Of a DNA stretch of 64,000 nucleotides, positions 1 to 64,000 are shown one piece after another (positions within the stretch are counted from its first letter, which is position 1; each line of letters opens with the position of its first letter). Source of the stretch: Bdellovibrionales bacterium (lineage in GTDB: Bacteria; Bdellovibrionota; Bdellovibrionia; Bdellovibrionales; DASUEL01); assembly GCA_050250255.1 (NCBI GenBank), contig JBFWOZ010000006.1:30887-94886 (forward strand), given 5' to 3'. The notes beneath the pieces were generated by a model. That model did no database searches, was not told where the DNA came from, and worked only from the letters and a program-made list of their open reading frames with translations. The position numbers and the translations under genes were made by a program.

Positions 1-2
1 AA

Positions 3-158
3 GGTACAGGAGTGATTAAGTGGGTTCGTAGACAAGCTATAAACAATCTTCCTGCAGGTTACGGCATTCAATTTGACACATTAGACGATGAGAGTCGTAA
101 GCGGACCATTGAGGTTATCAATAGTTTAAAAACAAAATCGTTTATTCCTAAGTCCTAG
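3..158 (+). CDS. 3' end of a PilZ-like domain protein (partial, starts before window)
   Basis: Frame from nt 3 reads GTGVIKWVRRQAINNLPAGYGIQFDTLDDESRKRTIEVINSLKTKSFIPKS*. The G-x-[VI]-x-W-V-R...G-x-G-I-x-F pattern is typical of PilZ C-terminal strands. Confidence 0.55.
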   Translation, partial: GTGVIKWVRRQAINNLPAGYGIQFDTLDDESRKRTIEVINSLKTKSFIPKS

Positions 159-221
159 CAGCATAAGAAAAAAGTCGTTGGTTAAGACCTTATCCTCAAA
201 AAATGTTGTAAATCTAGTTGG

Positions 222-938
222 TCAGTCCCCTTCACTGCCACCGCGTCTTTGCTTTGAATCTTGGATTTCGCGAACAACAGCCCAGTCATTGATTTGGTAA
301 ACTAAGACGTCGATCTTTAGATTCAAATGCTGGTTACCAAGGGCGGAACGCAACGCTTGCGTTCTTCCGTTACCGTCGAAGACATAATAGGTACCGTCTG
401 GAGCTTTGGCCGCTCGTATAACCAATGACTCCGATGGTATAATGGACTTGCGAAGCTGGGCATCGACAGCTCCGGCATTCAAAATCTCGGGAAGACGCTT
501 TTTAATTTCATCAATTCGGGTCTGCAGCCTCTGCAAATCGTAGGGTGTCGAAACCTTGTGTGTCGTTGAAAGCTGTCTCAAAGGGACCATATCAGAATAG
601 ATCCTAGTCGCCTGCTGTTCAATCAGGTTTGTCAAATGGGTCGCTTCGATGAGCTCGCGACCAATCTCTTGCCATTTTTCAGGAAACCGTTCGAGCGATT
701 TGAGAAGTTTCTTGATAATATTTTGAGACACCCCCTCAAGCGCGAGCGCCTTAATGCCTTGGGATAACTCTGAATGGACGGTGTTTTCAACGAAATCATG
801 TCGGCTTGTCGGAGCTAGCACTTGGGCGCAATTGATCTTTGGGGCTGATACCGTAACATGCACAGCTGCCAATTTTGGGCTGCCAACTAACGGCAGTATT
901 GCCAGCACAGATAATGCAAGTAAGTTCACAGGTTTCAC
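222..938 (-). CDS. Signal-peptide protein with C-terminal ParB/Sulfiredoxin-like domain
   Basis: Hydrophobic N-terminus (MKPVNLLALSVLAILPL). GTYYVFDGNGRTQAL resembles the ParB/Srx Y-x-[IV]-x-D-G-x-x-R motif. Confidence 0.6.
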   Translation of the reverse strand: MKPVNLLALSVLAILPLVGSPKLAAVHVTVSAPKINCAQVLAPTSRHDFVENTVHSELSQGIKALALEGVSQNIIKKLLKSLERFPEKWQEIGRELIEATHLTNLIEQQATRIYSDMVPLRQLSTTHKVSTPYDLQRLQTRIDEIKKRLPEILNAGAVDAQLRKSIIPSESLVIRAAKAPDGTYYVFDGNGRTQALRSALGNQHLNLKIDVLVYQINDWAVVREIQDSKQRRGGSEGD

Positions 939-950
939 GCTAGTAAGTGA

Positions 951-966
951 TGCAATCTTGGTACCT
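951..966 (-). promoter_or_regulatory. sigma54 -24/-12 promoter for 222..938
   Basis: Minus strand AGGTAC-CAAGA-TTGCA (GG-N10-GC). GTG start lies 13 nt after the GC, with no SD. Confidence 0.7.
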
Positions 967-1011
967 GCTACATTCCGTCGAATTGACTCGCAGGTACCAC
1001 TCTCTGACTCT

Positions 1012-3027
1012 CTATTGATTTATGCCGAACCAAATTGTTTCGAACGGAGGTAGCTCCAACTTAATTTTTCCGTTGGCGGAGGTGATGTTGAAATTCCGAT
1101 CATACAGTAGATCAACGAGTTGTCGCGAACCCAAGTTAATATCAACAGTTGCTGTAACCGTATGTTCGCTTAAGTTGTGTAAAATGAGGGTTGTTTCTCC
1201 TGGAACGTGTCGAGCATATGCTAAAGTGCTTGGATTACTTGTGTTTAAAATTTCGATTTCTCCACGTCGAAGCGAAGCACGCTCTTTTCGCACACGAATA
1301 AAATGACGAACATATTCTAAAACCGAACCTTCTGGTGTTGAGCCTCTCGAAAAAATTGCGTTGTCATACAGAGCCTTTTCGACAGGTCCGCGGCCCTCAT
1401 CACGAGCATCATATTGCCCCCCACGCTCACGCGCAGCCTGTATTGCGTAGGGTTTATTATTTGTGGCCATGACTTCATCACCGTAGTAGATGATGGGCAT
1501 CCCCTTAAGGCTGAGCAGATATGAAAAAGCAAGGGTTATACGACGAGGGTCATGCGAAAGAAAATCCGTCATTCTCCCGCCCACTCCCAAATCACCTCGA
1601 AAAGACACTCCTTTTCCAGTACTCAGCAGTGCTCTTTGAATGATTTCACGAACGCGAGGTGGGGCCATTTCAAGCGTTAGCTCATCATGCAACCTTAGAA
1701 AATTAGCCCACACTGTTCCTTTTGGTAGCTCTGGCGTATTCTTCAGAGATTCGATGATGTAGCGTTTGTCTCCCGAAAGCAAACTCGCCCAAGAGTGGGC
1801 CATGAGATCGAAGTTGTATGCCATTTGAGCACCAGATGAAGCAGTTAGTGTTCTTCCGAGACTCTTTATGTAGATATTCTGTGATTTTCCAAAAAACTTT
1901 TGAACCACCGAAAGCTCCTGACAAGCTTCGACAATGATTGAAGTTCTAGGCGCCACTTGAGTGAGCAGATAACGAAGAGATTTCACAAACTCCAATGTTC
2001 TCGGATCACTTTCTCTCTCTTTAAACAAAAAAGGAATAGCATCAAGGCGAATGACATCGGCGCCCTGATTGGCCCAATGGGTGACTATTCGAAATGCCTC
2101 GCCCATAACAGCGGGATTTTTAAAATTCAAATCAAATTGAAAAGGGTAAAACGTGTGATAAATCCAAACGTCTTTTCCATCTGCATCCTTCGTTTTAAAG
2201 TAGTGAGGATGGTGTGGGTCGGCGAAATCAGGAAAGATCACTCGTCGTTCAACTTCTACAGTTTTACCGTATTCGTTTTTTTCGCGATAACGCGCGCTTA
2301 GAGGCTTTCCGTTTTTATCTAGTTTCACATCAAGCACTTCAGGGGGTGTTTTAAGAAAATGAAAATAATTACGATATTGTTTCTCCCCGCGAAGTGCGGC
2401 CTTAGCCCAAGCGTGAGTCTCTGAGACGTGATTCAGTACCAAATCCAGTTGAAAGCTTCCTCTTTTTTGTCTGAGTTTACTAATAAATGATCTGAATTCC
2501 CGGTCTCCCCCGAATCTTCTATCAACAGTTTTATAATCAGAAACGTCAAAGCCAGCGTCCTTAAACGGCGACTTGAGAAATGGAAGTGCGTAGATCATCG
2601 AAACTCCGAGATAGTCAAAAAGATAATCGGCCATGGCCGTTAGATTCCGGAAGGTGCCCTTTCCTTTCGAAGTTCCGATACCACTCACATAACCCATGTA
2701 TTGAATTTGATCTAAGAGTCTGTTTGGATCTTCAATAGCCTTGATATCCTCGGCTCTTAATTCTTTTGAGCGACTCGCCAAACCCTCCTGTACGGCCCTC
2801 TCGAATCTTTCAGACACACCGACGACAATGTTTCTATCAGAATAAATATTTTCAAAAATTCTAAGTGCATGCGGATCAACTTGAACCGATCTCTGTGGAG
2901 AAAGTACTTTATGACAGCCCCCACCGGCGGCGTATGTTGGCTGTGCCTTGACGGCAGCAAAAGCTAACTGCATCACCAGATGAAGTAGAACAATCGGTGT
3001 GATCACTCGAAATGGGAGTTGTCGCAT
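1012..3027 (-). CDS. treS: GH13 trehalose synthase (TreS)-like glucosyltransferase with N-terminal signal peptide
   Basis: DAGFDVSDY, DLVLNHVS, RLDAIPFL (nucleophile), IVEACQ (acid/base), FLRLHDELTLE (TreS-type signature), YYGDEV. Hydrophobic N-terminus ending AFA. Confidence 0.75.
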   Translation of the reverse strand: MRQLPFRVITPIVLLHLVMQLAFAAVKAQPTYAAGGGCHKVLSPQRSVQVDPHALRIFENIYSDRNIVVGVSERFERAVQEGLASRSKELRAEDIKAIEDPNRLLDQIQYMGYVSGIGTSKGKGTFRNLTAMADYLFDYLGVSMIYALPFLKSPFKDAGFDVSDYKTVDRRFGGDREFRSFISKLRQKRGSFQLDLVLNHVSETHAWAKAALRGEKQYRNYFHFLKTPPEVLDVKLDKNGKPLSARYREKNEYGKTVEVERRVIFPDFADPHHPHYFKTKDADGKDVWIYHTFYPFQFDLNFKNPAVMGEAFRIVTHWANQGADVIRLDAIPFLFKERESDPRTLEFVKSLRYLLTQVAPRTSIIVEACQELSVVQKFFGKSQNIYIKSLGRTLTASSGAQMAYNFDLMAHSWASLLSGDKRYIIESLKNTPELPKGTVWANFLRLHDELTLEMAPPRVREIIQRALLSTGKGVSFRGDLGVGGRMTDFLSHDPRRITLAFSYLLSLKGMPIIYYGDEVMATNNKPYAIQAARERGGQYDARDEGRGPVEKALYDNAIFSRGSTPEGSVLEYVRHFIRVRKERASLRRGEIEILNTSNPSTLAYARHVPGETTLILHNLSEHTVTATVDINLGSRQLVDLLYDRNFNITSANGKIKLELPPFETIWFGINQ

Positions 3028-3039
3028 ATTAAGAAACCG

Positions 3040-3055
3040 AGCAACTCAAGTGCCA
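3040..3055 (-). promoter_or_regulatory. sigma54 promoter for treS-like gene
   Basis: Minus strand TGGCAC-TTGAG-TTGCT (consensus). ATG 13 nt after the GC, no SD. Confidence 0.85.
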
Positions 3056-3194
3056 GATACATCAAACCAATTTCATTTTATAGACTTTGAGGGCCGATTT
3101 ATCGCCACTCGCCATAAAAGACAACTTACGCAACTAGATGTTCATTATTTCGTCAGTGCCCAGAGGTTCACGTGGTCCAAGATCTGGACGTTGA

Positions 3195-4031
3195 TTAGAC
3201 CTCTTTATTGCGCTCCACGACCCACAACCGAGAAATAACGCCCTTGATTTCTCCCAATTTCACCAAAAGATTTTTATTTAAAAATTCACGTGCCGCTCGG
3301 TCTGAAACGACTCCTACGGCCATACCGTCAAACAAAAATGATAAAAGAAGGCTGATGTCATCAATTTCTCCTATCACGTTGGGCTCAATGTGATGGTTTG
3401 CAAAGAATCTTTCCACCTGAAAACGGAGCATATTACTTTCGCTGAAAGTGAAAAATGGTACGTCGTTAAGCGATTTTGGAAAATTGTTTTTTAGACTACG
3501 AAACCTGGGGGCACCGACAAAAAAGAGTTTTCTCTGTGCCACCTCTTTCACGTTCCAATTTTTCTTATGCTTTGGCTCAGTGTCGACAATCATTAAATCT
3601 AAACGCTTGTGCTCTAGCTGTTCATGGAGGTCTTGATAGGTTCCATGCCACACTTGCAATATCAGATTTTTACGACATATCGGTTTCAAAATATCATGTA
3701 GAAGTGCCTTTGATACTGAGGGGACATAGCCCGCTCTGAAAAAATCTGCAGGTTTCGACTGGGGTTTTAGCGAGAAAAGAGCTTCTTGGGTAAGGGAGAA
3801 AATTTTATGAGTATATTCCAGCAAACTTTGGCCAGACGAACTGAGACGAAGCTTACGAAACTGACGATCGAAGAGCTTTATATTGAGACTTTCCTCTAAA
3901 AGCTTGATGCGAATACTAATCGCTGGCTGAGTGAGATTTAGTTTTTTTGCAGCCAATTTAATGGAGCCCTCTGTCGCAACAACATGGAAGTAGAAAAGAT
4001 GCTGTAGGTTACCTGATGGAAAAGTTATCAC
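3195..4031 (-). CDS. LysR-family transcriptional regulator (NhaR-like)
   Basis: N-terminal HTH NLQHLFYFHVVATEGSIKLAAKKLNLTQPAISIRIKLLEESL. C-terminal PNVIGEIDDISLL. Lies near a putative Na+/H+ antiporter. Confidence 0.9.
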   Translation of the reverse strand: MITFPSGNLQHLFYFHVVATEGSIKLAAKKLNLTQPAISIRIKLLEESLNIKLFDRQFRKLRLSSSGQSLLEYTHKIFSLTQEALFSLKPQSKPADFFRAGYVPSVSKALLHDILKPICRKNLILQVWHGTYQDLHEQLEHKRLDLMIVDTEPKHKKNWNVKEVAQRKLFFVGAPRFRSLKNNFPKSLNDVPFFTFSESNMLRFQVERFFANHHIEPNVIGEIDDISLLLSFLFDGMAVGVVSDRAAREFLNKNLLVKLGEIKGVISRLWVVERNKEV

Positions 4032-4048
4032 TTAAATTTTCCTTATTC

Positions 4049-4086
4049 TTTAGTTAATATAATTAAATTTAATTATATTAACTAAA
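4049..4086. repeat. Perfect 38-bp palindrome without spacer
   Basis: TTTAGTTAATATAATTAAA|TTTAATTATATTAACTAAA, between the divergent LysR and lipoprotein genes. Confidence 0.95.
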
Positions 4087-4137
4087 TGGCCGACTATACA
4101 ACATACAAGTTAGTCATTAAAACAAGAGGAGGATTTT

Positions 4138-4524
4138 GTGCCGAATATTGATATAAAAACGGGAGCATTCATTTTGTTGACGGCGTGCTATCTCAGCGGA
4201 TGTGCGACAAAAGGAATAGAGCCTTCCACACATCCCAAGTCTCAAGGTTTGGTTAAATCAAACCAACCCATCCATGAAGTTAAGACTAAGCCCGAAGTAC
4301 AGAATCGCCTCGTTTGTAAAAACAACGATGACGAAAGAGCCATCCAAGTAGTTAAAGGCACTCGTCAGATCTCTAGTGAAAAGGACGCGCCCTGCGAGGT
4401 CGTTTATACAAAATTTTCCAAGAGCACTGTGGTTGCCTCCTCACACAGCTCGTTGAGTTATTGTGAGATGATTCAAAAACGCATTCAGGACAACCTGGTA
4501 CAGGGCGGTTTTAGTTGTCAATAG
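4138..4524 (+). CDS. Hypothetical lipoprotein with four further Cys
   Basis: SD GAGGAGG, GTG start, lipobox LSGC. TAAT-N15-GCCGACTA (sigma28-like) at 4070-4096. Confidence 0.75.
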   Translation: MPNIDIKTGAFILLTACYLSGCATKGIEPSTHPKSQGLVKSNQPIHEVKTKPEVQNRLVCKNNDDERAIQVVKGTRQISSEKDAPCEVVYTKFSKSTVVASSHSSLSYCEMIQKRIQDNLVQGGFSCQ

Positions 4525-4582
4525 AGCACCACCCATTTGAAGTTTGGAATTCTCGATCTTCATTTATGTAAGTTTTTGCTGG

Positions 4583-5869
4583 CTATAGAAACCAAAAACA
4601 AACTCCGGAGATAATGGTAGGGATCAGTGCGCTTATAAATAAACCCACAGAGCTGATTCCATCAGGTCCAAAGGAGGAGTTCAATGTACTATAGCCAGCG
4701 GGGTTTGGGGCATTTGCAATAACCGTGAGCCCACCCCCAACAACACTTCCCGCAACCAACGCGTACTTAGATATATCCGAAAGACCCACCACCTGACTGC
4801 CTAAATATGTAATGGCAGCATTGTCTGTAAAAGCCGTTAAGGACATCGAACCCAGATAGAGTGGAAGCGCCGTCAAGCGACTAAGAATTGGTTCGAGCCA
4901 CCAGTTTTGATAACCACCGAGAATCACTAACCCTCCCAAAAAGAAGCCCACAAGAAGCGCTTCTCTGATCCGTAGATCATCGTGGTATTCTTTGGTCACC
5001 GCAGCTACACCTAAGAAAAACAAAAAGATGCCAACGAACAAAACCATGTGATGAGCGGCTATTACAATGGCGAAAAGAATAATGAGGTGTAAAAGCGAAA
5101 CCCACAGTGGGGTTTGATAAGCTACGCTCTTCACTGTTTTATCAGTCTCCAGACGGGCGAGCTCCTTCCGAAAGCGATAAGTAACAAAAGATGTCGATAG
5201 AACAATAGCCACTACTGCTTTCCACCCGAAATTTGAAAACATAAATGTAAGATCCCAATTCCATTTTTGAGCTACCATTAAAACTGGTGGGGCCGCATAA
5301 GGCGTAAGTGTTCCACCAATGGAGACATTCACAAATAATAATCCGAGAGTGGCATAGCGAAGCTGATCGGTGATGTCTTTGTTGTAATACGACTTTAATA
5401 AAATCAACGCCGTTACTGTCATGGCTGCGGGCTCTGTAATAAAACTTCCTAAAATTGGTCCAACAATTAAGGTGGATGCATAAAACCCGATTACTCTGTT
5501 AAGGGGCAGGCTTTGTCCAAAGAGGCGAATGACCTTTTCGCTAAGCTCTAAAATTGGGCGAGATGCACACATTGTCATAATGACAAATACAAATATAGGC
5601 TCGGTAAAATTACGGCTTTCAAGATAAGCAATTGTTGGCTTCATACCCTCATCAGCCATAAAGTAAAGAATGAATAGCCCAGCCCAGATTCCGAATACAA
5701 CTTCAACTTCGCCAAGAAGATGAAAGAGGTTTTCTCCGACGGAGCCTTCGGAATATTTGTGAGATATACTTTGAAAGTATTTAACAGAAAAAGTATGTAG
5801 CACGGCTAATGCAAAACATCCCGTGGCCACATAGTGAACAACTGAAGGGGCACTCATACAACTCTCCAC
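4583..5869 (-). CDS. Putative Na+/H+ antiporter (DUF1504-type)
   Basis: Polytopic membrane protein with FHLLGEVEVVFG, GSFITEPAAMT, NVSIGGTLTPYAAPPVLMVA and GGGLTVIANAPNPAG motifs. Confidence 0.85.
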   Translation of the reverse strand: MESCMSAPSVVHYVATGCFALAVLHTFSVKYFQSISHKYSEGSVGENLFHLLGEVEVVFGIWAGLFILYFMADEGMKPTIAYLESRNFTEPIFVFVIMTMCASRPILELSEKVIRLFGQSLPLNRVIGFYASTLIVGPILGSFITEPAAMTVTALILLKSYYNKDITDQLRYATLGLLFVNVSIGGTLTPYAAPPVLMVAQKWNWDLTFMFSNFGWKAVVAIVLSTSFVTYRFRKELARLETDKTVKSVAYQTPLWVSLLHLIILFAIVIAAHHMVLFVGIFLFFLGVAAVTKEYHDDLRIREALLVGFFLGGLVILGGYQNWWLEPILSRLTALPLYLGSMSLTAFTDNAAITYLGSQVVGLSDISKYALVAGSVVGGGLTVIANAPNPAGYSTLNSSFGPDGISSVGLFISALIPTIISGVCFWFL

Positions 5870-5979
5870 TCTGGATTGTCACTTTCATTTTTCTCGAACC
5901 AAGTGACGGATAATAGCATCAAATCCATTGTCTACATCATTTCTATAATGAAGTCAGATAATGAAAAATTTCAAACCTT

Positions 5980-7095
5980 TTATCGGACTGTCGTTGCTTG
6001 CGGCAGCGCCTCGACATAAAGCGTTTGTGTCGGAAACGCAAATGACACATCTTCTTTAACAAACTTTTTTAAAATATTAAGAAGCACCCTTTGTTGTAAA
6101 TCCATAAATATATTGTAGTCGGGATCCGACACAAAGAAGACAAGCTCAAAATCTAATGAGGAGTTTCCGTATGTCATAAAATGACAGCGGTCAAATTTGA
6201 GCTGACTCTCAGCCTGTACGATTTCTTTTACCCATAATGGAATTTTCTCAAGCGTTTCGGCCGACGTTGAATAGGTCACGCCAAAAGATTGCACCACTCG
6301 ACGAATCCACATACGCTTATAGTTTTTAACTCGACTTTCAAGAAGATCTTTATTGGCTAAAATGACTTGTTCACCCGAAAGACTCCTCAGGCGCGTGGTT
6401 TTGATTCCTATGTGTTCTACGGTTCCTTTTTCCTCTCCCGAAACAATGAAATCTCCTACTACAAAAGGTTTGTCGAGAACAATAGAAAGCGATGCTAAAA
6501 GATCACCTAATATATTTTGAGCTGCCAACGCGACAGCGATACCGCCCACCCCAAGCCCCGCCAGCAATGCGGTGATATCAACGCCTAAATTGCTAAGTCC
6601 TACTAAAAAAAGAACAACTAGAAACCCTACCTGAACCGCTGTGTAGAGAAGTCCAAGCGCTGCTGCGGAAGACTGATCCAACTCAATTTTTTTATCTAAT
6701 ACACGTTTTCGCCAAAATTTTATGATGTAAAGACCCCAAATCCCTACTTGCAATACAAGACTGGTCACTGAAATTGTGAGCAGGAGGCTCTCAACCCAAC
6801 TTGTCTGTGTGAGATGCCGAGTCAGTAAATAGAACGTTCCCACAAAAACAACCGAAGCCTTAAATCCTTCGAGAAGGTCGGCACCGGCGTTATCCCAAAG
6901 CGAAAATGTTTTTTCCGCTCTCTTCCGGAAAAAACGAGAGATGATTTTTAAAATCATCTTAATGAGCACTGTGGCAAGAACGGCAGTTACGCCCGAGCCG
7001 ATCCAGGACCAAAGAGAGTCTTCAGCAAAGTACGGCTTTAATTCGTAAAAAAATGTTTCCATAGTAGAGGGTTCTAACATAAGTACGTATATCAT
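5980..7095 (-). CDS. mscS: Small-conductance mechanosensitive channel (MscS family)
   Basis: ALLAGLGVGGIAVALAAQNILGDL, DKPFVVGDFI, GTVEHIGIKTTRLRSLSGEQ. Exact start uncertain. Confidence 0.92.
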   Translation of the reverse strand: MIYVLMLEPSTMETFFYELKPYFAEDSLWSWIGSGVTAVLATVLIKMILKIISRFFRKRAEKTFSLWDNAGADLLEGFKASVVFVGTFYLLTRHLTQTSWVESLLLTISVTSLVLQVGIWGLYIIKFWRKRVLDKKIELDQSSAAALGLLYTAVQVGFLVVLFLVGLSNLGVDITALLAGLGVGGIAVALAAQNILGDLLASLSIVLDKPFVVGDFIVSGEEKGTVEHIGIKTTRLRSLSGEQVILANKDLLESRVKNYKRMWIRRVVQSFGVTYSTSAETLEKIPLWVKEIVQAESQLKFDRCHFMTYGNSSLDFELVFFVSDPDYNIFMDLQQRVLLNILKKFVKEDVSFAFPTQTLYVEALPQATTVR

Positions 7096-7172
7096 TTAAC
7101 TAGAAAATGCGGTTGCCGATCTAGAGATGCTCTCTGTAACTACTTGGATAGCTATTTACTTAATATATTAGG

Positions 7173-7604
7173 TTAAGCAGAAATATAAGTAGCTCTCGTT
7201 TTTAGGTAATTCTTAATTTCGGAAAGTTCACCATCGAGTTTTTTTAGGTCTTCGAATATAAACTCAAAGTCGACAGTGCTTTTGTCCAAAACCCGCTTAC
7301 CTACCCTTGTGAGAGAAATAATTTTCTTTCTGGCATCCTTGGGATCATCGCAGACTAGAATTAAATTCTTACCCGATAAACGACGCAGAGATTGAGTCAA
7401 ACTTCCCTGTGTGATGCCAAGGGCTCTGGCAAGCCCAAGAGGACCGATGGCGGGCATAGATTTTAATGTCCAGAGGAGGAACCATTGAACAAGACTGAGG
7501 CCAATCTTATCCTCAAGAGTCTTGTTCATTTTTTGAAATAGTAGGTTTACTTTTAGTAGATCGGCCAAAGGCTGCTCAAAACTATTTTTGTCTGAAAAAT
7601 TCAT
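7173..7604 (-). CDS. MarR-family regulator
   Basis: wHTH with DPKDARKKIISLTRVG wing motif. Overlaps the otsB stop. Confidence 0.88.
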   Translation of the reverse strand: MNFSDKNSFEQPLADLLKVNLLFQKMNKTLEDKIGLSLVQWFLLWTLKSMPAIGPLGLARALGITQGSLTQSLRRLSGKNLILVCDDPKDARKKIISLTRVGKRVLDKSTVDFEFIFEDLKKLDGELSEIKNYLKTRATYISA

Positions 7605-8392
7605 AAGTTTGTTGCGTTCGTTTTTGCACGCGTGATTCGATAATAAAAAAGTATTTTCATGACGAGACGATGAACTTCCGCTTGATTTTTAATAAAAAAT
7701 TTTGCACTTGAATTCACTTTTTTGCCAACGCGAACTGTAAAGATTCGACTATCGTTCAGAGAGAAAACGTCTTCGTCCGTATCATCATCTCCAATATAAA
7801 ATGCTTGCTTAACATTCGCGTCACTCATCACATCTAATAAGGCCATCCCTTTGTGGGGCCCTCCAATGGGAATTAAATTAATAACGCATTTCCCAAGAAC
7901 AATCCTGGGAGTTGGTTCTAGGTTTTGAACTAGTTGTAACAGTTCTTTTTTTACAGCTCTTTTGGAGCGAGACTTCCTATAGTGAAGCGCCAGAGAAAAC
8001 TCCTTGTCTTCTACTTCTACGCCTTCAAATTTTTTATTCTTACCAAAAAGCTTGGTTTGAATTTGATTTCTCCAGGCGCTTGACACTTTCTTGAAAATTT
8101 CTTGTTTGTGAATGGTTTTTGATCCTTCAAGTCCGTGATTTCCAATTAAGTATTTTGGGCGAAAGGAGAATTTTGTTTTTAAATCTGAACGGCTACGGCC
8201 CGAAACTATTGCAACAGGAACCTGTGCGTTAAGCTCTTGAATCATTTTTGCCAGAGTTTCCGCAACAACCGCACCCTCAGGATTACGCACAATTTTCGAC
8301 AACGTGCCGTCAAAATCAAAAGCAAAAAGAGTGTTGGTGTACGATAAAGATTCTAATAATACTTGGGCGTTTTTTGAAAAAAGATACATCAT
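7601..8392 (-). CDS. otsB: Trehalose-6-phosphate phosphatase (HAD family)
   Basis: FDFDGTL, IVSGRS, GNHG, EDKEFSLALHYR, KG, IGDDDTDEDVF. Coupled to otsA. Confidence 0.93.
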   Translation of the reverse strand: MMYLFSKNAQVLLESLSYTNTLFAFDFDGTLSKIVRNPEGAVVAETLAKMIQELNAQVPVAIVSGRSRSDLKTKFSFRPKYLIGNHGLEGSKTIHKQEIFKKVSSAWRNQIQTKLFGKNKKFEGVEVEDKEFSLALHYRKSRSKRAVKKELLQLVQNLEPTPRIVLGKCVINLIPIGGPHKGMALLDVMSDANVKQAFYIGDDDTDEDVFSLNDSRIFTVRVGKKVNSSAKFFIKNQAEVHRLVMKILFYYRITRAKTNATNL

Positions 8393-10635
8393 ATGTCTAG
8401 GCTGGTTCTCAGTTTATGAAGTGAGTTTCCAAATTTTCCAATAAATCGATTACGCTGACGGATTCTCGAAGCGTCCATAAGCATCCGGCCAGCCCATCGA
8501 TAAACATTGAACTCCTGAATGAGCCCACGCATATTGCGCATTCGGTCTTTCTGTTCTCCTTCTGGCATTTCCAAAGCCATTTTTACTGCGGCTGCGGATT
8601 GGTCTATGTCATAGGGGTTGATGATGAGCGCCTCAGGCAGCTCTCTTGATGCTCCAGCAAATTGACTTAAAATCAAAACGCCTCGCTCATCATCCCTAGC
8701 AGCAACAAACTCTTTAGCGACCAAATTCATTCCGTCATGAAGGCTGCTCACAAAACAGAAGTCTGCTGCTCGAAAATATTTGTATACTTGGTCTGGTTCA
8801 TGGTGCTCGATTTTGAGACAAATAGGGTCAATCCCATTTTTTGAAAATCTTAAATTTATTTTTCTTGCTAATGCCCTTACCTGAGCATCGAACTGCTGAT
8901 ATTGTTCGATTGTAGACCTGCTCGGTGCTGCGATCTGAATAAAACTGAATTTTCCGACCCACTCCGGCTCTAATTCAAGAAAACGTTCAATGGCACAAAA
9001 TCTTTCGATAATTCCTTTTGTATAATCGAGTCGATCAACCCCTACTCCAATCTTAATATCGGGGGAAAACCCATTCAACTTGCGCACTTCGGTTCGACAA
9101 TCTCTTGCTGGCGCTAAATCTTTCATCCAACGTGACGGCCATTCAATTGATATTGGATAATGTTTTACTGCTGTGAGTTTTCCGCCATAGGAAATCGTTA
9201 AGGTTTCCTGGTCGATTCGACACTCTATAAATCTATCTACGGTATCAATAAAGTTATTGCAGTGAAACCTTGTGTGAAATCCTAAGATACTGCTGCCCAG
9301 TAGGCCATCTAGTATTTCGTTTCTCCAGGGGCATATCCCAAATGCTTCGGGATTGGGCCAAGGAATGTGCCAGAATGAAATGATTGTTGCATTAGGGAGC
9401 TCCTTACGAATCATTCTTGGTAGGAGAGCCAAGTGGTAGTCTTGAACCAGAATAACTGGATCTTGCGTTTTAGCTTCTTCAACGACTGCTTGTGCGAATT
9501 TTTTGTTTGCAGCCACATATTGCTTCCAGTCCTCTCCACGAAATATCGGGCGTGTGTGAGCAATATGACATAAGGGCCAAAGACCCTCGTTTGCAAAGCC
9601 GTAATAGTAACCCTGCTCTTCTTCTTTGGTGAGCCAAACTCTTCGTATTTGATAGGAAGGATTATCTGGTGGAACCTGAACGTGATCTTTTTTGTCAACC
9701 ACTTCGCGGTCGGCCGTTCCACTGCCATGAGCAATCCAGGTCCCAGAACAAGCTCTCATAACCGGCTCTAATGCAGTTACAAGACCGCTCGCTGGAAGCT
9801 GTACCTCAATTTTTCCGTCATGATGATTGTGGATATAAGGCTCTCTATTAGAAACTATGAGAATTTCATCACCCTCAAAGTCGCCATGTAGAATTTCCTT
9901 TAATGCCTGTGGACTCCATGTAATTTGATTTTCGTCTCGGGCTTTACGATCAGCTTCGAGATCACGCACTAAAGCACGAAGATCTTTTGCAATAGGTCGA
10001 AGCTCGGGCCTCATTAATCTCAAGGCGGGCTTTAGCAAACCTTCTCCGCGAATGATGGAGCGAATACCTGAGACCCATCCCTTCCAACTCAGCTGAGCAA
10101 CAATTACGGTAATCACGGAAATAACCACACCGAGAATCGCAAAGAGCAAAAAAACATACCATTTCGTATCTGAACTTCTTTTCTGTACAAAACTCATGTC
10201 GTGAATGAGAACAAGGTGGCCCAAGCTTTTCGACTCCTCTTGAATCGGCTGAAATGCTATGTGCAAAAGACCTTGCGGATGATTTACGGTCGAACTTGTT
10301 TTTTTTCCCAGCTCTGAAGCCTCAGTGCATTTAATTTCAGAAGGAAAAGTCTTAGTTTTATAAATTAATTTTTTTGAAGGATCACAAAATCCCAAAGCAT
10401 AAAGCCTCTCGTCTTGAACCATTCGATTAAAAAGTTTTTCTACCTTGGGTGTTGAGTTTTGAGAAATGTACGACGACAATGTGTCTTGCACAGAGCTTGC
10501 GACAAGCTGCGCACGAATCTCAAGATCTCGAGAGAACCATTTTAGAGTAAGCGCATCCACGAGTGGCACCAGGGCGTAAGCTACGAGCCCAAGAACTAAA
10601 ATCAATGGAAAAATAAATCGAAGAGACAGCCGCAT
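8389..10635 (-). CDS. otsA: Trehalose-6-phosphate synthase (GT20) with N-terminal TM-periplasmic-TM-HAMP-like extension
   Basis: GT20 motifs VSNREP, SGLVTAL, QDYHLALLP, FWHIPWP, GVDRLDYTKG, DGMNLVAKEF. About 240 aa N-terminal module with two TM helices. Start moved to ATG 10635 (MRLSLRF) because the longer ORF overlaps the divergent gene. Confidence 0.92.
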   Translation of the reverse strand: MRLSLRFIFPLILVLGLVAYALVPLVDALTLKWFSRDLEIRAQLVASSVQDTLSSYISQNSTPKVEKLFNRMVQDERLYALGFCDPSKKLIYKTKTFPSEIKCTEASELGKKTSSTVNHPQGLLHIAFQPIQEESKSLGHLVLIHDMSFVQKRSSDTKWYVFLLFAILGVVISVITVIVAQLSWKGWVSGIRSIIRGEGLLKPALRLMRPELRPIAKDLRALVRDLEADRKARDENQITWSPQALKEILHGDFEGDEILIVSNREPYIHNHHDGKIEVQLPASGLVTALEPVMRACSGTWIAHGSGTADREVVDKKDHVQVPPDNPSYQIRRVWLTKEEEQGYYYGFANEGLWPLCHIAHTRPIFRGEDWKQYVAANKKFAQAVVEEAKTQDPVILVQDYHLALLPRMIRKELPNATIISFWHIPWPNPEAFGICPWRNEILDGLLGSSILGFHTRFHCNNFIDTVDRFIECRIDQETLTISYGGKLTAVKHYPISIEWPSRWMKDLAPARDCRTEVRKLNGFSPDIKIGVGVDRLDYTKGIIERFCAIERFLELEPEWVGKFSFIQIAAPSRSTIEQYQQFDAQVRALARKINLRFSKNGIDPICLKIEHHEPDQVYKYFRAADFCFVSSLHDGMNLVAKEFVAARDDERGVLILSQFAGASRELPEALIINPYDIDQSAAAVKMALEMPEGEQKDRMRNMRGLIQEFNVYRWAGRMLMDASRIRQRNRFIGKFGNSLHKLRTSLDI

Positions 10636-10641
10636 GTCTGG

Positions 10642-10683
10642 ACAATAAACATACTTTACTTTGATATCAAATGAAAATATGAT
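10642..10683. promoter_or_regulatory. Overlapping divergent sigma70 promoters (both leaderless) with central palindrome
   Basis: Plus: TTTACT-N17-TATGAT-N6-ATG(10690). Minus: TTGATA-N17-TATTGT-N6-ATG(10635). Palindrome TTTGATATCAAA at 10660-10671. Confidence 0.75.
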
Positions 10684-10689
10684 ATTTTG

Positions 10690-12465
10690 ATGTACCCATA
10701 TGGACTTATCGGAAACTGCCAAGCCTCCGCCTTAATTAGCGATCAGGGATCCATCGATTGGCTTTGTTTGCCACGCCCTGACAGCCCGCCCGTTTTTGGG
10801 AAAATCCTAGATCCGGAGGGTGGTCAATTTTCAATACGACCTGTTGGAAACTTTAAAAGTCATCAGTACTACATACCAAATACGAACGTGCTAGTAACTC
10901 ATTTCAACTGCGAAGACGGTAGTGAATTCCAAATCACTGACTTTTGCCCCAGATTTGATCAATACGGACGGAAATTTCGTCCAATGGCGCTATTCAGAAT
11001 TGTAGAGCCTCTTAAGGGTACGCCCCAAATAACAGTTTCGTGTGCGCCTGTGAATGGCTGGGAAAAAAAACAAGTAAAACCAATTTTTGGAAATAGTCAT
11101 TTGAAGTTTCCAATTCGAGGAGATTATTTTCGTGTCATTACAAGTATGCCACTCACGTACTTCGCTGGCGAAATCCAATGTTCCGTTAACGAGAAAATAT
11201 ATTTCGGACTGACCTGGAGTACGGGGCTGGAAGAAGATTTGGCTGTAATTGCAAATAGATTTTTAGACTCTACAATCGATTATTGGCGATCTTGGGTAAA
11301 ACATTGCTCAATACCAGCCCTCTTTCAAAAGGAAACAATTCGGTCGGCACTTGCACTTAAACTACACTGCTACGAGGACACTGGGGCAATTCTTGCCGCT
11401 TTAACAAGTAGTTTGCCAGAGGAAATTGGTAGCTTTCGCAACTGGGATTACCGATTTTGCTGGCTACGTGACGCCGCTTTCGTACTTTCTGCATTTCACA
11501 ACCTCGGTCATTTTGAAGAGATGGAGGGTTTTCTCAAGTTTCTTCTCGACATAGGACATAAACATGAAAACTCCAAAGAGCGCTTAAGCCCAGTTTACGC
11601 TCTTGATCAGACGCTTCCAGTTCCCGAGATCTTACATACTAACTGGAAAGGTTTTAATGGTTCTGGACCGGTGAGGAGCAACAACCAGGCGGCAGAACAT
11701 ACCCAGAATGATGTTTACGGTGAATTAATTTTAACTTTAGCCCCCATTTTTTTCGATGAGCGCTTTCAGCACCTAAGGACGAAAGAGCATCAAGAGCTGG
11801 TGCAGAATCTTTTTGATTTGTGTAAGCGGACTATTAACCAACCCGATGCGGGACTTTGGGAGCACAGAGATGGATGGAAGGTTCATACGTTTTCCAACCT
11901 CATGAGTTGGGCAGGTATCGAACGAGTTTCACGCCTAAGAGCCATGGGATTTTTACAGGACTTAAATGTGGACGAAGTGTTGTCTGCTGAGTTGAAAGCA
12001 AAAGCTTCTGTGTTATCCGCCTCCAAGGATGGAATAATTCGCAATGGCCCCAAGGACGACAGTATGGATGCGGCCCTTCTTCTCCTTCCGATTTTAAGAT
12101 TCCCTGATGCAGACTTGTGCAAATCTACGGTTTTAGAAATCGCAAAACTATTACGACTCGATGACTCTCCGCAGGGACAAAGTTTTTTATTTCGATACAT
12201 TCGAAAAGATGACTGGGGTGCCCCACGCTCTGCATTTACGATTTGTTCGTTCTGGTTAGTACAAGCTCTCTTGAAGGTGGGTGAAGTTGAGCGAGCAAGA
12301 GACGTAATGAAAAACGCGATGGGTGCCGCAAACAATCTTGGGCTGTTCGCAGAACACTTCATTCCCGGAGGCATCCAGCTGGGAAATTACCCACAAGCCT
12401 ACTCACATGTTGGGCTTATAAACGCTGCTTTCAATATTAGTCCCAGCTGGGGTGAGATCCTTTAG
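10690..12465 (+). CDS. GH15 glycoside hydrolase, probable trehalase
   Basis: YGLIGNC, IDWLCLPRPDSP, TSSLPEEIGSFRNWDYRFCWLRDA, QNDVYGE, DAGLWE, GLFAEH, LGNYPQAYSHVGLIN. Confidence 0.9.
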   Translation: MYPYGLIGNCQASALISDQGSIDWLCLPRPDSPPVFGKILDPEGGQFSIRPVGNFKSHQYYIPNTNVLVTHFNCEDGSEFQITDFCPRFDQYGRKFRPMALFRIVEPLKGTPQITVSCAPVNGWEKKQVKPIFGNSHLKFPIRGDYFRVITSMPLTYFAGEIQCSVNEKIYFGLTWSTGLEEDLAVIANRFLDSTIDYWRSWVKHCSIPALFQKETIRSALALKLHCYEDTGAILAALTSSLPEEIGSFRNWDYRFCWLRDAAFVLSAFHNLGHFEEMEGFLKFLLDIGHKHENSKERLSPVYALDQTLPVPEILHTNWKGFNGSGPVRSNNQAAEHTQNDVYGELILTLAPIFFDERFQHLRTKEHQELVQNLFDLCKRTINQPDAGLWEHRDGWKVHTFSNLMSWAGIERVSRLRAMGFLQDLNVDEVLSAELKAKASVLSASKDGIIRNGPKDDSMDAALLLLPILRFPDADLCKSTVLEIAKLLRLDDSPQGQSFLFRYIRKDDWGAPRSAFTICSFWLVQALLKVGEVERARDVMKNAMGAANNLGLFAEHFIPGGIQLGNYPQAYSHVGLINAAFNISPSWGEIL

Positions 12466-13400
12466 GCAGCCGATGCAGACGGAGCACTTTTTTGCCTCTT
12501 GGCAATTTTTAAAATAAAGCGCGTATTCGAAGATGAGCTGTCATAGGAAAGAAGTCCTCCATGATTTTCAGCGATTTTTTTTGATATACTGAGCCCTATT
12601 CCAGTCCCCTTTCCTATTTCTTTCGTTGTAAAAAAGGGTTGAAAGAGTTTTTTTACAACTTCATCGGGAATTTTATTCCCGCAGTCTGTAACTGAAAACT
12701 CCACATAATTATCCGATTCGGCCACTTTCAACTCGATCCATTTATTATCAAATTTTTGAACGGCGTCTAAAGAGTTATTCAATAGATTCAGAAGTGCTTG
12801 GCACACCTCAACTTCACGACATTCCGCCTTCATGTTTGGCTCAAGGTCAATGATTCTCAGGGTGACATTATGTTGTTTAAATTTCTCAGAACAAAAAATA
12901 AGTACGTCTTCTATAATTTTTTTAATCGGTACTTCTAAAAAGGAGTCTTTACTTCCATCTCTAGAAAAGTCCCTCAAACTCTTTATTATCTTTGCTACTC
13001 TCCAGGCACTCGCTTCGATTTGCTTGAGCGCATCAACAAGTGTCTCTTCACTTAAACTGTTATCCTCCCTTTGCTCTATCAATTGACTGGCGAGAATGCT
13101 TATTAAACCGATTGGATTATTGATCTCATGAGCAATGCCCCCTGCCATTTCACCTAAAGTCGCAAATTTTGCCGAATGCGCAGTTTTAGCTTTTTCTAGG
13201 TCCAACGCCTGCCAGCGCTCTTGCATTTCCTTTGAGGAAATATTCAAGGCTCTTTCTAGAAGATATCTCTCCTGGTCACAGTCCAAATAAACCTTATTAA
13301 CCCGCTCCAAAAAATCCTGCCACTTACTTATTTCCGCAGGCAAACTGCCTTGCTCAAGAGACAGAAGTTTAAGTTGTCGTGCCAATAATTTATGGATCAC
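12462..13400 (-). CDS. Cytoplasmic sensor histidine kinase (HisKA + HATPase)
   Basis: H-box AHEINNP, N-box LLNLLNNSLDA, FFTTKEIGKGTGIGL. No TM. Coupled to the FIST gene. Confidence 0.9.
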   Translation of the reverse strand: MIHKLLARQLKLLSLEQGSLPAEISKWQDFLERVNKVYLDCDQERYLLERALNISSKEMQERWQALDLEKAKTAHSAKFATLGEMAGGIAHEINNPIGLISILASQLIEQREDNSLSEETLVDALKQIEASAWRVAKIIKSLRDFSRDGSKDSFLEVPIKKIIEDVLIFCSEKFKQHNVTLRIIDLEPNMKAECREVEVCQALLNLLNNSLDAVQKFDNKWIELKVAESDNYVEFSVTDCGNKIPDEVVKKLFQPFFTTKEIGKGTGIGLSISKKIAENHGGLLSYDSSSSNTRFILKIAKRQKSAPSASAA

Positions 13401-14545
13401 GCAGCCTCTTCCTCACTTATTGTTGTGAGAGTCATTGTTTGATTGTGCAGCTCACAAGATTGTCCTTTAACAAAAGGTGAAATTTCACCATAAGAATAAA
13501 ATCCCACTTGTTGTGTGCCTGCAGGAAGCCTTTCAAGTGTGGCTTCGACCTCCTCGTCAATTCGCTCTCCCAACACAAGTCTTCGCCCAACACAACTGAT
13601 GGCTATTGCCAACCGTGGCTCTTTCTCGCCCCCCTTATCTAACAATTCTGCTGCAGTAGAAGCTCCTTCAATAAGCCGTTCAAAATTTGCTCTCATAAGC
13701 TGTGCTAGCGATCCTTGTGGGATATTCCCCGCAAAAGTCATTGTCTGCTTTAATTCGTCAACCGCCAAAATAGTTCTTACAATACGCTTGTTATCGTTTT
13801 CATTGAGACGAATCTGCAAAGGAAAAAGCAATGCAGCCGCAGGAAGACCTTTCGCTTCGTCTCCTAAATATTCTTTATAGAGGCTAAGAGCGGGCTTGCC
13901 ATCAAGTTCATACAAGACGTTGGCTTCAGATTTAGTCACGATTCTTTCTGGACCAAAAATATCCCAACCACCTTGAGAACTATGACCTAATTTAATTTTA
14001 TTTCCATAAAAGCCAACTGCAGAAATATGACCTGAGACGGGTAGACCATTGTTCAAAGTCCATGTTTCTTTAAAGTCACTTCCGTCACCCGCAAGGCCGC
14101 CAGTAACGATAACTTTTGGGGAGAGATTTTCACTCAACCCTCTAACTAAATCACTGCCATTAATTTTTAAACCGTCTGATAAAACAAAAACGCCAGATAG
14201 TTCCGGTGTATTCAATTTCTCAGCGAGTTTTTTTCCAGCATCAAACGACTGTGACATTTCACCTATGTGCATTGTAGCCATTTTAACTTTCGTATGAGAG
14301 AACTGAGCAATCGCAACTGATAGGCTGTGATCATAAACGTGGTTATTAAATATTTCTCCTGCCCCCGAGCAGCCAATTAAAAGAGACCTCGGGAATTTTT
14401 GTTTCAGATCCTCAAAAATCGTTTTATCATTTCTACAGTCAGGAGCGCCAAAGACAAATATGACCGTTGATGGGGAATCAAGACTGGTGTCGAAATTGTT
14501 TTTGTGCCCGTCTTTTGGAACATATCTATACGTTTTTAGTTTCAT
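13397..14545 (-). CDS. FIST (NosP-like) signal-input protein
   Basis: GCSGAGEI, GGLAGDG, SEANVLYELDGKPA, ISCVGRRLVLG, GFYSYGEI, LHNQTMT. Confidence 0.92.
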   Translation of the reverse strand: MKLKTYRYVPKDGHKNNFDTSLDSPSTVIFVFGAPDCRNDKTIFEDLKQKFPRSLLIGCSGAGEIFNNHVYDHSLSVAIAQFSHTKVKMATMHIGEMSQSFDAGKKLAEKLNTPELSGVFVLSDGLKINGSDLVRGLSENLSPKVIVTGGLAGDGSDFKETWTLNNGLPVSGHISAVGFYGNKIKLGHSSQGGWDIFGPERIVTKSEANVLYELDGKPALSLYKEYLGDEAKGLPAAALLFPLQIRLNENDNKRIVRTILAVDELKQTMTFAGNIPQGSLAQLMRANFERLIEGASTAAELLDKGGEKEPRLAIAISCVGRRLVLGERIDEEVEATLERLPAGTQQVGFYSYGEISPFVKGQSCELHNQTMTLTTISEEEAA

Positions 14546-14678
14546 ACTTCCCCTCGATCTGTTGGCGATATGCCGTCGTTAATTATTTTTAAAATATTTT
14601 CTATAACCGATTGTACGCATGATCTTTCTCGTGACAATTTTCAAAATCGATAGATTTTTCCGTACTTTGCATAGGTAC

Positions 14679-14706
14679 TGGTCGGCAAAAAATGAGGCCG
14701 CCTCAA
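14679..14706 (-). promoter_or_regulatory. Possible sigma28 (FliA) promoter for the FIST-kinase operon
   Basis: Minus strand TGAG-N15-GCCGACCA. Confidence 0.4.
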
Positions 14707-14860
14707 TAGGTTTAGCTGTTTATAGCCTTATCAAATTGAGGACATTGTTTGTGCTTTATGAAAAGCAAGACTTTGGTCTTAAGATAACTGTTTGATGCGA
14801 AAGTTTCGTCTCATCCTCATACGGCAGAGCCTTAAAGCCCTGCCGTAACGAGACGGTCAT

Positions 14861-15220
14861 TTACTTCCCTGTAAAATTAGCAGCAACAAAATCACCATTT
14901 GGCTTTAAAAAGATGAAAAGTTTTTTTCCTTTTTCGCCCTTTTCATTATTAAACGTGACGAGCCACTCTGTCTTTTTGCCAGTTCCCTTTTTTTCGGCTT
15001 TATCAAAAGTAGCGTCCACCCATGAGCCATCTATCTTGCCGATTTTAACCAGTCTCTTGACATGCAAAGCTCCAGCCTCTTGCGCAGACTGCTCGGTTAA
15101 AGCGGGTGCATCGTGAGTGTGCGTCTTGCCATCTTCGTGAGCATGTCCATGGGAGTGTCCTGGGCCTGCAAAGCTTACGGAACTATAAACAGTGAGTGCT
15201 AATATTAATAACGATTTCAT
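14861..15220 (-). CDS. His-rich periplasmic protein (DUF6488-like)
   Basis: SD AAGGAG before ATG 15220. Signal peptide, then GPGHSHGHAHEDGKTHTH. Confidence 0.75.
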   Translation of the reverse strand: MKSLLILALTVYSSVSFAGPGHSHGHAHEDGKTHTHDAPALTEQSAQEAGALHVKRLVKIGKIDGSWVDATFDKAEKKGTGKKTEWLVTFNNEKGEKGKKLFIFLKPNGDFVAANFTGK

Positions 15221-15230
15221 AAATTCTCCT

Positions 15231-16007
15231 TTATAAATTGTCATGTTGAGGGACATTGGTTTCTGGTTCATCGATACTTAGATGGTGATGGATATGGTTG
15301 TCTTCACTAAAGCCAAATTCGTCGGGATGAGAAGTGTGCAAATATCCATGCAGCTGCATGAGTAACAACATAAACCCCGCAAGAATCAGCGCATCGTTAG
15401 CCACCTTGGCAAATCTCATAAACCCTTGGGTTTTGCGAATTCCTGAGAGCAAGAGAAGCATGACTGTGAGAGCGACGATCTGCCCAAGCTCGACGCCTAT
15501 GTTGAAGGAGATGATTCTCATGAGCATTTCTCCGCCCTTTTCACCGAGTGGCAACTGCTGCAGTCGTGTAGAGAGTCCAAAGCCGTGAATGAGTCCAAAG
15601 GTAAAAACCATAAACAAAAGGTTGGGGGCGGATTTCATACCAAAATAATTCTGAAACCCTTTGTTGTTATCAAAACCCTTGTAACAAACACTGATCGCTA
15701 TCACCGCGTCGATAAGCCAGTAGTTGGCGGTGATTCCCATAAACGTTGCAAAGATGAGCGTAATACTATGACCAAGCGTAAATACGCTAATAAACCTAAT
15801 AATATCTTTAACGTTCGTCAGAAAGAAAATCACACCGAACAAAAAGAGCAAATGATCGTAGCCCGTAATCATGTGCTCAGCACCAAGCATGACGTATTGG
15901 AGGTAACCCCCTTCAATCATTGCTTTTTTAGCTTCTTCACTTAATCCGTGAGCAAGCGAGTTGTTGGCATACAAAAACGCAAACAAGCTCAATACAAATT
16001 TAAACAT
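15231..16007 (-). CDS. HupE/UreJ-family Ni/Co/Zn permease
   Basis: GAEHMITGYDHLLFL, FTLGHSITL, FGLIHGFGL, FNIGVELGQ. His-rich tail. Confidence 0.9.
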   Translation of the reverse strand: MFKFVLSLFAFLYANNSLAHGLSEEAKKAMIEGGYLQYVMLGAEHMITGYDHLLFLFGVIFFLTNVKDIIRFISVFTLGHSITLIFATFMGITANYWLIDAVIAISVCYKGFDNNKGFQNYFGMKSAPNLLFMVFTFGLIHGFGLSTRLQQLPLGEKGGEMLMRIISFNIGVELGQIVALTVMLLLLSGIRKTQGFMRFAKVANDALILAGFMLLLMQLHGYLHTSHPDEFGFSEDNHIHHHLSIDEPETNVPQHDNL

Positions 16008-16047
16008 ATATTCTCCCGTTTTATAATTTAGTTTTGATAAATGAAAA

Positions 16048-16425
16048 CTAAACTATGGGAGGACGAAAAATCCCGAATGTGTGGGGATTGGATATTAGTT
16101 TGTGTTCTGCAAAACCAACAGAGGGGTCACACTCTGGAAAACTCATCGTGCAAACCGTAGGTAGATACATACCGGTAGTAGAAGTTTGAAATGCTTTTGA
16201 GTGCTCATGGTGATGTTCGTGTTCTGCTCCATCTGCGCTATGCTTATGAACATGTGCGTGAGCTTCATTGGTATCGTCAATGTTCTCGTGATGAATTAGA
16301 GTGTAGTCTGAAAATTCATCGAGATGTTCTTGAATGTTATTCATATCGACCACGGCAACGGCCGGAAGCCATCCCGTGAGGAAAACCAATAAAACGCGAA
16401 ATAATTTTCTCGAAAGCTGCGCCAC
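16048..16425 (-). CDS. His-rich hypothetical membrane/exported protein ending RPP
   Basis: HAHVHKH...HEHHHEH. C-terminal IFRPPIV. First gene of the hupE cluster. Confidence 0.65.
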   Translation of the reverse strand: MAQLSRKLFRVLLVFLTGWLPAVAVVDMNNIQEHLDEFSDYTLIHHENIDDTNEAHAHVHKHSADGAEHEHHHEHSKAFQTSTTGMYLPTVCTMSFPECDPSVGFAEHKLISNPHTFGIFRPPIV

Positions 16426-16518
16426 TCTCTAACTCTAAAGTAGAGTTTTCAGTTGATAAAGGTATTTGATTTTATGATTCTTTGCGCAAGTAGTAACCTA
16501 TCGATTTCCTACTTCAGT

Positions 16519-17760
16519 TTATCGCTTAGGTATTTTCTTAGCGATCATAAACATCATGACGAGCGTTAATATAGCAGCACCACAGACGACGTTTCCAAGG
16601 ATATCAAAACGCTCGATCTTTCCCGAAGTTTGCTGAATGACAATAAACCCCGCAAGTGCTGAGGCCACACCACCCGAGATTTGCTGCAAAGAAGAGCTCA
16701 CTGACATGAAGGCGCCCCTACTTCTCGGCTCCGGTACGGAAGACATCAGAGCTTGTGAGGGAATCATTCTTGAGAAGATCCCAATAAACAAAACCGCGTT
16801 CACGATAATGACCGCATAAAGAGGTGAAACATCCATGCGAGTGTAAATACTCACCATGAGAATCGACAGTAGGGTACCGAAAATAAAAATCGGCATTTTT
16901 CCAAATTGATCGCTCGCGCGTCCCACCAGAGGTCCTGTAACCATCGCACAGAGGCCGGTCACCATATAAATCAGAGGAAGATCGCTGACTGCAATCCCCA
17001 TATTGTTCACGGTGAAGGCGCTCGCAAATGGCATAATCATAAATCCGCCCGTACTTAAAAGCGCGGTGGTTAAAAAAGCTTGAAGATAGAGCGGCGTTGA
17101 GATGGTTTCCGCTAAGTGATGCATCGCTTTGCGATCTGTCTGAAGCTTCAGATGTTCATCGATGGGTTTCAGGTAAATAAAAATAATAACGCCCGCGACA
17201 AGTCCTAAAAGCACAATCATTACAAACGGCGCATGCCATCCCCATACGTTTGAGAGATATAAACTAAAAGGAAGACCAAAAACTTGGCTTACGGCAAAAG
17301 CCGTTTGCACAAATCCCATCACACGCCCTCGCATTTCAAAGGGAAATAGATCGGTTACAATTGCAAAAACAACAGACCCAAGAACCCCACCAAAAACGCC
17401 CGTCACGAGGCGCGCGAAAAGTAAAAAATAATAGCTGGTCGCAAGCGCACAAAGAAGGGTGCCTACAAGAAAGCCTACATAAAAAAACATCAATAATTTT
17501 TTACGGTCATAGCGATCGGCAAATCCGCTCGCAAGAAAACCGGCTATCCCAGCGCTGAAAGCATAAATCGAAACCACAAAGCCAAACTCCTGTGGAGTGA
17601 TTTGAAAAGCCGGCATCAGAATAGCGCCAAGCGGAGACAAAATCATAAAATCGAGGATGATCGTGAATTGTAAAAACACGAGAATGCCCACAACTAATTT
17701 TTGATAAGATGAAAACTTTTGATTGCTTGCTGGTGCTGGCGAAACTTGAGGATTTTCCAT
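16519..17760 (-). CDS. MFS transporter (DHA1-like)
   Basis: Polytopic pattern consistent with 12 TM. Motif A (ADRYDRKK), second repeat GRASDQFGK. Confidence 0.92.
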   Translation of the reverse strand: MENPQVSPAPASNQKFSSYQKLVVGILVFLQFTIILDFMILSPLGAILMPAFQITPQEFGFVVSIYAFSAGIAGFLASGFADRYDRKKLLMFFYVGFLVGTLLCALATSYYFLLFARLVTGVFGGVLGSVVFAIVTDLFPFEMRGRVMGFVQTAFAVSQVFGLPFSLYLSNVWGWHAPFVMIVLLGLVAGVIIFIYLKPIDEHLKLQTDRKAMHHLAETISTPLYLQAFLTTALLSTGGFMIMPFASAFTVNNMGIAVSDLPLIYMVTGLCAMVTGPLVGRASDQFGKMPIFIFGTLLSILMVSIYTRMDVSPLYAVIIVNAVLFIGIFSRMIPSQALMSSVPEPRSRGAFMSVSSSLQQISGGVASALAGFIVIQQTSGKIERFDILGNVVCGAAILTLVMMFMIAKKIPKR

Positions 17761-17837
17761 TTTTTAAGTTTGAACTCCTGGGTGGTGGAGTCAAGCTCGA
17801 GCTGGACAAAAAGTTGACGAGCACCTATGAGATAAGG

Positions 17838-18464
17838 ATGGGTATGTTTGAAATCATTTTTATTATCATCGGTATTATCGCCGTCACTGTGGCCTATGTT
17901 TATGTGTCACACCAGACCAAATTAATAGAGCGGCGCACTCAAGAGTCTTTGAAACAAAAAGGATACGTCATTGAAAAAGTGAGGCGACCGAACGTGGGTC
18001 GATTCACTCGCGCATGGAGTCGGTTTTCGCAAGCCGTACCGCTGTATTTACAAGTGTCCAACCAAGATGATGTGAGTATATTGGCGGGACGTTTAGGGAT
18101 TGCAGACGCCAAGATAGGACATGAGGAATTCGATAAAGCTTTTGTTGTACGCACGAATCAAATCGAACTTGCAAAGCGCGTATTGACCCCTGAATTGAGA
18201 GAAATCCTACTTCAAAAGCCCAACATTCGCTTTCGAACGGGCTCTCTCGACTCATTGTTATCTGTCGATTACTTCCCGCTGATTAAAACAGATCGTGATC
18301 TAAGAAATCTATGGATGATTGATCAGCTAGGAGATTTTGACGTAGCCGCTTCAGAAAAACTGTATCAACTTGGACTAACGATTTCTGAATCTGTGAAAAC
18401 CGTTTGTCAGTCCTCGCCCGTATCTCATTTGGAAATACGGACGAGTGCCTTTGAAGGACGATAG
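17838..18464 (+). CDS. Hypothetical single-TM protein
   Basis: Start re-placed at MGMFEIIFIII, followed by one TM and a soluble domain. Confidence 0.65.
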   Translation: MGMFEIIFIIIGIIAVTVAYVYVSHQTKLIERRTQESLKQKGYVIEKVRRPNVGRFTRAWSRFSQAVPLYLQVSNQDDVSILAGRLGIADAKIGHEEFDKAFVVRTNQIELAKRVLTPELREILLQKPNIRFRTGSLDSLLSVDYFPLIKTDRDLRNLWMIDQLGDFDVAASEKLYQLGLTISESVKTVCQSSPVSHLEIRTSAFEGR

Positions 18465-18472
18465 AAATCCGC

Positions 18473-18958
18473 TTAAAGTGTCGGGCAAGCGAAAGACAAA
18501 ATGCTCGTGAGTCTTTTTGTGCCTGTACGATATTTCGTTTTAATACTTCCCGCCCAGACCGATGGTTCGGTGTAGAAAATATTAATAGGCTCGCCGTTTC
18601 TATAAGCGTCTGCCTCATAGATCGTCGTCTGTGGTCCGCTCATGTCGTAACCACTTTCAAAACGTGCGCGTGTATCGATCGCCGCAATTTGTTCTTGAAG
18701 AATTTCCACTTCACGCCCGCCAATAGTGATATTTGTTTTTTCTGTTACTGTGAAATTTGGTTTCCCATCCACGTAATCTGTCTTCTCTATGAAAACACCT
18801 TCGGCTGTGATCACGCAAGCCTTTGAGGTATCCCACACCCATTTCCCATTCATTTCAAAAACGGTGCTTTGACGAAATTCCACCAGTCTCACACCCGTTG
18901 CATTCGCCGCACCCATAAGGAATGTTGTCGCCAAAAGAATATACAAAAAAAATTTCAT
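18473..18958 (-). CDS. Hypothetical secreted protein
   Basis: Signal peptide ending ANA, SD GGGAGG, two Cys. Confidence 0.75.
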   Translation of the reverse strand: MKFFLYILLATTFLMGAANATGVRLVEFRQSTVFEMNGKWVWDTSKACVITAEGVFIEKTDYVDGKPNFTVTEKTNITIGGREVEILQEQIAAIDTRARFESGYDMSGPQTTIYEADAYRNGEPINIFYTEPSVWAGSIKTKYRTGTKRLTSILSFACPTL

Positions 18959-18988
18959 GATTCCCTCCCAAGGAAGAACCGCCTTAAG

Positions 18989-19004
18989 AGCAAGAGCGAT
19001 GCCG
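18989..19004 (-). promoter_or_regulatory. sigma54 promoter
   Basis: Minus strand CGGCAT-CGCTC-TTGCT. Confidence 0.75.
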
Positions 19005-19256
19005 GAGAGAAAGGTGGTTTTGCTTAATAATTAATCAGTACTTTGAACAAAAGGATACTGATCGTGCGATGGCGCCCCGCGAGAATGGGCGCCGTTTAGC
19101 ACCAACAATTAATTGATAGGATTCTCGGAGTGAAAAGCGCAAGTCCACTTGCCGTTTTCACGCACCCAAGTTGAGACATCGAGCATGGGATATAATGTAG
19201 ATCAATTGCAAATCGCATGATTCAGGGAGTTTTTGGGGAAAAATGCCCTGAAGGAG

Positions 19257-20867
19257 TTAAGCAAAAAAATCGTCTTTAAGAAAATCTGGAGCTGGCGAAG
19301 AACTGCCCTTGCGGAAAGAGCTTCGTCTTTGGCGTTTAACGCTGCCGCCACCGCCACCTGCACCACTACCCGAGCGCTCTGAACGTTGCTCAGGACGATC
19401 GCGACGAGCTGAACGATCACCACGGTCACGACGATCTGGACCGCCACGGTAATCCCGGCGATCTGGTCCACCACTTCTTCCGCCGAATCTTCTTTCGCTT
19501 CGACGACTGTCTTCTCGAGGGGGGCGTTGAACGGCCTCTGTTGCGACCTGCAAAGGTTTTGCGGCAGCACGGCCATCAAAGAACTCTGGAGCGATCAAGT
19601 TGATAAAGCGGCCTACGATTTCTTCTGGAGACATTGTTGCGATAGCTTCTTTCCACTCTGGGCCCATCAATTCTATAACTCGACTGTAGTATTCTTGTTT
19701 TTGAAACTGCGGTAATAATTTTGAAACTCTTAATGCCGCCACATCTTTTCGTGACGGCAATTTTGCTTCTGTGATTCTCGTTTTTGTTAAACGCTCAAGC
19801 TTACCTACTAAATGCATATGACTTGGAGTCACGAGACTCAAAGCGATTCCTGATTTGCCCCCACGAGCAGTCCTACCGATACGGTGAACGTAGAGTTCTG
19901 ATTCGCGCGGGAGTGAGTAATTGATCACGTGAGTGATGTCTTTCACATCAAGGCCACGAGATGCGACGTCTGTACAAATCAAGAGACGAACCTTGCGGTC
20001 ACGAAACAACTGCATCGTTTTCTCTCGCGCTTTTTGATCTTTATCACCATGAAGACAATCAACCTTAATCCCTTTTTCGTTAAGATATTGGGTTAAATCG
20101 GTCACCATGGATTTTGTTTGGCAAAATACAAGTCCGTAAAAATCGTCAATCGATTCTAAGATACGACAGAGAATTTCAGGCTTATCGGATTCTTTCATTC
20201 GGTAAAAGATTTGCTCAACCGTTGTTGAAAGCATTTCTGTTCGATTCACCTGTACAATTTCTGGGTCTAATAAATAGGTATCCGCAACTCTTCGAACTTC
20301 GCGGCTCATTGTGGCTGAGAAAAGCCAGATGTTTCTTTCATCACCAGAGGCACCCTTAAGGATGGCCTCAAGATCTTCTTTGAAGCCCATGGAAATCATC
20401 TCATCGGCTTCATCTAAGATCACGGTTTTAACGGCATCAAGCTTCATGGTTCCGCGCTCAAGATGGTCAATCAAACGGCCAGGAGTTCCCACCACAATTT
20501 GAGCGCCGCTTTTCAGAGCATGAATTTGGTTACCGTATTCAGAGCCGCCATAAATCGCATGAGCGCGAATGTTTTTATATTTTCCGAGTAAATTAATTTG
20601 ACCAGTGACCTGAACCGCGAGTTCTCGTGTAGGACACATGATGAGTCCTTGCAGTTGCTTTTTCTGACTATCAATTTGCTCCAGGAGCGGAATACCAAAA
20701 GCTGCGGTCTTACCGGTTCCGGTTGCGGCAAGACCGATGAAGTCCGTTGGTCCTTTGAGTAAAATAGGAAGAGCTTGTTGCTGAATCGGACTTGGAGTAG
20801 TGAATCCAAGTTCTTGAATAGCTTTTTGGACTTCGACACTAAGATTTAATTCTTCAAATGATTTCAG
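19257..20867 (-). CDS. DEAD-box RNA helicase (DeaD/CsdA-like), CTG start
   Basis: Frame stays open 76 codons upstream of the tracked ORF and contains the Q motif (GFTTPSPIQ) and Walker A (ATGTGKT). Then PTRELA, DEAD, SAT, HRIGRTARGG, RG-rich tail. CTG at 20867 follows SD GAGGT and an in-frame TGA. Confidence 0.92.
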   Translation of the reverse strand: MKSFEELNLSVEVQKAIQELGFTTPSPIQQQALPILLKGPTDFIGLAATGTGKTAAFGIPLLEQIDSQKKQLQGLIMCPTRELAVQVTGQINLLGKYKNIRAHAIYGGSEYGNQIHALKSGAQIVVGTPGRLIDHLERGTMKLDAVKTVILDEADEMISMGFKEDLEAILKGASGDERNIWLFSATMSREVRRVADTYLLDPEIVQVNRTEMLSTTVEQIFYRMKESDKPEILCRILESIDDFYGLVFCQTKSMVTDLTQYLNEKGIKVDCLHGDKDQKAREKTMQLFRDRKVRLLICTDVASRGLDVKDITHVINYSLPRESELYVHRIGRTARGGKSGIALSLVTPSHMHLVGKLERLTKTRITEAKLPSRKDVAALRVSKLLPQFQKQEYYSRVIELMGPEWKEAIATMSPEEIVGRFINLIAPEFFDGRAAAKPLQVATEAVQRPPREDSRRSERRFGGRSGGPDRRDYRGGPDRRDRGDRSARRDRPEQRSERSGSGAGGGGGSVKRQRRSSFRKGSSSPAPDFLKDDFFA

Positions 20868-21053
20868 TCAGATACCTCTTGGTAAGGGGGAGGCGCAATA
20901 TAACACAACAGGCATTAAAACTTGTGGGAAAGATCCGTGTTTGAAAGTTCTGCACTCTTGATTACGCGCTCAACACCACTCTTTTCTCGAAGACGAATAG
21001 GCTTATAGCTCTTGAGCATTGCGAACAGACATCAAGCCGTGTTACCTACTCTT

Positions 21054-21524
21054 ATGGATTCCGCGACCTGCAAAACCTGCTTAAGGCCCAAGGCCACCCA
21101 CACTTGTGTGCTCTGTAAAGAGTCCACCTGTAAAAGCTGCGCGCGCCACGTTTCTGCCGACAGCTTTCCGCTGATGGGTGAAGTTCCCTCTAATCTTGTT
21201 GAAGGCTGGGCTTGTGGTGGTTGTTATGAAGAAAAAGTAGAGCCTGAGATTCAAAATTATAATTCAGAAGAACGACGAGCCAGGCAGATGTCCTTTTTCA
21301 ATAAAAATCAAAGTAAAGAATCTCGACTTTTTAAGCGGATCGCGACACCGATTCAGGTGCGGGATTGTGCCGACCGCGACGAAGCTCTTCTGAAGCTCGC
21401 ATATGCCGCCGTAAAATTAAATTACAATCTCATTGTCGATGTGGAACTGACTTCGGAAAAGGTTCGAAACGCCGGTTATCAAACTTGCCTCTGGCACGCG
21501 AAGGGCATCCCTACCAATGCCTAA
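21054..21524 (+). CDS. Hypothetical Cys-rich zinc-binding protein with YbjQ-like C-terminus
   Basis: Four CxxC pairs (CKTC, CVLC, CKSC, CGGC). C-terminal [22 protein letters not shown]. Confidence 0.65.
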
Positions 21525-21972
21525 GATTTTTATTGATGGCGATGGTTGTCCCGTCAAAGAAGAAACCTATAAAGTCGCCGCTCGCTACAAATTCAAAGTC
21601 ATTGTTGCTGCCAACAAGTGGATGAACCTGCCGGTAGATCCCAATATCGAAATGGTGGTTGTAGCGGGTGGCTTTGATGCCGCCGACGACTGGATCGTCG
21701 AAAATATTTTAGAAGACGACATCGTTATCACTGCTGATATCTTACTCGCCGACCGTTGTATCAAAAAGAAAGCTCGAGCACTTGGGCCTAAAGGCGAAGA
21801 GTTCACGGAAGACAACATTGGTAGTGCCGTAGCCACTCGAGAGCTCATGCAAAATTTGAGATACATGGGCGAAGTTAAAGGTGGTCCCGCGCCAATGGAT
21901 AAAAAAGCTCGTTCACAGTTTTTAGGAAAACTGGATCAGATCATTCAGGCTGTGCGCCGGAAGAATATATAG
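21517..21972 (+). CDS. YaiI/YqxD family protein (UPF0178)
   Basis: [36 protein letters not shown]. Confidence 0.92.
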
Positions 21973-22033
21973 AAAATCAAATAACATGGTCTTTCCTGCT
22001 GGCAGCCACTCTATTGGTTATCAATCTAATTAA

Positions 22034-22069
22034 TTGCCTATTGCAATAGTTGCTATTGGCAAGTATAAT
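22034..22069 (+). promoter_or_regulatory. Leaderless sigma70 promoter overlapped by two TTGC-N5-GCAA boxes (probable MarR operator)
   Basis: TTGCAA-N17-TATAAT-N7-ATG(22077). Boxes at 22034-22046 and 22050-22062. Confidence 0.75.
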
Positions 22070-22076
22070 AAAAAAC

Positions 22077-22526
22077 ATGAAACCTTCAGATTTAGAATAT
22101 CACATAGGTTATTGGCTCCGTTTTGTCTCGAATCATGTTTCGTTTTCGTTTCGGGATCGAATCGCGACCTATGATGTAACGGTCGCCGAATGGGTTGCTC
22201 TACGCTCGCTTCATAATCGAGCGCCCTGTACTTTAGGTGATTTGTCTGAGCAGATCGGCATTGATTTAGGGGCTACTTCTCGCTTGGTGGAAAGACTCAT
22301 AAAGAAGAAGCTCGCTTCACGAAAGGTTTCGCCGGAGGATCGACGTTACGTGACGCTCGATCTCTCGCCTGCAGGAAAAAAACTTATTCCCAAACTTGCA
22401 AAAGAAGCTGATCACAATGATGCCCATTTTTTTAATTCTCTTAGCAAAGAAGACCAAAACCATCTTTTAAGAATTATGAAAAACCTAGTTAGAACCCACA
22501 AGCTCACAGAGAAACCCACACTTTAA
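22077..22526 (+). CDS. MarR-family regulator
   Basis: wHTH. SPEDRRYVTLDLSPAG wing. Confidence 0.92.
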   Translation: MKPSDLEYHIGYWLRFVSNHVSFSFRDRIATYDVTVAEWVALRSLHNRAPCTLGDLSEQIGIDLGATSRLVERLIKKKLASRKVSPEDRRYVTLDLSPAGKKLIPKLAKEADHNDAHFFNSLSKEDQNHLLRIMKNLVRTHKLTEKPTL

Positions 22527-22535
22527 GGAGAAGTT

Positions 22536-23159
22536 ATGCGAGTTGATCTCTACACTTTCATTCACAAAGCTCAACGCTTTCACCTCTTTCGGCTTTCTGA
22601 ACAAATTGGTGCTACAGATTTTAGTAATACGAGCGAGGCTGATCAAGTGGCCGAGCATGTTCTCGAACTCATGGAACATCTTAAGGATCACGCACAAAAC
22701 GAAAAGACTTACATTCACCCACTGTTTGAGGCGATTGGCCCTATCGGTGCCCACCTTGACAAGGAACATGAGGGTTTAGAAAAAGAAATCGAGAAGGTCG
22801 AACAAGTCATTGCAGCAAAACATTGGGCTAATCTTTATTCTTCCTACTCAAGATTTCTTGGTATTTATCTTCTTCATCTTGACGAAGAAGAGGCGGCCCA
22901 GCGAGATGTTTTATGGAAGCACTATGAGGATAAGGACTTGGCTGTTGTCTTCCAACGTTTTAAGTCGGAACGACCTGCAGCTCTCGCGAAAGCCGATTTT
23001 GAATTCATGCTCCCTGCTTTAAGCATTCCAGAACTTATACAGATGTTTAAAGGCATCAGGGCTTCTGCACCGGCCCCCGCCTTTGTGGGAGCCTGTGATG
23101 TCGCCTCCAAGATTTTAGAAATTAAAAAATGGCAGAAGATTGTAAATGCGATTTCTTAA
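22536..23159 (+). CDS. Hemerythrin-like (HHE) domain protein
   Basis: IHKA, HAQNE...HP, EHE, HLDEEE metal-ligand pattern. Confidence 0.82.
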   Translation: MRVDLYTFIHKAQRFHLFRLSEQIGATDFSNTSEADQVAEHVLELMEHLKDHAQNEKTYIHPLFEAIGPIGAHLDKEHEGLEKEIEKVEQVIAAKHWANLYSSYSRFLGIYLLHLDEEEAAQRDVLWKHYEDKDLAVVFQRFKSERPAALAKADFEFMLPALSIPELIQMFKGIRASAPAPAFVGACDVASKILEIKKWQKIVNAIS

Positions 23160-23167
23160 CTAATGGG

Positions 23168-24142
23168 TCACTTTCCACAGCCCCAAAGCCGTGGAAAGAA
23201 TCCAATGTGGAATAATTTATTTAGCGTCTTTTTTAATTTTTTACCAAGCTTTACCGTCACGCCAGCAAACCAGTCTTTGGCTCGAACAGATCCATCTTCG
23301 TTCGTTGCGAACGGTGATGTCTCTGGAACGTTTACGATGCCGTGATTCATGTAGTATTTGCGATCTTTTGATTCCACAAACAACTGCACTCTTTTCCCGA
23401 TATCAAGGCTTAAGGCACGGCGAATAACCTGAAGGCCATCACCTGTACCCATTAAAGTGCGGGTAGGCATAGAGTAGGGTTCAATTCTTAAACGAAGATT
23501 GTCGTTGAAAGCTCTGACTTCAACACCCGCCTCATAACCCATGGACAAATTAAAGATACCACCAACTACGTTTGAATCTTCAATTCCATCTGTTGTTTTT
23601 GAATATCCAAAATCCATCATGCTTCCAAGGAAACCGGCGTAGGCACGAGCACCCAAGAGGGAGCCTCCGAGCTCTGGACTGATAAATGTAAATCTCATCT
23701 TTGCAAGACCCACTTTATATCGCTGAGCCATGTTGACCGCAGTATCTCTTTGAATCGTCACCGGAGCGAGAGTCACTTCCATATAATATTTTGCAGGATT
23801 GTTTGATTCGCTGAGATTGATTGTATTTTGACCGCGAATGGGGCTGATTTGAATATCCGTGTATTCCATTTTTCCATCACGAAATCCAACTTCTGTCTCC
23901 GCTAAAAAGTAGGAATACTTAAAAAGCTCATCCTGTTGATCTTCAGGAGTACCTTTAGGATCCATAACGTTTGAGATAGGTTTTGCAAAGTTCACTTTAA
24001 TCAAAACACTTTCCGTCTGGGTACCAGTGCCGAACAAACCACTACCGACTTCTAAACGACGCTCTACCTGTTGCTGCCCGTGAGCTGTTGTTACAAAAGC
24101 ACTAAGAATACAAATAGCGCTGAGTGATTTTAAAAATGACAT
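23168..24142 (-). CDS. Hypothetical secreted beta-rich protein
   Basis: Signal peptide ending AHG. Amphipathic beta-strand character. Confidence 0.7.
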   Translation of the reverse strand: MSFLKSLSAICILSAFVTTAHGQQQVERRLEVGSGLFGTGTQTESVLIKVNFAKPISNVMDPKGTPEDQQDELFKYSYFLAETEVGFRDGKMEYTDIQISPIRGQNTINLSESNNPAKYYMEVTLAPVTIQRDTAVNMAQRYKVGLAKMRFTFISPELGGSLLGARAYAGFLGSMMDFGYSKTTDGIEDSNVVGGIFNLSMGYEAGVEVRAFNDNLRLRIEPYSMPTRTLMGTGDGLQVIRRALSLDIGKRVQLFVESKDRKYYMNHGIVNVPETSPFATNEDGSVRAKDWFAGVTVKLGKKLKKTLNKLFHIGFFPRLWGCGK

Positions 24143-24190
24143 AACACTTCCTTTTGTTTTTTGGTCTAACTGACTGTTCTCAAGACCCTT

Positions 24191-24206
24191 TGCGAGAAGT
24201 GTTCCA
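24191..24206 (-). promoter_or_regulatory. sigma54 promoter
   Basis: Minus strand TGGAAC-ACTTC-TCGCA. Confidence 0.6.
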
Positions 24207-24362
24207 GGACGGGCACTGTTAGATTGACGACAAGCACGTCGGCTGTGTCCTCGCTGTCGACATGGAGGTATTATTTATAATACAAATTATGATGGTTCGG
24301 CGAGTGTTCGCGACTAAATTCTTTGGCCGTCTAAGTAGTGAGACAGCCAGAATATGAGTCGA

Positions 24363-25904
24363 CTACTGCGCTCCGGGAACCTGATAGAACAAGTTCGCTC
24401 CCGGGCCGAGTGGCCAGCCCAGCATGATCCACACGAAGAGCATCACCGACCAGAAAAGTAGGAAGGCTAAAGAGTATGGAAGCATCAAAGCCATCACGGT
24501 TCCCACTCTCGCTTTGGGATCGTACTTGATCGCGAACGCCAAAATGAGAGGAAAATACGACATCAGTGGGGAAATAATATTCACAACGGAATCCGCAATA
24601 CGATAAGCCGCTTGCGTGAGCTCAGGAGCCGCACCGAGAAGCATAAACATCGGTACAAAAATCGGAGCCATGAGTGCCCACTTAGCCGACGCACTCCCAA
24701 TCACTAAATCGAGTAAACAAGTGAGAATGATAAACCCGATCATGAGAGGAATAATGCCGAGTCCCGTCTCCCTCAAGGCTTCAGAACCTTTCACCGCCAT
24801 GATCAACCCGATATTTGAAAAGTTAAAAAGAGCAATGAACTGAGAAGCAAAAAACACGAGCACCAAATACGGAGCCATTGTCACCATCGCATCTTGCATG
24901 GCATTCGTTACGGCATTGGGTTCTCGAAACGTCTTCGCTCCATAACTATAGGCAAGACCCGTCAACGCACCAAAAAGAAAAATCACCGTCACAATGCCTT
25001 TAAGAAGCGGGGAGTGAAATACATCCGTACTTGGATCTCTTAAAAAGCCAGCTTCGGGAATAATGCCCAAGGCAATCAAAAGACCGAGTGCTAAAGCCGT
25101 AAGCCCCGCATACTGAAGTCCCCGTTTTTCTTGTGCAGAAAGGGGCTTAAGACTTTCACGAGGTGCATCACCTTTATATTCTCCCGCAAAAGGAATGGTG
25201 ATTTTGTTCGCCACAAGCGTACCAATAGCAACGATCAAAAATGAAGACGTTGCCATAAAATACCAGTTCACCACGGGCGTTACCACATACTGATTGTCGA
25301 TGATACGCGCGGCCTCTTGAGAAATTCCTGAAAGGAGTGGATCGGCCGTACTCAAAAGAAGGTTGGCCGCAAAACCACCCGACACACCGGCAAAACAAAT
25401 CGCCAAGCCCGCTAGAGGATTCATCCCAACACTGTGAAAAGCCATTGCCGCAAGCGGAATCAAAAGCACGTAACCAATATCTCCCGCCGTATGAGAGAGA
25501 ATCCCTGCAAGTAAAATTGCCGGAGTTAAAAGTTTTCTGGGGGCGCTGGTCACGAGGAGTCTTAAGAGAGCCGGAAGAAGACCGCTTTTTTCTGCAATAC
25601 TAAAACCGAGCATGGCGACAAGCACCGTTCCAAGGGGCGCGAAGCTGGTGAAGTTTTTCACCATATCGGTAAGAAGCAAATGAAGTCCCGCGATGGAAAA
25701 AAGATTCGTCGCCCTAATGACTTCTTTTTTAACAGGGTGAAGGGCTTCAATTCCGAGACCACTTACGACCGCCGAAAGTAAAATCACAACTCCCGTTAAA
25801 ATGAGAAACAAGATGGCAGGATGAGGAAGTGCGTTTCCTACCTTTTCCACATAAAAAAGAAATTTTTGAAATTTGCTATCTGCTGTATTGGTTGTTTGTT
25901 CCAT
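24363..25904 (-). CDS. abgT: AbgT-family transporter
   Basis: VEKVGNALPHP, NFTSFAPLG, FAGVSGGFAAN, GSASAKW, QAAYRIADS, WPLGPG. SD GGAGG before ATG 25904. Confidence 0.92.
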   Translation of the reverse strand: MEQTTNTADSKFQKFLFYVEKVGNALPHPAILFLILTGVVILLSAVVSGLGIEALHPVKKEVIRATNLFSIAGLHLLLTDMVKNFTSFAPLGTVLVAMLGFSIAEKSGLLPALLRLLVTSAPRKLLTPAILLAGILSHTAGDIGYVLLIPLAAMAFHSVGMNPLAGLAICFAGVSGGFAANLLLSTADPLLSGISQEAARIIDNQYVVTPVVNWYFMATSSFLIVAIGTLVANKITIPFAGEYKGDAPRESLKPLSAQEKRGLQYAGLTALALGLLIALGIIPEAGFLRDPSTDVFHSPLLKGIVTVIFLFGALTGLAYSYGAKTFREPNAVTNAMQDAMVTMAPYLVLVFFASQFIALFNFSNIGLIMAVKGSEALRETGLGIIPLMIGFIILTCLLDLVIGSASAKWALMAPIFVPMFMLLGAAPELTQAAYRIADSVVNIISPLMSYFPLILAFAIKYDPKARVGTVMALMLPYSLAFLLFWSVMLFVWIMLGWPLGPGANLFYQVPGAQ

Positions 25905-26082
25905 CAAGATCCTCCACCACATTTATATGTAGTCGAAATTTTAATAACCGCTAGTAAAATTCCATCTGGTGCTAAAGTGACTTATTTTATAGCAGACCCA
26001 GACGCAAAAAAGACCTGTTACCTCTTGCAATGGTCACGCATTGACAATAAAGTCGCACTGAATTTGAAGAATTGGACAGCGA

Positions 26083-26181
26083 ATGAATCAACTTTGGATT
26101 GAGCCCGTAGGAAATATCATTATTGCGCGAGTGCGCGGCGTACCGACTGAAGTGCCCGCCGCCTTACGATGGTTCACCTAG
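26083..26181 (+). pseudogene. Possible 5' gene remnant (MNQLWIEPVGNIIIARVRGVPTE...)
   Basis: 32-codon ORF that reads like the start of a STAS/SEC14-like domain and then stops. Family assignment is from memory only. Confidence 0.35.
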
Positions 26182-26543
26182 TGATCGTTTCGGAATTCAC
26201 CCGAAAAGTGATGGATCAAATCCGCAAAATCCCTAAGGGGAAAGTCGCCACCTATAAACAAATTGCTGAACTTGCCAAGAAACCGTATGCCTCAAGAGGG
26301 GTTTCCTGGATTCTGCACTCCTGCTCCACAACTTACAAACTCCCTTGGCATCGCGTGATCAATTCTCAAGGAAAAATTTCTTTTGAGAAAGGAACATATA
26401 ATTTTCGCCAGCAAAAAAAGAAACTCGAGCAAGAAGGCGTTCTCCTTTCGACAGAGGGTCAACTGATTTTAAAGAAGTTTCAGTGGAAAAAACGTATCCC
26501 TAAGACAAGAAAAAAGAGCGGTTCTCCGAGTATGTTTCGTTAG
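26169..26543 (+). CDS. Alkyltransferase-like protein (ATL/MGMT family)
   Basis: IPKGKVATYKQIA and LPWHRVIN (Trp replaces the catalytic Cys). Confidence 0.9.
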   Translation: MVHLVIVSEFTRKVMDQIRKIPKGKVATYKQIAELAKKPYASRGVSWILHSCSTTYKLPWHRVINSQGKISFEKGTYNFRQQKKKLEQEGVLLSTEGQLILKKFQWKKRIPKTRKKSGSPSMFR

Positions 26544-26548
26544 CTCGG

Positions 26549-26564
26549 TGGAACTTATCTTGCA
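26549..26564 (+). promoter_or_regulatory. sigma54 promoter for yihY-like gene
   Basis: TGGAAC-TTATC-TTGCA. ATG 16 nt after the GC, no SD. Confidence 0.75.
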
Positions 26565-26579
26565 ATATTTAGCTCGATT

Positions 26580-27443
26580 ATGAAAACTCTTCGCTCAATA
26601 CTGTATAAAATCTCACAGCACGATATTTTGACTCACTCCGCGGCGCTGGCTCTATATACTGCGTTCTCTTTAGCCCCATTAATTATTTTGATGCTCTCAA
26701 TTCTTGCAACTCTGCAACTTGACTTACAAATTCAACTTTTAGCAAACGTTCAACAGCTAATGGGAACTGAAGCGGCTTCGGTACTCGATACGATTATTAA
26801 AAAATCTGAGGCGCGGGCTGATTTGTCATCCCTTGCGGGCTGGGTTGGCGTGATTACGCTACTTTTTTCAGCAAGTGCTATTTTTGCGCAACTGCAAAAT
26901 GCGATGAACGTTATTTTTGAATCCACCCCAGATACTCCAGCCAATATAAAATGGTATCATGAGGTTCGTCATATTGTTTTAAAGCGCATTGCTTCTTTTG
27001 GAATGGTTCTTTCTTTTGTGTTCTTATCCATTGTTTCGCTGGTGATTTCCTCTGCCCTTTCTTTTTTATTTTTAAATAATATTGGTCGCCTCGGCGAAAT
27101 CATCAATTTTAGTCTCAATCTCCTTGTTTTTACTCTTCTTTTTGGTGCCCTCTTTAAATGGATACCAGATAAAAGTATTCCCACAAAGTCGGCATTTGAG
27201 GGTGGTTTGCTCACCGCCCTCCTCTTCGTCATTGGAAAAGGAGTTATTGGTTTATATTTGGGTCAGACAGCCGTGGGCTCTGCCTATGGTGCGGCGGGGT
27301 CTTTGATTGTACTTTTGGTTTGGGTTTATTATTCATCTTTAATTGTATTTTTTGGAGCCGAGATTTGTGCTAAAAGAGCTTCATCGCAAAAAACTAAACT
27401 TAACTTGTTTTGGCTGAGAAACCATGTTAGCCCATCAACCTAA
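26580..27443 (+). CDS. YihY/BrkB family membrane protein
   Basis: AALALYTAFSLAP, SAYGAAGSLIVLLVWVYYSSLIVFFGAE. Confidence 0.92.
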   Translation: MKTLRSILYKISQHDILTHSAALALYTAFSLAPLIILMLSILATLQLDLQIQLLANVQQLMGTEAASVLDTIIKKSEARADLSSLAGWVGVITLLFSASAIFAQLQNAMNVIFESTPDTPANIKWYHEVRHIVLKRIASFGMVLSFVFLSIVSLVISSALSFLFLNNIGRLGEIINFSLNLLVFTLLFGALFKWIPDKSIPTKSAFEGGLLTALLFVIGKGVIGLYLGQTAVGSAYGAAGSLIVLLVWVYYSSLIVFFGAEICAKRASSQKTKLNLFWLRNHVSPST

Positions 27444-29657
27444 ATGAAGAGACCACCTTTCACTCCAGAAGTTAGCTTTGAGCAATTGACGCGGGCGAAC
27501 AAAGAGCTTTCACGGCTAGTGGCCGAAAAAGATGCAGTGGCAGAACGCCTTCGGGAGTCTCAGAGCTTTCTGGATTCCGTTATCGAGCACCTTCCCAATA
27601 TGATTTTTGTGAAAGACGCTCTGGAGCTCCGCTTTGTACGCTTCAATAAAGCGGGTGAGGAGCTTTTAGGACAAGCTCGAGAGAATTTGATCGGAAAAAA
27701 TGATTATGATCTTTTTCCAAAAGATCAGGCCGACTTCTTCACTGAAAAAGACCGGACCGTCCTGATGGATAAAATCGTCGTCGATATTCCCGAAGAGTCT
27801 ATTTCGACGCCTAAGGGCACCCGCATTCTCCATACTCGCAAAATTCCGTTGTTCGATAAAAACGGTGTTCCACAGTACCTTTTAGGGATTTCTGAAGACA
27901 TCACTGAGAAAAAAGAGAGCGAACTCCAAAAACTCGAACTCCTCCAGTCAGAACTTGCTCGTCAGGAGGCAGAAAGAAGCGCCTCACGCCTTTCCTTTTT
28001 GGCCGAAGCCAGCGCTGCCCTTAATGAATCTCTAGAAACAGAATACATGTTAAGCACGTTTGCCAATTCACTGATTCAGAACATGGCGGGCTGGTGCCTT
28101 ATCGATATTTACTCTGCAAAAGATCAAACCATAAAGCGACTCGCTACGTGGAAGACGGAGGTTCATTTTTCGCCAATTCCACCACACAGTTTTTTAAAAC
28201 ATAAAATTGATAAATTAACGACCGGTGGTGTTCTCGACGTTCTTCAAACAGGTCAACCCAAGCTTTACAAAACGCTCTCTTCTAAACTTCTCCGACAACT
28301 CACTTTTAACAATGCCTCACTGAATGAAGCCATATTGAAAAAGAAGATTCCATCCGCTATTATTGTTCCATTAATTTATCATGGCTCAACCCTTGGAGCG
28401 ATCACGCTCTTCTCACAAGATTCGGAACATATTTATAATGAACTTGATCTTTCCATTGCTCAAGATTTGGCTCGCAGGGCATCTCTGGCGATTGAAAATA
28501 CCAAACTATATGCTCGCGCCAATGAGGCGAGTCGGGCGAAGAGTGCGTTTTTAGCAAACATCAGCCACGAAATCCGCACTCCTTTAAGTGCGATGCTTGG
28601 TTTTGCAGAACTCGCGCTCGACAATGATCGTCCCATGGCAGAACAAAAACGGTACGTTTCAAAAATTGTTGAGAATGGAACGCAACTGCTTCAACTCGTA
28701 AACGAGGTGTTAGATCTGTCGAAAGTAGAATCCTCTCAACTACAAGTTGAAAAAATTGAATTTTCGCTTTCTAAACTTCTTGACGATGTCACGTCCCTCT
28801 TGCAAGTGAAGGCGAACGAGAAAGGTTTGCACTTAATGATTGAGGGAGACTCGACTCTTCCAAACAGCATTATTTCAGACCCCTTTCGTATTCGACAAAT
28901 TCTTATTAACGTTATTGGAAACGCCGTTAAGTTCACATCTAAAGGCTCTGTTCACGTCTCGGTCATGTTTCAAACCGAAAGCGCCTCGAAAGGAACGCTT
29001 GTTTTTTCTGTACAGGATACCGGCATTGGCATCGCACCCATGGAGGCAGAAAAACTTTTCGAACCTTTTCGTCAGGCAGATGAGTCTGTGGCACGCAAAT
29101 ATGGGGGCACGGGCCTTGGACTGTTTCTCTCACGAAAACTCTCACGGCTCCTCGGAGGAGATCTCAGCTTAGAGTTAAGTGTGCCTCAACAAGGATCTAA
29201 ATTTAAGCTTACACTTCCGGTGGAATATTCAACAAAACGAGCACCTGGAATCCCACCTCAAGATTTGCAGAAACATCCTTGCGATATACAGTCCCTTTCA
29301 GGAAAAATTCTTGTCGTTGAAGATTCCCTAGATAATCAGCTTCTCGTGAAAGCTTTTTTGGAGAAAACAGAAGTTTCTATTGATTTTGCAAACAATGGAA
29401 ACGAAGGACTTTCAAAAGCTTTAGCCAATCATTACGATATCGTAATGATGGACATACAAATGCCAGAAATGGACGGCTTTGAAGCTGTGAAACGGCTACG
29501 CGATTTAGGTTATCAAGGATGTGTCGTCGCTTTGACTGCACACGGAATGAAAGGCGATCGAGAGCGCTGTTTAGAGCAGGGCTTTGATGATTATATCTGC
29601 AAGCCTTTTAGCCGTAGCATGCTGACGAACTTTGTAAATCAACATCTCCTCAATTAG
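27444..29657 (+). CDS. Cytoplasmic hybrid histidine kinase (PAS-GAF-HisKA-HATPase-REC)
   Basis: PAS (IFVKD...LIGKNDYDLFP), GAF (IIVPL...AQDLARRA), SHEIRTPL, GGTGLGL, receiver MDIQMPEMDG. Confidence 0.93.
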   Translation: MKRPPFTPEVSFEQLTRANKELSRLVAEKDAVAERLRESQSFLDSVIEHLPNMIFVKDALELRFVRFNKAGEELLGQARENLIGKNDYDLFPKDQADFFTEKDRTVLMDKIVVDIPEESISTPKGTRILHTRKIPLFDKNGVPQYLLGISEDITEKKESELQKLELLQSELARQEAERSASRLSFLAEASAALNESLETEYMLSTFANSLIQNMAGWCLIDIYSAKDQTIKRLATWKTEVHFSPIPPHSFLKHKIDKLTTGGVLDVLQTGQPKLYKTLSSKLLRQLTFNNASLNEAILKKKIPSAIIVPLIYHGSTLGAITLFSQDSEHIYNELDLSIAQDLARRASLAIENTKLYARANEASRAKSAFLANISHEIRTPLSAMLGFAELALDNDRPMAEQKRYVSKIVENGTQLLQLVNEVLDLSKVESSQLQVEKIEFSLSKLLDDVTSLLQVKANEKGLHLMIEGDSTLPNSIISDPFRIRQILINVIGNAVKFTSKGSVHVSVMFQTESASKGTLVFSVQDTGIGIAPMEAEKLFEPFRQADESVARKYGGTGLGLFLSRKLSRLLGGDLSLELSVPQQGSKFKLTLPVEYSTKRAPGIPPQDLQKHPCDIQSLSGKILVVEDSLDNQLLVKAFLEKTEVSIDFANNGNEGLSKALANHYDIVMMDIQMPEMDGFEAVKRLRDLGYQGCVVALTAHGMKGDRERCLEQGFDDYICKPFSRSMLTNFVNQHLLN

Positions 29658-29744
29658 TCTTCGTCCCTAAATCCCTTTTTTGTTCATAAATCCCTTTTTA
29701 CCCCTGCCCCTCTGCGAGGAAGGTCGGTATTTTCTTTTTAAGAG

Positions 29745-29760
29745 CGGTATGTAATGTGCT
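29745..29760 (+). promoter_or_regulatory. sigma54 promoter
   Basis: CGGTAT-GTAAT-GTGCT (GG-N10-GC). Confidence 0.55.
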
Positions 29761-29791
29761 TCATTTTAAAAAAAAAGAGGGAGGCTTTGCC

Positions 29792-30097
29792 ATGCAACAA
29801 CAGTCAATCCATTCACAAAAAACTTATAAAACAACAAACTTAGCTGCAGCTTGTGATAACTGCGGCAACTTCTATAAGAATTCATTTCGTGTCCTTATGC
29901 AAAATGAGGAATTTATTTTTGACAGCTTTGAATGTGCCATCAATAAACTAGCACCGCGCTGTGAACATTGTAATTCGCGAATTATTGGTCACGGAGTAGA
30001 GACGCACTTTGATGGCGCTGATCATATATTTTGTTGCGGACACTGTGCAGATTCTATGGAAACGTCAGACGTTGTAGATAAATCCTGGGAAGAGTAA
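29792..30097 (+). CDS. Small Cys/His-rich metal-binding protein (metallothionein-like family)
   Basis: CDNCGN, FDSFECAI, CEHC, IIGHGVE, FCCGHCA. SD GGGAGG. Confidence 0.82.
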   Translation: MQQQSIHSQKTYKTTNLAAACDNCGNFYKNSFRVLMQNEEFIFDSFECAINKLAPRCEHCNSRIIGHGVETHFDGADHIFCCGHCADSMETSDVVDKSWEE

Positions 30098-30121
30098 CCC
30101 CCCAGGATTTTGAATTGTGAA

Positions 30122-30250
30122 TCAATGTCCACGAATAAGAAAAATGAGAAACAAAACACTCGCTGGCACACCAAGGAGCCAGGCAATCAAATAACCAATG
30201 CGTCCTTCAATATTGGATAATCTTTGTAACAATTTATTGTTTTTATCCAT
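30122..30250 (-). CDS. 42-aa single-TM small protein (not in the ORF track)
   Basis: MDKNNKLLQRLSNIEGRIGYLIAWLLGVPASVLFLIFLIRGH*. SD GGAGG and its own sigma54 promoter. Confidence 0.78.
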   Translation of the reverse strand: MDKNNKLLQRLSNIEGRIGYLIAWLLGVPASVLFLIFLIRGH

Positions 30251-30278
30251 TTTTCCCTCCAAACCTAATGAGTGAACT

Positions 30279-30294
30279 AGCAACATAAATGCCG
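30279..30294 (-). promoter_or_regulatory. sigma54 promoter for the 42-aa protein
   Basis: Minus strand CGGCAT-TTATG-TTGCT. Confidence 0.75.
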
Positions 30295-30379
30295 ACGCGT
30301 ATCACGTTCAAAGGCCCATTTTAAACGCCTTGCAGCGTTTTTATGGGACAAAAAGGTACTTCGCATTGGCTAAAATCCC

Positions 30380-30841
30380 CTACCTTGTAGGTGTCACCGT
30401 TGGCCCAACACTCAGTTTGTTTTCTACAGCCGTCACGCCGTTCATTGTGCGTGCGCGTTCAAGAATTCGGTCAGCCTCGCTTTGCGAGTTAACAACTCCC
30501 TCAATAATCACACGACCACCGGTACTAGTAATGTTCACGTTATTTAAATTGTCCGTAGGGACGTTTGTTCTTAGGTCCTGCATGACTCGTCGGTTGAGTG
30601 CTGTATCTTCGGGTGTTGGCACATACACGTGGGATGTCTGCGGGGGCGGCACCACTTGAGGAAACGGTGTCTGCGGTGTTGAAAGTGTTTGTGGCACCGT
30701 CTGAATACCTTGAGACGGTGTTGTCTGCAGATTATTTTGTGTGTTCTGCGCTACCTGACGTGTTTCTGTTTTTGCCATGAGTGACGAGCTGAACATCAAT
30801 ACACTTCCAAGAGCGAAGAAAAAGTTTTTTTTATTAATCAT
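30380..30841 (-). CDS. Secreted BON-domain (OsmY-like) protein
   Basis: Signal peptide, Q/T/P linker, DTALNRRV...GRVIIEGVVNS...GVTAVENKL. Confidence 0.88.
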   Translation of the reverse strand: MINKKNFFFALGSVLMFSSSLMAKTETRQVAQNTQNNLQTTPSQGIQTVPQTLSTPQTPFPQVVPPPQTSHVYVPTPEDTALNRRVMQDLRTNVPTDNLNNVNITSTGGRVIIEGVVNSQSEADRILERARTMNGVTAVENKLSVGPTVTPTR

Positions 30842-31002
30842 ATATTTCTGTCCTTTCTATACAAGATTCATAATCTTCAATGCAAAAAGTGTGATCATCA
30901 AAATCAGACGTGGAAGAACTCCACTCCTGTTTTGTTTTGGGACTTTTTTCCTTATTTTCTATTGTGGTTTGTACGCCTTTTATCTCTCAATCTCAGAGGT
31001 TT

Positions 31003-31018
31003 TGGTCTTTGCCTTGCA
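31003..31018 (+). promoter_or_regulatory. sigma54 promoter
   Basis: TGGTCT-TTGCC-TTGCA. Confidence 0.7.
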
Positions 31019-31050
31019 CATCTCTGCTGTATAACTGAAAAGGAGATTTC

Positions 31051-31656
31051 ATGACTCAAACAAGTTCAAAAAAATTAATTATTGGGGCTGTGCTTCTGCT
31101 TGCACTGTTTTTAATTGTTCTTTCAATGCCTCGAGCAAATGCTCAGGGAACATCTGAAACTGTATTCCCATCACCTCGTGCTGTTGAAGCTAACGAATGG
31201 CAACCTCATTTTGGTGTACGTGGTGGTTACTCAAATCCAGACGATAATTTTAATGGAGCCGCAGAGTACGGACTTGAAGCTGGATTTCAGCCTTACGTTC
31301 CGTTCGGCGTAGGTCTTGAGTTTACGCGTTCTGTTTCTGAAAGTTCGGTTTCAAAGCCTGACCTTGAAAGAACAGCGGTTCTCGCAAAAGGAACTTATAA
31401 CTTTGGAGGAACGCTTCCTATTATTCGAACCAGTTTCCTGGGATTGGGTTTAGGACCGGTGTTCGATCACAACGACAACAAGGATTCAACACGTCTTGGA
31501 TTCAACTTACTCGGTGGATTTGATATCCCTCTAGATGAACAGATGGGTCTTGGACCAAACAGCTTTTCTCTTGGAGCCGTGGCGAACTACTTATTTGTAA
31601 GTACCGATGGACCAGATACTCTTGGTCTCAACGGCACACTAAAATATTGGTTCTAA
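31051..31656 (+). CDS. Small outer-membrane beta-barrel protein
   Basis: Signal peptide, Gly/aromatic amphipathic strands, C-terminal LKYWF. Confidence 0.8.
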   Translation: MTQTSSKKLIIGAVLLLALFLIVLSMPRANAQGTSETVFPSPRAVEANEWQPHFGVRGGYSNPDDNFNGAAEYGLEAGFQPYVPFGVGLEFTRSVSESSVSKPDLERTAVLAKGTYNFGGTLPIIRTSFLGLGLGPVFDHNDNKDSTRLGFNLLGGFDIPLDEQMGLGPNSFSLGAVANYLFVSTDGPDTLGLNGTLKYWF

Positions 31657-31672
31657 TCTAAAAAGAAATTTA

Positions 31673-32209
31673 TTAAGCCCAACGGAGAAATTCGTTGGGC
31701 TTTTCTCTTTCTTCCATGACCGTCTCCCAAACAGCAGATTCATTTAAAGTGTTGATTTCTTGAGCGCCTGTTCTTTCTAAAACATTTTTAGCTAAAACAG
31801 TTTGCTGAGATCCTTCCGTGTGCACCGAAACAAGAATGCCACCACCCTTTACGTAGTGACCATATCTTCGTGACACGCGTTCGGGAGTACCAATACCTAC
31901 GAGAGTACCGCTAACACCCCCATAGATTCCGCCAAACGCTGCTCCTACAAGCGCGTAAGCGAAAACGCCCGTGACCATAAAGGTTAGGCCACCAACAAGA
32001 ATGATCCCCAGCGCTCCACCAATCAATAAACCTTCTTTAATAAGATTGATTTCACGGTAAGCCATGTCCTGGTTTTTTTTTGCATTTTTAGGGAACAATA
32101 CAGAAATCTCAGAAGAGCCAAATCCCATTCTTCTTAATGCGTGAAGAGCTTTCTTTAGTTCTTCTGTGTTACTATATATTCCAAATGCTGCTGTATTTGT
32201 ATTTTCCAT
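31673..32209 (-). CDS. General-stress-protein-like membrane protein (GSP17M/DUF3341-like, glycine zipper)
   Basis: AFGIY...ALRRMGF...ISVL, Gly-zipper TM hairpin, GGILVSVH...VLERTGA. Start re-placed at MENTNT directly after a sigma54 site. Confidence 0.78.
   Translation of the reverse strand: MENTNTAAFGIYSNTEELKKALHALRRMGFGSSEISVLFPKNAKKNQDMAYREINLIKEGLLIGGALGIILVGGLTFMVTGVFAYALVGAAFGGIYGGVSGTLVGIGTPERVSRRYGHYVKGGGILVSVHTEGSQQTVLAKNVLERTGAQEINTLNESAVWETVMEEREKPNEFLRWA
31675..31710 (+). terminator. Rho-independent terminator
   Basis: AAGCCCAACG-gagaaatt-CGTTGGGCTT followed by TTCTCTTT. Confidence 0.7.
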
Positions 32210-32222
32210 AGATAGTGGTAAG

Positions 32223-32238
32223 AGCAGCATCCGTGCCA
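32223..32238 (-). promoter_or_regulatory. sigma54 promoter
   Basis: Minus strand TGGCAC-GGATG-CTGCT. ATG 14 nt after the GC, no SD. Confidence 0.78.
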
Positions 32239-32340
32239 AAATGAAAATGAAATAAAGTGCACAAAGCCCGCCTACTTCAGTATTTCGAGGCTTTTTTCCA
32301 CGCTCGATTTTTTTGCTCAAAGACTTAATGAAACTGACCG

Positions 32341-32356
32341 TGGTCTTTCCCTTGCA
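32341..32356 (+). promoter_or_regulatory. sigma54 promoter
   Basis: TGGTCT-TTCCC-TTGCA, 15/16 identical to the site at 31003. Confidence 0.7.
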
Positions 32357-32371
32357 TCCCAACTGTGTGGA

Positions 32372-32434
32372 GTTGCGATTCTTGCTACAGATGGGTTTGA
32401 AGAGTCGGAATTACTTGAGCCTAAGTCAGCTCTC
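32372..32434 (+). pseudogene. Remnant of a PfpI/DJ-1 (YhbO-like) gene
   Basis: Translates VAILATDGFEESELLEPKSAL, the typical PfpI N-terminus. No canonical start and no continuation. Confidence 0.78.
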
Positions 32435-32481
32435 ACAACAAGCCGTATCCCGGAATGCGGCCAATTAAAAAGGAGTTTAAT

Positions 32482-32727
32482 ATGAAAAAAAGAAGCACAA
32501 GTAAACAGATCGGTACAGAAAATTCTGAACACCACGGACAACCCAAGGATGTTGAACGTCGTTTTAATACACAGCCTTCTCGGGCTGATGAAGAAGATTT
32601 TTCTCGATATGCAAGTGGTGGCGACTATGTCCCCCTCGAGGATGAAGATTTAAATGAAAGAGCACCCGCAAGTGATAAAAAACGCTTCCACCGAACGGGT
32701 CAACCCTATCGATCTCAACACAATTAG
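32482..32727 (+). CDS. Small hydrophilic, probably disordered protein
   Basis: SD AAGGAG, 81 aa, highly charged, followed by a terminator. Confidence 0.65.
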   Translation: MKKRSTSKQIGTENSEHHGQPKDVERRFNTQPSRADEEDFSRYASGGDYVPLEDEDLNERAPASDKKRFHRTGQPYRSQHN

Positions 32728-32739
32728 AACCCATTTCAT

Positions 32740-32767
32740 AAAAAGGCGATGGGAACCATCGCCTTTT
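32740..32767. terminator. Bidirectional terminator
   Basis: AAAAGGCGATGG-gaa-CCATCGCCTTTT between convergent genes. Confidence 0.85.
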
Positions 32768-32792
32768 ACTTTCTGTAGTACCAAAAAAAGAA

Positions 32793-33068
32793 TTAGTCCT
32801 TTTTCAAATCATCAACTTTGTCTTTGATTTCATCTTGTGCCTCTTCCACTTTATGCTTTACTTTGTTTTTAGCACACTCCAATTTTCCATTCACCATCTC
32901 ACACGCCTTATCTTTTACCTTATGATACGCTTGTTTAGCATTTTTCTTCGCATCTCGACCTGCCTCTTTAACAGTTTCTTTCACAGAGTCTTGAGCAAAT
33001 GCTGATGATGCGGCTAAAAGAGCCATGGCGAGAGACAACGCTAGGGTGTTTATGATTTTTTTCATCAA
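32793..33068 (-). CDS. Small secreted K/A/E-rich helical protein (LEA/CsbD-like)
   Basis: Signal peptide ending AFA, amphipathic helix, CEMVNGKLEC pair. Confidence 0.78.
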   Translation of the reverse strand: MMKKIINTLALSLAMALLAASSAFAQDSVKETVKEAGRDAKKNAKQAYHKVKDKACEMVNGKLECAKNKVKHKVEEAQDEIKDKVDDLKKD

Positions 33069-33111
33069 TACCTTCTTTCTTTATTTTGGTTATTGAACGA
33101 TGTGAAGTTAC

Positions 33112-33127
33112 TGCAAGTTACAAACCA
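33112..33127 (-). promoter_or_regulatory. sigma54 promoter
   Basis: Minus strand TGGTTT-GTAAC-TTGCA. Confidence 0.68.
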
Positions 33128-33173
33128 AGTGAAAACTGCGGTTTTTTTATATCCTGTCGGGCGAATTGCCTCG

Positions 33174-33189
33174 TGGCACCCTTCCTGCA
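33174..33189 (+). promoter_or_regulatory. sigma54 promoter
   Basis: TGGCAC-CCTTC-CTGCA. Confidence 0.78.
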
Positions 33190-33212
33190 CAATTTAGAAT
33201 AAGGAGGCTAGT

Positions 33213-33656
33213 ATGGAAACCGGCACTGTTGGCTACAATGAAAAGAAGAAAATTTATTCCTTTAAAAAAGCATCCATTAAGCAATTCTTTGATATTTTTA
33301 AAGCCGCACTTACGGAGGGCGATCCTCAGGTCCTCTCTCAACTCTTTGCTACACCCTGTTTTGTCTTGGGAGATGAAATGACTCGAGTTGTACAATCACC
33401 TCAAGAAGTTTTGGAGTTTTTTGGGGGCGCCAAAGAAGAGTATAACAAAATGGGCATCACCGAGACTCGAGCGGATATTGAAGGTACCGACTGGATAACC
33501 GAAAAAATTGTCATTGTGGAAGTTCGATGGCCCCATCTTGATAAACAGGGAAAAGAGCACGGCTCTGAGGCATCCTCTTATATTTTAAGACTCGATGGCA
33601 ACGGAGATTTAAAAATTCAAGCGGTCGTCATGCACGGAGTTTCTACATCCCATTAG
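33213..33656 (+). CDS. NTF2/SnoaL-like fold protein
   Basis: SD AAGGAGG. FFDIFKAALTEGD...LFATP, VEVRW, SSYILR...LKIQAV pattern. Confidence 0.7.
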   Translation: METGTVGYNEKKKIYSFKKASIKQFFDIFKAALTEGDPQVLSQLFATPCFVLGDEMTRVVQSPQEVLEFFGGAKEEYNKMGITETRADIEGTDWITEKIVIVEVRWPHLDKQGKEHGSEASSYILRLDGNGDLKIQAVVMHGVSTSH

Positions 33657-33739
33657 TGGAATAATGGGGCACATATAATTACGTGGGGATTTTCTCCTCG
33701 TTCATTTTTATCTTTTTCATTTTTATTGCATTTAAATAT

Positions 33740-33755
33740 TGGCAATGGTTTTGCT
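33740..33755 (+). promoter_or_regulatory. sigma54 promoter
   Basis: TGGCAA-TGGTT-TTGCT. ATG 14 nt after the GC, no SD. Confidence 0.8.
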
Positions 33756-33768
33756 TCTATACATCTGA

Positions 33769-34602
33769 ATGTTAGAAGACGTTCAAGCTTCAAAACATTT
33801 GTACGCTCCCGCTGAGTTTCTCGAAACTCCCACACTTTTGAGTGTCAACACCCAATGCGCTCCCTTTGGATCTGCTTATGAGGTGACTCGCATTTCTCAG
33901 GATATTCAAAATTTCGTCGGACAAAAAAATTATCCTTGTGTGGCCGCTATTCAATCCACATTTCGCAAAGACTTTCGAGTTGGTGTTTATCGTGACTTCG
34001 GCTTTGGTTCTTCTTGGAGCGCCTTAAGGAATGATCTTCAATACTTTTTAAGAGAACAGCAACGATCGGGATCTGCCTACCTCACTTTTTGGGCTGTGTA
34101 CTTGGATACCCATGAAGCGACCGAAAAAGATTTCGAAAACGCTCTCTGGAACGAACTTTCTTCGCTCACCTCAGAAGAAGATCGAGAAGCCGATTGGTCA
34201 GATAAAACAAGAGTGGATCCTAAAAATAAATCTTTTCACTTTTGCCTCGATGGTACCTCTTTTTTTGTTGTAGGACTTCATCCTAATAGCTCACGCAAAG
34301 CCTGCCGTTTTCCACATCATGCACTCGTTTTCAACGTCTTTTCTCAATTTGAAAGTTTAAAGGCAAGCGGAAGCTTTGATCCTCTCGTTCAAAAAATTCG
34401 CGAGCGTGACCTTGTTTTTGACGGATCTGTAAACCCGGTCGCCGCCCAACATGCAGAGGTTTGGGAGTCTATTCAATTTTCAGGTAAAAACAACCCTTCA
34501 GACTGGCAGTGTCCTTTTCAATTTAGGAAGAAAAAAGACAAACCTCCAAGTCGTTTTTGGAGTCATAAAAATGGCACGCCACAAGCAAAACCGGTGGCGT
34601 AA
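33769..34602 (+). CDS. YqcI/YcgG family heme-dependent guanidine N-hydroxylase-like protein (DcsA/GntA-like)
   Basis: YPCVAA, FENALWNEL, FFVVGLHPNSSR, LVFN...QFE, WQCPF. Confidence 0.85.
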   Translation: MLEDVQASKHLYAPAEFLETPTLLSVNTQCAPFGSAYEVTRISQDIQNFVGQKNYPCVAAIQSTFRKDFRVGVYRDFGFGSSWSALRNDLQYFLREQQRSGSAYLTFWAVYLDTHEATEKDFENALWNELSSLTSEEDREADWSDKTRVDPKNKSFHFCLDGTSFFVVGLHPNSSRKACRFPHHALVFNVFSQFESLKASGSFDPLVQKIRERDLVFDGSVNPVAAQHAEVWESIQFSGKNNPSDWQCPFQFRKKKDKPPSRFWSHKNGTPQAKPVA

Positions 34603-35737
34603 GTCCTCTCGTTGGATTCTTCTTGGTGTTATTCTTTTTCTCATAGCTCTACGCCTGGCGCTTCCACCTATTGGTCTTTGGGCGATTAACCGCTCTCTTG
34701 CTACAAAGCTAGATAAGTACACGGGACAACTTGCAGATTTTGATTTGAGTTTGTATCGAGGCGCTTATCAACTTCAGGGCTTAGAAATCAAAAAGAAAAA
34801 TAGTCAGTTGCCACCTCTGTTGCAGGTAAAAGAAATCGATCTCTCTTTAGCTTGGCGTGCAATTTGGGATGTTTGGATGAAAAATGATGTCTCTGCAGAC
34901 ATCACGCTTATAGAAGCTCGCATTCATCTCCTAGATGATAAGAAAGCTGAAAACAAACAATTCGGTACGGATGAGGATAACGGCTGGGGAGATGTTTTAG
35001 ATGTTCTTATCCCAATGAAAATAGAAACTCTAACGGTGAGAAATTCGGCCGTTTATTTCAATCATGGAGATATTAAAACCCCACTTCCGGTTAGAATCGA
35101 AGGACTAGACTTTCAAACTTTGGATCTTCGAAGTAGGCCACGAAGAAATAAAAAGGCATTGAGCGCTTTTTCCGGGAAAGCAACAATACAGGGACATGCC
35201 ATGCTTGAAACAAAGGGTGGCATTGATCTCGTCTCTCGACCAGAAAGACTAGATTTGGATCTTAAAATTGAAGGATTCGAAATGAATTCCATCAACACTT
35301 ACCTCAGGCACTACGTCCCTCTCGATATCACCCAGGGGAAGCTCAACCTATACGTTGAAACTGCGGGCTCCCGTGAAGATCTTAAAGGCTATGCTAAGGT
35401 TTTTCTTTCTGACTTAGATATTATTGCTCATAAACAAGAATATGTTTCAGTGAAACATTTTGCTTACGAATTGCTCTCCGCTTTCGGAGGCTGGGTTTTA
35501 AAAAATTCCAAAAGTAGAAATGTTGCAAGCTACGTTCCTTTTGAGCAAAAAAAAAATTCTTTCAATGTGGATACCTCAGAGGCCTTTTGGTCTTCAGTGG
35601 AAAATATGTGGGCTCGAATGCCAAAGGGGTTTGATCATTCTATCGAATTGGATACAGGTGTTCGAGAGGTCCCAAAAAAATCTTCTATTACAGAAGGCTC
35701 AGCTGATCTCCAGGCCGCTGAAACAGATCCGTTCTAA
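34571..35737 (+). CDS. DUF748 (AsmA-like) membrane-anchored protein
   Basis: N-terminal TM, RLALP, DLSLYRGAY, DLSLAWRA. Start re-placed at MARHK. Confidence 0.8.
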   Translation: MARHKQNRWRKSSRWILLGVILFLIALRLALPPIGLWAINRSLATKLDKYTGQLADFDLSLYRGAYQLQGLEIKKKNSQLPPLLQVKEIDLSLAWRAIWDVWMKNDVSADITLIEARIHLLDDKKAENKQFGTDEDNGWGDVLDVLIPMKIETLTVRNSAVYFNHGDIKTPLPVRIEGLDFQTLDLRSRPRRNKKALSAFSGKATIQGHAMLETKGGIDLVSRPERLDLDLKIEGFEMNSINTYLRHYVPLDITQGKLNLYVETAGSREDLKGYAKVFLSDLDIIAHKQEYVSVKHFAYELLSAFGGWVLKNSKSRNVASYVPFEQKKNSFNVDTSEAFWSSVENMWARMPKGFDHSIELDTGVREVPKKSSITEGSADLQAAETDPF

Positions 35738-36770
35738 GTTGATAGGTTTTTTGGTTTAAGCCATATTTTTTGCAAAAGAGATGAAACATTTGTCGCAAGT
35801 TATCGGCTTGCTCACCCTGCCCGCGCATTCTGGATCCAAAATTTGAATCGTTGATTTTACCGCCACGCATATCACGAATCAAATGAAGGACTCGTTCTTT
35901 TGCTAGAGGACGATTTTGTTCTAGCCACTCTGTAAAAATAGAGCTCACAGAATATGGTAATCTTAATGGAACATATCCTGCCGACCACGCACCGGCCTCC
36001 GCAGCTGCTTTTAAAATGGATGGCATTTCGTGATCGGTAAGTCCTGGAATCACCGGCGCCACATTTACTCCCACCGGAATTCCTGCCTCACTCAAAGAAC
36101 GAATGGCGCGAAGCCGTGCCTCAGGCGTTGATGTTCGTGGTTCAAGAACACGAGCTAATTCGGTATCAAGTGTTGTCACAGAAATATACACAACAACCAA
36201 CTCATATTCTGCCAATCGCTTCAAAACATCGATGTCTCTTGCGACAAGATGATTTTTCGTTATAAGTCCTGCGGGTTGCCGAAATTCCTCAAGCACTTCA
36301 AGGCATTGACGAGTCAGACGAAAACGCGCCTCTGCGGGCTGATAACAATCTGTGACTCCACTAACCATAATGCACTCTGGCTGCCAGTTTTTAGACATCA
36401 ATTTTTCTCGAAGTAAATCTGGAGCATTTTCTTTTACAAAAATTTTAGATTCAAAATCTAAACCCGCCGACATACCGAGGTATTCATGTGTGGGCCTCGC
36501 GTAGCAGTAGGCACAGCCATGCTCACAGCCACGGTAGAAATTCATGCTGTAACGAAAGCCTATGTCAGGGCTATCGTTTTCATTAACGATGGAACGCGAA
36601 CTATCTCTATAAAAAATTGTTTTAATTTTGGAATCGTCATGAAACCATTGGTCCGTATCCTGCAGGTCAAGTGGCGGGGGTTCTATTTGAAGATGATCAA
36701 AACGACCCGTTTGGTTGCCTACGGCTCCGCGTCCACGCTGTACGTTTTTTTTGTTTTCATTTTCAACCAT
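35688..36770 (-). CDS. PA0069/Rv2578c-family radical SAM protein (SPL-like)
   Basis: GRGA, NDSPDIGF, YRGCEHGCAYCYARP, TDCYQPAE, LEPRTS, FGSRMRGQG. Confidence 0.92.
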   Translation of the reverse strand: MVENENKKNVQRGRGAVGNQTGRFDHLQIEPPPLDLQDTDQWFHDDSKIKTIFYRDSSRSIVNENDSPDIGFRYSMNFYRGCEHGCAYCYARPTHEYLGMSAGLDFESKIFVKENAPDLLREKLMSKNWQPECIMVSGVTDCYQPAEARFRLTRQCLEVLEEFRQPAGLITKNHLVARDIDVLKRLAEYELVVVYISVTTLDTELARVLEPRTSTPEARLRAIRSLSEAGIPVGVNVAPVIPGLTDHEMPSILKAAAEAGAWSAGYVPLRLPYSVSSIFTEWLEQNRPLAKERVLHLIRDMRGGKINDSNFGSRMRGQGEQADNLRQMFHLFCKKYGLNQKTYQLRTDLFQRPGDQLSLL

Positions 36771-36896
36771 CGAAGGAGAATAGCACTTTTTTCTTGATCC
36801 TCCCTAGTCCAGATCAGGAAAAAATCTATGTTGATGTCAAAATAGGTTATAAGAAGTAGCGAACTTTAAATTTAATTAAAATAATAAGGAGAAATT

Positions 36897-37382
36897 ATGA
36901 ACTCACAAAATCAGTATATTGATATTGGAATTCCCGAACAACAGAGAAAAGAAATTGCAGCAGGTCTTTCCCGCCTCTTAGCAGATACCTATACTTTGTA
37001 TTTGAAGACACACAATTTCCATTGGAACGTGACTGGACCTATGTTCCAAACTCTTCATCTCATGTTTGAAGCTCAATATAATGAACTCGCACTGGCGGTA
37101 GATCTGATTGCTGAACGAATCCGAGCGTTAGGTGTATATGCGCCGGGAAGTTACGCGGATTACGCTAAGCTCTCTACGATTAAAGACGCGGTCGGAGTAC
37201 CACACGCAAAAGATATGATTAAAGAGTTGGTCGAAGGACAAGAAGCTGTTGTAAGAACCGCGCGTGCAATTTATCCCACCGTAGAAAAGTCACACGATGA
37301 AGTTTCGGCCGATCTCCTCACGCAACGCATGACCGTTCATGAAAAAACGGCGTGGATGCTACGAAGCCTTCTTCAAGATTAA
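36897..37382 (+). CDS. dps: Dps DNA-protecting ferritin-like protein
   Basis: [46 protein letters not shown]. Confidence 0.96.
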
Positions 37383-38938
37383 GGGTAACGAGAATTAATG
37401 GTTGTCGCGAGAGCATTCAAATCGAGAGCGCGACAGCCCTTTACTTTTCCGGCTAACGTGGACATTAATTCTGACGAATCTCCCAGCAAAGTTTCTATGA
37501 GCGCTGGCGTGGCAGATCCGCCTCTCGTAGTGATAAAACCGTAAGCTAGCGCTGCCGCTCCCGCGACCACCGGCGAAGCCATCGATGTCCCCTGAAGTCG
37601 ACCATAAGTATTTGCCAGCATAGTTGAAAGAATCCCTAAACTTGAAGAATCATTTCCAGGAGCGCTGATCTCTACAAAAGAGGCGCTGTAGTTAGAGTAA
37701 CTCGATAGCGCTTCATCGCTAACGCTGACAGCTGCAACGGCCATAGCTCCGTTTAAAGCTTTTCCATAACTCGCAGGAGAAAACCAAAGTGACTCCGTTA
37801 GCTCCACACTACTGTTGCCCGCAGCCATGATCACCGTGACGCCCGCATCGACCGCCGCCGTTAGCGCAGAAGAGTATGTCGAAGATTTTCCAACTCCGCC
37901 TAAGCTCAAGTTAATAATTCTTGCACCATTATTAATGGCGTAGAGAATCGCATTTCCTATGTTGCTTGAAGAGGCACCTTCGCTCGCACCAAATACATTG
38001 AGATGCATGATTTGCACATTTTGTCCCATCACACCCGCAACGCCAGTACCGTTGTCCCAACGTGCTGCTGAAATACCGGCCACGTGTGTTCCATGAACTT
38101 CACCCCCCGAGGACCAAGAAATAGGAGAGGGATCTGCGATATCGCTCGCGAAATTATATCCGTACAGATCATCCACATAACCATTGCCATCGTCGTCTGT
38201 TGCGTTGGATGCCACTTCATCAGAATTCAGCCAACGGTTTGCCAACAAGTCGTTATGTGCATGAGCGCCACCCGTATCAATGATGGCGATAACGGTGGTC
38301 GATGTAATTCCGTTCGTAGAATGAAAAAAAGTATCCCATGACGCCGATGAATTGATTGCCGTGTGATGTGCTTGTGAAGAAAAATTTGAATCATTGGGCG
38401 TGACCGAAGGATACGCGATCACCGCATTGGAAACTTCTATGAGGCAGGGATCTCGTGCCGCTTCTCTTGCCACATCCATCACCGACATATCGTAAGGAGC
38501 CTCCCATTGAAAATAGCGAAGTGGGAGTTTTGTATTTTGAAAAACCTGAGGCTCCACTTTCTCTCTTAAGGCAAATGTTCTTAAATCTGCAGAGCTCTGC
38601 TCTGAAAGACATTGAAGATCATAAAGAACATCTAATTTTGTCTCGTGAGAGAGTTTGAGAGCTTTCGGTTCAAAGGCGGAGTTCCAAAAATACGACTGCG
38701 CTAAAGAACCTCGTAGGCTTGAGGCGCCTGCGACAACAACAACATGTGGATCTAATTTTAATTTTCCAGCGACAATCATATCCTCTTCAAGCTGCTGAAT
38801 ACTTACCGGAGGAGCATCCGTATAACTGCAGCTTGCACTTGAGAGATTGCTATTGGCGGGATTTGATCCCAGAAGGCTATTCGCAGAGCAACCCGCGATA
38901 CTTGCAATTCCCATTAACGCGATCAAAAGACGAGACAT
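37379..38938 (-). CDS. Subtilisin-like S8 protease, lipoprotein
   Basis: Lipobox IAGC. Catalytic triad AIIDTG / HGTHVAG / GTSMASP. Confidence 0.93.
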
Positions 38939-38946
38939 AAGTTCCC

Positions 38947-39534
38947 CTAAAAATAAAAGAAGAGCGATAGAAGCGGATCGATCGTTGTTTTGATGTAGGT
39001 TTTCGATAAAGTGGTTTCAACGCCGTCTTGTAATGATTTTTCAAACTTGAAGGTACGGTAGCTTAATTGCGGGCCTAGAAAAAAGCGTTCGGAGATTTCA
39101 AATTGTGCTCCGAATGAGAGCTGAACCCCACTCCCATTTTTATATATAATTTCCGTGGCATTCGGACGTTTATCCCTGAGTTCGCCAAAGTAGTAATATG
39201 TTACGAACCCATAGATGGCTTTGTACGCAACTCCCACCGTCGGTCCCCAAGAGGTCCGCGTCCAAACATAATCACCTTCCGTGGAACCACCGCTGTCTGT
39301 CCATTTTTCTACCGATTGGTCGTAAATGCCGCCTATAAATATTCCGTTATTTTTATATCCCGCCGCAACAGATCCCACAAAATAGGTACGAGCACGCTTA
39401 CTTTGATAATCAGTTGTGTCGCCCCAATAGAAAATGGAGGGATTGAAGAACCAGCCTTTTTCCTGAATCACTTGATCTTGGGCGAATACATCGAGACTTA
39501 ACAATAGAATGAATAAAGCTATGAGCGTTTTCAA
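38947..39534 (-). CDS. Outer-membrane beta-barrel protein
   Basis: Signal peptide ending VFA, aromatic strands, terminal Phe. 8 nt upstream of the S8 gene. Confidence 0.78.
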   Translation of the reverse strand: MKTLIALFILLLSLDVFAQDQVIQEKGWFFNPSIFYWGDTTDYQSKRARTYFVGSVAAGYKNNGIFIGGIYDQSVEKWTDSGGSTEGDYVWTRTSWGPTVGVAYKAIYGFVTYYYFGELRDKRPNATEIIYKNGSGVQLSFGAQFEISERFFLGPQLSYRTFKFEKSLQDGVETTLSKTYIKTTIDPLLSLFFYF

Positions 39535-39570
39535 AGTTCCCTCTTTGTAAACTGGCTAACCGTTAATACT

Positions 39571-39597
39571 TTTTCGGCAAAAAGGTGATGAACTTCA
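39571..39597 (-). promoter_or_regulatory. Possible sigma28 (FliA) promoter
   Basis: Minus strand TGAA-N15-GCCGAAAA. Confidence 0.5.
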
Positions 39598-39636
39598 TCT
39601 AGACAAACGACCTGACCTGCAGTATCGGTTCAATAA

Positions 39637-39852
39637 ATGCGTACACTTTGGATGGCCATACACGAGCTCGCGGATGAAAAAGGGGTCGACTTATATGTTG
39701 ATCCCGACACAAACTATTCCGTATTTACACGGGGTTACCTCTTACGAAAAGGTACCTGTTGTAAATCTCAATGTCGTCACTGCCCTTATGGTGAGATGGA
39801 ACCACCCACGATAGATAAAGAAGCTTTGGATTCAAAAACCCACACCACTTAG
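39637..39852 (+). CDS. Small Cys-rich protein (DUF5522-like)
   Basis: YVDPDT...VFT..YLLRKGTCCKSQCRHCPY. Confidence 0.8.
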   Translation: MRTLWMAIHELADEKGVDLYVDPDTNYSVFTRGYLLRKGTCCKSQCRHCPYGEMEPPTIDKEALDSKTHTT

Positions 39853-39885
39853 TCCCGCTCGCTCAAAAAGCTCAAAGAGAAAATT

Positions 39886-40083
39886 ATGATTAAAGTTATC
39901 GTTTTATTATTACTTTCTAATGTCTTCATGACTTTTGCTTGGTACGGGCATCTTAAAAATTTAAAGGATAAACCCCTCTATATCGCAATTCTGATCAGTT
40001 GGTTCATCGCGTTTCTGGAGTATTGCTTACAAGTCCCTGCAAATCGCATCGGAACTCAGCACATGAGCCTCTCAGTTAAATAA
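39886..40083 (+). pseudogene. Truncated DMT-family (DUF486-like) gene
   Basis: SNVFMTFAWYGHLK...FLEYCLQVPANRIG is the N-terminal half only. It stops at 65 aa and runs directly into a terminator. Confidence 0.75.
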
Positions 40084-40117
40084 AAAAAGGACCCGCTTTT
40101 GGAGCGAGTCCTTTTTT
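40082..40117. terminator. Bidirectional terminator
   Basis: AAAAAAAGGACcCGCT-tttgg-AGCGaGTCCTTTTTT. Confidence 0.8.
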
Positions 40118-40138
40118 CTTTTTCCCTAAAATACATGA

Positions 40139-41869
40139 TTATCGAGCTTTTTTCAGTGCGGCGAGGACATCTGCAGCTCCACCCGTAACCGTTAAGCTGT
40201 CAAATGCGACCACGTTCTTTTCACCAGTCACGCTTGGCTTATAAACTTCTAAGCCTGGGTATGCGCGAGCGGTTGAAAGAACCAATTCTCGCACTTTTTC
40301 TCCCGTGAAGTTCGGGTGCTGAGAAAGAATCAAAGCTCCGACTCCCGCCACACACGGACCCGCCATGCTGGTACCGGAAAATGCAGCGTACTGATTTCCA
40401 GGAACGCTCGAAAGAACTTCAAAACCAGGAGCAAAAATATCCACAGTTTCTTTTCCGTAATTAGAAAAATAAGCCGGAAGATTGAGCCCTTTTGTTTTTG
40501 AAGAAGCTGCCACCTCAATCCAGTTAGGAATGATGTCCGCAACAGACGCCTTTACATGTTTGTTTGGAAAATTGTTTTTATCTGTGTTGAGTTTAGCATC
40601 ATTACCAGCAGAGTGAATGATTAATACACCCTTACTTGCAGCATACATAAACGCTTCGTCCACTTTTGTTTTGAGTGGAGAATAACCCTTACCAAAGCTC
40701 ATGTTAATCACGCGAGCTCCATTATCTGTCGCGTAACGAACGGCATTGGCGATATCTTTATCGTACTCATCACCATTTGGTACAGCTCGAAGCGCCATGA
40801 TGCGAACATCTGTTGCGATTCCATCGATTCCCAAATTATTTCCACGAACCGCACCAATAATACCGGCAACATGTGTTCCATGGTCTGCGCCCGGACCTTC
40901 AACGTCGTTATTTCCGTATCCGCGCTGTTGTTCAACCCTGTAAGGGTTATCACCGATGATCTGTTTCCTCGGGTCAAAGCTCTCATTGAAGTAGTATTTC
41001 AATTGATCATCATATCTTTGGAGAAGAACATCCAGACGAGCGGTGTTCGTTAAGTTATTCTTTTTGAACAACTCAATGAATTCTGCCTGAGCCATTTTTC
41101 TCACTTCTTCTGTCGGCTGAAGAGCCGTCACCATCGCCAAAGTTACTTTTTCAAATTCAACCGCGAGCAAAGTTTTAAGAACTTCGTAACGTGCCTTCAT
41201 AGCATCTTTAATGCCCTGTACCTTTGCGGTCGATGTTGTCGCGTCTGTGCGCGCCTTTGCAACCTCAGCATCCAGGTGAGCCAAGTAAGCCGCTTCTTCT
41301 TCAGAGAGCTCTCTTTTTACTTTCAACTTTTTCATACGAACAAGCTCGCGAGTGACCTCAAGAGTGGTTGCATCGATATGAACAGGCTTGCCTGTCTTGT
41401 CGACACTTCCAAGAAAGTTCCAACCGTGAATATCGTCGACATATCCGTTTTTATCGTCATCGATATTATTAGAAGCTTTATTTCTTCCATTTTTATCAAC
41501 GCCTGTCTCTCCAGGATTTTTCCAGATGTGAGCCGCGAGATCTTCATGCTCAATGTCGATACCGCTATCAATCACCGCAACAAGAATAGGCTCTACACCC
41601 GTTCTTAAGTTTAAGTCGATGTAAGCGCGATCTGCACTCACTCCCTCAATACCGTCTATTTCGGGATCTTTTGTGACCCATGTGCCTGTTGTCTCAACAC
41701 CAGGTTTCTGCGGAACATCTGTTGTTTCTGCAGAGCGATCGCCTTTCGCATTAATCGGCTCTTGATCTAATGGCCGCGAAGATTCTTGTTTGGAACACGC
41801 GCCCAAAAATAAACTCGCAATCACCAAAGATGCAGCGAATAATGATCGGCAAGGTTGTGTATTTATCAT
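40139..41869 (-). CDS. Subtilisin-like S8 protease, lipoprotein, with helical insert
   Basis: Lipobox LGAC. AVIDSG / HGTHVAG / GTSMAGP. RAVPNGDEYDKD. Confidence 0.94.
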   Translation of the reverse strand: MINTQPCRSLFAASLVIASLFLGACSKQESSRPLDQEPINAKGDRSAETTDVPQKPGVETTGTWVTKDPEIDGIEGVSADRAYIDLNLRTGVEPILVAVIDSGIDIEHEDLAAHIWKNPGETGVDKNGRNKASNNIDDDKNGYVDDIHGWNFLGSVDKTGKPVHIDATTLEVTRELVRMKKLKVKRELSEEEAAYLAHLDAEVAKARTDATTSTAKVQGIKDAMKARYEVLKTLLAVEFEKVTLAMVTALQPTEEVRKMAQAEFIELFKKNNLTNTARLDVLLQRYDDQLKYYFNESFDPRKQIIGDNPYRVEQQRGYGNNDVEGPGADHGTHVAGIIGAVRGNNLGIDGIATDVRIMALRAVPNGDEYDKDIANAVRYATDNGARVINMSFGKGYSPLKTKVDEAFMYAASKGVLIIHSAGNDAKLNTDKNNFPNKHVKASVADIIPNWIEVAASSKTKGLNLPAYFSNYGKETVDIFAPGFEVLSSVPGNQYAAFSGTSMAGPCVAGVGALILSQHPNFTGEKVRELVLSTARAYPGLEVYKPSVTGEKNVVAFDSLTVTGGAADVLAALKKAR

Positions 41870-41928
41870 TCTTTCCCCCTATGATAGGTGTGCATTGACA
41901 CCAATTTAAACGAACAGACACCTGGAAT

Positions 41929-41944
41929 AGCAACGCTTGTGCCA
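41929..41944 (-). promoter_or_regulatory. sigma54 promoter
   Basis: Minus strand TGGCAC-AAGCG-TTGCT (consensus). Confidence 0.85.
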
Positions 41945-41972
41945 GGGGTAAATAGAAATTTGGAAATATCGT

Positions 41973-43796
41973 ATGAATTCCTTTGAGGTTGCAGCTGATC
42001 CCCAGAGACAAAATCACTTCAAAACGCTTCAGAAACTGATCCACTATCTCTGGCCCCGGAGCCATAGTGGCCTAAAGATTCGCGTCATCGTAGCCATGTG
42101 CTGCCTGGTGGTTGCAAAAGTTCTGAATGTCTATGTTCCTTTCTTATTAAAAGATTTGGTGGACGTTCTTAATATTCGTACTACCGAAGTCGTCACACTC
42201 CCACTCGCTTTGATTGTCGCCTACGCCGTAGCGCGCGTCGGCTCTCAAGCCTTTGGCGAAATCCGTGATCTTCTCTTTGTTCATGTGTCACAGCACGCTC
42301 AACGAACGGTCGCGGGACACACTTTTTCTCACCTTCATGCGCTCTCTCTGAGGTTTCACTTAGATCGTCAGACCGGCGGGCTCTCGCGTGTGATTGAGCG
42401 TGGAACAAAAGCGATTCAATTTGTTTTAGGCCTCATGCTCTTTAATATTCTGCCGACTTTTTTAGAAATCTTTCTTGTCACCGGCGCCCTCTATTTAAAA
42501 TTTGGATGGGAATATTCGGCCGTGATTTTTGTCACTATTGCCTCTTACATTTTTCATACTTACTTTGTGACCGAGTGGCGACTGAAACATCGAACCGTCA
42601 TGAATAAACGCGACACCGAGGCCAATACTAAAGCGGTGGACAGTTTGCTCAACTACGAAACCGTAAAGTATTTTGGAAACGAAAAACACGAAATGAACCG
42701 TTACGATCACGCTCTTTCGTCTTACGAGCAAGCGGCCATTAAAAATCAATACACCCTTTCGACTCTTAATATTGGTCAAGGGCTCATCATTGGATTTGGA
42801 CTGGCAACGCTTCTCCTCCTCGCCTCAAGAGGCGTGCAAAGTGGAGTGCTGAGCATTGGTGATTTTGTACTTCTCAATACTTTTCTTTTACAGCTCTATA
42901 TGCCACTCAACCTTTTGGGCTTTGTCTACCGAGAAACAAAACAAGGTCTCGTCGATATGGATAAGATGTTTGAGCTTTTGGCCGTCAATCAAGAGATAAA
43001 AGATTCTCCAGACGCAAAGGCTCTCAAGGATCAGGCCCGTGACATTCAATATACTGTTGAGTTTAAAAATGTTTCTTTCTCCTACGAGCCTGACCGAAAA
43101 ATACTGAAAGATCTTAGCTTTCAAATTCCGCATGGAAAAACGGTCGCTGTCGTGGGCCCGAGTGGGGCGGGAAAGAGCACTCTCTCCCGACTCCTCTTCC
43201 GATTCTATGACGTCACTTCCGGTGCGATTCTTATTGACGGTGTGGATCTACGGAATATCAAACAGCTCGATCTACGTCATCATATTGGAATCGTTCCCCA
43301 AGACACGGTGCTGTTTAACGACACCATTCACTACAATATTCAGTATGGAAACATCCTCGCCTCTGAACAGGAAGTGATCGAGGCCGCTCGAAAATCGCAA
43401 ATACATAGTTTTGTGATGGGGCTTCCTAAAAAATATGAAACCGCGGTTGGAGAACGCGGCTTAAAACTTTCTGGTGGAGAAAAGCAACGTGTGGCCATTG
43501 CCCGTACGATTTTAAAAGACCCGCCGATTCTTATTTTTGATGAAGCGACGAGTGCTCTAGATTCTAAAACGGAAAAAGAAATTCAAGCTTCGCTCAAAGC
43601 CATTGCCCGTAACCGTACCACTCTCGTGATTGCCCATAGACTTTCCACCATTGTCGATGCCGATGAAATTTTGGTTTTAAAGGATGGGGAGATTGTGGAA
43701 CGTGGAACCCATGCAGAACATTTAAAAAGAGATGGGGAATACGCCTCGATGTGGAGAAGGCAGGCTTCTCAAAAGGACGAATCCCCTACTGCTTAG
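41973..43796 (+). CDS. ABC exporter, Atm1/HMT1 type (fused TMD-NBD)
   Basis: FHLDRQTGGLSRVIERG, DSLLNYETVKYF, GPSGAGKS, LSGGEKQR, DEATSALD. Confidence 0.94.
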   Translation: MNSFEVAADPQRQNHFKTLQKLIHYLWPRSHSGLKIRVIVAMCCLVVAKVLNVYVPFLLKDLVDVLNIRTTEVVTLPLALIVAYAVARVGSQAFGEIRDLLFVHVSQHAQRTVAGHTFSHLHALSLRFHLDRQTGGLSRVIERGTKAIQFVLGLMLFNILPTFLEIFLVTGALYLKFGWEYSAVIFVTIASYIFHTYFVTEWRLKHRTVMNKRDTEANTKAVDSLLNYETVKYFGNEKHEMNRYDHALSSYEQAAIKNQYTLSTLNIGQGLIIGFGLATLLLLASRGVQSGVLSIGDFVLLNTFLLQLYMPLNLLGFVYRETKQGLVDMDKMFELLAVNQEIKDSPDAKALKDQARDIQYTVEFKNVSFSYEPDRKILKDLSFQIPHGKTVAVVGPSGAGKSTLSRLLFRFYDVTSGAILIDGVDLRNIKQLDLRHHIGIVPQDTVLFNDTIHYNIQYGNILASEQEVIEAARKSQIHSFVMGLPKKYETAVGERGLKLSGGEKQRVAIARTILKDPPILIFDEATSALDSKTEKEIQASLKAIARNRTTLVIAHRLSTIVDADEILVLKDGEIVERGTHAEHLKRDGEYASMWRRQASQKDESPTA

Positions 43797-44473
43797 AGTT
43801 GAATCCATTTTTGGTGAAGTTCTTGCCGTTTTCCTTTTTCGAACTTCACAGCTGGGCCAATGAGCTTGGCCCGTTGATTGACTATCACGAGGCCCGCACC
43901 ATCGTCGCAACCAATAATAGGCGAACGGGTCTGTTTGGAGTACTGAATCAGCTCTTGGTCGTGGCTTCCACGCCAATCATAGTGCGGAGAAAACTCGAAA
44001 CCGACAAGGCTCATGGCTTTATAGTCTGTCAGACAGTGTTTGTTTTCATCACGATCAGCACTTGGAACTTGGGCCGTCATAATATTAGGAGTCATCACGA
44101 TCGCGCCGGCACTCATGCCCGCAAGAACCCCGCCTTTTTTCACGAATTTTTTAAACTGTGGGATGAGTTTGTTTTTTCTTAAATGATTTAAAAATATAAA
44201 AGTGTTCCCGCTCGAAAGATAAATCACATCCCCAGAAAAGACTTTTTCGAGATGTTTTGGAGAATAGTCTCTATTGGGTGCAAAGTAGTTGAAGTTTTTC
44301 ACTCCATATTTTTTGTAATAGCGTTTCCAATCACGATAATGATCGGGATGTTCATAGAACGTAAAAGGAACGTAGCTCATGACGGGCTCTTTCTTTTTGA
44401 TAAGGCCCAGGAGCTCAAGGTCTAAAGCTTCATTTATCTTATTATTGCCGCCGCTATATAAAATAAGTTTCAT
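43793..44473 (-). CDS. Peptidase S51 (peptidase E-like)
   Basis: IYLSSGNTF, GMSAGA, FSPHY. Start probably MKLILYSGG. Confidence 0.88.
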   Translation of the reverse strand: MKLILYSGGNNKINEALDLELLGLIKKKEPVMSYVPFTFYEHPDHYRDWKRYYKKYGVKNFNYFAPNRDYSPKHLEKVFSGDVIYLSSGNTFIFLNHLRKNKLIPQFKKFVKKGGVLAGMSAGAIVMTPNIMTAQVPSADRDENKHCLTDYKAMSLVGFEFSPHYDWRGSHDQELIQYSKQTRSPIIGCDDGAGLVIVNQRAKLIGPAVKFEKGKRQELHQKWIQL

Positions 44474-44670
44474 ACGACTAGATAGAGCAATCTCCATACC
44501 CTGTCTCATTCAGAGACGGACTTAAAAAGTACTTAGAAAGTGTGTGGTTAGCTGGCCTCACCATGAAACATCTTAAAACGGGACAGCTAAGGTTTTGACT
44601 GTGAGAGTGGTGACTGACACCTTGGGCAGAAGAACAAAACGTCTCAAGTTGAAACGTTTCCGTGAAAGCG

Positions 44671-44702
44671 AAGCAGTCACTGGAAACGTGACTGCTTTTT
44701 TT
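44671..44702. terminator. Terminator hairpin
   Basis: AAGCAGTCAC-tggaaac-GTGACTGCTT followed by TTTTT. The T tract is on the plus strand. Confidence 0.75.
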
Positions 44703-44712
44703 AAAATAATAA

Positions 44713-45894
44713 TTAATCTTGGCGAGGGCGCTTTTCGTTCAACTCGCGGCGAGTGCGTTCAAAGTAATCATCACCGTCCGTACGTTGATTATTACTACGA
44801 AGATCCTCGTCAAATCCCATTGGAGATTCATAGTCGTCCATGCGAATCGAGTACTCTTCTTTTTCGTAAGGACGTGACAGACGATTTTCAGGGTAACGTT
44901 TGCGGTTTGGTCTTTGTCCAAGATAGTCGCGCTTGTAGAGAAGAACTTGGCCACCGATGATAGCCGCATTATGAACGTCGAGCTCGTTGTCTAACCCAGA
45001 ACGTTTCATCCAGTTCATATCCACGTTTGGCATCGGCTGACCTGTCATGCCCAAAGAAGGATTGTAGTTACCTGGGTTTTGAAATGGACCTGGTCGGTAG
45101 CGAGGGTCTTGAATACGCTGTTGCATCTCTTCAGGGGTGCGCGCGTTCGATCCAAATTCGACAACGATCGGCTGAAGAAAGCGAAAGCCTGCGCCCATAT
45201 CACGAACTGAACCTATGCGCTCAATCAACTTCGTTGTATCTACAAGCTGTGTCTTCATGTTGCTATTGACGTAACGGCTATTCAGCGACGAGAGTGTAGA
45301 GAGTTTAATGTAAGGGGCTCCGTTGCTATTCGACGACTGGGCCATGAATTTTTTAATTTCAAGGTAGCGACCATTATAGAGGTAGCCAATGTTGAAGGCA
45401 CGATACTCGACATTATTGATTGTAGCTCTAAAGCTTAAATACCCTTCAGAGTCGAAATCAAATTCTGTGGTCGCAACCCAGTTTAAGTGAGTGCGAAGAA
45501 CGCAGGAATCATCACCGCGGAAGAAATCGACATAACATTGGTTTGAGAGAAAGGACACTCCGTAGTTTTTCCATTTGCCACCCACACACTGGAGATACCA
45601 AAGGTGCGAGAAAAATGTGGCGTTTTGTACGGGAAGTGATTTTCCATCTGGAAGCTCTAAAGCCTCTACCGGAACGCGATCACTATTATAGATGCTGAAG
45701 TGTTGGTTACGGATTTTGTAACCTTTAGGCTTGCCTCTATTGTCATAAGAAACAATCGCAGTCTTCTGTTCAGGTGGAGGTGTTGTTGCCGCGGGAGATG
45801 CTCCACCGCCGCCACCGCCGCCATCACCGCTTTTATTACAAGCCATGCCCGCAACCATTAACACTGTAAGGAACCCAAGACTCAGCTTTTTCAT
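44713..45894 (-). CDS. Hypothetical lipoprotein
   Basis: SD GAGG, lipobox GMAC, poly-Gly linker, charged tail. Sigma54-like TGGCCA-ACTTA-TTGAA at 45946-45961. Confidence 0.78.
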   Translation of the reverse strand: MKKLSLGFLTVLMVAGMACNKSGDGGGGGGGASPAATTPPPEQKTAIVSYDNRGKPKGYKIRNQHFSIYNSDRVPVEALELPDGKSLPVQNATFFSHLWYLQCVGGKWKNYGVSFLSNQCYVDFFRGDDSCVLRTHLNWVATTEFDFDSEGYLSFRATINNVEYRAFNIGYLYNGRYLEIKKFMAQSSNSNGAPYIKLSTLSSLNSRYVNSNMKTQLVDTTKLIERIGSVRDMGAGFRFLQPIVVEFGSNARTPEEMQQRIQDPRYRPGPFQNPGNYNPSLGMTGQPMPNVDMNWMKRSGLDNELDVHNAAIIGGQVLLYKRDYLGQRPNRKRYPENRLSRPYEKEEYSIRMDDYESPMGFDEDLRSNNQRTDGDDYFERTRRELNEKRPRQD

Positions 45895-45960
45895 ACACAC
45901 CTCAAGGCAAAAAAATTGCCGTTTTATTCTAACAATGAAGGTGTATTCAATAAGTTGGCC

Positions 45961-45996
45961 AAAAAAAGAGGGGTTTGCGTAGGCGCAAACCCCTCT
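45961..45996 (-). terminator. Rho-independent terminator downstream of the hpf-like gene
   Basis: AGAGGGGTTTGCG-tagg-CGCAAACCCCTCT with a T tract on the minus strand. Confidence 0.8.
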
Positions 45997-46088
45997 GTCC
46001 TCTTCATAAATTGTAGCTCATCCCACTTTTGAAAAACTCCAGTGTTAGAAACTCAACACCGGTGACGTAAATGGTCTTTCAACCTTCA

Positions 46089-46418
46089 CTATCGTAGTTC
46101 AACCAGAACATTCGGAGGACGACGACGTTTTTTTAATCTTTCTGTCTTTAAGTGCCTCAGTTGTTTCATGAGCTTTGAGGTCGCGGATTCTATTGCCGTG
46201 TAGAGGTCAGGATTCAGTGCGCGACTGACAAGAGTTCGACCTCCAAAAGCATGAACCCTCATCGTAGCCGAGAAGAAATCGTGACCCGCCTTCGCTAAAT
46301 AAACAGAAACGTCGTCGATTCTCGGCATTTTCTGCGTCATCATCTCGACATTTTTTTCGACTGATTCTTCTATGGCGGGGGTGGGGGAAAAGTGTTCACA
46401 AACTAAGGATACAGACAT
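46089..46418 (-). CDS. HPF/RaiA-like ribosome-associated protein (divergent)
   Basis: HFSPTPAIEE...DLYTAIESATSKLMKQLRHLK. SD GGAGG. Confidence 0.78.
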   Translation of the reverse strand: MSVSLVCEHFSPTPAIEESVEKNVEMMTQKMPRIDDVSVYLAKAGHDFFSATMRVHAFGGRTLVSRALNPDLYTAIESATSKLMKQLRHLKTERLKKRRRPPNVLVELR

Positions 46419-46450
46419 TCTTACCTCCTCTGTCTTAACAAGTTTCTAAA

Positions 46451-46466
46451 TACAATATGGGTGCCA
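46451..46466 (-). promoter_or_regulatory. sigma54-like promoter
   Basis: Minus strand TGGCAC-CCATA-TTGTA (-12 element is GT instead of GC). Confidence 0.6.
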
Positions 46467-46616
46467 TTTTTTTAATGTAAAGTGGACTAGACCTCAATTG
46501 GGCGTTGCGGAAAGTGTATGAAAGAACAAAGAAAATTGGCGCAAAAAAAACTAATCAGATGTATTAATATTCGCTGCGAGTAATTTTGTCAAAAGCGGGC
46601 AAAAAAGGTTATTGAA

Positions 46617-48674
46617 ATGAAAACAGGAAATAAACTCACTCTCGAAAAAAGTCCATATCTTCTTCAGCACGCAAAAAATCCTGTCGACTGGTTGGCGTGG
46701 AACAAAGAGGCCTTTGAGGAGGCCCGGAAAAACGATAAGCCCATTTTTTTATCTATTGGATATTCTACGTGTCACTGGTGCCACGTTATGGAACATGAGT
46801 CTTTTGAGGACCCCACCGTCGCCGCTATGATGAACGAAGTGTTTGTGAACATCAAAGTGGATCGTGAAGAGCGACCTGATATCGACCACATTTACATGAC
46901 AGTTTGTCAGATGATGTCGGGACAAGGTGGCTGGCCTCTCACCATCTTTATGACCCCCGATATGAAACCTTTTTTTGCAGCCACCTACATTCCTAAAACG
47001 TCTCGTCATGGTCACATCGGCATGATCGATCTCATTCCGCGGATTCAAGATGTTTGGACCAATCGCCGCGAGGAGGTCTACCGAACAGCTGAGGGAATCA
47101 CGGCGGGGCTCTTGCGCTTGTCAGAAACTCCCACCATAGAAGAAGGCTTCTCTGCAAAGGATCTGCATGAAACTTTCGATATGCTTTCTCAGGGCTACGA
47201 TGAAACTTATGGAGGGTTTGGAGCCGCACCGAAATTTCCTACACCTAGTCATTTTCGTTTTCTTTTAAGGTACTGGAAACGCTTTCGATCAGAGCGCGCT
47301 TTGAATATGGTTACCAACAGCCTCACACAAATGAGACAAGGCGGAGTTTTTGATCACGTCGGCCTTGGCTTTCATCGATATTCTACGGATCGCGAATGGC
47401 TTACTCCGCATTTTGAAAAAATGCTTTATGATCAAGCCACCCTTCTCATGGCTTATACCGAAGCCTATCAAGCGACTAAAAATCCACTTTTTGAACAGAC
47501 CGCTCACGAAATTTGCGCTTATGTAAAACAAAAATTTCTTTCTCCAGAGGGAGCCTTTTACTCTGCAGAAGATGCGGACAGCGAGGGCGAAGAAGGAAAG
47601 TTTTATCTCTGGGAGCAAAAAGAGCTGCAGACGGTTTTAACCTCGGAAGAGTTTTCCTTTGTTAAAAAAAGTTTCAATATCCAAGAGTACGGAAACTTTG
47701 TCGAACATGGGGTTCAAAAACCCGGCAACATTCTCTCGCTGATTCCTGTTTGGAAGGAGTGGTCTCCGCAAGAGCAAGCCACCTTTAAAACAAAATGGGA
47801 GTCCATTCGGAAAAAATTAGAGAGCTTTCGAGAGAAAAGAATTTTTCCACACAAAGACGACAAGATCTTAACAGATTGGAACGCGTTGATGATCGGCGCA
47901 CTTGCTAAATCCGCTCGCGTCTTCAACAGACCTGATTATTCCGAAATGGCGCAGAAGGCACTTCAATTCTTAAACAGCCATCTCAAAAAGAAAACCTATT
48001 TACATCGTTATCGAGATGGGGAAGCGGCGATCATAAGTCCCGTTGATGATTACGCCTTTCTTCTTCATGCCCACATTGAACTCTACGAATCAGTCTTCGA
48101 CCCTTTACTTTTAGAAAACGCGCTTTTGGTAGCTCAAGAAATGATTGATCTTTTTTGGGATGAAAAAGATCTTGGCTTCTTTTTTACCTCCAAAAATGCA
48201 GAGGCCCTTTTGGTAAGAAAAAAAGAGCGCTATGACGGTGCCACTCCTGCAGGTCAGTCTGTGGCCATCGAAAGTCTTTCACGACTTTCAAAGCTCACCG
48301 GGCAGATGAGCTTTGATGAATATGCGCAAAAAGCACTGCAAAGTTCTGGAAATGAAATTCGTCGGTATCCTTCCGCTTACACCTATTTGATGTCGGCCTT
48401 GGATTTTACTTTTGGGCCGCCACAAGAGCTGGTCGTCACAGCTCAAGGGCTTTCTCAAGAGCTCAAACAGCACCTCTCCATCATTCAAAGAGAGTTTTTG
48501 CCACATTTGAGTCTGGTATTAAAAACGAAAGCATCGGATCCCTCTGCGGCATCCTCGTTCACGAGTGGTATGTCGATCACGGAGAGCTCCCTTTATTATA
48601 TCTGCGAAAACTTCACATGCGCTCAGCCGACTCAAGACTTTGATTCAGTTTTCAAACGTCTTTGCTCAAAATAA
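46617..48674 (+). CDS. YyaL/SSP411 thioredoxin-domain protein (DUF255)
   Basis: [52 protein letters not shown]. Confidence 0.95.
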
Positions 48675-48760
48675 AAAAGAGGTTGGCCTCCTTTTATGTT
48701 TCGCTGTCGGGCCTTGCCTATTTAGGAGTTGAGTTCTATCCTTAAAAGGTGGGAGCACCT

Positions 48761-49864
48761 ATGGCTAAAAAACGCGTGGCAATTTTATTTGGCGGCAAAT
48801 CCGCAGAACACGAAGTTTCCTTAATGTCGGCAAAAAGCATTTTTGAAAATATTGATAAATCAAAATATGATGTTTGCCTGATCGGCGTCGACAAAGAGGG
48901 ACACTGGGCTCTCCATGATGGCGCCAAAGCGCTTTTGAACGCACATGATCCTAAGCTTATTGCTCTGAATAAATCAAACCAAGCACTCACTTTAGATCCC
49001 GGTGCCGAAAACAAAGCTTTGATTGAAACTTCGAGTGGCAATTCTATCGGCAATGTGGATGTTGTTTTTTCGGTCATGCACGGAACGATCGGTGAAGATG
49101 GTTCTATGCAAGGACTACTTCGCACCGCCGGAATTGCCTTTGTAGGGCCAAGCGTTCTTTCTTCTGCGGTCGGAATGGACAAAGATGTTTCCAAAAGACT
49201 ACTTCGGGATGCCCAAATCCCGGTGGCGAAATTCATTACGCTTCATCGCCATCAGATCAGTCAAATTTCCTTTCAAAGCGTCTCTCAAGAGTTAGGATTA
49301 CCACTCTTTATTAAACCCGCCAACACGGGTTCTTCCGTTGGTATTCACAAAGTGAAATCAGAAAAAGATTTTGATTTCGCCATCAGTGACGCATTTAAAT
49401 ACGATACAAAAATTCTTATCGAAGAGTTCATTAAGGGCCGTGAGATAGAAATTTCTGTTTTAGGAAACGAAAATCCCATCGCATCTTTGCCAGGCGAGGT
49501 CATCCCCCATCATGACTTTTATTCTTACGAGGCGAAGTATATTGATGAAAATGGCGCCGTCATCGAAATTCCGGCAAAGCTTGATAAGGCCACAATTAAA
49601 AGAGTGCAAGAACTCGCCATTAAAACTTTCACCACTCTTTGTTGTGAAGGTCTCGCACGAGTGGATTTTTTCCTGACGGAATCAGGTGAACTCTATCTTA
49701 ACGAGATCAATACCTTGCCGGGCTTTACCAAAATCAGCATGTATCCTAAAATGTGGGATGCTTCGGGGATTGGTTATTCGGAGCTTATTGATAAGTTGAT
49801 CCAACTAGCGCTTGAGCGGCATGAGCGAGATAAAAACATCAAAACTCACTACACACCACAATAG
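48761..49864 (+). CDS. ddl: D-alanine--D-alanine ligase
   Basis: GGKSAEHEVS, HGTIGEDG, KPANTGSSVG, YSYEAKY, NEINTLPGFT. Confidence 0.96.
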   Translation: MAKKRVAILFGGKSAEHEVSLMSAKSIFENIDKSKYDVCLIGVDKEGHWALHDGAKALLNAHDPKLIALNKSNQALTLDPGAENKALIETSSGNSIGNVDVVFSVMHGTIGEDGSMQGLLRTAGIAFVGPSVLSSAVGMDKDVSKRLLRDAQIPVAKFITLHRHQISQISFQSVSQELGLPLFIKPANTGSSVGIHKVKSEKDFDFAISDAFKYDTKILIEEFIKGREIEISVLGNENPIASLPGEVIPHHDFYSYEAKYIDENGAVIEIPAKLDKATIKRVQELAIKTFTTLCCEGLARVDFFLTESGELYLNEINTLPGFTKISMYPKMWDASGIGYSELIDKLIQLALERHERDKNIKTHYTPQ

Positions 49865-50986
49865 TTAGGACGCTAAGAAGTCTTCAATTTCAGTTTTGCG
49901 AACCATGGCGTCTTTATACCCGAGCTCGGCTAAACGGCTGCAGAACGTGGGATCAAAGAGCAAATAACTAATTAAACCCGAAGCTTGTTCGAGAGGGCCT
50001 AGGCCCTTAAGAAGGTATCGTATGACGCGCGGAAGGCGCCATGTTTCTCCCTGAGCCATTTTTCCAATATCCTCAGAGGGGCTTATCCAAATGAAGTTTA
50101 CAGGCCTTAACGAAAGACTTTTACGTTTCTCCTCTGGAACATGAGAAAGCGTTTTGTTCACACGATTCATGCGTTCAATATCCCAATCGACTCCATCGAG
50201 GAGAATGGCGTTCAGCACGACGCTGATCACGCGACCCACGCTGGGACGATCTACATTCGTCGTGAGAATTTCACTGGTCGGTGGCTGTTTTCTCACGCCA
50301 ACGATAAAAAGTTTTTCAGCTCCCAGATGAATCGCGGGACTTAAAGGAGCCGTGTTTCGCAAACAACCATCTCCAAAATATCGACCATCGATGTTCACGG
50401 GCGGAAAGAAAATCGGAATCGCACAAGATCCGAGCACATGCTCCACACGAATTTTTGTATCTTCGCTCTTTCGTAGCTGACGATCCCACATCTCCATAGG
50501 CGCCTTACCTTGCACAAATGTGATGGAATTCGAGGATGTATAATCCGTGGCTGTCACCGAAAGCGCACGCAAATGTTCTGCATCAAGATTTTTTTGAATT
50601 TGGTCATAATCGATATGGCTCTGGAGAAGATGATGAAGCGGCTTCGTATTCATCAGAGCTTTTGCAAAGTGAGAGCCTCGAAGTGGCGCCATCATGAAGT
50701 CGAGAGCAAATTTTGCTCCTACATTTCCCATAGAGATCACGTCCGACTGGAAAACATCTGAGAATTTAACGTTCTGCCAGAGATCTAAAAGTTTTTCGGC
50801 ACCCCTAACGGGGTCATGGCATTGCGAAGCCCAGAAGGTGGCATTGATGGAGCCAGCACTCACGCCTGTCACAATTTCAAATGGATTTTTCTTTTCCCAA
50901 GTTCCTGAAATTTCAGAAACTGCTTTTAGCACACCCGCTTGATAAGCCCCGCGCGCACCACCACCCGTCAACACCATTGCTCTCAT
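49865..50986 (-). CDS. Patatin-like phospholipase
   Basis: GGGARGAYQAG, GVSAG, DG motif. Confidence 0.92.
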   Translation of the reverse strand: MRAMVLTGGGARGAYQAGVLKAVSEISGTWEKKNPFEIVTGVSAGSINATFWASQCHDPVRGAEKLLDLWQNVKFSDVFQSDVISMGNVGAKFALDFMMAPLRGSHFAKALMNTKPLHHLLQSHIDYDQIQKNLDAEHLRALSVTATDYTSSNSITFVQGKAPMEMWDRQLRKSEDTKIRVEHVLGSCAIPIFFPPVNIDGRYFGDGCLRNTAPLSPAIHLGAEKLFIVGVRKQPPTSEILTTNVDRPSVGRVISVVLNAILLDGVDWDIERMNRVNKTLSHVPEEKRKSLSLRPVNFIWISPSEDIGKMAQGETWRLPRVIRYLLKGLGPLEQASGLISYLLFDPTFCSRLAELGYKDAMVRKTEIEDFLAS

Positions 50987-51121
50987 ATACTTTATGATCC
51001 TGCTCTTTCGTGAGCCTGTCTATTTACCTAACGTCGCCTCGACTCATGTCGGGTAGAACTCGACTTGTGACAACCCTGGAGGTTAGAGACAATAGAGATA
51101 GATATTTTCCTCGGAGGGAAA

Positions 51122-51487
51122 ATGAGCACAATTTCAAAAAATCTCCCAGCAAAGACTACCATCACAAAAGATACGTTGAGTAAAAAGCCAGAAGAAAAAG
51201 CGACCTATAAAAAAGCGGGCGCTACTGCAGGAAAAGAAGCCAATTCCACAAAGGCCAAAGCGCCCAAGATGAGTGCCTCTGAAGAGATGGCGATGTTTAA
51301 AGCCGCCATTGTCGACATCGATAAGCCGGTAAAGGACGATCCTGCTCTCGCCAACATGGCCTCTCCCACCTACAGCCCAAAGGAACTTCGAGCCAAAGCG
51401 GCCATATTTATGGCAAGCAGCAAAGCCACTCCCGAAGAAAAGGCTCTTTTGGCCTCGACCTTAAAAGAAAAAAAGGTTGAGAAGTAG
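51122..51487 (+). CDS. Hypothetical Lys/Ala-rich protein
   Basis: SD GGAGG, basic low-complexity sequence. Confidence 0.65.
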   Translation: MSTISKNLPAKTTITKDTLSKKPEEKATYKKAGATAGKEANSTKAKAPKMSASEEMAMFKAAIVDIDKPVKDDPALANMASPTYSPKELRAKAAIFMASSKATPEEKALLASTLKEKKVEK

Positions 51488-51551
51488 ACCTACAGACTTA
51501 GCGCAACGCAACCTGCGTGCGTTTCCTCGTCTTCATGATAAGTCTATAGTG

Positions 51552-51920
51552 ATGAAGACGGATCCTTTACAAGATATTCAAGAGCTCAAAGAGTTGATTC
51601 GAGACTTTTGCGAAAAAAGAGATTGGGATCAATTTCATTCTCCTAAGGATCTTGCCATCGGACTTGCCACAGAGTCTGCAGAACTTCTTGAGCTTTTTCG
51701 CTTCAAATCCAATGAAGAAATTGAACGCCTTGTGAGCACCGAGCCCGGCCGCACCAAGGTGGCCGAGGAGCTTGCTGATGTATTTTATTTTCTTCTTCGC
51801 TTTGGACAGAAATATCAATTTGATCTCACGACAGAGCTTGTAAAAAAGCTCGAAATTAATGACAAAAAATATCCGGTCGACAAAGCACGCGGTTCAAACA
51901 AAAAATATAACGAACTCTAG
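51552..51920 (+). CDS. MazG-like nucleotide pyrophosphohydrolase
   Basis: RDWDQFHSPKDLA, ESAELLE, EELADV, KYPVDKA. Confidence 0.92.
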   Translation: MKTDPLQDIQELKELIRDFCEKRDWDQFHSPKDLAIGLATESAELLELFRFKSNEEIERLVSTEPGRTKVAEELADVFYFLLRFGQKYQFDLTTELVKKLEINDKKYPVDKARGSNKKYNEL

Positions 51921-51928
51921 AGGGAAAT

Positions 51929-52222
51929 ATGGCTAAAAAGTATAGTAAAGAACAAATTGAAGAAGCTCTTCCAGACTATAAAGGTTGGTCGATCAATCCC
52001 AATGATCAAATTGAAAAGACCTACGAGTTTAAAACTTTTGCATCTGCCATTCTCTTTGTGAATGCCGTGGCTCAGCGATCAGAAATGCTTAACCACCATC
52101 CCGACATTCTTGTTCTCTTTAATAAAGTGACTCTTTCTCTCAGCACGCACGATGCCGGTGGCGTTACCGAAAAAGATTTTGAGCTCGCTCAAGAGACTGA
52201 CTCCCTCATCGCTAAACCTTGA
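51929..52222 (+). CDS. phhB: Pterin-4-alpha-carbinolamine dehydratase
   Basis: NHHPD...V...LSTHDAGGVTEKDFELA. Confidence 0.92.
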   Translation: MAKKYSKEQIEEALPDYKGWSINPNDQIEKTYEFKTFASAILFVNAVAQRSEMLNHHPDILVLFNKVTLSLSTHDAGGVTEKDFELAQETDSLIAKP

Positions 52223-52225
52223 CAA

Positions 52226-52293
52226 GTCATCCTGAGCGCAACGAAGGACCTCGTCTTATTTAACACCAGATCCTTCGCTTCGCTCAGGGTGAC
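52226..52293. repeat. REP-like (CGTC/GTC-tagged) palindromic doublet
   Basis: GTCATCCTGAGCGCAACGAAGGACCT-N16-AGATCCTTCGCTTCGCTCAGGGTGAC. Confidence 0.8.
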
Positions 52294-52415
52294 AAGCTTC
52301 TGTATGTAATAAAAGGCTAGCGGAGTCCAGAAAAGGAGTGGCATATTGGCAACCCAACATGGGAGAAGTACGCACGGATGTGTCCGCACTTTTTTCAAAT
52401 CATATCACTAAAATG

Positions 52416-52847
52416 TTATTTTAGTTTTAACAAGATACGTCTTTTAGGATTAAATTGAACCCGCCCATCGGCAAAGTTTCGCTTTACTTCTTCAACAAGA
52501 AGATTGTTTTCAAAAAAGAAAGACTGACTTGTTTTGTATGAAAGACCATCATGGGATGTCTGCCAATTGAAGTTCATTTTTTGACCAGTCCAATTCGTCT
52601 TAAAAGTAGCATAACCGTCTAAAATTGGACGACCCTGTTCATCAGCCATTGAAATACTAACTTGTTCACACCCATCTTGTAGAATCACCTTGTGTTCAGA
52701 ATATTGTACTGTCTCTACAGGTGAATTTTCCTGATACTGAATTTGAATCACTCTATAATGACCGCTTAGATTAGGACAGGAATCTGCCTTTGATTGATAA
52801 GATGCCACAAGCAGCACACACAAACTAAACACAGACATTTTAATCAT
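52416..52847 (-). CDS. Hypothetical secreted beta-rich protein
   Basis: Signal peptide, then CPNLSGHY. SD AAGGAG. Confidence 0.75.
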   Translation of the reverse strand: MIKMSVFSLCVLLVASYQSKADSCPNLSGHYRVIQIQYQENSPVETVQYSEHKVILQDGCEQVSISMADEQGRPILDGYATFKTNWTGQKMNFNWQTSHDGLSYKTSQSFFFENNLLVEEVKRNFADGRVQFNPKRRILLKLK

Positions 52848-52874
52848 AAAGGCTCCTTCATTGCTCTGACCTTG

Positions 52875-52890
52875 AGCAAAATCGGTGCCT
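52875..52890 (-). promoter_or_regulatory. sigma54 promoter
   Basis: Minus strand AGGCAC-CGATT-TTGCT. Confidence 0.75.
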
Positions 52891-53283
52891 AATATAAACT
52901 AACCTGTAGAGCATAAATAGGTTCTGCCGATTTGCAATGCCGCTTTTTGTTACTATCAATGGTTTAAACACGTAACCGGCCACTGGCTTTACGAATATAA
53001 AACCAAATGATTGCTGGTCATTATTTACTACGAAATATGCCGACATACCGAGCAATTTAAAAAACAATTTGACGTATTTCGAGGTCTTTAAAGTTTCGTT
53101 TAATTGATTGGTTTGTAAGTTTCTTTTGTTTTGGTCTGCTTCGAAAAATAATACAACATAGACGTATTATTTAAGTTTAAACATAATCTTTGTAGAGGCA
53201 TTGCCTTATTTCACTTTTCATAAAAGCGCGATTTTAAAATCATGTGGTATGGTTCTTTCACCTTTTCACCCAAAGGAGAAGCC

Positions 53284-54087
53284 ATGACGAAACATATGCA
53301 GATTCACGAAAAAGCTCTCGAGGTCGCGGGCCGTTTTCGAAGAGCTGAGAGCGACTTGATTGAAATTCTTCAGCAAGTAGACGAGCATAGAGTCTACCTT
53401 AAACTCCACTGCAAAAGTCTCTATGACTATGCAACGACGGTTCTTAAATTGAGCGACAACGTAGCGTACAACTTTATCACGGTCGCGCGAAAAGCAAAGG
53501 AAGTGCCTAAGATGAAACAAGAGATTCAGTCAGGAAATCTTACGGTCTCCAAGGCAAGAAAGATTTCGTCCGTTATCACTCCGTCCAATCAGGATCAGTG
53601 GCTCAAAATGGCCATCGAACTTCCTCAAAAGAAGCTCGAACAACAAGTCGCGAAAGTTTCCCCAAGAGAAGCGACGCCTGAGCGCATAAAGTTCGTGAGC
53701 GAAGATCGACTAAACCTTCAAATGGGGATTTCGGAAAGGCTTCAACATAAACTCAAAAGAGCACAGGAGTTAGAATCGCAGCGTCAGAAAAAGCATGTAA
53801 GTCTTGAAGAGACATTGGAAGCGATGCTTGATCTGTATTTAGAGAAGAAAGATCCAGTCCCAAAGGCCGAAAAGCTACAGCATCGCGCCAATTTTCCCGT
53901 CTTGCGACGAGTTCAACTGCGGGATCAAGGACAGTGTACCCATCGCAATCATCAAGGCGAGCGTTGCTCAGAAAGAAAATGGATTGATACCCATCACATA
54001 GTTCCAAAAAGCAAAGGCGGACAAGACACTTTCGAGAATCTCACCACTTTATGTAAAGGCCATCATCGGCTAGAGCATTCGCATTAA
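53284..54087 (+). CDS. HNH endonuclease with N-terminal helical (DUF222-like) region
   Basis: RDQGQC...C...HHIVPKSKGGQDTFENLTTLCKGHH. SD AAGGAG. Sigma54-like TGGTAT-GGTTC-TTTCA at 53245-53260. Confidence 0.88.
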   Translation: MTKHMQIHEKALEVAGRFRRAESDLIEILQQVDEHRVYLKLHCKSLYDYATTVLKLSDNVAYNFITVARKAKEVPKMKQEIQSGNLTVSKARKISSVITPSNQDQWLKMAIELPQKKLEQQVAKVSPREATPERIKFVSEDRLNLQMGISERLQHKLKRAQELESQRQKKHVSLEETLEAMLDLYLEKKDPVPKAEKLQHRANFPVLRRVQLRDQGQCTHRNHQGERCSERKWIDTHHIVPKSKGGQDTFENLTTLCKGHHRLEHSH

Positions 54088-54116
54088 AAGACTTAAGCGT
54101 TGTAAGGGACAATAGA

Positions 54117-54193
54117 ACTTTTGAATGCTTGGGCCCGAAGGGCCTGAGCTCATGGATGAGCGAACATTCAAAAGTCACAAGCATGGATGCTTG
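54117..54193. other. Structured non-coding element (three-way junction plus hairpin)
   Basis: ACTTTTGAATG/CATTCAAAAGT stem encloses GGCCC-GAA-GGGCC and GCTCAT-GG-ATGAGC, followed by CAAGCAT-GG-ATGCTTG. Confidence 0.65.
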
Positions 54194-54325
54194 ACCCGTG
54201 AGCCACTTATTTAGAACATGCACAGTTCAAAAAGTACCTACGCACTTTTAGTTAGTGCGGCGATGTCTCAGATCAAGAAAAGCGTTTCAAAACGAATCAC
54301 TTTTTTGAGAATTATCAGTAAGACC

Positions 54326-54353
54326 TAAGGCTTTTCCCAAAATCTTCCGAATA
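54326..54353 (+). promoter_or_regulatory. Possible sigma28 promoter for the PilZ gene
   Basis: TAAG-N16-TCCGAATA. Confidence 0.4.
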
Positions 54354-54380
54354 TTATGAGGGTTATTATAGGGGGATTTC

Positions 54381-54800
54381 ATGCAAAGCCAGACTACTCC
54401 ATCTATTCATATCCCATTACAGTTTGTAGTGGAATATCGCTATAGTTACGCGAGAGAATCTGACACTGGTCTTTTAAAGAATATCAGCCTCAGCGGAGCC
54501 TTCATTGAATCACACAGCCATAGATTTCATCCGAATGACAAGATAAAGCTCACATTTAAAGTTGGTGGTCGCACACGACAAATTCAAGCGCAAGTCGTGT
54601 GGGTGCATCACGGTGGGGCCGGTGTACAGTTTTCTCATGTGAACAATCAAGATAAGCAGATCGTCGACGATCTCATGTATTTCGTAGAGTCTCGCAGAAA
54701 CTCTCGACGAAATGTTTTAAATTCTATTTTTTCTAAAGTAGAGGACGAGAGTACCGTCGAGAATGTTGATTCTGATGAAAGCTTCGACGACGCAGCTTAA
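54381..54800 (+). CDS. PilZ-domain protein (RxxxR motif not evident)
   Basis: NISLSGAFI, QVVW, GAGVQF. Confidence 0.85.
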   Translation: MQSQTTPSIHIPLQFVVEYRYSYARESDTGLLKNISLSGAFIESHSHRFHPNDKIKLTFKVGGRTRQIQAQVVWVHHGGAGVQFSHVNNQDKQIVDDLMYFVESRRNSRRNVLNSIFSKVEDESTVENVDSDESFDDAA

Positions 54801-54827
54801 TCGAATGATTCATCACTGACGTCTCAA

Positions 54828-56138
54828 TTAAACTTGAGTTTGACCGAGCTTCATCTTTCTCGAACGACCCTTCTTAATAATGAAGGACGTGAGTAAGATC
54901 GCTGTAAAAAACGTAACAATTCCTATTCCGATCGCCATCGTTGTTTGCTCGTCTTCAATCATGAATGGACTTGAAGAGGCATCTTTCTTCCTCGCCACTG
55001 GTGGTGGAGGAGGAGGCGCATTCATATCAGATGCTGGTGGCGGAAGAGGCATGTCCACTGTTCCTGCCGCCGCATTCGGATCTGTTGGTGGAGGTGTCTG
55101 TGCCATGTCCATCGGCGGTGGCGGAGGAAGTTCTGGTGGAGGATCCATTGGTGGCGGCGGTGGCACTTCAGCAACAGGTGGTGATATCTCCATAGCGGGA
55201 GGCGCAACGTCTGAACCTTCAGGCCAGTATCTTAATTCTGTTCCTGCCGCGAGAGCACCCTTTGATTCCACGTTTGGATTTGTAGCCCAAACCTCTTTCC
55301 AAGCTTCACCAAATCCCAAAAGTTTTTTAGAAATACTTCGAATGTTTTCGCCAGGAGCTGCCGTGTAGCTTTGTGCCGGAATGCCCTTGTCTTCGTAGTA
55401 GGTCATCATCGTCGAAGAATCGTCGGGTCTTAGTGGAGAGTTGTAATAAATTTTATCGCCGGGCTTTACTCCACGACTCAAAAATCCGTTGTCCGCCTTT
55501 AATTGCTTTGTTTTGTTAGATCCAAAGAGTTTTTGGCTGACACTTTTAAGAGTGTCCCCTTTTCTCGCAACATAAACCGTGTTGAGAATGCGTCCGTTAG
55601 AAGTAAATGGAGCATCTTTTATTTTTTTAAGACTTGCTTGAGGTATCGGCGCAGGCTCTTCCATCGGAACTGGCTCTTCGGCAGGAGGCTCTGTTGCGGC
55701 CATGTCAGAAAATGTGTTTTGATCTGCCGCAGACTCTTCAACTGGAGGTGCCACCTCCGCTGTTTGATCTGTCGGTGCCACAGCATCCATCGGTGTTGCC
55801 TCTTCTCCAAGTGGCTGCTCTGGAAGATCCGCAGGTTGATCTTTCGCCATATCATCACCGAGATCCGCAACGATATCATCAGCCGGCGGCTGTTCACCAG
55901 CTAGAGCTTCTTCTGGAGACGCGCTCGATGTCATAGCCTCTGACGACTCTGGATTAGAAGATCCATCATCCGCAAGTTCAGAAGATTCTAATTCATCAGT
56001 CGTTGCTGCTGCAGCTTGCTCCTTATTGTCACTGGATGTACAGCCCGTGCTCATCACCACAAGTGTGACAAAACTAAGCAGGGTGACTAGCTTGAACCAT
56101 AAATTAAACTTATTTTGATTTGTGAAGTTCCATCCCAT
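54828..56138 (-). CDS. LysM-like envelope protein with lipobox-like Cys, acidic and Pro-rich linkers and C-terminal TM
   Basis: STGC, YVARKGDTLKSVS, YTAAPGENIRSIS...WKEVWATNP, PPPPPMD repeats, TM followed by a basic tail. Start could be 56159. Confidence 0.8.
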   Translation of the reverse strand: MGWNFTNQNKFNLWFKLVTLLSFVTLVVMSTGCTSSDNKEQAAAATTDELESSELADDGSSNPESSEAMTSSASPEEALAGEQPPADDIVADLGDDMAKDQPADLPEQPLGEEATPMDAVAPTDQTAEVAPPVEESAADQNTFSDMAATEPPAEEPVPMEEPAPIPQASLKKIKDAPFTSNGRILNTVYVARKGDTLKSVSQKLFGSNKTKQLKADNGFLSRGVKPGDKIYYNSPLRPDDSSTMMTYYEDKGIPAQSYTAAPGENIRSISKKLLGFGEAWKEVWATNPNVESKGALAAGTELRYWPEGSDVAPPAMEISPPVAEVPPPPPMDPPPELPPPPPMDMAQTPPPTDPNAAAGTVDMPLPPPASDMNAPPPPPPVARKKDASSSPFMIEDEQTTMAIGIGIVTFFTAILLTSFIIKKGRSRKMKLGQTQV

Positions 56139-56334
56139 GTGCGCAATCCTTTGCTGCATTTATCAAAATCGCTAAATGACCAATCTCTTCCAATCATTAC
56201 ATCACAAAAGACGGGTCGCAGAAAATGAAATAATGCCTCGGGGTTCCCTTTGTCTGGCTGGACCAAAACCCAGGACACCTCTTAATCATACCGGAATCCG
56301 GGTATTCCAGTTAACCAGAATACATGGATCCCTG

Positions 56335-56769
56335 TTACTTAGATCCAACGTACTTCCACTTCGTCCCGTTTTTTATTCCATGAGACTTAAACCATCCTAG
56401 GTTCATTTCAAGAGCGTATTGCGCGGGAGCGCGACTAGGATATGTTTTAGGCTCTTTTATGAGCAGACTACTTTCAGGGAACATATCTTGAATATCCACA
56501 ATTTCTTTTTTCGAATTGAAATAGGCAATAGAAAGCGGAATGAGTGTATTTTTCATCCAAAAAGCGAGTGGTCGCTCTGATTCAAAAATAAAAAGCATGC
56601 CCTGGTCTTTTTCTAACTTCTTCACGAACATCAATCCGTGTGTTCTTTTTTCTTCCGTGTCGGCAATCTCAACAGTAATTTTTTGAGCACCAATTAAAAT
56701 TTCTTTTTTTTCGTAGTTTGGTCTTGCTTCGGAGAATGTAAGAAATAGGGAAAATAACGAAAGGATCAT
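56335..56769 (-). CDS. DUF192 family protein
   Basis: VEIADT...GLMF...GMLFIF...FWMKNTLIPLSIAY...YALEMNLG. Confidence 0.93.
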   Translation of the reverse strand: MILSLFSLFLTFSEARPNYEKKEILIGAQKITVEIADTEEKRTHGLMFVKKLEKDQGMLFIFESERPLAFWMKNTLIPLSIAYFNSKKEIVDIQDMFPESSLLIKEPKTYPSRAPAQYALEMNLGWFKSHGIKNGTKWKYVGSK

Positions 56770-57671
56770 ACAAGACCCTTTTCCATATCAATCGCCAAAC
56801 CGTAACGAGCTCCGTAAGCAGAAACCGTGTAACGATCAATGCCCAACATATCTGCTACCATCTCTAGTAAAATAGCGCCGGCGACAATGACATCCGCACG
56901 ACCACGATCAAGGCCCTTCACCTGTAGTCTCTCTTCAACACTCATCTTCGATAATTTGTGTGTCCACTTTTTTATCGCATCGACCGTTAAAACCGAATTA
57001 TGCACAAGGTCCGCATCAAATTGAATCCCCTTTTCCACACAAACAAGGGCCACCGGAGTCCCTGCCACCGCAATGGCTTCCTTTGCCGAACAAATCTTAT
57101 AAACCTTCATTTTTTCTTTGGCGTACTCTCGAAGTTTTTTTAGATCTTCTTCTGGAATAGGATTTTGAGTGACAAACATTTCGGTAAGCCGCACACAACC
57201 CAAGTCGACGCTCTGTCCTTCGACCGCGTTCGCAGAGTTTTTATGAATAATTTCTGTCGAACCGCCTCCGATGTCGACGCCCACGACGCCATCGAGACCC
57301 GAGCGATCAAACGTCATTCCCTTATAAGTCATCTCCGCCTCTTGTGGCCCAGAAATAATTTTGATCGGAATTTGGTACTTCTTTCCTAGATCAATCAATT
57401 CATGACCGTTCGAAACGTCGCGCGCCGCACTCGTCGCCGCAGCCATGACCTTCTCTACGCCAGAATCTTGTATAAGCATCTGAAATTCGGCAAAACATTT
57501 TTCTGCACGTTCCAGCGCTGACTTTTGAAGCTTGCGCTCTTGATGTACCTTCTCGCCAATACGAACCAGTCGAGTGACATCATGATGTACTTTTTGAATT
57601 TTTCCATTTTTAACATCTGCGATGAGACAGAGAAACGAGTTTGTACCGATATCGATGGCTGCGACTCTCAT
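56766..57671 (-). CDS. ppx: Ppx/GppA exopolyphosphatase
   Basis: AAIDIGTNS, ATSAARD, ISGPQEA, DIGGGSTE, RADVIVAG. Confidence 0.93.
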   Translation of the reverse strand: MRVAAIDIGTNSFLCLIADVKNGKIQKVHHDVTRLVRIGEKVHQERKLQKSALERAEKCFAEFQMLIQDSGVEKVMAAATSAARDVSNGHELIDLGKKYQIPIKIISGPQEAEMTYKGMTFDRSGLDGVVGVDIGGGSTEIIHKNSANAVEGQSVDLGCVRLTEMFVTQNPIPEEDLKKLREYAKEKMKVYKICSAKEAIAVAGTPVALVCVEKGIQFDADLVHNSVLTVDAIKKWTHKLSKMSVEERLQVKGLDRGRADVIVAGAILLEMVADMLGIDRYTVSAYGARYGLAIDMEKGLV

Positions 57672-57678
57672 AAAATTC

Positions 57679-59709
57679 CTAAAATTTAATGTTCTTTAAA
57701 AGGTCTCCAACGTCATCTGGAACTTTATCGAGAAGTTTTTTTACTTCTTCGTCTTTGACGTTTTCTTTGAGCTTTTTTAATTCTTTATTAATAACCTTTG
57801 AGCCCTCCTCCTTCAAATAGGCCTGGGCCACAACACTCGTCGTCGCCTCCCATTTCATTGCGGGATCGTTCACCTTGCCTGTCATTTCTACGGGAAGCTT
57901 TGCACGTCCATCTTCACCGCGAATATCCATCGGAGGATTTTGCAGGGGCGCATAGACAAATCCTTTAAAATAAAAATTTTTATCAAATCCCACATCTGCA
58001 TCGCCCTTGAGGGAGGTGCGCGAATCTTTGAGGTCCATCTGAATTTGCTGAAGGTATATTTTTTTATCCGCTATCTTTATTTGGGATTTGAACGTTTGAA
58101 AACGATCTCCGACCTTCACGTCTTTCGCTTTTTCTTGAACGTGCGGAATCGATTTTAATTTTTCCGCAAGCATTTTCACACCCGCAAGACCTGACCAAGA
58201 ACCGTCTTTTAAATTGAACTGACCGCTTCCCGAAAGTGATTCTTGAATTTGTGCCGCCGCGCCTGTGCGGCCAGAAAAAGACAGCTGTAAATCCAGCTGT
58301 CCTTTAAGAGTATCCTTATATTCGGGCATTTGACTTTGAATGGCCGCATTGACGTCCATATCTGAAACTTTGGTTTTTACATTGTAACTCATCGGCGCAA
58401 GCTTTGTGTTAGCCGCAACATCCATATCCACTCGACCACCAAACACTTCAAAACGCGCGCCCTTCATCTCGAGCTGCTCGTTTTGATAGAGAATGGGGCT
58501 TGAGAAGTTTTTAAGCGTGATGCCTTTATATTCAGAAAAATCTTGAGCCTCGAGTTGTCGAGCCGACATCTGCCCTCGAAAGGCCACTCGAGATAAATCC
58601 GGGGCCTCACCTGAAATTTGAAAGTCGCTTTTCCCTTTTTTACCAGAAACACTTTTGAGTTTCGCATATCCACTATACTTCAACGATCCGAGAGGTCCCT
58701 CAGCCTTGAATAAGAAAGAGGTCAGGCCACTCACATTATATTCTTTAAAAGAACTGATTACATTGTGAAGCTTCGCGAGATTTAGGTTTTCTGTTCGTGC
58801 GGAAATCTGCACAGAAAGCTCGGGCTCTTGATCCACATAACCTTCAACAAGAACATTGAGATCATCCGCTAAAAAATTTACTTCTTCGATCGTCAGACGA
58901 GGTTTTTTATAACTCAACTTGGAGTCGATCTTTGATGGTACGCCGGCGTCCTTCTTGAGCAGGTTGGTGTAGCGCGCTTTTGTTTCTGACATATCGAGGG
59001 TGAGTTGCACCTGCGCTTCGTCAAAATCCTCGTTCGCGAGCATGATTTGACCCTTTAAAGAAATAGGCCCCTCGAGATCCACGCCTGGGCCGTGATAGTT
59101 CGCATTCGTCGAAAGCGTTGCCTCAAAGGGCGCGCCAATTTTAAAGTTTTTTAGTTCAAAGTTGATTTGATCTAACTGGGTTTTACTTTTTTTAACTGGA
59201 TCCACGTAACTGACAAGAGCATCAGAAATAAGAATGGATAGCTGGAGACGGCTTAAGCCAAATCCTGCAGCACTCTCTTTCGTCGTTGGCTCCGACACGG
59301 CGGGCGGTGCCGCTTCGCCGGTAGAGTCCGCACTAAACAGCTCAAAAATATTGAGCGTCTTTTCCTTTTTGACCAAAAAGATTTCAGACTTCTCTGCTTG
59401 AAAACGCACATCAAGTGTTCCCGAAATTAAACTCATAAACGGAATCACAAGCTCTGCGTCTTTCACAAAAAACACGGTTTCGCCGCTTTTCTTTTCAGAG
59501 ATGCGGAGACCTTCGATCGCCACCCGCACCTTGCCCCAAAGGCTTAAGCTCATCGGACCAACTTCGGCCATAGCGCGGCCATTTTTTTCAATGGCCTGGA
59601 TCACCAGAGGTTTAATTTTCGTATTTACGTCATAAAAAACAGGAATTGCAATGAGGGCTGATGCCACCACACTGACTAAAACAAAGATAAGAAGGAAAAA
59701 CTTTTTCAT
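57679..59709 (-). CDS. AsmA-family protein
   Basis: N-terminal TM anchor, repeating beta-strand pattern, LSGSGQFNLKDG, PVEMTGKVNDP. Confidence 0.8.
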   Translation of the reverse strand: MKKFFLLIFVLVSVVASALIAIPVFYDVNTKIKPLVIQAIEKNGRAMAEVGPMSLSLWGKVRVAIEGLRISEKKSGETVFFVKDAELVIPFMSLISGTLDVRFQAEKSEIFLVKKEKTLNIFELFSADSTGEAAPPAVSEPTTKESAAGFGLSRLQLSILISDALVSYVDPVKKSKTQLDQINFELKNFKIGAPFEATLSTNANYHGPGVDLEGPISLKGQIMLANEDFDEAQVQLTLDMSETKARYTNLLKKDAGVPSKIDSKLSYKKPRLTIEEVNFLADDLNVLVEGYVDQEPELSVQISARTENLNLAKLHNVISSFKEYNVSGLTSFLFKAEGPLGSLKYSGYAKLKSVSGKKGKSDFQISGEAPDLSRVAFRGQMSARQLEAQDFSEYKGITLKNFSSPILYQNEQLEMKGARFEVFGGRVDMDVAANTKLAPMSYNVKTKVSDMDVNAAIQSQMPEYKDTLKGQLDLQLSFSGRTGAAAQIQESLSGSGQFNLKDGSWSGLAGVKMLAEKLKSIPHVQEKAKDVKVGDRFQTFKSQIKIADKKIYLQQIQMDLKDSRTSLKGDADVGFDKNFYFKGFVYAPLQNPPMDIRGEDGRAKLPVEMTGKVNDPAMKWEATTSVVAQAYLKEEGSKVINKELKKLKENVKDEEVKKLLDKVPDDVGDLLKNIKF

Positions 59710-61142
59710 CCGCCCTTCAGTTTTTTCATCAAAAGTTGGTTCACAAGGTCAGGGTTTGCCTGTCCTTTTGAGACTTTCATCACCTGTCCTACAAAGAAGC
59801 CAAAAAGCTTGTCTTTTCCTGAACGGAACTGCTCAACCTGTCCGGCGTTGTTTTTAATCACTTCGTCAATCCATCCGTGAATGACGGCTTCGTCACTTAC
59901 TTGAACGAGACCTTTTTCTTTTACGATCTCTTCTGCGGTTTTTTTCGTCTTAAACATCTCTTCAAAAACCGTCTTCGCAATTTTTCCAGATATTTTTCCA
60001 CTGTCGATCATGGTGATCATTTTTGCTAATGCGGGCGCTGACACTGGGGTCTGATGAATCTCAAGCTTGGCGTTATTTAATTCACGGAGAAGCTCCACCA
60101 TAATCCAATTTGATGCCGCCTTAGGATTTTTTGAAAGATTCGCCGTCTCTTCGTAATACTCAGCCATCGCTTTAGAGAGCGTAAGAATATTGGCATCGTA
60201 TTCAGGAAGTCCAAAATCTTTTTGGAAACGTTCCAGCCTCTGAAGCGGGAGCTCAGGCATATTCTTTTTTGTCTCTTCAACCCAAACCGGAGAAACCCTT
60301 AGTGGGAGAAGATCTGGCTCAGGAAAATAGCGATAGTCTTGCGCTTCTTCTTTGGAGCGCATGGAGAAGGTGCGGTTTTTATCCGAGTCATAGAGCCTGG
60401 TTTCTTGAACGATTTTTTCACCCGCTTCAACAAGATCAATTTGTCTATCGATCTCGTATTCAATCGCCTTTTCAATAAAGCGGAAAGAGTTGATGTTTTT
60501 TAATTCCGCTCGCGTTCCAAGTTTTGGGTCGCCCTTTTTTCGCACACTTACGTTACAATCGCAGCGCATAGATCCTTCTTCGAGGTTTCCGTCACACACT
60601 TCAACGTATTGAAGGATGGCTCGCACCGCACGCGCATACTCCGCCGCTTCGGATGCTGACCTCATATCGGGCGCCGAAACAATTTCTAAAAGTGGGACGG
60701 AGCTTCGATTCAAGTTCACGAGCGTGTCCGTTGCCGCATGGGAAGATTTTCCGGCATCCTCTTCGATGTGGGCACGAATGATCGTCACCGTTTTCTTTTG
60801 TCCATCAATAAAAAACTCAACTGTCCCATTTTCGCAAATAGGCTGATCATACTGAGAGATTTGGTAACCTTTTGGTAAATCGGGGTAGAAATAATTTTTT
60901 CGCGCAAAGGTCGACTTCTCGTTCACCGTACAATTTAAAGCGAGGCCTGTTTTAATCGACAGCTGAACGGCCTGTTTGTTTAAAACGGGAAGCGCGCCGG
61001 GAAGGCCGATACAAACGGGACAGGTGTTTTCATTGTCCGCAGAACCAAACTCCGTGGAACAAGAACAAAAGAGCTTACTCTTCGTTTGAAGTTGCGCGTG
61101 AATTTCAAGGCCGATGACGGCTTCGTAATTAGGGTTAGACAT
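59706..61142 (-). CDS. gatB: Asp/Glu-tRNA amidotransferase subunit B
   Basis: VIGLEIHAQL, RKNYFYPDLPKGYQISQ, MRSKEEAQDYRYFPEPDL. Confidence 0.97.
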   Translation of the reverse strand: MSNPNYEAVIGLEIHAQLQTKSKLFCSCSTEFGSADNENTCPVCIGLPGALPVLNKQAVQLSIKTGLALNCTVNEKSTFARKNYFYPDLPKGYQISQYDQPICENGTVEFFIDGQKKTVTIIRAHIEEDAGKSSHAATDTLVNLNRSSVPLLEIVSAPDMRSASEAAEYARAVRAILQYVEVCDGNLEEGSMRCDCNVSVRKKGDPKLGTRAELKNINSFRFIEKAIEYEIDRQIDLVEAGEKIVQETRLYDSDKNRTFSMRSKEEAQDYRYFPEPDLLPLRVSPVWVEETKKNMPELPLQRLERFQKDFGLPEYDANILTLSKAMAEYYEETANLSKNPKAASNWIMVELLRELNNAKLEIHQTPVSAPALAKMITMIDSGKISGKIAKTVFEEMFKTKKTAEEIVKEKGLVQVSDEAVIHGWIDEVIKNNAGQVEQFRSGKDKLFGFFVGQVMKVSKGQANPDLVNQLLMKKLKGG

Positions 61143-62601
61143 GTTTTGGTAACCTCTTGCCAATGTTTGCAATCTGTTCGATTGCGTAGGCCACATTTAA
61201 CATTTTATCTTCTTCAAAGTGCTTTGCGGTCACCTGAATTCCAATCGGAAGACCTGACTGACTAAATCCACCCGGAACACTCATGCCTGGTAAACCCGCA
61301 AGGTTCGTAGAAATCGTGTGTATGTCGTTGAGATACATCGCAAGCGGGTCTTTGATTTGACCACCGATTTTGAAAGCAGGCTCGGGAGTCACCGGCGAGA
61401 CAAGGACGTCACACTCTTCAAATGCTTTAAGGAAATCATTTTGAATCACTCGACGCGCCTTGCAGGCTTTGATGTAGTAGGCATCATAGTAGCCGCTGGA
61501 AAGCGCGAAAGTTCCAAGCATAATCCTGCGTTTGACCTCTTCGCCAAAGCCTTCGCCGCGAGATTTTTTATAAAGCTCTTCAACGTCGGCTACCACAGGA
61601 CGAGGACCAAAACGTACTCCATCGTAACGGGCGAGATTGCTTGAGGCCTCACTCGTCGCCACAAGATAATAAACACTCACGCCGTAAGGAATCGACGGGA
61701 TGGAAACCTCTCGGATCTCCGCACCACGCACCTTCAGCTGCGCGAGCATATCGTTCACGACTTTTTCGACTTCGGAATTTAAACCTTCACCAAAATATTC
61801 TTTAGGAACACCAACGACATAACCTTTAAGGTCTTCTTTTAAGTTTTTTGACCATTCGGGAACGGCTTTTTTTGAGGACGTGGAATCTTTTGTATCATGA
61901 CCAGAAATCACCTCCAACATCAAAGCGGCATCTCTTACATCAAGAGCCATCGGGCCCGCTTGATCGAGCGATGATGCAAAGGCAATGATTCCGTAACGGC
62001 TTACTCGACCGTAGGTGGGCTTAACCCCCACAATTCCACAAAAGTTTGCCGGCTGGCGAATAGACCCACCCGTGTCGGTTCCAATCGCGGCGGCGGCAAG
62101 ACGCGCCGAAACTGCGGCGGCAGAGCCTCCGCTCGAACCCCCGGGAACCATTTCCAGATTCCAAGGATTTTTCACAAGACCGTAAGCGGAATTTTCATTA
62201 CTTGAACCCATCGCAAACTCATCAAGGTTCGCCTTCCCCACTACTATGCTTCCAGCCGCAAGAAGCTTTTCAACAACCGTCGCGGAATACGGAGGAATAA
62301 AATTACTTAAAATTTTTGAAGCCGCTGTCGTTCGGAGATCTTTTGTACAAAGAAGATCCTTGACGGCGACAGGCACACCGGCCATTTTTCCTAAAGTTTT
62401 TCCTTGCGCGACTTGCTCATCAACCTTCTTTGCTTCGTCAATCGCCCTTTCGTTCAAAGTAATGTAGGCGTTGAGCGAAGGGTTTTGTTTTTCCGCACGG
62501 GCCATAAAAAACTCGGTCACCTCTTGGGCTTTGACCTTTTTGGTTTTTACAAGATCTGCGATTTTAGAAATACGAATGTCTTCGAGATTCATCAGCGACA
62601 T
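61135..62601 (-). CDS. gatA: Asp/Glu-tRNA amidotransferase subunit A
   Basis: [41 protein letters not shown]. Confidence 0.97.
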
Positions 62602-62603
62602 AA

Positions 62604-62882
62604 TTAAACCACCGGTGGAACTTTAAAGAGGTTACCAACTTAAGAAGGAGCGTTTTTCAAAGATCCTTCTGCACCTAGGCCCGGATGCACTTCATCTTCA
62701 CGCATCCAGTATTCAATATCGGAAGCGGTGATCAAAGGTTCCGCGCCTTCTGTGTTCAGTTTTTTAAGTTCCTCGAAATATTTAAGAATTCGAGCCATTT
62801 GATCCGCATAGGCTTCCACTTCCTTATCAGAAAGTTGGAGCTTTGCGAGATTTGCGATGTGTTGAACGTCTTTCTTATTCAT
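62604..62882 (-). CDS. gatC: Asp/Glu-tRNA amidotransferase subunit C, with in-frame TAA at 62640-62642
   Basis: VQHIANLAKL...MREDEV...NAPS*VGNLFKVPPVV*. The conserved tail continues in frame past the first stop. Confidence 0.9.
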
Positions 62883-62897
62883 AAGGACGGAGATTAG

Positions 62898-64000
<1,103 letters not shown>

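Follow-up and report, generated by a model that had tools for sequence, protein, structure and literature searches.

Two adjacent genes on the minus strand of the window, the whole stretch of 64,000 nucleotides that was analysed, encode a GH13 enzyme and a small protein of an unnamed family with a predicted ParB/sulfiredoxin fold. Each has an exported-type N terminus and is preceded by a sigma-54-type site. The features of the locus are as follows.

3055..3040, minus strand: sigma-54-type promoter of the GH13 gene, TGGCACttgagTTGCT, with 12 nt between it and the ATG
1012..3027, minus strand: open reading frame of the GH13 enzyme, 671 aa, predicted to act on alpha-glucans or disaccharides and lying between trehalose synthase and amylosucrase
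2956..3027, minus strand: predicted Sec signal peptide of the GH13 enzyme, residues 1-24, with putative cleavage after AFA
2896..2916, minus strand: post-signal Cys motif CHKVLSP, residues 38-44 of the GH13 enzyme
959-968/990-999, no strand assigned: perfect inverted repeat, with arms of 10 bp and a loop of 21 nt, in the spacer between the GH13 gene and the small gene
966..951, minus strand: weaker sigma-54-type site of the small gene, aGGTACcaagaTTGCA, with 12 nt between it and the GTG
222..938, minus strand: open reading frame of the small protein, 238 aa, GTG start, exported type, unnamed family with a predicted ParB/sulfiredoxin fold
864..938, minus strand: predicted Sec signal peptide of the small protein, residues 1-25, with putative cleavage after LAA
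810..830, minus strand: post-signal Cys motif CAQVLAP, residues 37-43 of the small protein, containing its sole Cys

The GH13 enzyme matches the Pfam families Alpha-amylase (PF00128, 6.7e-35) and Malt_amylase_C. In an alignment of 40 sequences we found regions I–IV with the catalytic Asp/Glu/Asp at D329, E367 and D448, and these three residues are invariant together with D195, N199, H200, R327 and H447. The C-terminal half has TreS as its top PDB match (5x7u, 5e-60), while the top matches of residues 52-452 are amylosucrases. The TIGR02456 treS_nterm model scores 273 bits against an equivalog cut-off of 678, below the level at which the protein would be called TreS. The enzyme thus shares regions I–IV and the Asp/Glu/Asp with TreS (PDB 5x7u, 4tvu), to which its C-terminal half is nearest, and its N-terminal helical domain and A/B region align with those of amylosucrase (1g5a, 3ucq). 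It differs from both in bearing a signal peptide, as do most members of its 670-aa family: a hydrophobicity heuristic finds a signal-like N terminus in 108 of 120 homologues, so the original statement that both folds are normally cytoplasmic fails for the GH13 family.

The small protein has no Pfam or NCBIfam match. A library search for its family returned 41 matches; ParB_N (PF02195) is unmatched in all 30 members scanned, 25 of which match nothing in Pfam or NCBIfam. An AF2 model built from a 37-sequence alignment reached a pLDDT of 88.1 (41.8 from a 2-sequence alignment), with low confidence at residues 1-49. The top named Foldseek matches of this model are Srx, ParB, Noc, SbnI, KorB and PadC, at a best E value of 2.9e-3, which is weak, with probabilities of 0.9-1.00 and TM scores of 0.25-0.3 by query; fold matches in the Atlas serve as leads only. 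PDB sequence and profile searches returned SbnI alone, at an E value of 1.1. Judged by its predicted structure, the small protein is a ParB/Srx superfamily fold, and the assignment of the pair as a ParB/Srx-like protein and a TreS-like GH13 enzyme holds at the level of fold and family (Foldseek; PDB, Pfam).

The fold is common to Srx (1xw3), ParB-CTP (7bnr, 6sdk) and the serine kinase SbnI (5uje, 6nr6), but the small family departs from these proteins in several respects. Its motif ...IRV...G.YVVFDGNGR..A occupies the place of the DGxxR nucleotide-binding loop, an additional helical N-domain is present in the small protein without a Pfam ParB_N match, and the protein is predicted to be exported to where NTPs are scarce. 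The usual neighbour of the family elsewhere is a secreted EEP phosphoesterase; this EEP partner has just a weak match in the present genome. Residues H127, R141, S169, G189 and R192 are invariant in the family. The search for related loci turned up a single distant case in genome contigs, a ParB-like/PIG-L fusion from a Terriglobales MAG. Metagenome contigs gave one short contig, on which a member shortened at its N terminus lies among unrelated genes; a GH13 neighbour was found in neither.

Despite their unrelated catalytic domains, the two proteins begin alike. The GH13 enzyme reads MRQLPFRVITPIVLLHLVMQLAFA followed by AVKAQPTYAAGGGCHKVLSP, with the motif cysteine at Cys38, and the small protein reads MKPVNLLALSVLAILPLVGSPKLAA followed by VHVTVSAPKINCAQVLAP, with Cys37. 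By inspection and a hydrophobicity heuristic, both leaders combine K/R in the n-region with 13-17 uncharged h-region residues and an A-x-A-like site, with Leu at -3 of the putative cleavage site in the small protein. We therefore retain, as predicted features, the signal-peptide-like leaders and the Cys motifs at residues 38 and 37 (CHKVLSP and CAQVLAP) that had been claimed for the pair. Among random pairs of signal-like proteins from this genome, a Cys-initiated 7-mer with at least 4/7 identities occurs in 0.24%, and in 0.044% when the positions must also differ by no more than 3.

The cysteine is retained in six of eight sequences of the close GH13 clade. It appears to be unpaired, because the second cysteine (C369) is absent from three of the close-clade sequences. 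The orthologue in genome G232 carries AGDCIAPLL, and the signal-less forms in G310 and G387 are without any Cys motif. The small family has signal-like N termini in 23 of 37 members. A cysteine lies no more than 25 residues past the h-core in 22 of these 23 and is the only Cys past the h-core in 19 of them, while just one of the 14 signal-less members has a Cys within its first 60 residues. In long and lipoprotein forms of the family, the motif stays far N-terminal, even where the ParB/Srx domain lies 400-1200 residues away, and in the lipoprotein forms it stands beside a true lipobox Cys. A third case is the EEP-like family of a 385-aa protein from the same genome (CQNVL), whose signal-bearing orthologues carry CSKLF, CGGLF and CRYLF and whose four signal-less orthologues are without the motif. 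Across three mutually unrelated families, then, Cys-x-x-hydrophobic-hydrophobic accompanies the signal peptide, which agrees with the earlier suggestion that the proteins share a tag. The motif itself is short and degenerate, and the relatives are not independent, so that the family counts overstate significance.

The flavour of the motif is specific to the genome. V-L stands at +3/+4 in all three family members from this genome and in about 1 of 38 tags elsewhere (a hand tally), where L-F is the most common form. Genome G005 holds a second matched adjacent pair, in which the EEP enzyme (CSKLFSA) lies next to an unrelated, divergent neighbour (CESLFTS; BLASTP E 5.9). A 386-aa protein of the present genome carries CSKVLQG, and no homologue of it was found. 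We set aside the Prc protease (CAQAL) as a bearer of the tag, since in its orthologues the Cys region appears to be part of the protein's own conserved N-domain.

Across exported-like proteins of the same genome, C..[VL]L is enriched near the N terminus: it occurs at 11 of 279 near cysteines compared with 16 of 1710 far ones (OR 4.35, p 5.5e-4), where about 5 of the 11-21 near-Cys matches sit in a hydrophobic or TM context. For C..[LIV][FL], the counts are 13/279 and 31/1710 (p 0.005). Among exported-like proteins with a single Cys, some of which are probably missed lipoproteins, the cysteine falls in the first 20 mature residues in 26 of 91, with 8.4 expected. The proposed coupling of the motif to RpoN is not supported. 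Thirteen motif-bearing proteins were kept by eye out of 21 matches, upstream DNA was read for seven, and a sigma-54 site was present in these two only.

Alternatively, each motif might serve the structure of its own family, as an N-cap or homodimer disulfide for example, with no relation between the two; their likeness would then reflect chance and hydrophobic bias. The motif is short, and two cruder measures give no excess: it occurs at 13 of 716 post-signal cysteines (1.8%) as against 379 of 9504 proteome-wide (4.0%), and Leu at +4 is at background level (27/222). Prc has a similar string within its own domain, the AF2 model of the small protein has low confidence at residues 1-49, and TreS, amylosucrase and ParB/Srx proteins often oligomerise. 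Against this explanation, the same rule of presence with a signal and absence without one runs through three unrelated families, the motif remains N-terminal despite inserted domains, its flavour is genome-specific with a second matched pair in G005, and such a pair would arise by chance in 0.04-0.24% of cases. We consider it unlikely that structural features account for the motifs.

A quite improbable alternative is that the cysteine is lipidated or otherwise covalently modified by a non-canonical pathway, anchoring the enzymes to the membrane or surface. A lone conserved Cys directly past a signal peptide and followed by hydrophobic residues is a lipoprotein hallmark, and the Lgt/Lsp machinery is present, given that the genome encodes over 100 proteins with a canonical lipobox. 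The residues at -3 to -1, however, are unlike a lipobox (KIN, GGG, APQ, KDP and SLE, among others), the cysteine lies 3-14 residues past the A-x-A site, and the lipoprotein forms of the small family have a lipobox Cys separate from the motif Cys. The canonical lipobox [LVI][ASTVI][GAS]C fits none of the family tags read; at this locus, KIN-C and GGG-C stand 12-14 residues past A-x-A. A private docking peptide, forming a disulfide-linked GH13/ParB-Srx heterodimer specific to this locus, is very improbable: the genes are adjacent, with near-identical motifs, a single free tail Cys each and the same promoter type, but the small family occurs in 11 and the GH13 clade in 4 of 401 phylum genomes with overlap in this genome only, G035 has the GH13 enzyme without the small protein, the conserved neighbour of the small family elsewhere is the secreted EEP enzyme of about 260 aa, and further proteins carry the motif.

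The second feature common to the two genes is the sigma-54-type site in front of each. The GH13 site agrees with TGGCAC-N5-TTGCW at 11 of 11 consensus positions, and no other start codon lies between its ATG and an in-frame stop 6 codons upstream. The small-gene site has GG and GC correctly spaced (GG-N10-GC) but reads off-consensus as aGGtAC. Neither 12-nt spacer, CGGTTTCTTAAT for the GH13 gene or TCACTTACTAGC for the small gene, contains a Shine-Dalgarno sequence or a GGAG-like word, and neither gene has an in-frame start farther upstream. The claim that each gene has its own sigma-54 site, with TTGC ending 13 nt before the start, is thus borne out, with the qualification that the second site is the weaker and overlaps a hairpin. 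The 3' arm of the inverted repeat is the -24 element of this site; the RNA fold of the repeat has an energy of -23.4 kcal/mol, whereas shuffles give -16.3 (z -2.5), and no U-tract follows it.

The window contains eight sites of the form GGYAYN5TTGCW, all on the minus strand, where 0.70 are expected and none of 100 shuffles reaches eight. The genome encodes one rpoN (Sigma54_DBD, 6e-65) and about 13 strong Sigma54_activat matches (E < 1e-50). In 9 of 58 assigned sites in this genome, a start codon lies 12-13 nt after the site. We also counted TGGCACN5TTGCW followed at fixed gaps by ATG in 41 relatives, scoring open reading frames of at least 80 codons. A gap of 12-13 nt gave 32 matches, with such a frame in 18 of the 30 examined, and a gap of 15-16 nt gave 16 matches with 10 frames; the 9-10-nt control gave 17 matches with 2. 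Start codons 12-16 nt past the -12 element therefore recur across the order. Before starts that lack a Shine-Dalgarno sequence, TANNAT peaks at -12 (36, compared with about 5-15 at neighbouring positions); the sequences suggest that sigma-70 leaderless genes also exist in this lineage.

By geometry alone, placing the C of the GC at -12 puts the A or G of the start codon at about +3. Both mRNAs would accordingly be near-leaderless sigma-54 transcripts. The alternative is that the sites are not working promoters, with the small gene co-transcribed with the GH13 gene or both read from upstream and the 12-nt spacing incidental. The second site is off-consensus and inside a hairpin, and the spacer between the genes is just 73 nt. 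The Sigma54_activat search placed no bEBP gene on the locus's contig, we found no upstream activator site nearby and no repeat common to the upstream DNA of the two genes, and a sigma-54 site is missing upstream of the orthologues of either gene elsewhere. Such an account appears improbable given the perfect consensus at the GH13 gene, the identical spacing at both sites, the excess of sites in the window, the enrichment of starts at 12-16 nt over the 9-10-nt control in the lineage and the lack of a Shine-Dalgarno sequence in either gene.

Canonical sigma-54 (-24/-12) promoters include glnAp2 and nifH. The sites described here share with such promoters the GG-N10-GC and TGGCAC-N5-TTGCW elements, rpoN and AAA+ activators, as far as the available text of PMC5243855, which quotes the consensus, describes them; they differ in that the start falls 12-13 nt past TTGCW, leaving no room for a leader or Shine-Dalgarno sequence. 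With the leaderless mRNAs of Deinococcus, Mycobacterium and rhizobia (PMC4007540, PMC3898074, PMC3616915, PMC4842269), they have in common a promoter that abuts the open reading frame and the lack of a Shine-Dalgarno sequence. In the accessible portions of those papers the described cases have sigma-70-type -10 boxes, whereas the sites here are sigma-54-type and one start is GTG, a codon that the corresponding part of PMC3616915 reports as poor in leaderless translation in E. coli. In the available texts of the papers that our literature search returned, we found none pairing a sigma-54 promoter with a near-leaderless start.

Taken together, a common post-export Cys tag on both enzymes and near-leaderless sigma-54 mRNAs form a joint reading that we give an even chance of being right. 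Under this model, activator-dependent transcription would begin 0-3 nt before each start codon, and translation would proceed without a Shine-Dalgarno sequence. The two adjacent genes would yield a GH13 enzyme and a ParB/sulfiredoxin-fold protein, both exported by a Sec-type route, and cleavage by SPase I would leave each with a flexible N-terminal tail bearing a free thiol. C-x-x-V-L-x-P, a few residues past the signal, would then be a likely tag read by a partner encoded in the same genome, leading to covalent, disulfide-type tethering or to routing via that common partner. In its broader form, the proposal is tentative and some way short of probable: C-x-x-hydrophobic-hydrophobic(-x-P) may act in Bdellovibrio-like bacteria as a new N-terminal signal for sorting or tethering that marks exported copies of otherwise cytoplasmic families (GH13, ParB/Srx and EEP nucleases) and is read through its thiol by a co-evolving receptor, with some of the genes transcribed as leaderless sigma-54 mRNAs.

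We found no description of a post-signal Cys tag in the literature searched. Like the lipoprotein signal (lipobox; Lgt/LspA/Lnt), the motif places a conserved Cys past a Sec signal and is confined to exported forms; it differs in having no lipobox at -3 to -1 and in lying 3-14 residues past an SPase-I-type A-x-A. The Bacteroidetes lipoprotein export signal is acidic and comes after a lipidated Cys in the available text of PMC5080379, and the MYXO-CTERM/myxosortase tag is C-terminal, with a TM helix and an invariant Cys, in that of PMC11980579. As presented there, both are short linear motifs on many unrelated exported families that set final location, as the present motif may be, but the present motif is N-terminal and hydrophobic after the Cys.

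The layout of the promoters would add a further lineage to a seemingly undescribed class that combines activator-dependent sigma-54 transcription with Shine-Dalgarno-free leaderless translation, and it bears on the translation of tightly switched genes and on start-codon annotation in these genomes. If the tag is real, it would explain the extracellular appearance of folds that normally need cytoplasmic cofactors, point to a novel sorting or tethering machine and provide a sequence handle on the enzymes that predatory bacteria export, possibly towards prey.

Genes A and B lie on the minus strand of the window, and the features that concern them are as follows.

1 to 159, plus strand: 3′ end of a convergent response-regulator/PilZ-like gene, the downstream flank
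222 to 938, minus strand: gene A, an ORF of 238 aa with a GTG start
Cys37 of A, minus strand: CAQVLAP
966 to 951, minus strand: sigma-54-type site of A, aGGTACcaagaTTGCA
1012 to 3027, minus strand: gene B, an ORF of 671 aa encoding a GH13 enzyme
Cys38 of B, minus strand: CHKVLSP
3055 to 3040, minus strand: sigma-54-type site of B, TGGCACttgagTTGCT
3195 to 4031, minus strand: gene of a LysR-type regulator, immediately preceding the GH13 promoter

The assignment of B as a TreS-like GH13 enzyme in the original prediction is borne out by Pfam, NCBIfam and PDB matches. Pfam finds an Alpha-amylase domain (6.7e-35) followed by a Malt_amylase_C tail, and the top NCBIfam model is treS_nterm at 273 bits, below its cut-off of 678. 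In the PDB, the C-terminal half of the protein is nearest to trehalose synthases (5x7u, 5e-60), and residues 52–452, including the N-terminal helical domain, match amylosucrases. The GH13 catalytic residues D329, E367 and D448 are invariant in an alignment of 40 sequences, as are D195, N199, H200, R327 and H447.

Gene A has no match in Pfam or NCBIfam and is a member of an unnamed family (the small family). A word-indexed search of 5.8 billion proteins returned only one relative, and an exhaustive HMMER search returned 41 matches, five of them at E ≤1e-10. With an alignment of 37 sequences, from which we omitted a 1375-aa fusion (P0127) and the repeat or low-complexity proteins P0136, P0145, P0154 and P0162, AlphaFold2 modeled A with a pLDDT of 88.1, against 41.8 with two sequences. 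Every named top Foldseek match in the PDB has the ParB/sulfiredoxin fold (human Srx, ParB-CTP, Noc, SbnI, KorB and PadC); probabilities are 0.9–1.0, E values are weak (best 2.9e-3), and coverage limited to the C-terminal half keeps the TM-scores low. ESM Atlas leads agree with this fold, and the sole match of the A profile to PDB sequences is the serine kinase SbnI (E 1.1), across the ...PIRV..G.YVVFDGNGR motif. The model and its Foldseek matches thus uphold the ParB/Srx-like fold first proposed for A. Outside its own genome, the small family nearly always adjoins a secreted Exo_endo_phos-type (EEP) enzyme of ~260 aa (loci L016, L018, L019, L020–L022 and L024; genomes G357, G267, G288, G048, G175, G119 and G400), a pairing that suggests a two-enzyme extracellular module. 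The family is also seen as fusions of 435–1381 aa and in lipoprotein forms.

Both proteins begin with a charged n-region, an uncharged h-region of 13–17 residues and an A-x-A-like site, with putative cleavage between AFA and A in B and between LAA and V in A. The signal-type leaders are predicted from inspection, a hydrophobicity heuristic and the homologs. By the same heuristic, 108 of 120 GH13-family homologs have signal-like N termini, which points to an enzyme family that would normally be exported; the earlier premise of a normally cytoplasmic TreS is not supported for the family of B. In the small family, 23 of the 37 members are signal-like and the remaining 14 look cytoplasmic.

The cysteine motifs described for A and B are present, and each consists of a lone post-signal Cys followed by x-x-hydrophobic-hydrophobic. 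Among random pairs of signal-like proteins from the same genome, a Cys-initiated 7-mer match of at least four identities in seven arises in 0.24%, and in 0.044% when the positions are also no more than 3 residues apart. Within the small family, a Cys lies no more than 25 residues past the h-core in 22 of 23 signal-bearing members, mostly 3–6 residues past the A-x-A site, and is followed by the same pattern (CTDLF, CLDLL, CHFLF, CQGIF, PEKINCASVVAPP and others); in 19 of these members it is the sole Cys after the h-core. Only one of the 14 signal-less members has any Cys among its first 60 residues. In longer forms (L026, with SVYSCPWLLG; L025; and P0127), the motif is still at the extreme N terminus, separated from the ParB/Srx domain by hundreds of residues, and in lipoprotein forms a true lipobox Cys precedes the motif Cys (…FTSC…ELSCKEVS).

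The motif also occurs in six of eight sequences of the close GH13 clade (CRDLL, CEAGLL, CRDLF, CLDLF, CGDLF and that of B itself). The second Cys, C369, is missing from three of these, and therefore the N-terminal Cys cannot belong to an internal disulfide. A further GH13 ortholog, in G232, has AGDCIAPLL, and two signal-less orthologs lack the motif. A third family is represented by a 385-aa protein of the same genome that has NDLCQNVLGG and whose ortholog in G005 matches Pfam Exo_endo_phos; its signal-bearing orthologs have CSKLF, CGGLF and CRYLF, and the others comprise four signal-less proteins without the motif and one lipoprotein. Separately, a relative (L009, G012:C16) encodes a GH13-related protein longer than 1000 aa with SP...PLSCDGLMAPQAP, the same type of tag on another glycosidase family. 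Four signal-peptide proteins of the own genome (G000) without a Pfam match carry a lone N-terminal Cys in C-G-P-x-[LM] (CGPKL twice, CGPPL and CGPFM; G000:C51:3647-5437, C13:50288-51451, C28:6619-7683 and C51:1764-3638), and one of them has a sigma-54 site abutting its start. This set may be a sub-flavor of the tag or a paralog family.

At both A and B, 12 nt that contain no Shine-Dalgarno sequence separate the sigma-54-type site from the start codon, which is the earliest one possible; this agrees with the position 13 nt before the start given in the original prediction. With the C of the GC placed at −12, the start codon falls near +3, which would make both mRNAs leaderless or almost leaderless. 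Gene A starts with GTG, not ATG, and its site is off-consensus. The 73-nt spacer between the genes contains a perfect 10-bp hairpin whose 3′ arm is the −24 element of this site. A relaxed sigma-54 pattern occurs eight times in the window, all on the minus strand, versus 0.70 expected. The genome encodes rpoN and about 13 activators, with no sigma-54 activator gene on the window's contig, and the DNA upstream of A and B orthologs elsewhere is without sigma-54 sites.

A sigma-54 site abutting the start codon is not peculiar to this pair. For nine of 58 gene-assigned sites in the own genome, the start lies at 12–13 nt; besides A and B, the genes include those for an SLT transglycosylase, a trypsin-like protease, a peptidase S51, Ku, a Y1 transposase and three signal-bearing proteins without assigned function. 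In 41 relatives, we counted TGGCAC-N5-TTGCW followed by ATG at fixed gaps. Gaps of 12–13 nt occurred 32 times, and an ORF of 80 codons or more, in most cases with a signal peptide, begins at 18 of the 30 loci examined. Gaps of 15–16 nt occurred 16 times with 10 such ORFs, one being the second Met of a gap-13 gene, and gaps of 9–10 nt occurred 17 times with only two, mutually orthologous, which argues that starts too near to follow the transcription start are avoided. A third abutting site in the window, gGGTATggagaTTGCT (44486–44500), precedes a peptidase S51 gene (43793–44473, minus strand), with 12 nt between it and the ATG; the remaining five (18989, 30279, 41929, 52875 and 53493) lie before Shine-Dalgarno leaders or no clear gene. 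Outside the window, the Ku (NHEJ) gene (G000:C6:2524-3441) begins 12 nt after the site TGGCATttgatTTGCT; sigma-54 may thus control a gene of DNA repair through the same leaderless arrangement. Across all contigs, starts without a Shine-Dalgarno sequence show a TANNAT peak at −12 (36 genes versus about 5–15 at neighboring positions), an indication that leaderless genes of the sigma-70 type are also fairly numerous. In the portion of the literature covered by our searches, we did not find sigma-54-driven leaderless mRNAs described.

The tag and sigma-54 are not coupled. None of seven other candidate tag-bearing proteins of the genome (Prc, dropped from the tag class, is not among them) has a sigma-54 site in its upstream DNA, and four have a recognizable Shine-Dalgarno sequence; the proposed class of co-regulated effectors is not supported.

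The predicted enrichment of C-x-x-[VL]-L was found among exported-like proteins and not in a cruder proteome-wide test. In the latter, C..[VLI][LF] follows 13 of 716 post-signal Cys (1.8%) versus 379 of 9504 proteome-wide (4.0%). Leu at +4 is at background (27/222). Because membrane proteins inflate the proteome-wide background, we adopted a test confined to 764 exported-like proteins that have no additional TM segment, excluding lipobox-like Cys. Here, C..[VL]L occurs at 11 of 279 near-N-terminal Cys and 16 of 1710 further in (OR 4.35, one-sided Fisher p 5.5e-4), and C..[LIV][FL] at 13 of 279 and 31 of 1710, respectively (p 0.005). About five near matches in a hydrophobic context are probably false; their removal leaves ~10–13 proteins, including those with CSKVLQG, CQNVLGG, CSAALSP, CLSVMAP and CTYAL. 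Among 91 single-Cys exported-like proteins, the Cys falls within the first 20 mature residues in 26 versus 8.4 expected, some being missed lipoproteins.

The flavor of the motif tracks the genome, not the family. V-L occupies +3/+4 in all three family members of the own genome and, by hand tally, in one of ~38 tags from other genomes (CEKVL, G267), where Phe is the commonest +4 residue. Genome G005 has a second adjacent matched pair at L118 (G005:C20), consisting of an EEP enzyme (3–1181, minus strand; NLDCSKLFSAT) and a divergent, unrelated neighbor (1414–2520, plus strand; GQICESLFTSAA) that has no Pfam match and aligns to it with a BLASTP E of 5.9. Each protein carries a signal peptide, and its lone Cys sits in one of two matching tags, CSKLFSA in the EEP enzyme and CESLFTS in its neighbor.

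That A and B form a private heterodimer is unlikely, as the small family occurs in 11 of 401 genomes of the phylum and the GH13 clade in four of 401, with overlap only in the own genome, and elsewhere the conserved neighbor of the small family is the secreted EEP enzyme of roughly 260 aa. A lipobox reading of the motif is excluded by sequence. The earlier claim of a shared tag is partly supported, and in a sharper form: the motif varies with the genome, goes with export and recurs in at least three families. The first, cruder tests found no excess. The most likely role of the motif is that of a shared tag acting after export, with its reader encoded in the same genome; chemically, it could act as a disulfide tether or a routing signal, or it could carry a modification.

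Follow-up and report, generated by a model that had tools for sequence, protein, structure and literature searches.

A predicted sigma-54 stress regulon and its candidate NtrC-type activator in a Bdellovibrionales bacterium

Described systems and the predicted regulon

BON/OsmY, DUF1328 and YflT proteins are among the target families of the EcfG, RpoS and SigB general stress regulons, and in the LuxO-LuxU system of Vibrio hybrid kinases signal through a stand-alone Hpt protein to a sigma-54 activator, with LuxO driving small RNAs for quorum sensing. In Sphingopyxis, EcfG acts directly on csbD, osmC and ku-ligD (PMC7083833). The sigma-54 enhancer-binding protein Nla28 of Myxococcus xanthus, which acts with a sensor kinase, is presented by its authors as regulating starvation-stress genes in general, its regulon comprising about 70 dispersed candidate promoters of regulatory, metabolic and envelope genes (PMC9765219). 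DVU3305 of Desulfovibrio vulgaris, a sigma-54 response regulator in a three-component system, has been labelled 'general stress response' (PMC3333781, PMC4641369).

The present locus is an island of small genes at 26549..35737 of the window, a 64,000-nucleotide stretch of a Bdellovibrionales-like genome. On the basis of promoter and motif predictions, these envelope- and stress-type genes are probably co-activated by one NtrC-type protein encoded on another contig (C24), as part of a general stress or starvation response. A broader and more tentative proposal is that many Bdellovibrionales might possess a true general stress response of a fourth kind, distinct in architecture from those of RpoS, SigB and EcfG. 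Several hybrid kinases would feed a single Hpt protein and a single conserved sigma-54 activator, and this activator would control a dispersed regulon through a helically phased palindrome.

The system is a prediction, with precedents in Nla28 and DVU3305. As with Nla28, a sigma-54 enhancer-binding protein would control scattered promoters, but Nla28 recognizes tandem 8-bp half-sites, CT(C/G)CG(C/G)AG (PMC9765219), whereas the motif found here, in a de novo search restricted to palindromes, is a different, 17-bp palindrome with an A/T core. DVU3305 differs in controlling few operons (Usp-type, membrane and transport genes) together with a Lon-domain partner; the available portions of the two papers mention no Hpt protein, and that of PMC4641369 does not name CsbD (PMC3333781, PMC4641369). 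The csbD and ku-ligD target families are common to the EcfG-NepR-PhyR system (PMC7083833) and the predicted regulon. EcfG, RpoS and SigB are dedicated factors of the sigma-70 family; here none was found, and control is predicted to pass through RpoN and an ATPase activator. The predicted route from hybrid kinases to a stand-alone Hpt protein and a sigma-54 activator is that of LuxO-LuxU, but the C24 protein reaches 351 bits where the LuxO cut-off is 800, and it exceeds the cut-off of none of the 25 NCBIfam families listed, tested for the named activator families LuxO, NtrC, AtoC and ZraR.

A literature search that covered subscription papers only to a small extent returned no description of this regulon, and in the literature searched the survival of predatory Bdellovibrionales between prey without RpoS is unexplained. 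The analysis names a candidate activator, models its presumed binding site and lists predicted targets. If the proposal is correct, genes of the classic general-stress kind can come under promoters gated by ATP, giving a stress switch wired unlike those of the textbooks, and the regulon could matter for how long Bdellovibrio used as living antibiotics can be stored.

Genes and sigma-54 boxes of the island

The island contains the following genes:
26580..27443, + strand, YihY/BrkB inner-membrane protein (Pfam PF03631, E 4e-43)
27444..29657, + strand, PAS-GAF-HisKA-HATPase-REC hybrid histidine kinase, abutting yihY and likely co-transcribed with it
29792..30097, + strand, Cys-rich TRASH/zinc-finger-like small protein (homologues in 3/51 activator loci of relatives)
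30122..30250, - strand, 42-aa membrane peptide (homologues likewise in 3/51 loci)
30380..30841, - strand, secreted BON/OsmY-domain protein
31051..31656, + strand, small outer-membrane beta-barrel-like protein (Atlas feature score 0.97 to OMP_b-brl clusters; no Pfam match)
31673..32209, - strand, YflT/GSP17M-like membrane protein (Pfam PF11181 below cut-off, E 0.0017)
32482..32727, + strand, 81-aa hydrophilic protein of no family (homologues in 0/51 activator loci)
32793..33065, - strand, 90-aa secreted Lys/Ala-rich protein, LEA-like by composition
33213..33656, + strand, DUF6841 NTF2-like protein
33769..34602, + strand, YqcI/YcgG-family protein (Pfam PF08892; NCBIfam NF041366 above cut-off)
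34571..35737, + strand, DUF748-like protein, overlapping the end of yqcI and likely in the same operon

Most of these genes are envelope genes or have no assigned function. In the preliminary description the region had been read as a general-stress island on the strength of several gene labels, of which YihY, BON and Dps (the last downstream of the island) are confirmed. The YflT/GSP17M match behind the GSP17M-like label falls below the Pfam cut-off. Of the 'CsbD/LEA-like' label, the LEA-like part describes the composition of the 32793 protein, which has no CsbD match; its Atlas score of 0.78 is a lead only. The PfpI label was a mislabel, as the island encodes no PfpI.

An RpoN matrix was trained on leaders outside the island only (104 sites), seeded with a known consensus in which the CAC positions were unconstrained, and converged on TGGCAC-N5-TTGCW. 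It gives eight boxes of 11.3-15.5 bits and one weaker one, each of the form GG-N10-GC:
26550..26563, + strand, sigma-54 box, GG at 26550, 13.7 bits, followed by the yihY ATG after 16 nt
29746..29759, + strand, weak sigma-54 box, GG at 29746, 6.7 bits, with no enhancer
30280..30293, - strand, sigma-54 box, GG at 30293, 15.1 bits
31004..31017, + strand, sigma-54 box, GG at 31004, 15.1 bits
32224..32237, - strand, sigma-54 box, GG at 32237, 15.0 bits, 14 nt before the ATG
32342..32355, + strand, sigma-54 box, GG at 32342, 14.9 bits, 126 nt before the ATG
33113..33126, - strand, sigma-54 box, GG at 33126, 11.3 bits
33175..33188, + strand, sigma-54 box, GG at 33175, 15.5 bits
33741..33754, + strand, sigma-54 box, GG at 33741, 14.6 bits, 14 nt before the ATG

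Nine of the ten sites originally noted, whose positions refer to the leftmost base of each box, are therefore present upstream of and co-oriented with a gene. The tenth, a degenerate site at 30881(-) (box 30882-30895), shows a -12 element of good quality with AT in the place of GG; it is unsupported, leaving the BON gene with no valid box. The 126-nt leader before 32482 is not supported as a small RNA (folding z -1.8, with 8/200 shuffles equally good), and an Rfam search of 26000-37500 gave no match.

The genome-wide scan against shuffles that had been proposed as a check gave 133/1859 leaders with a box of at least 10 bits compared with 14.5 in shuffles, a nine-fold excess. Such boxes occur in 8/12 island leaders versus 125/1847 elsewhere (Fisher p 2e-7), and eight boxed leaders among 11 consecutive ones were reached in 0/2000 permutations. 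In tandem leaders the boxes show a strand bias of 71 versus 8; sigma-70-type sites are at chance level (18 versus 17.6 expected).

The RpoN gene, on C61, encodes 477 residues with region I and the RpoN box intact (TIGR02395 above cut-off). None of the seven sigma-70-family genes (RpoD, an RpoH-like factor, FliA and four ECFs) exceeds the RpoS, SigB or named ECF cut-offs, the absence of EcfG being judged from NCBIfam scores only; the RpoS cut-off is passed by 0/61 genomes of the order. RpoN is not dedicated to stress here: boxes also occur in about 125 leaders outside the island, and most of these boxes precede genes whose products, from their N-termini judged by eye, resemble secreted or flagellar proteins. 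The proposal that an RpoN regulon stands in for a stress sigma factor is supported in its core because RpoN is intact, no RpoS, SigB or EcfG was found, a second boxed island contains a conserved activator, and the two islands share a phased palindrome, a candidate enhancer; general stress or dormancy would be the presumed trigger. The proposal does not extend to dps, which has no sigma-54 box in the matrix scan of the window, or to the absent PfpI, both of which lie outside the predicted stress gene set.

Candidate activator and binding site

No PF00158 protein is encoded on the window's contig, in agreement with the earlier statement that the window lacks an enhancer-binding protein. Among the 13 enhancer-binding proteins of the genome, the activator of the island, missed in the preliminary description, is probably the NtrC-type protein at G000:C24:33358-34752. 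It lies inside a second stress island with nine sigma-54 boxes (8.9-17.8 bits) and is flanked by genes for a CHASE hybrid kinase, an Hpt protein, a REC protein, DUF1328 and BON proteins; a paralogue of the YflT-like protein is also present in this island. The protein has REC, PF00158 and HTH_8 domains and a GAFTGA-type loop, GSFTGA, in which F and T are kept. In a quick-mode, midpoint-rooted tree whose pattern filter dropped 3/13 activators of the genome itself (C93, C16 and C15) and a few loci, it falls into a 45-row clade (SH-aLRT 100) in which the recognition helix, IDRKTLY[RK][RK], is constant; the receiver aspartate D57 is invariant in A1.

The candidate enhancer is a 17-bp palindrome, YGDGGMA-WWW-TKCCHCR, whose matrix was learnt from 58 promoters of relatives only and without a positional prior; an independent matrix from C24 and single genes of this genome gave the same motif. 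Sites of at least 7 bits at 35-100 bp occur at 6/9 promoters of the window, 7/8 of C24 and 12/106 other sigma-54 promoters, and are centred 47, 58, 69 or 80 bp upstream of the GG, in steps of one helical turn. Of 85 promoters outside the training set (named Bdellovibrionales loci), 41 carry the palindrome, with a phasing of about 10.5 bp (R 0.59, compared with 0.16 at periods 8 and 9). The palindrome is commonest in divergent spacers (9/10) and is therefore not a terminator. The sites in the island are as follows:
30344..30360, candidate enhancer of 9.2 bits, with its centre 59 bp upstream of the GG at 30293
30909..30925, candidate enhancer of 10.2 bits, the second for the GG at 31004 and 87 bp upstream of it
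30938..30954, candidate enhancer of 11.0 bits, 58 bp upstream of the GG at 31004
32286..32302, candidate enhancer of 15.8 bits, the strongest of the island, common to two divergent boxes, 57 bp from 32237- and 48 bp from 32342+
33157..33173, candidate enhancer of 12.6 bits, out of the usual phase with both neighbouring boxes (39 bp from 33126-, 10 bp from 33175+)
33684..33700, candidate enhancer of 13.7 bits, 49 bp upstream of the GG at 33741

The promoters of yihY, 29792 and 33213 have no well-placed palindrome, and the palindrome scan found no good enhancer 35-105 bp upstream of the 26550 box. The 33684..33700 site also reads as a terminator-like hairpin.

In the proposed mechanism RpoN holoenzyme would wait in the closed state at each box while one or more hybrid kinases passed phosphate to the Hpt protein encoded beside the activator and thence to receiver residue D57. 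The activator would then dock on the palindrome at one of the four spacings, on a constant face of the DNA, and spend ATP to open the promoter. Nine hybrid kinases of the genome could feed it, including that of the window, which had been suggested as the possible input; as a dedicated input the window kinase was rejected, its sensor part having nothing closely similar next to the activator gene of relatives and only a 28% PAS match in one activator locus.

Across the genome 26 promoters pass both the box and palindrome filters. The predicted regulon comprises the present island, the C24 island with its DUF1328, BON, YflT-like, hemerythrin and CsbD-like remnant genes and, elsewhere, ku-ligD, the cyanophycin synthetase gene, an SRPBCC-ADH-SDR operon and several genes of no assigned function. 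The families of general-stress type are YihY, BON, YflT-like, DUF1328 and Ku-LigD, with CsbD beside the orthologues. A palindrome is present at only four of 12 stress genes picked by hand from the rest of the genome, osmC and katG being under threshold.

Alternative readings and distribution among relatives

Orthologues of the activator occur in 76/201 genomes of the order, often next to CsbD and DUF1328; it is missing from the other 125 genomes searched and is thus not the order's universal stress switch. Clade loci of at least 10 kb contain Hpt (28/32), CsbD (16/32) and DUF1328 (15/32), compared with 0/37 control regulator loci. Homologues of the 32793 protein, often adjoining the activator gene, are found in 56/75 activator-bearing versus 19/125 other genomes, a comparison among related, non-independent genomes for which p-values are overstated. 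Motif conservation at orthologous loci, another check proposed earlier, depends on the gene: among 32793 homologues examined in activator-bearing genomes 14/26 have their own box, 12 of these with the palindrome, but values are low for YihY (2/29), the YflT-like protein (5/29), the Cys-rich protein (9/29) and YqcI (3/25), which may partly reflect operon-internal positions. A search for related loci with the YflT-like protein alone found nothing.

The same promoters and activator could instead serve a life-cycle programme of prey entry, exit or a resting form. Most sigma-54 boxes of the genome precede secreted or envelope proteins, the island genes are of similar character or without assigned function, the detoxification genes dps, osmC and katG mostly lack the palindrome, and Bdellovibrio has repurposed FliA as a global attack-phase regulator (PMC3627812). 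This output nevertheless appears unlikely, given that CsbD, DUF1328, BON and YflT-like neighbours and ku-ligD are general-stress markers elsewhere and that the patchiness of the module within one genus (16/26) agrees more readily with an accessory set of survival genes than with a core step of the life cycle. It is improbable that the boxes answer to another enhancer-binding protein, or to several, or that a different factor binds the palindrome. The genome offers 13 candidates, among them the sister paralogue C52:425 with a similar helix (ISRRTLYRK versus IDRKTLYRR); in locus L058 palindrome-like sites adjoin a sister-group regulator, and three window promoters lack a well-placed palindrome. 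However, the promoters used for motif training flank the C24 clade, 0/4 C52 boxes pass the palindrome filter, and the 32793 family follows the C24 clade in its distribution.

Boxes arising by chance in A/T-rich spacers, combined with palindromes that are terminator hairpins, would account for the weak 29746 and invalid 30881 sites, the terminator-like call at 33684 and the 390 palindrome matches of at least 10 bits across the genome. Such an origin is highly improbable in view of the excess of boxes over shuffles and their strand bias, a clustering beyond that of all 2000 permutations, and the helical phasing and divergent-spacer enrichment of the palindrome. Control of a stress response by the C24 activator is the preferred reading.

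By eye, neither the 140 attack-phase promoters of B. bacteriovorus HD100 nor its mapped dps start show a clear -24/-12 element (PMC3627812, Table S2). HD100 seems to be without the module at the site equivalent to that of strain YOA24, Bd2145 and Bd2147 being adjacent where YOA24 has it. The module is present in the cultured Bdellovibrio isolates L074, L077, L080 and L081.

Sigma-54 boxes and gene content of the island

Nine of the ten sigma-54 boxes that a preliminary description had placed in the island (window 26549–35737) have the exact GG-N10-GC spacing, every one upstream of a co-oriented gene. The tenth, upstream of the BON gene, was rejected because AT stands where GG belongs. A matrix seeded with a sigma-54 consensus and trained on leaders outside the island (with genes predicted genome-wide by a simple self-trained caller) converged to TGGCAC-N5-TTGCW (104 sites) and scores eight of the nine at 11.3–15.5 bits and the one at 29746 at 6.7 bits. 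The proposed scan against shuffled controls bears out the enrichment: 133 of 1859 leaders genome-wide reach at least 10 bits versus 14.5 in shuffles, with 71 sense versus 8 antisense matches in 913 tandem leaders. Box-bearing leaders number 8/12 in the island versus 125/1847 elsewhere (Fisher p = 2 × 10−7), making it the densest box cluster of the genome; eight within 11 consecutive leaders occurred in 0 of 2000 permutations.

The island encodes YihY, a PAS-GAF hybrid kinase, a Cys-rich small protein, a 42-aa membrane peptide, a BON protein, a beta-barrel-like protein, a YflT-like protein (below the cut-off), a hydrophilic 81-aa protein, a Lys/Ala-rich secreted 90-aa protein (32793–33065, minus strand) and DUF6841, YqcI/YcgG and DUF748 proteins. 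The PfpI gene claimed for the island was not found there, and no CsbD match was found for the 90-aa protein, previously labelled CsbD-like. Dps is indeed encoded downstream, but without a sigma-54 box:

35688–36770, PA0069-family radical SAM gene, divergent from dps, no sigma-54 box
36897–37382, dps, no sigma-54 box

On contig C8 (L036:3117–4069) there is a second dps, preceded by osmC and a box; none of dps, osmC and katG clearly belongs to the regulon. The YqcI/YcgG protein (33769–34602) exceeds the NCBIfam GntA cut-off (guanitoxin N-hydroxylase family), a match that most likely reflects merely the broad YqcI/YcgG family. The 81-aa gene has an unusually long 5′ leader with hairpins (32366–32470), the folding of which is only marginal (z = −1.8) and which has no Rfam match.

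Sigma-54 boxes genome-wide concentrate 13–17 nt upstream of ATG (in the window at 26550–26582, 32207–32237 and 33741–33771). A Shine–Dalgarno word is present in 0/17 such leaders versus 76/104 longer ones. The sigma-54 mRNAs of this class, those of yihY, the YflT-like gene, yqcI and ku included, are accordingly predicted to be almost leaderless.

Candidate enhancer and likely activator

A palindrome-constrained Gibbs search of 58 promoters, all from relatives, yielded a 17-bp candidate enhancer, YGDGGMA-WWW-TKCCHCR; a separate search, run on promoters of contig C24 and of single genes in this genome, arrived at this motif too and recovered the held-out island. At 7 bits or more and 35–100 bp upstream, it marks 6/9 window promoters, 7/8 on C24, 4/12 of hand-picked single stress genes and 12/106 other sigma-54 promoters; a well-placed copy is missing at three window promoters. 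Palindrome centres group at 47, 58, 69 and 80 bp from the GG. Among non-training promoters from named loci, 41 of 85 carry it, with 10.5 bp phasing (R = 0.59; p = 6 × 10−7 is nominal and inflated by kinship). Such inverted repeats could instead be terminators, against which their presence in 9/10 divergent island promoters argues. Both filters are passed genome-wide by 26 promoters, including ku-ligD.

The second densest cluster, on C24, comprises nine boxes (8.9–17.8 bits) preceding DUF1328, BON, YflT-like, hemerythrin and truncated CsbD-like genes. It also encodes a CHASE hybrid kinase, an Hpt, a receiver protein and an NtrC-type protein (C24:33358–34752) that is the likely activator of the island; as stated previously, the window encodes no enhancer-binding protein, its contig carrying 0 of the genome's 13. 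The activator, with Bdellovibrionales as closest named relatives, belongs to a 45-row clade (SH-aLRT 100) with a constant recognition helix, the named rows of which are all Bdellovibrionota except one. It was detected in 76/201 genomes of the order; the other 125 of those searched lack the module, as apparently does the HD100 locus. Hpt is encoded in 28/32 clade loci of 10 kb or more, CsbD in 16/32 and DUF1328 in 15/32, versus 0/37 control loci, the profiles having been made from clade members and so biased towards the clade. Homologues of seven window genes adjoin the activator in part of the 51 loci compared from relatives: the 90-aa protein in 10, YflT-like in 7, barrel, peptide and Cys-rich in 3 each, and YihY and BON in 1 each.

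Conservation of the box at orthologues, another proposed check, is uneven: among the best 29 matches per family (all 25 for YqcI), and in directly upstream DNA only, it is kept in 14/29 for the 90-aa family, but in 9/29 for Cys-rich, 5/29 for YflT-like, 2/29 for YihY and 3/25 for YqcI.

The CsbD-like gene beside the activator (L028:6679–6786) reaches its stop after 35 codons and is apparently truncated, but it retains a palindrome (11.7) and a strong box (17.8). In one record labelled Nitrosovibrio, an activator with Hpt and boxes is nested in the Bdellovibrionota clade, reflecting either a mislabelled bin or gene transfer.

Sigma factors and predicted relay

The genome (3.09 Mb, 99.2% complete) encodes RpoN with region I intact, RpoD, an RpoH-like factor, FliA and four ECFs. 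None reaches the RpoS, SigB or named ECF cut-offs; the RpoS cut-off is passed in 0/61 genomes of the order, and the published B. bacteriovorus sigma list likewise does not name RpoS (PMC11209729). RpoN is not exclusive to this gene set, since most sigma-54 boxes lie in front of other genes; specificity would have to be supplied by the activator.

Sigma-54 promoters require an ATP-driven activator bound upstream (PMC3162934). Beyond the observed boxes, palindrome, spacing, gene neighbourhoods and sigma inventory, phosphate would pass from a hybrid kinase through Hpt to Asp57 of the activator, which would bind the palindrome and open the promoter. Homology to known regulons suggests, more weakly, starvation or general stress as the trigger; csbD, osmC and ku-ligD stand under EcfG control (PMC7083833). 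The PAS-GAF kinase, suggested earlier as the input, could feed the relay and, since its transcription likely starts at the yihY box, could close a positive feedback loop. The genome, however, encodes nine hybrid kinases and three Hpt proteins, and the sensor of this kinase lacks a conserved counterpart next to the activator in relatives' loci.

The relay layout resembles that of LuxO-LuxU. Sigma-54 activators linked to stress are already known: Nla28 of Myxococcus xanthus has been described as regulating starvation-stress genes generally (PMC9765219), and DVU3305 of Desulfovibrio vulgaris as a modulator of general stress (PMC3333781, PMC4641369). The present system is set apart by its classic general-stress gene set, Hpt-linked activator clade and phased palindrome, all in an order without RpoS. 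A literature search found no paper on this regulon, which is predicted to work like a general stress regulon outside the RpoS, SigB and EcfG families.

Other sigma-54 genes

On contig C52 (1–18259), two other enhancer-binding proteins, one of them the sister paralogue of the C24 activator, lie among CBS-like, Usp-like (by eye) and Hsp20 genes with four sigma-54 boxes, all without the palindrome; this locus probably forms a stress regulon of its own. Roughly 125 more sigma-54 leaders stand, for the most part, before genes whose products have signal-peptide-like N-termini, and also before flagellar and pilin genes; this large RpoN regulon may extend to the predatory secretome. In the window, strong boxes (17–18 bits) outside the island precede genes for secreted-looking products, among them a subtilase, in four regions:

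991–3027, strong sigma-54 box
18473–18958, strong sigma-54 box
40139–41869, strong sigma-54 box
52416–52847, strong sigma-54 box
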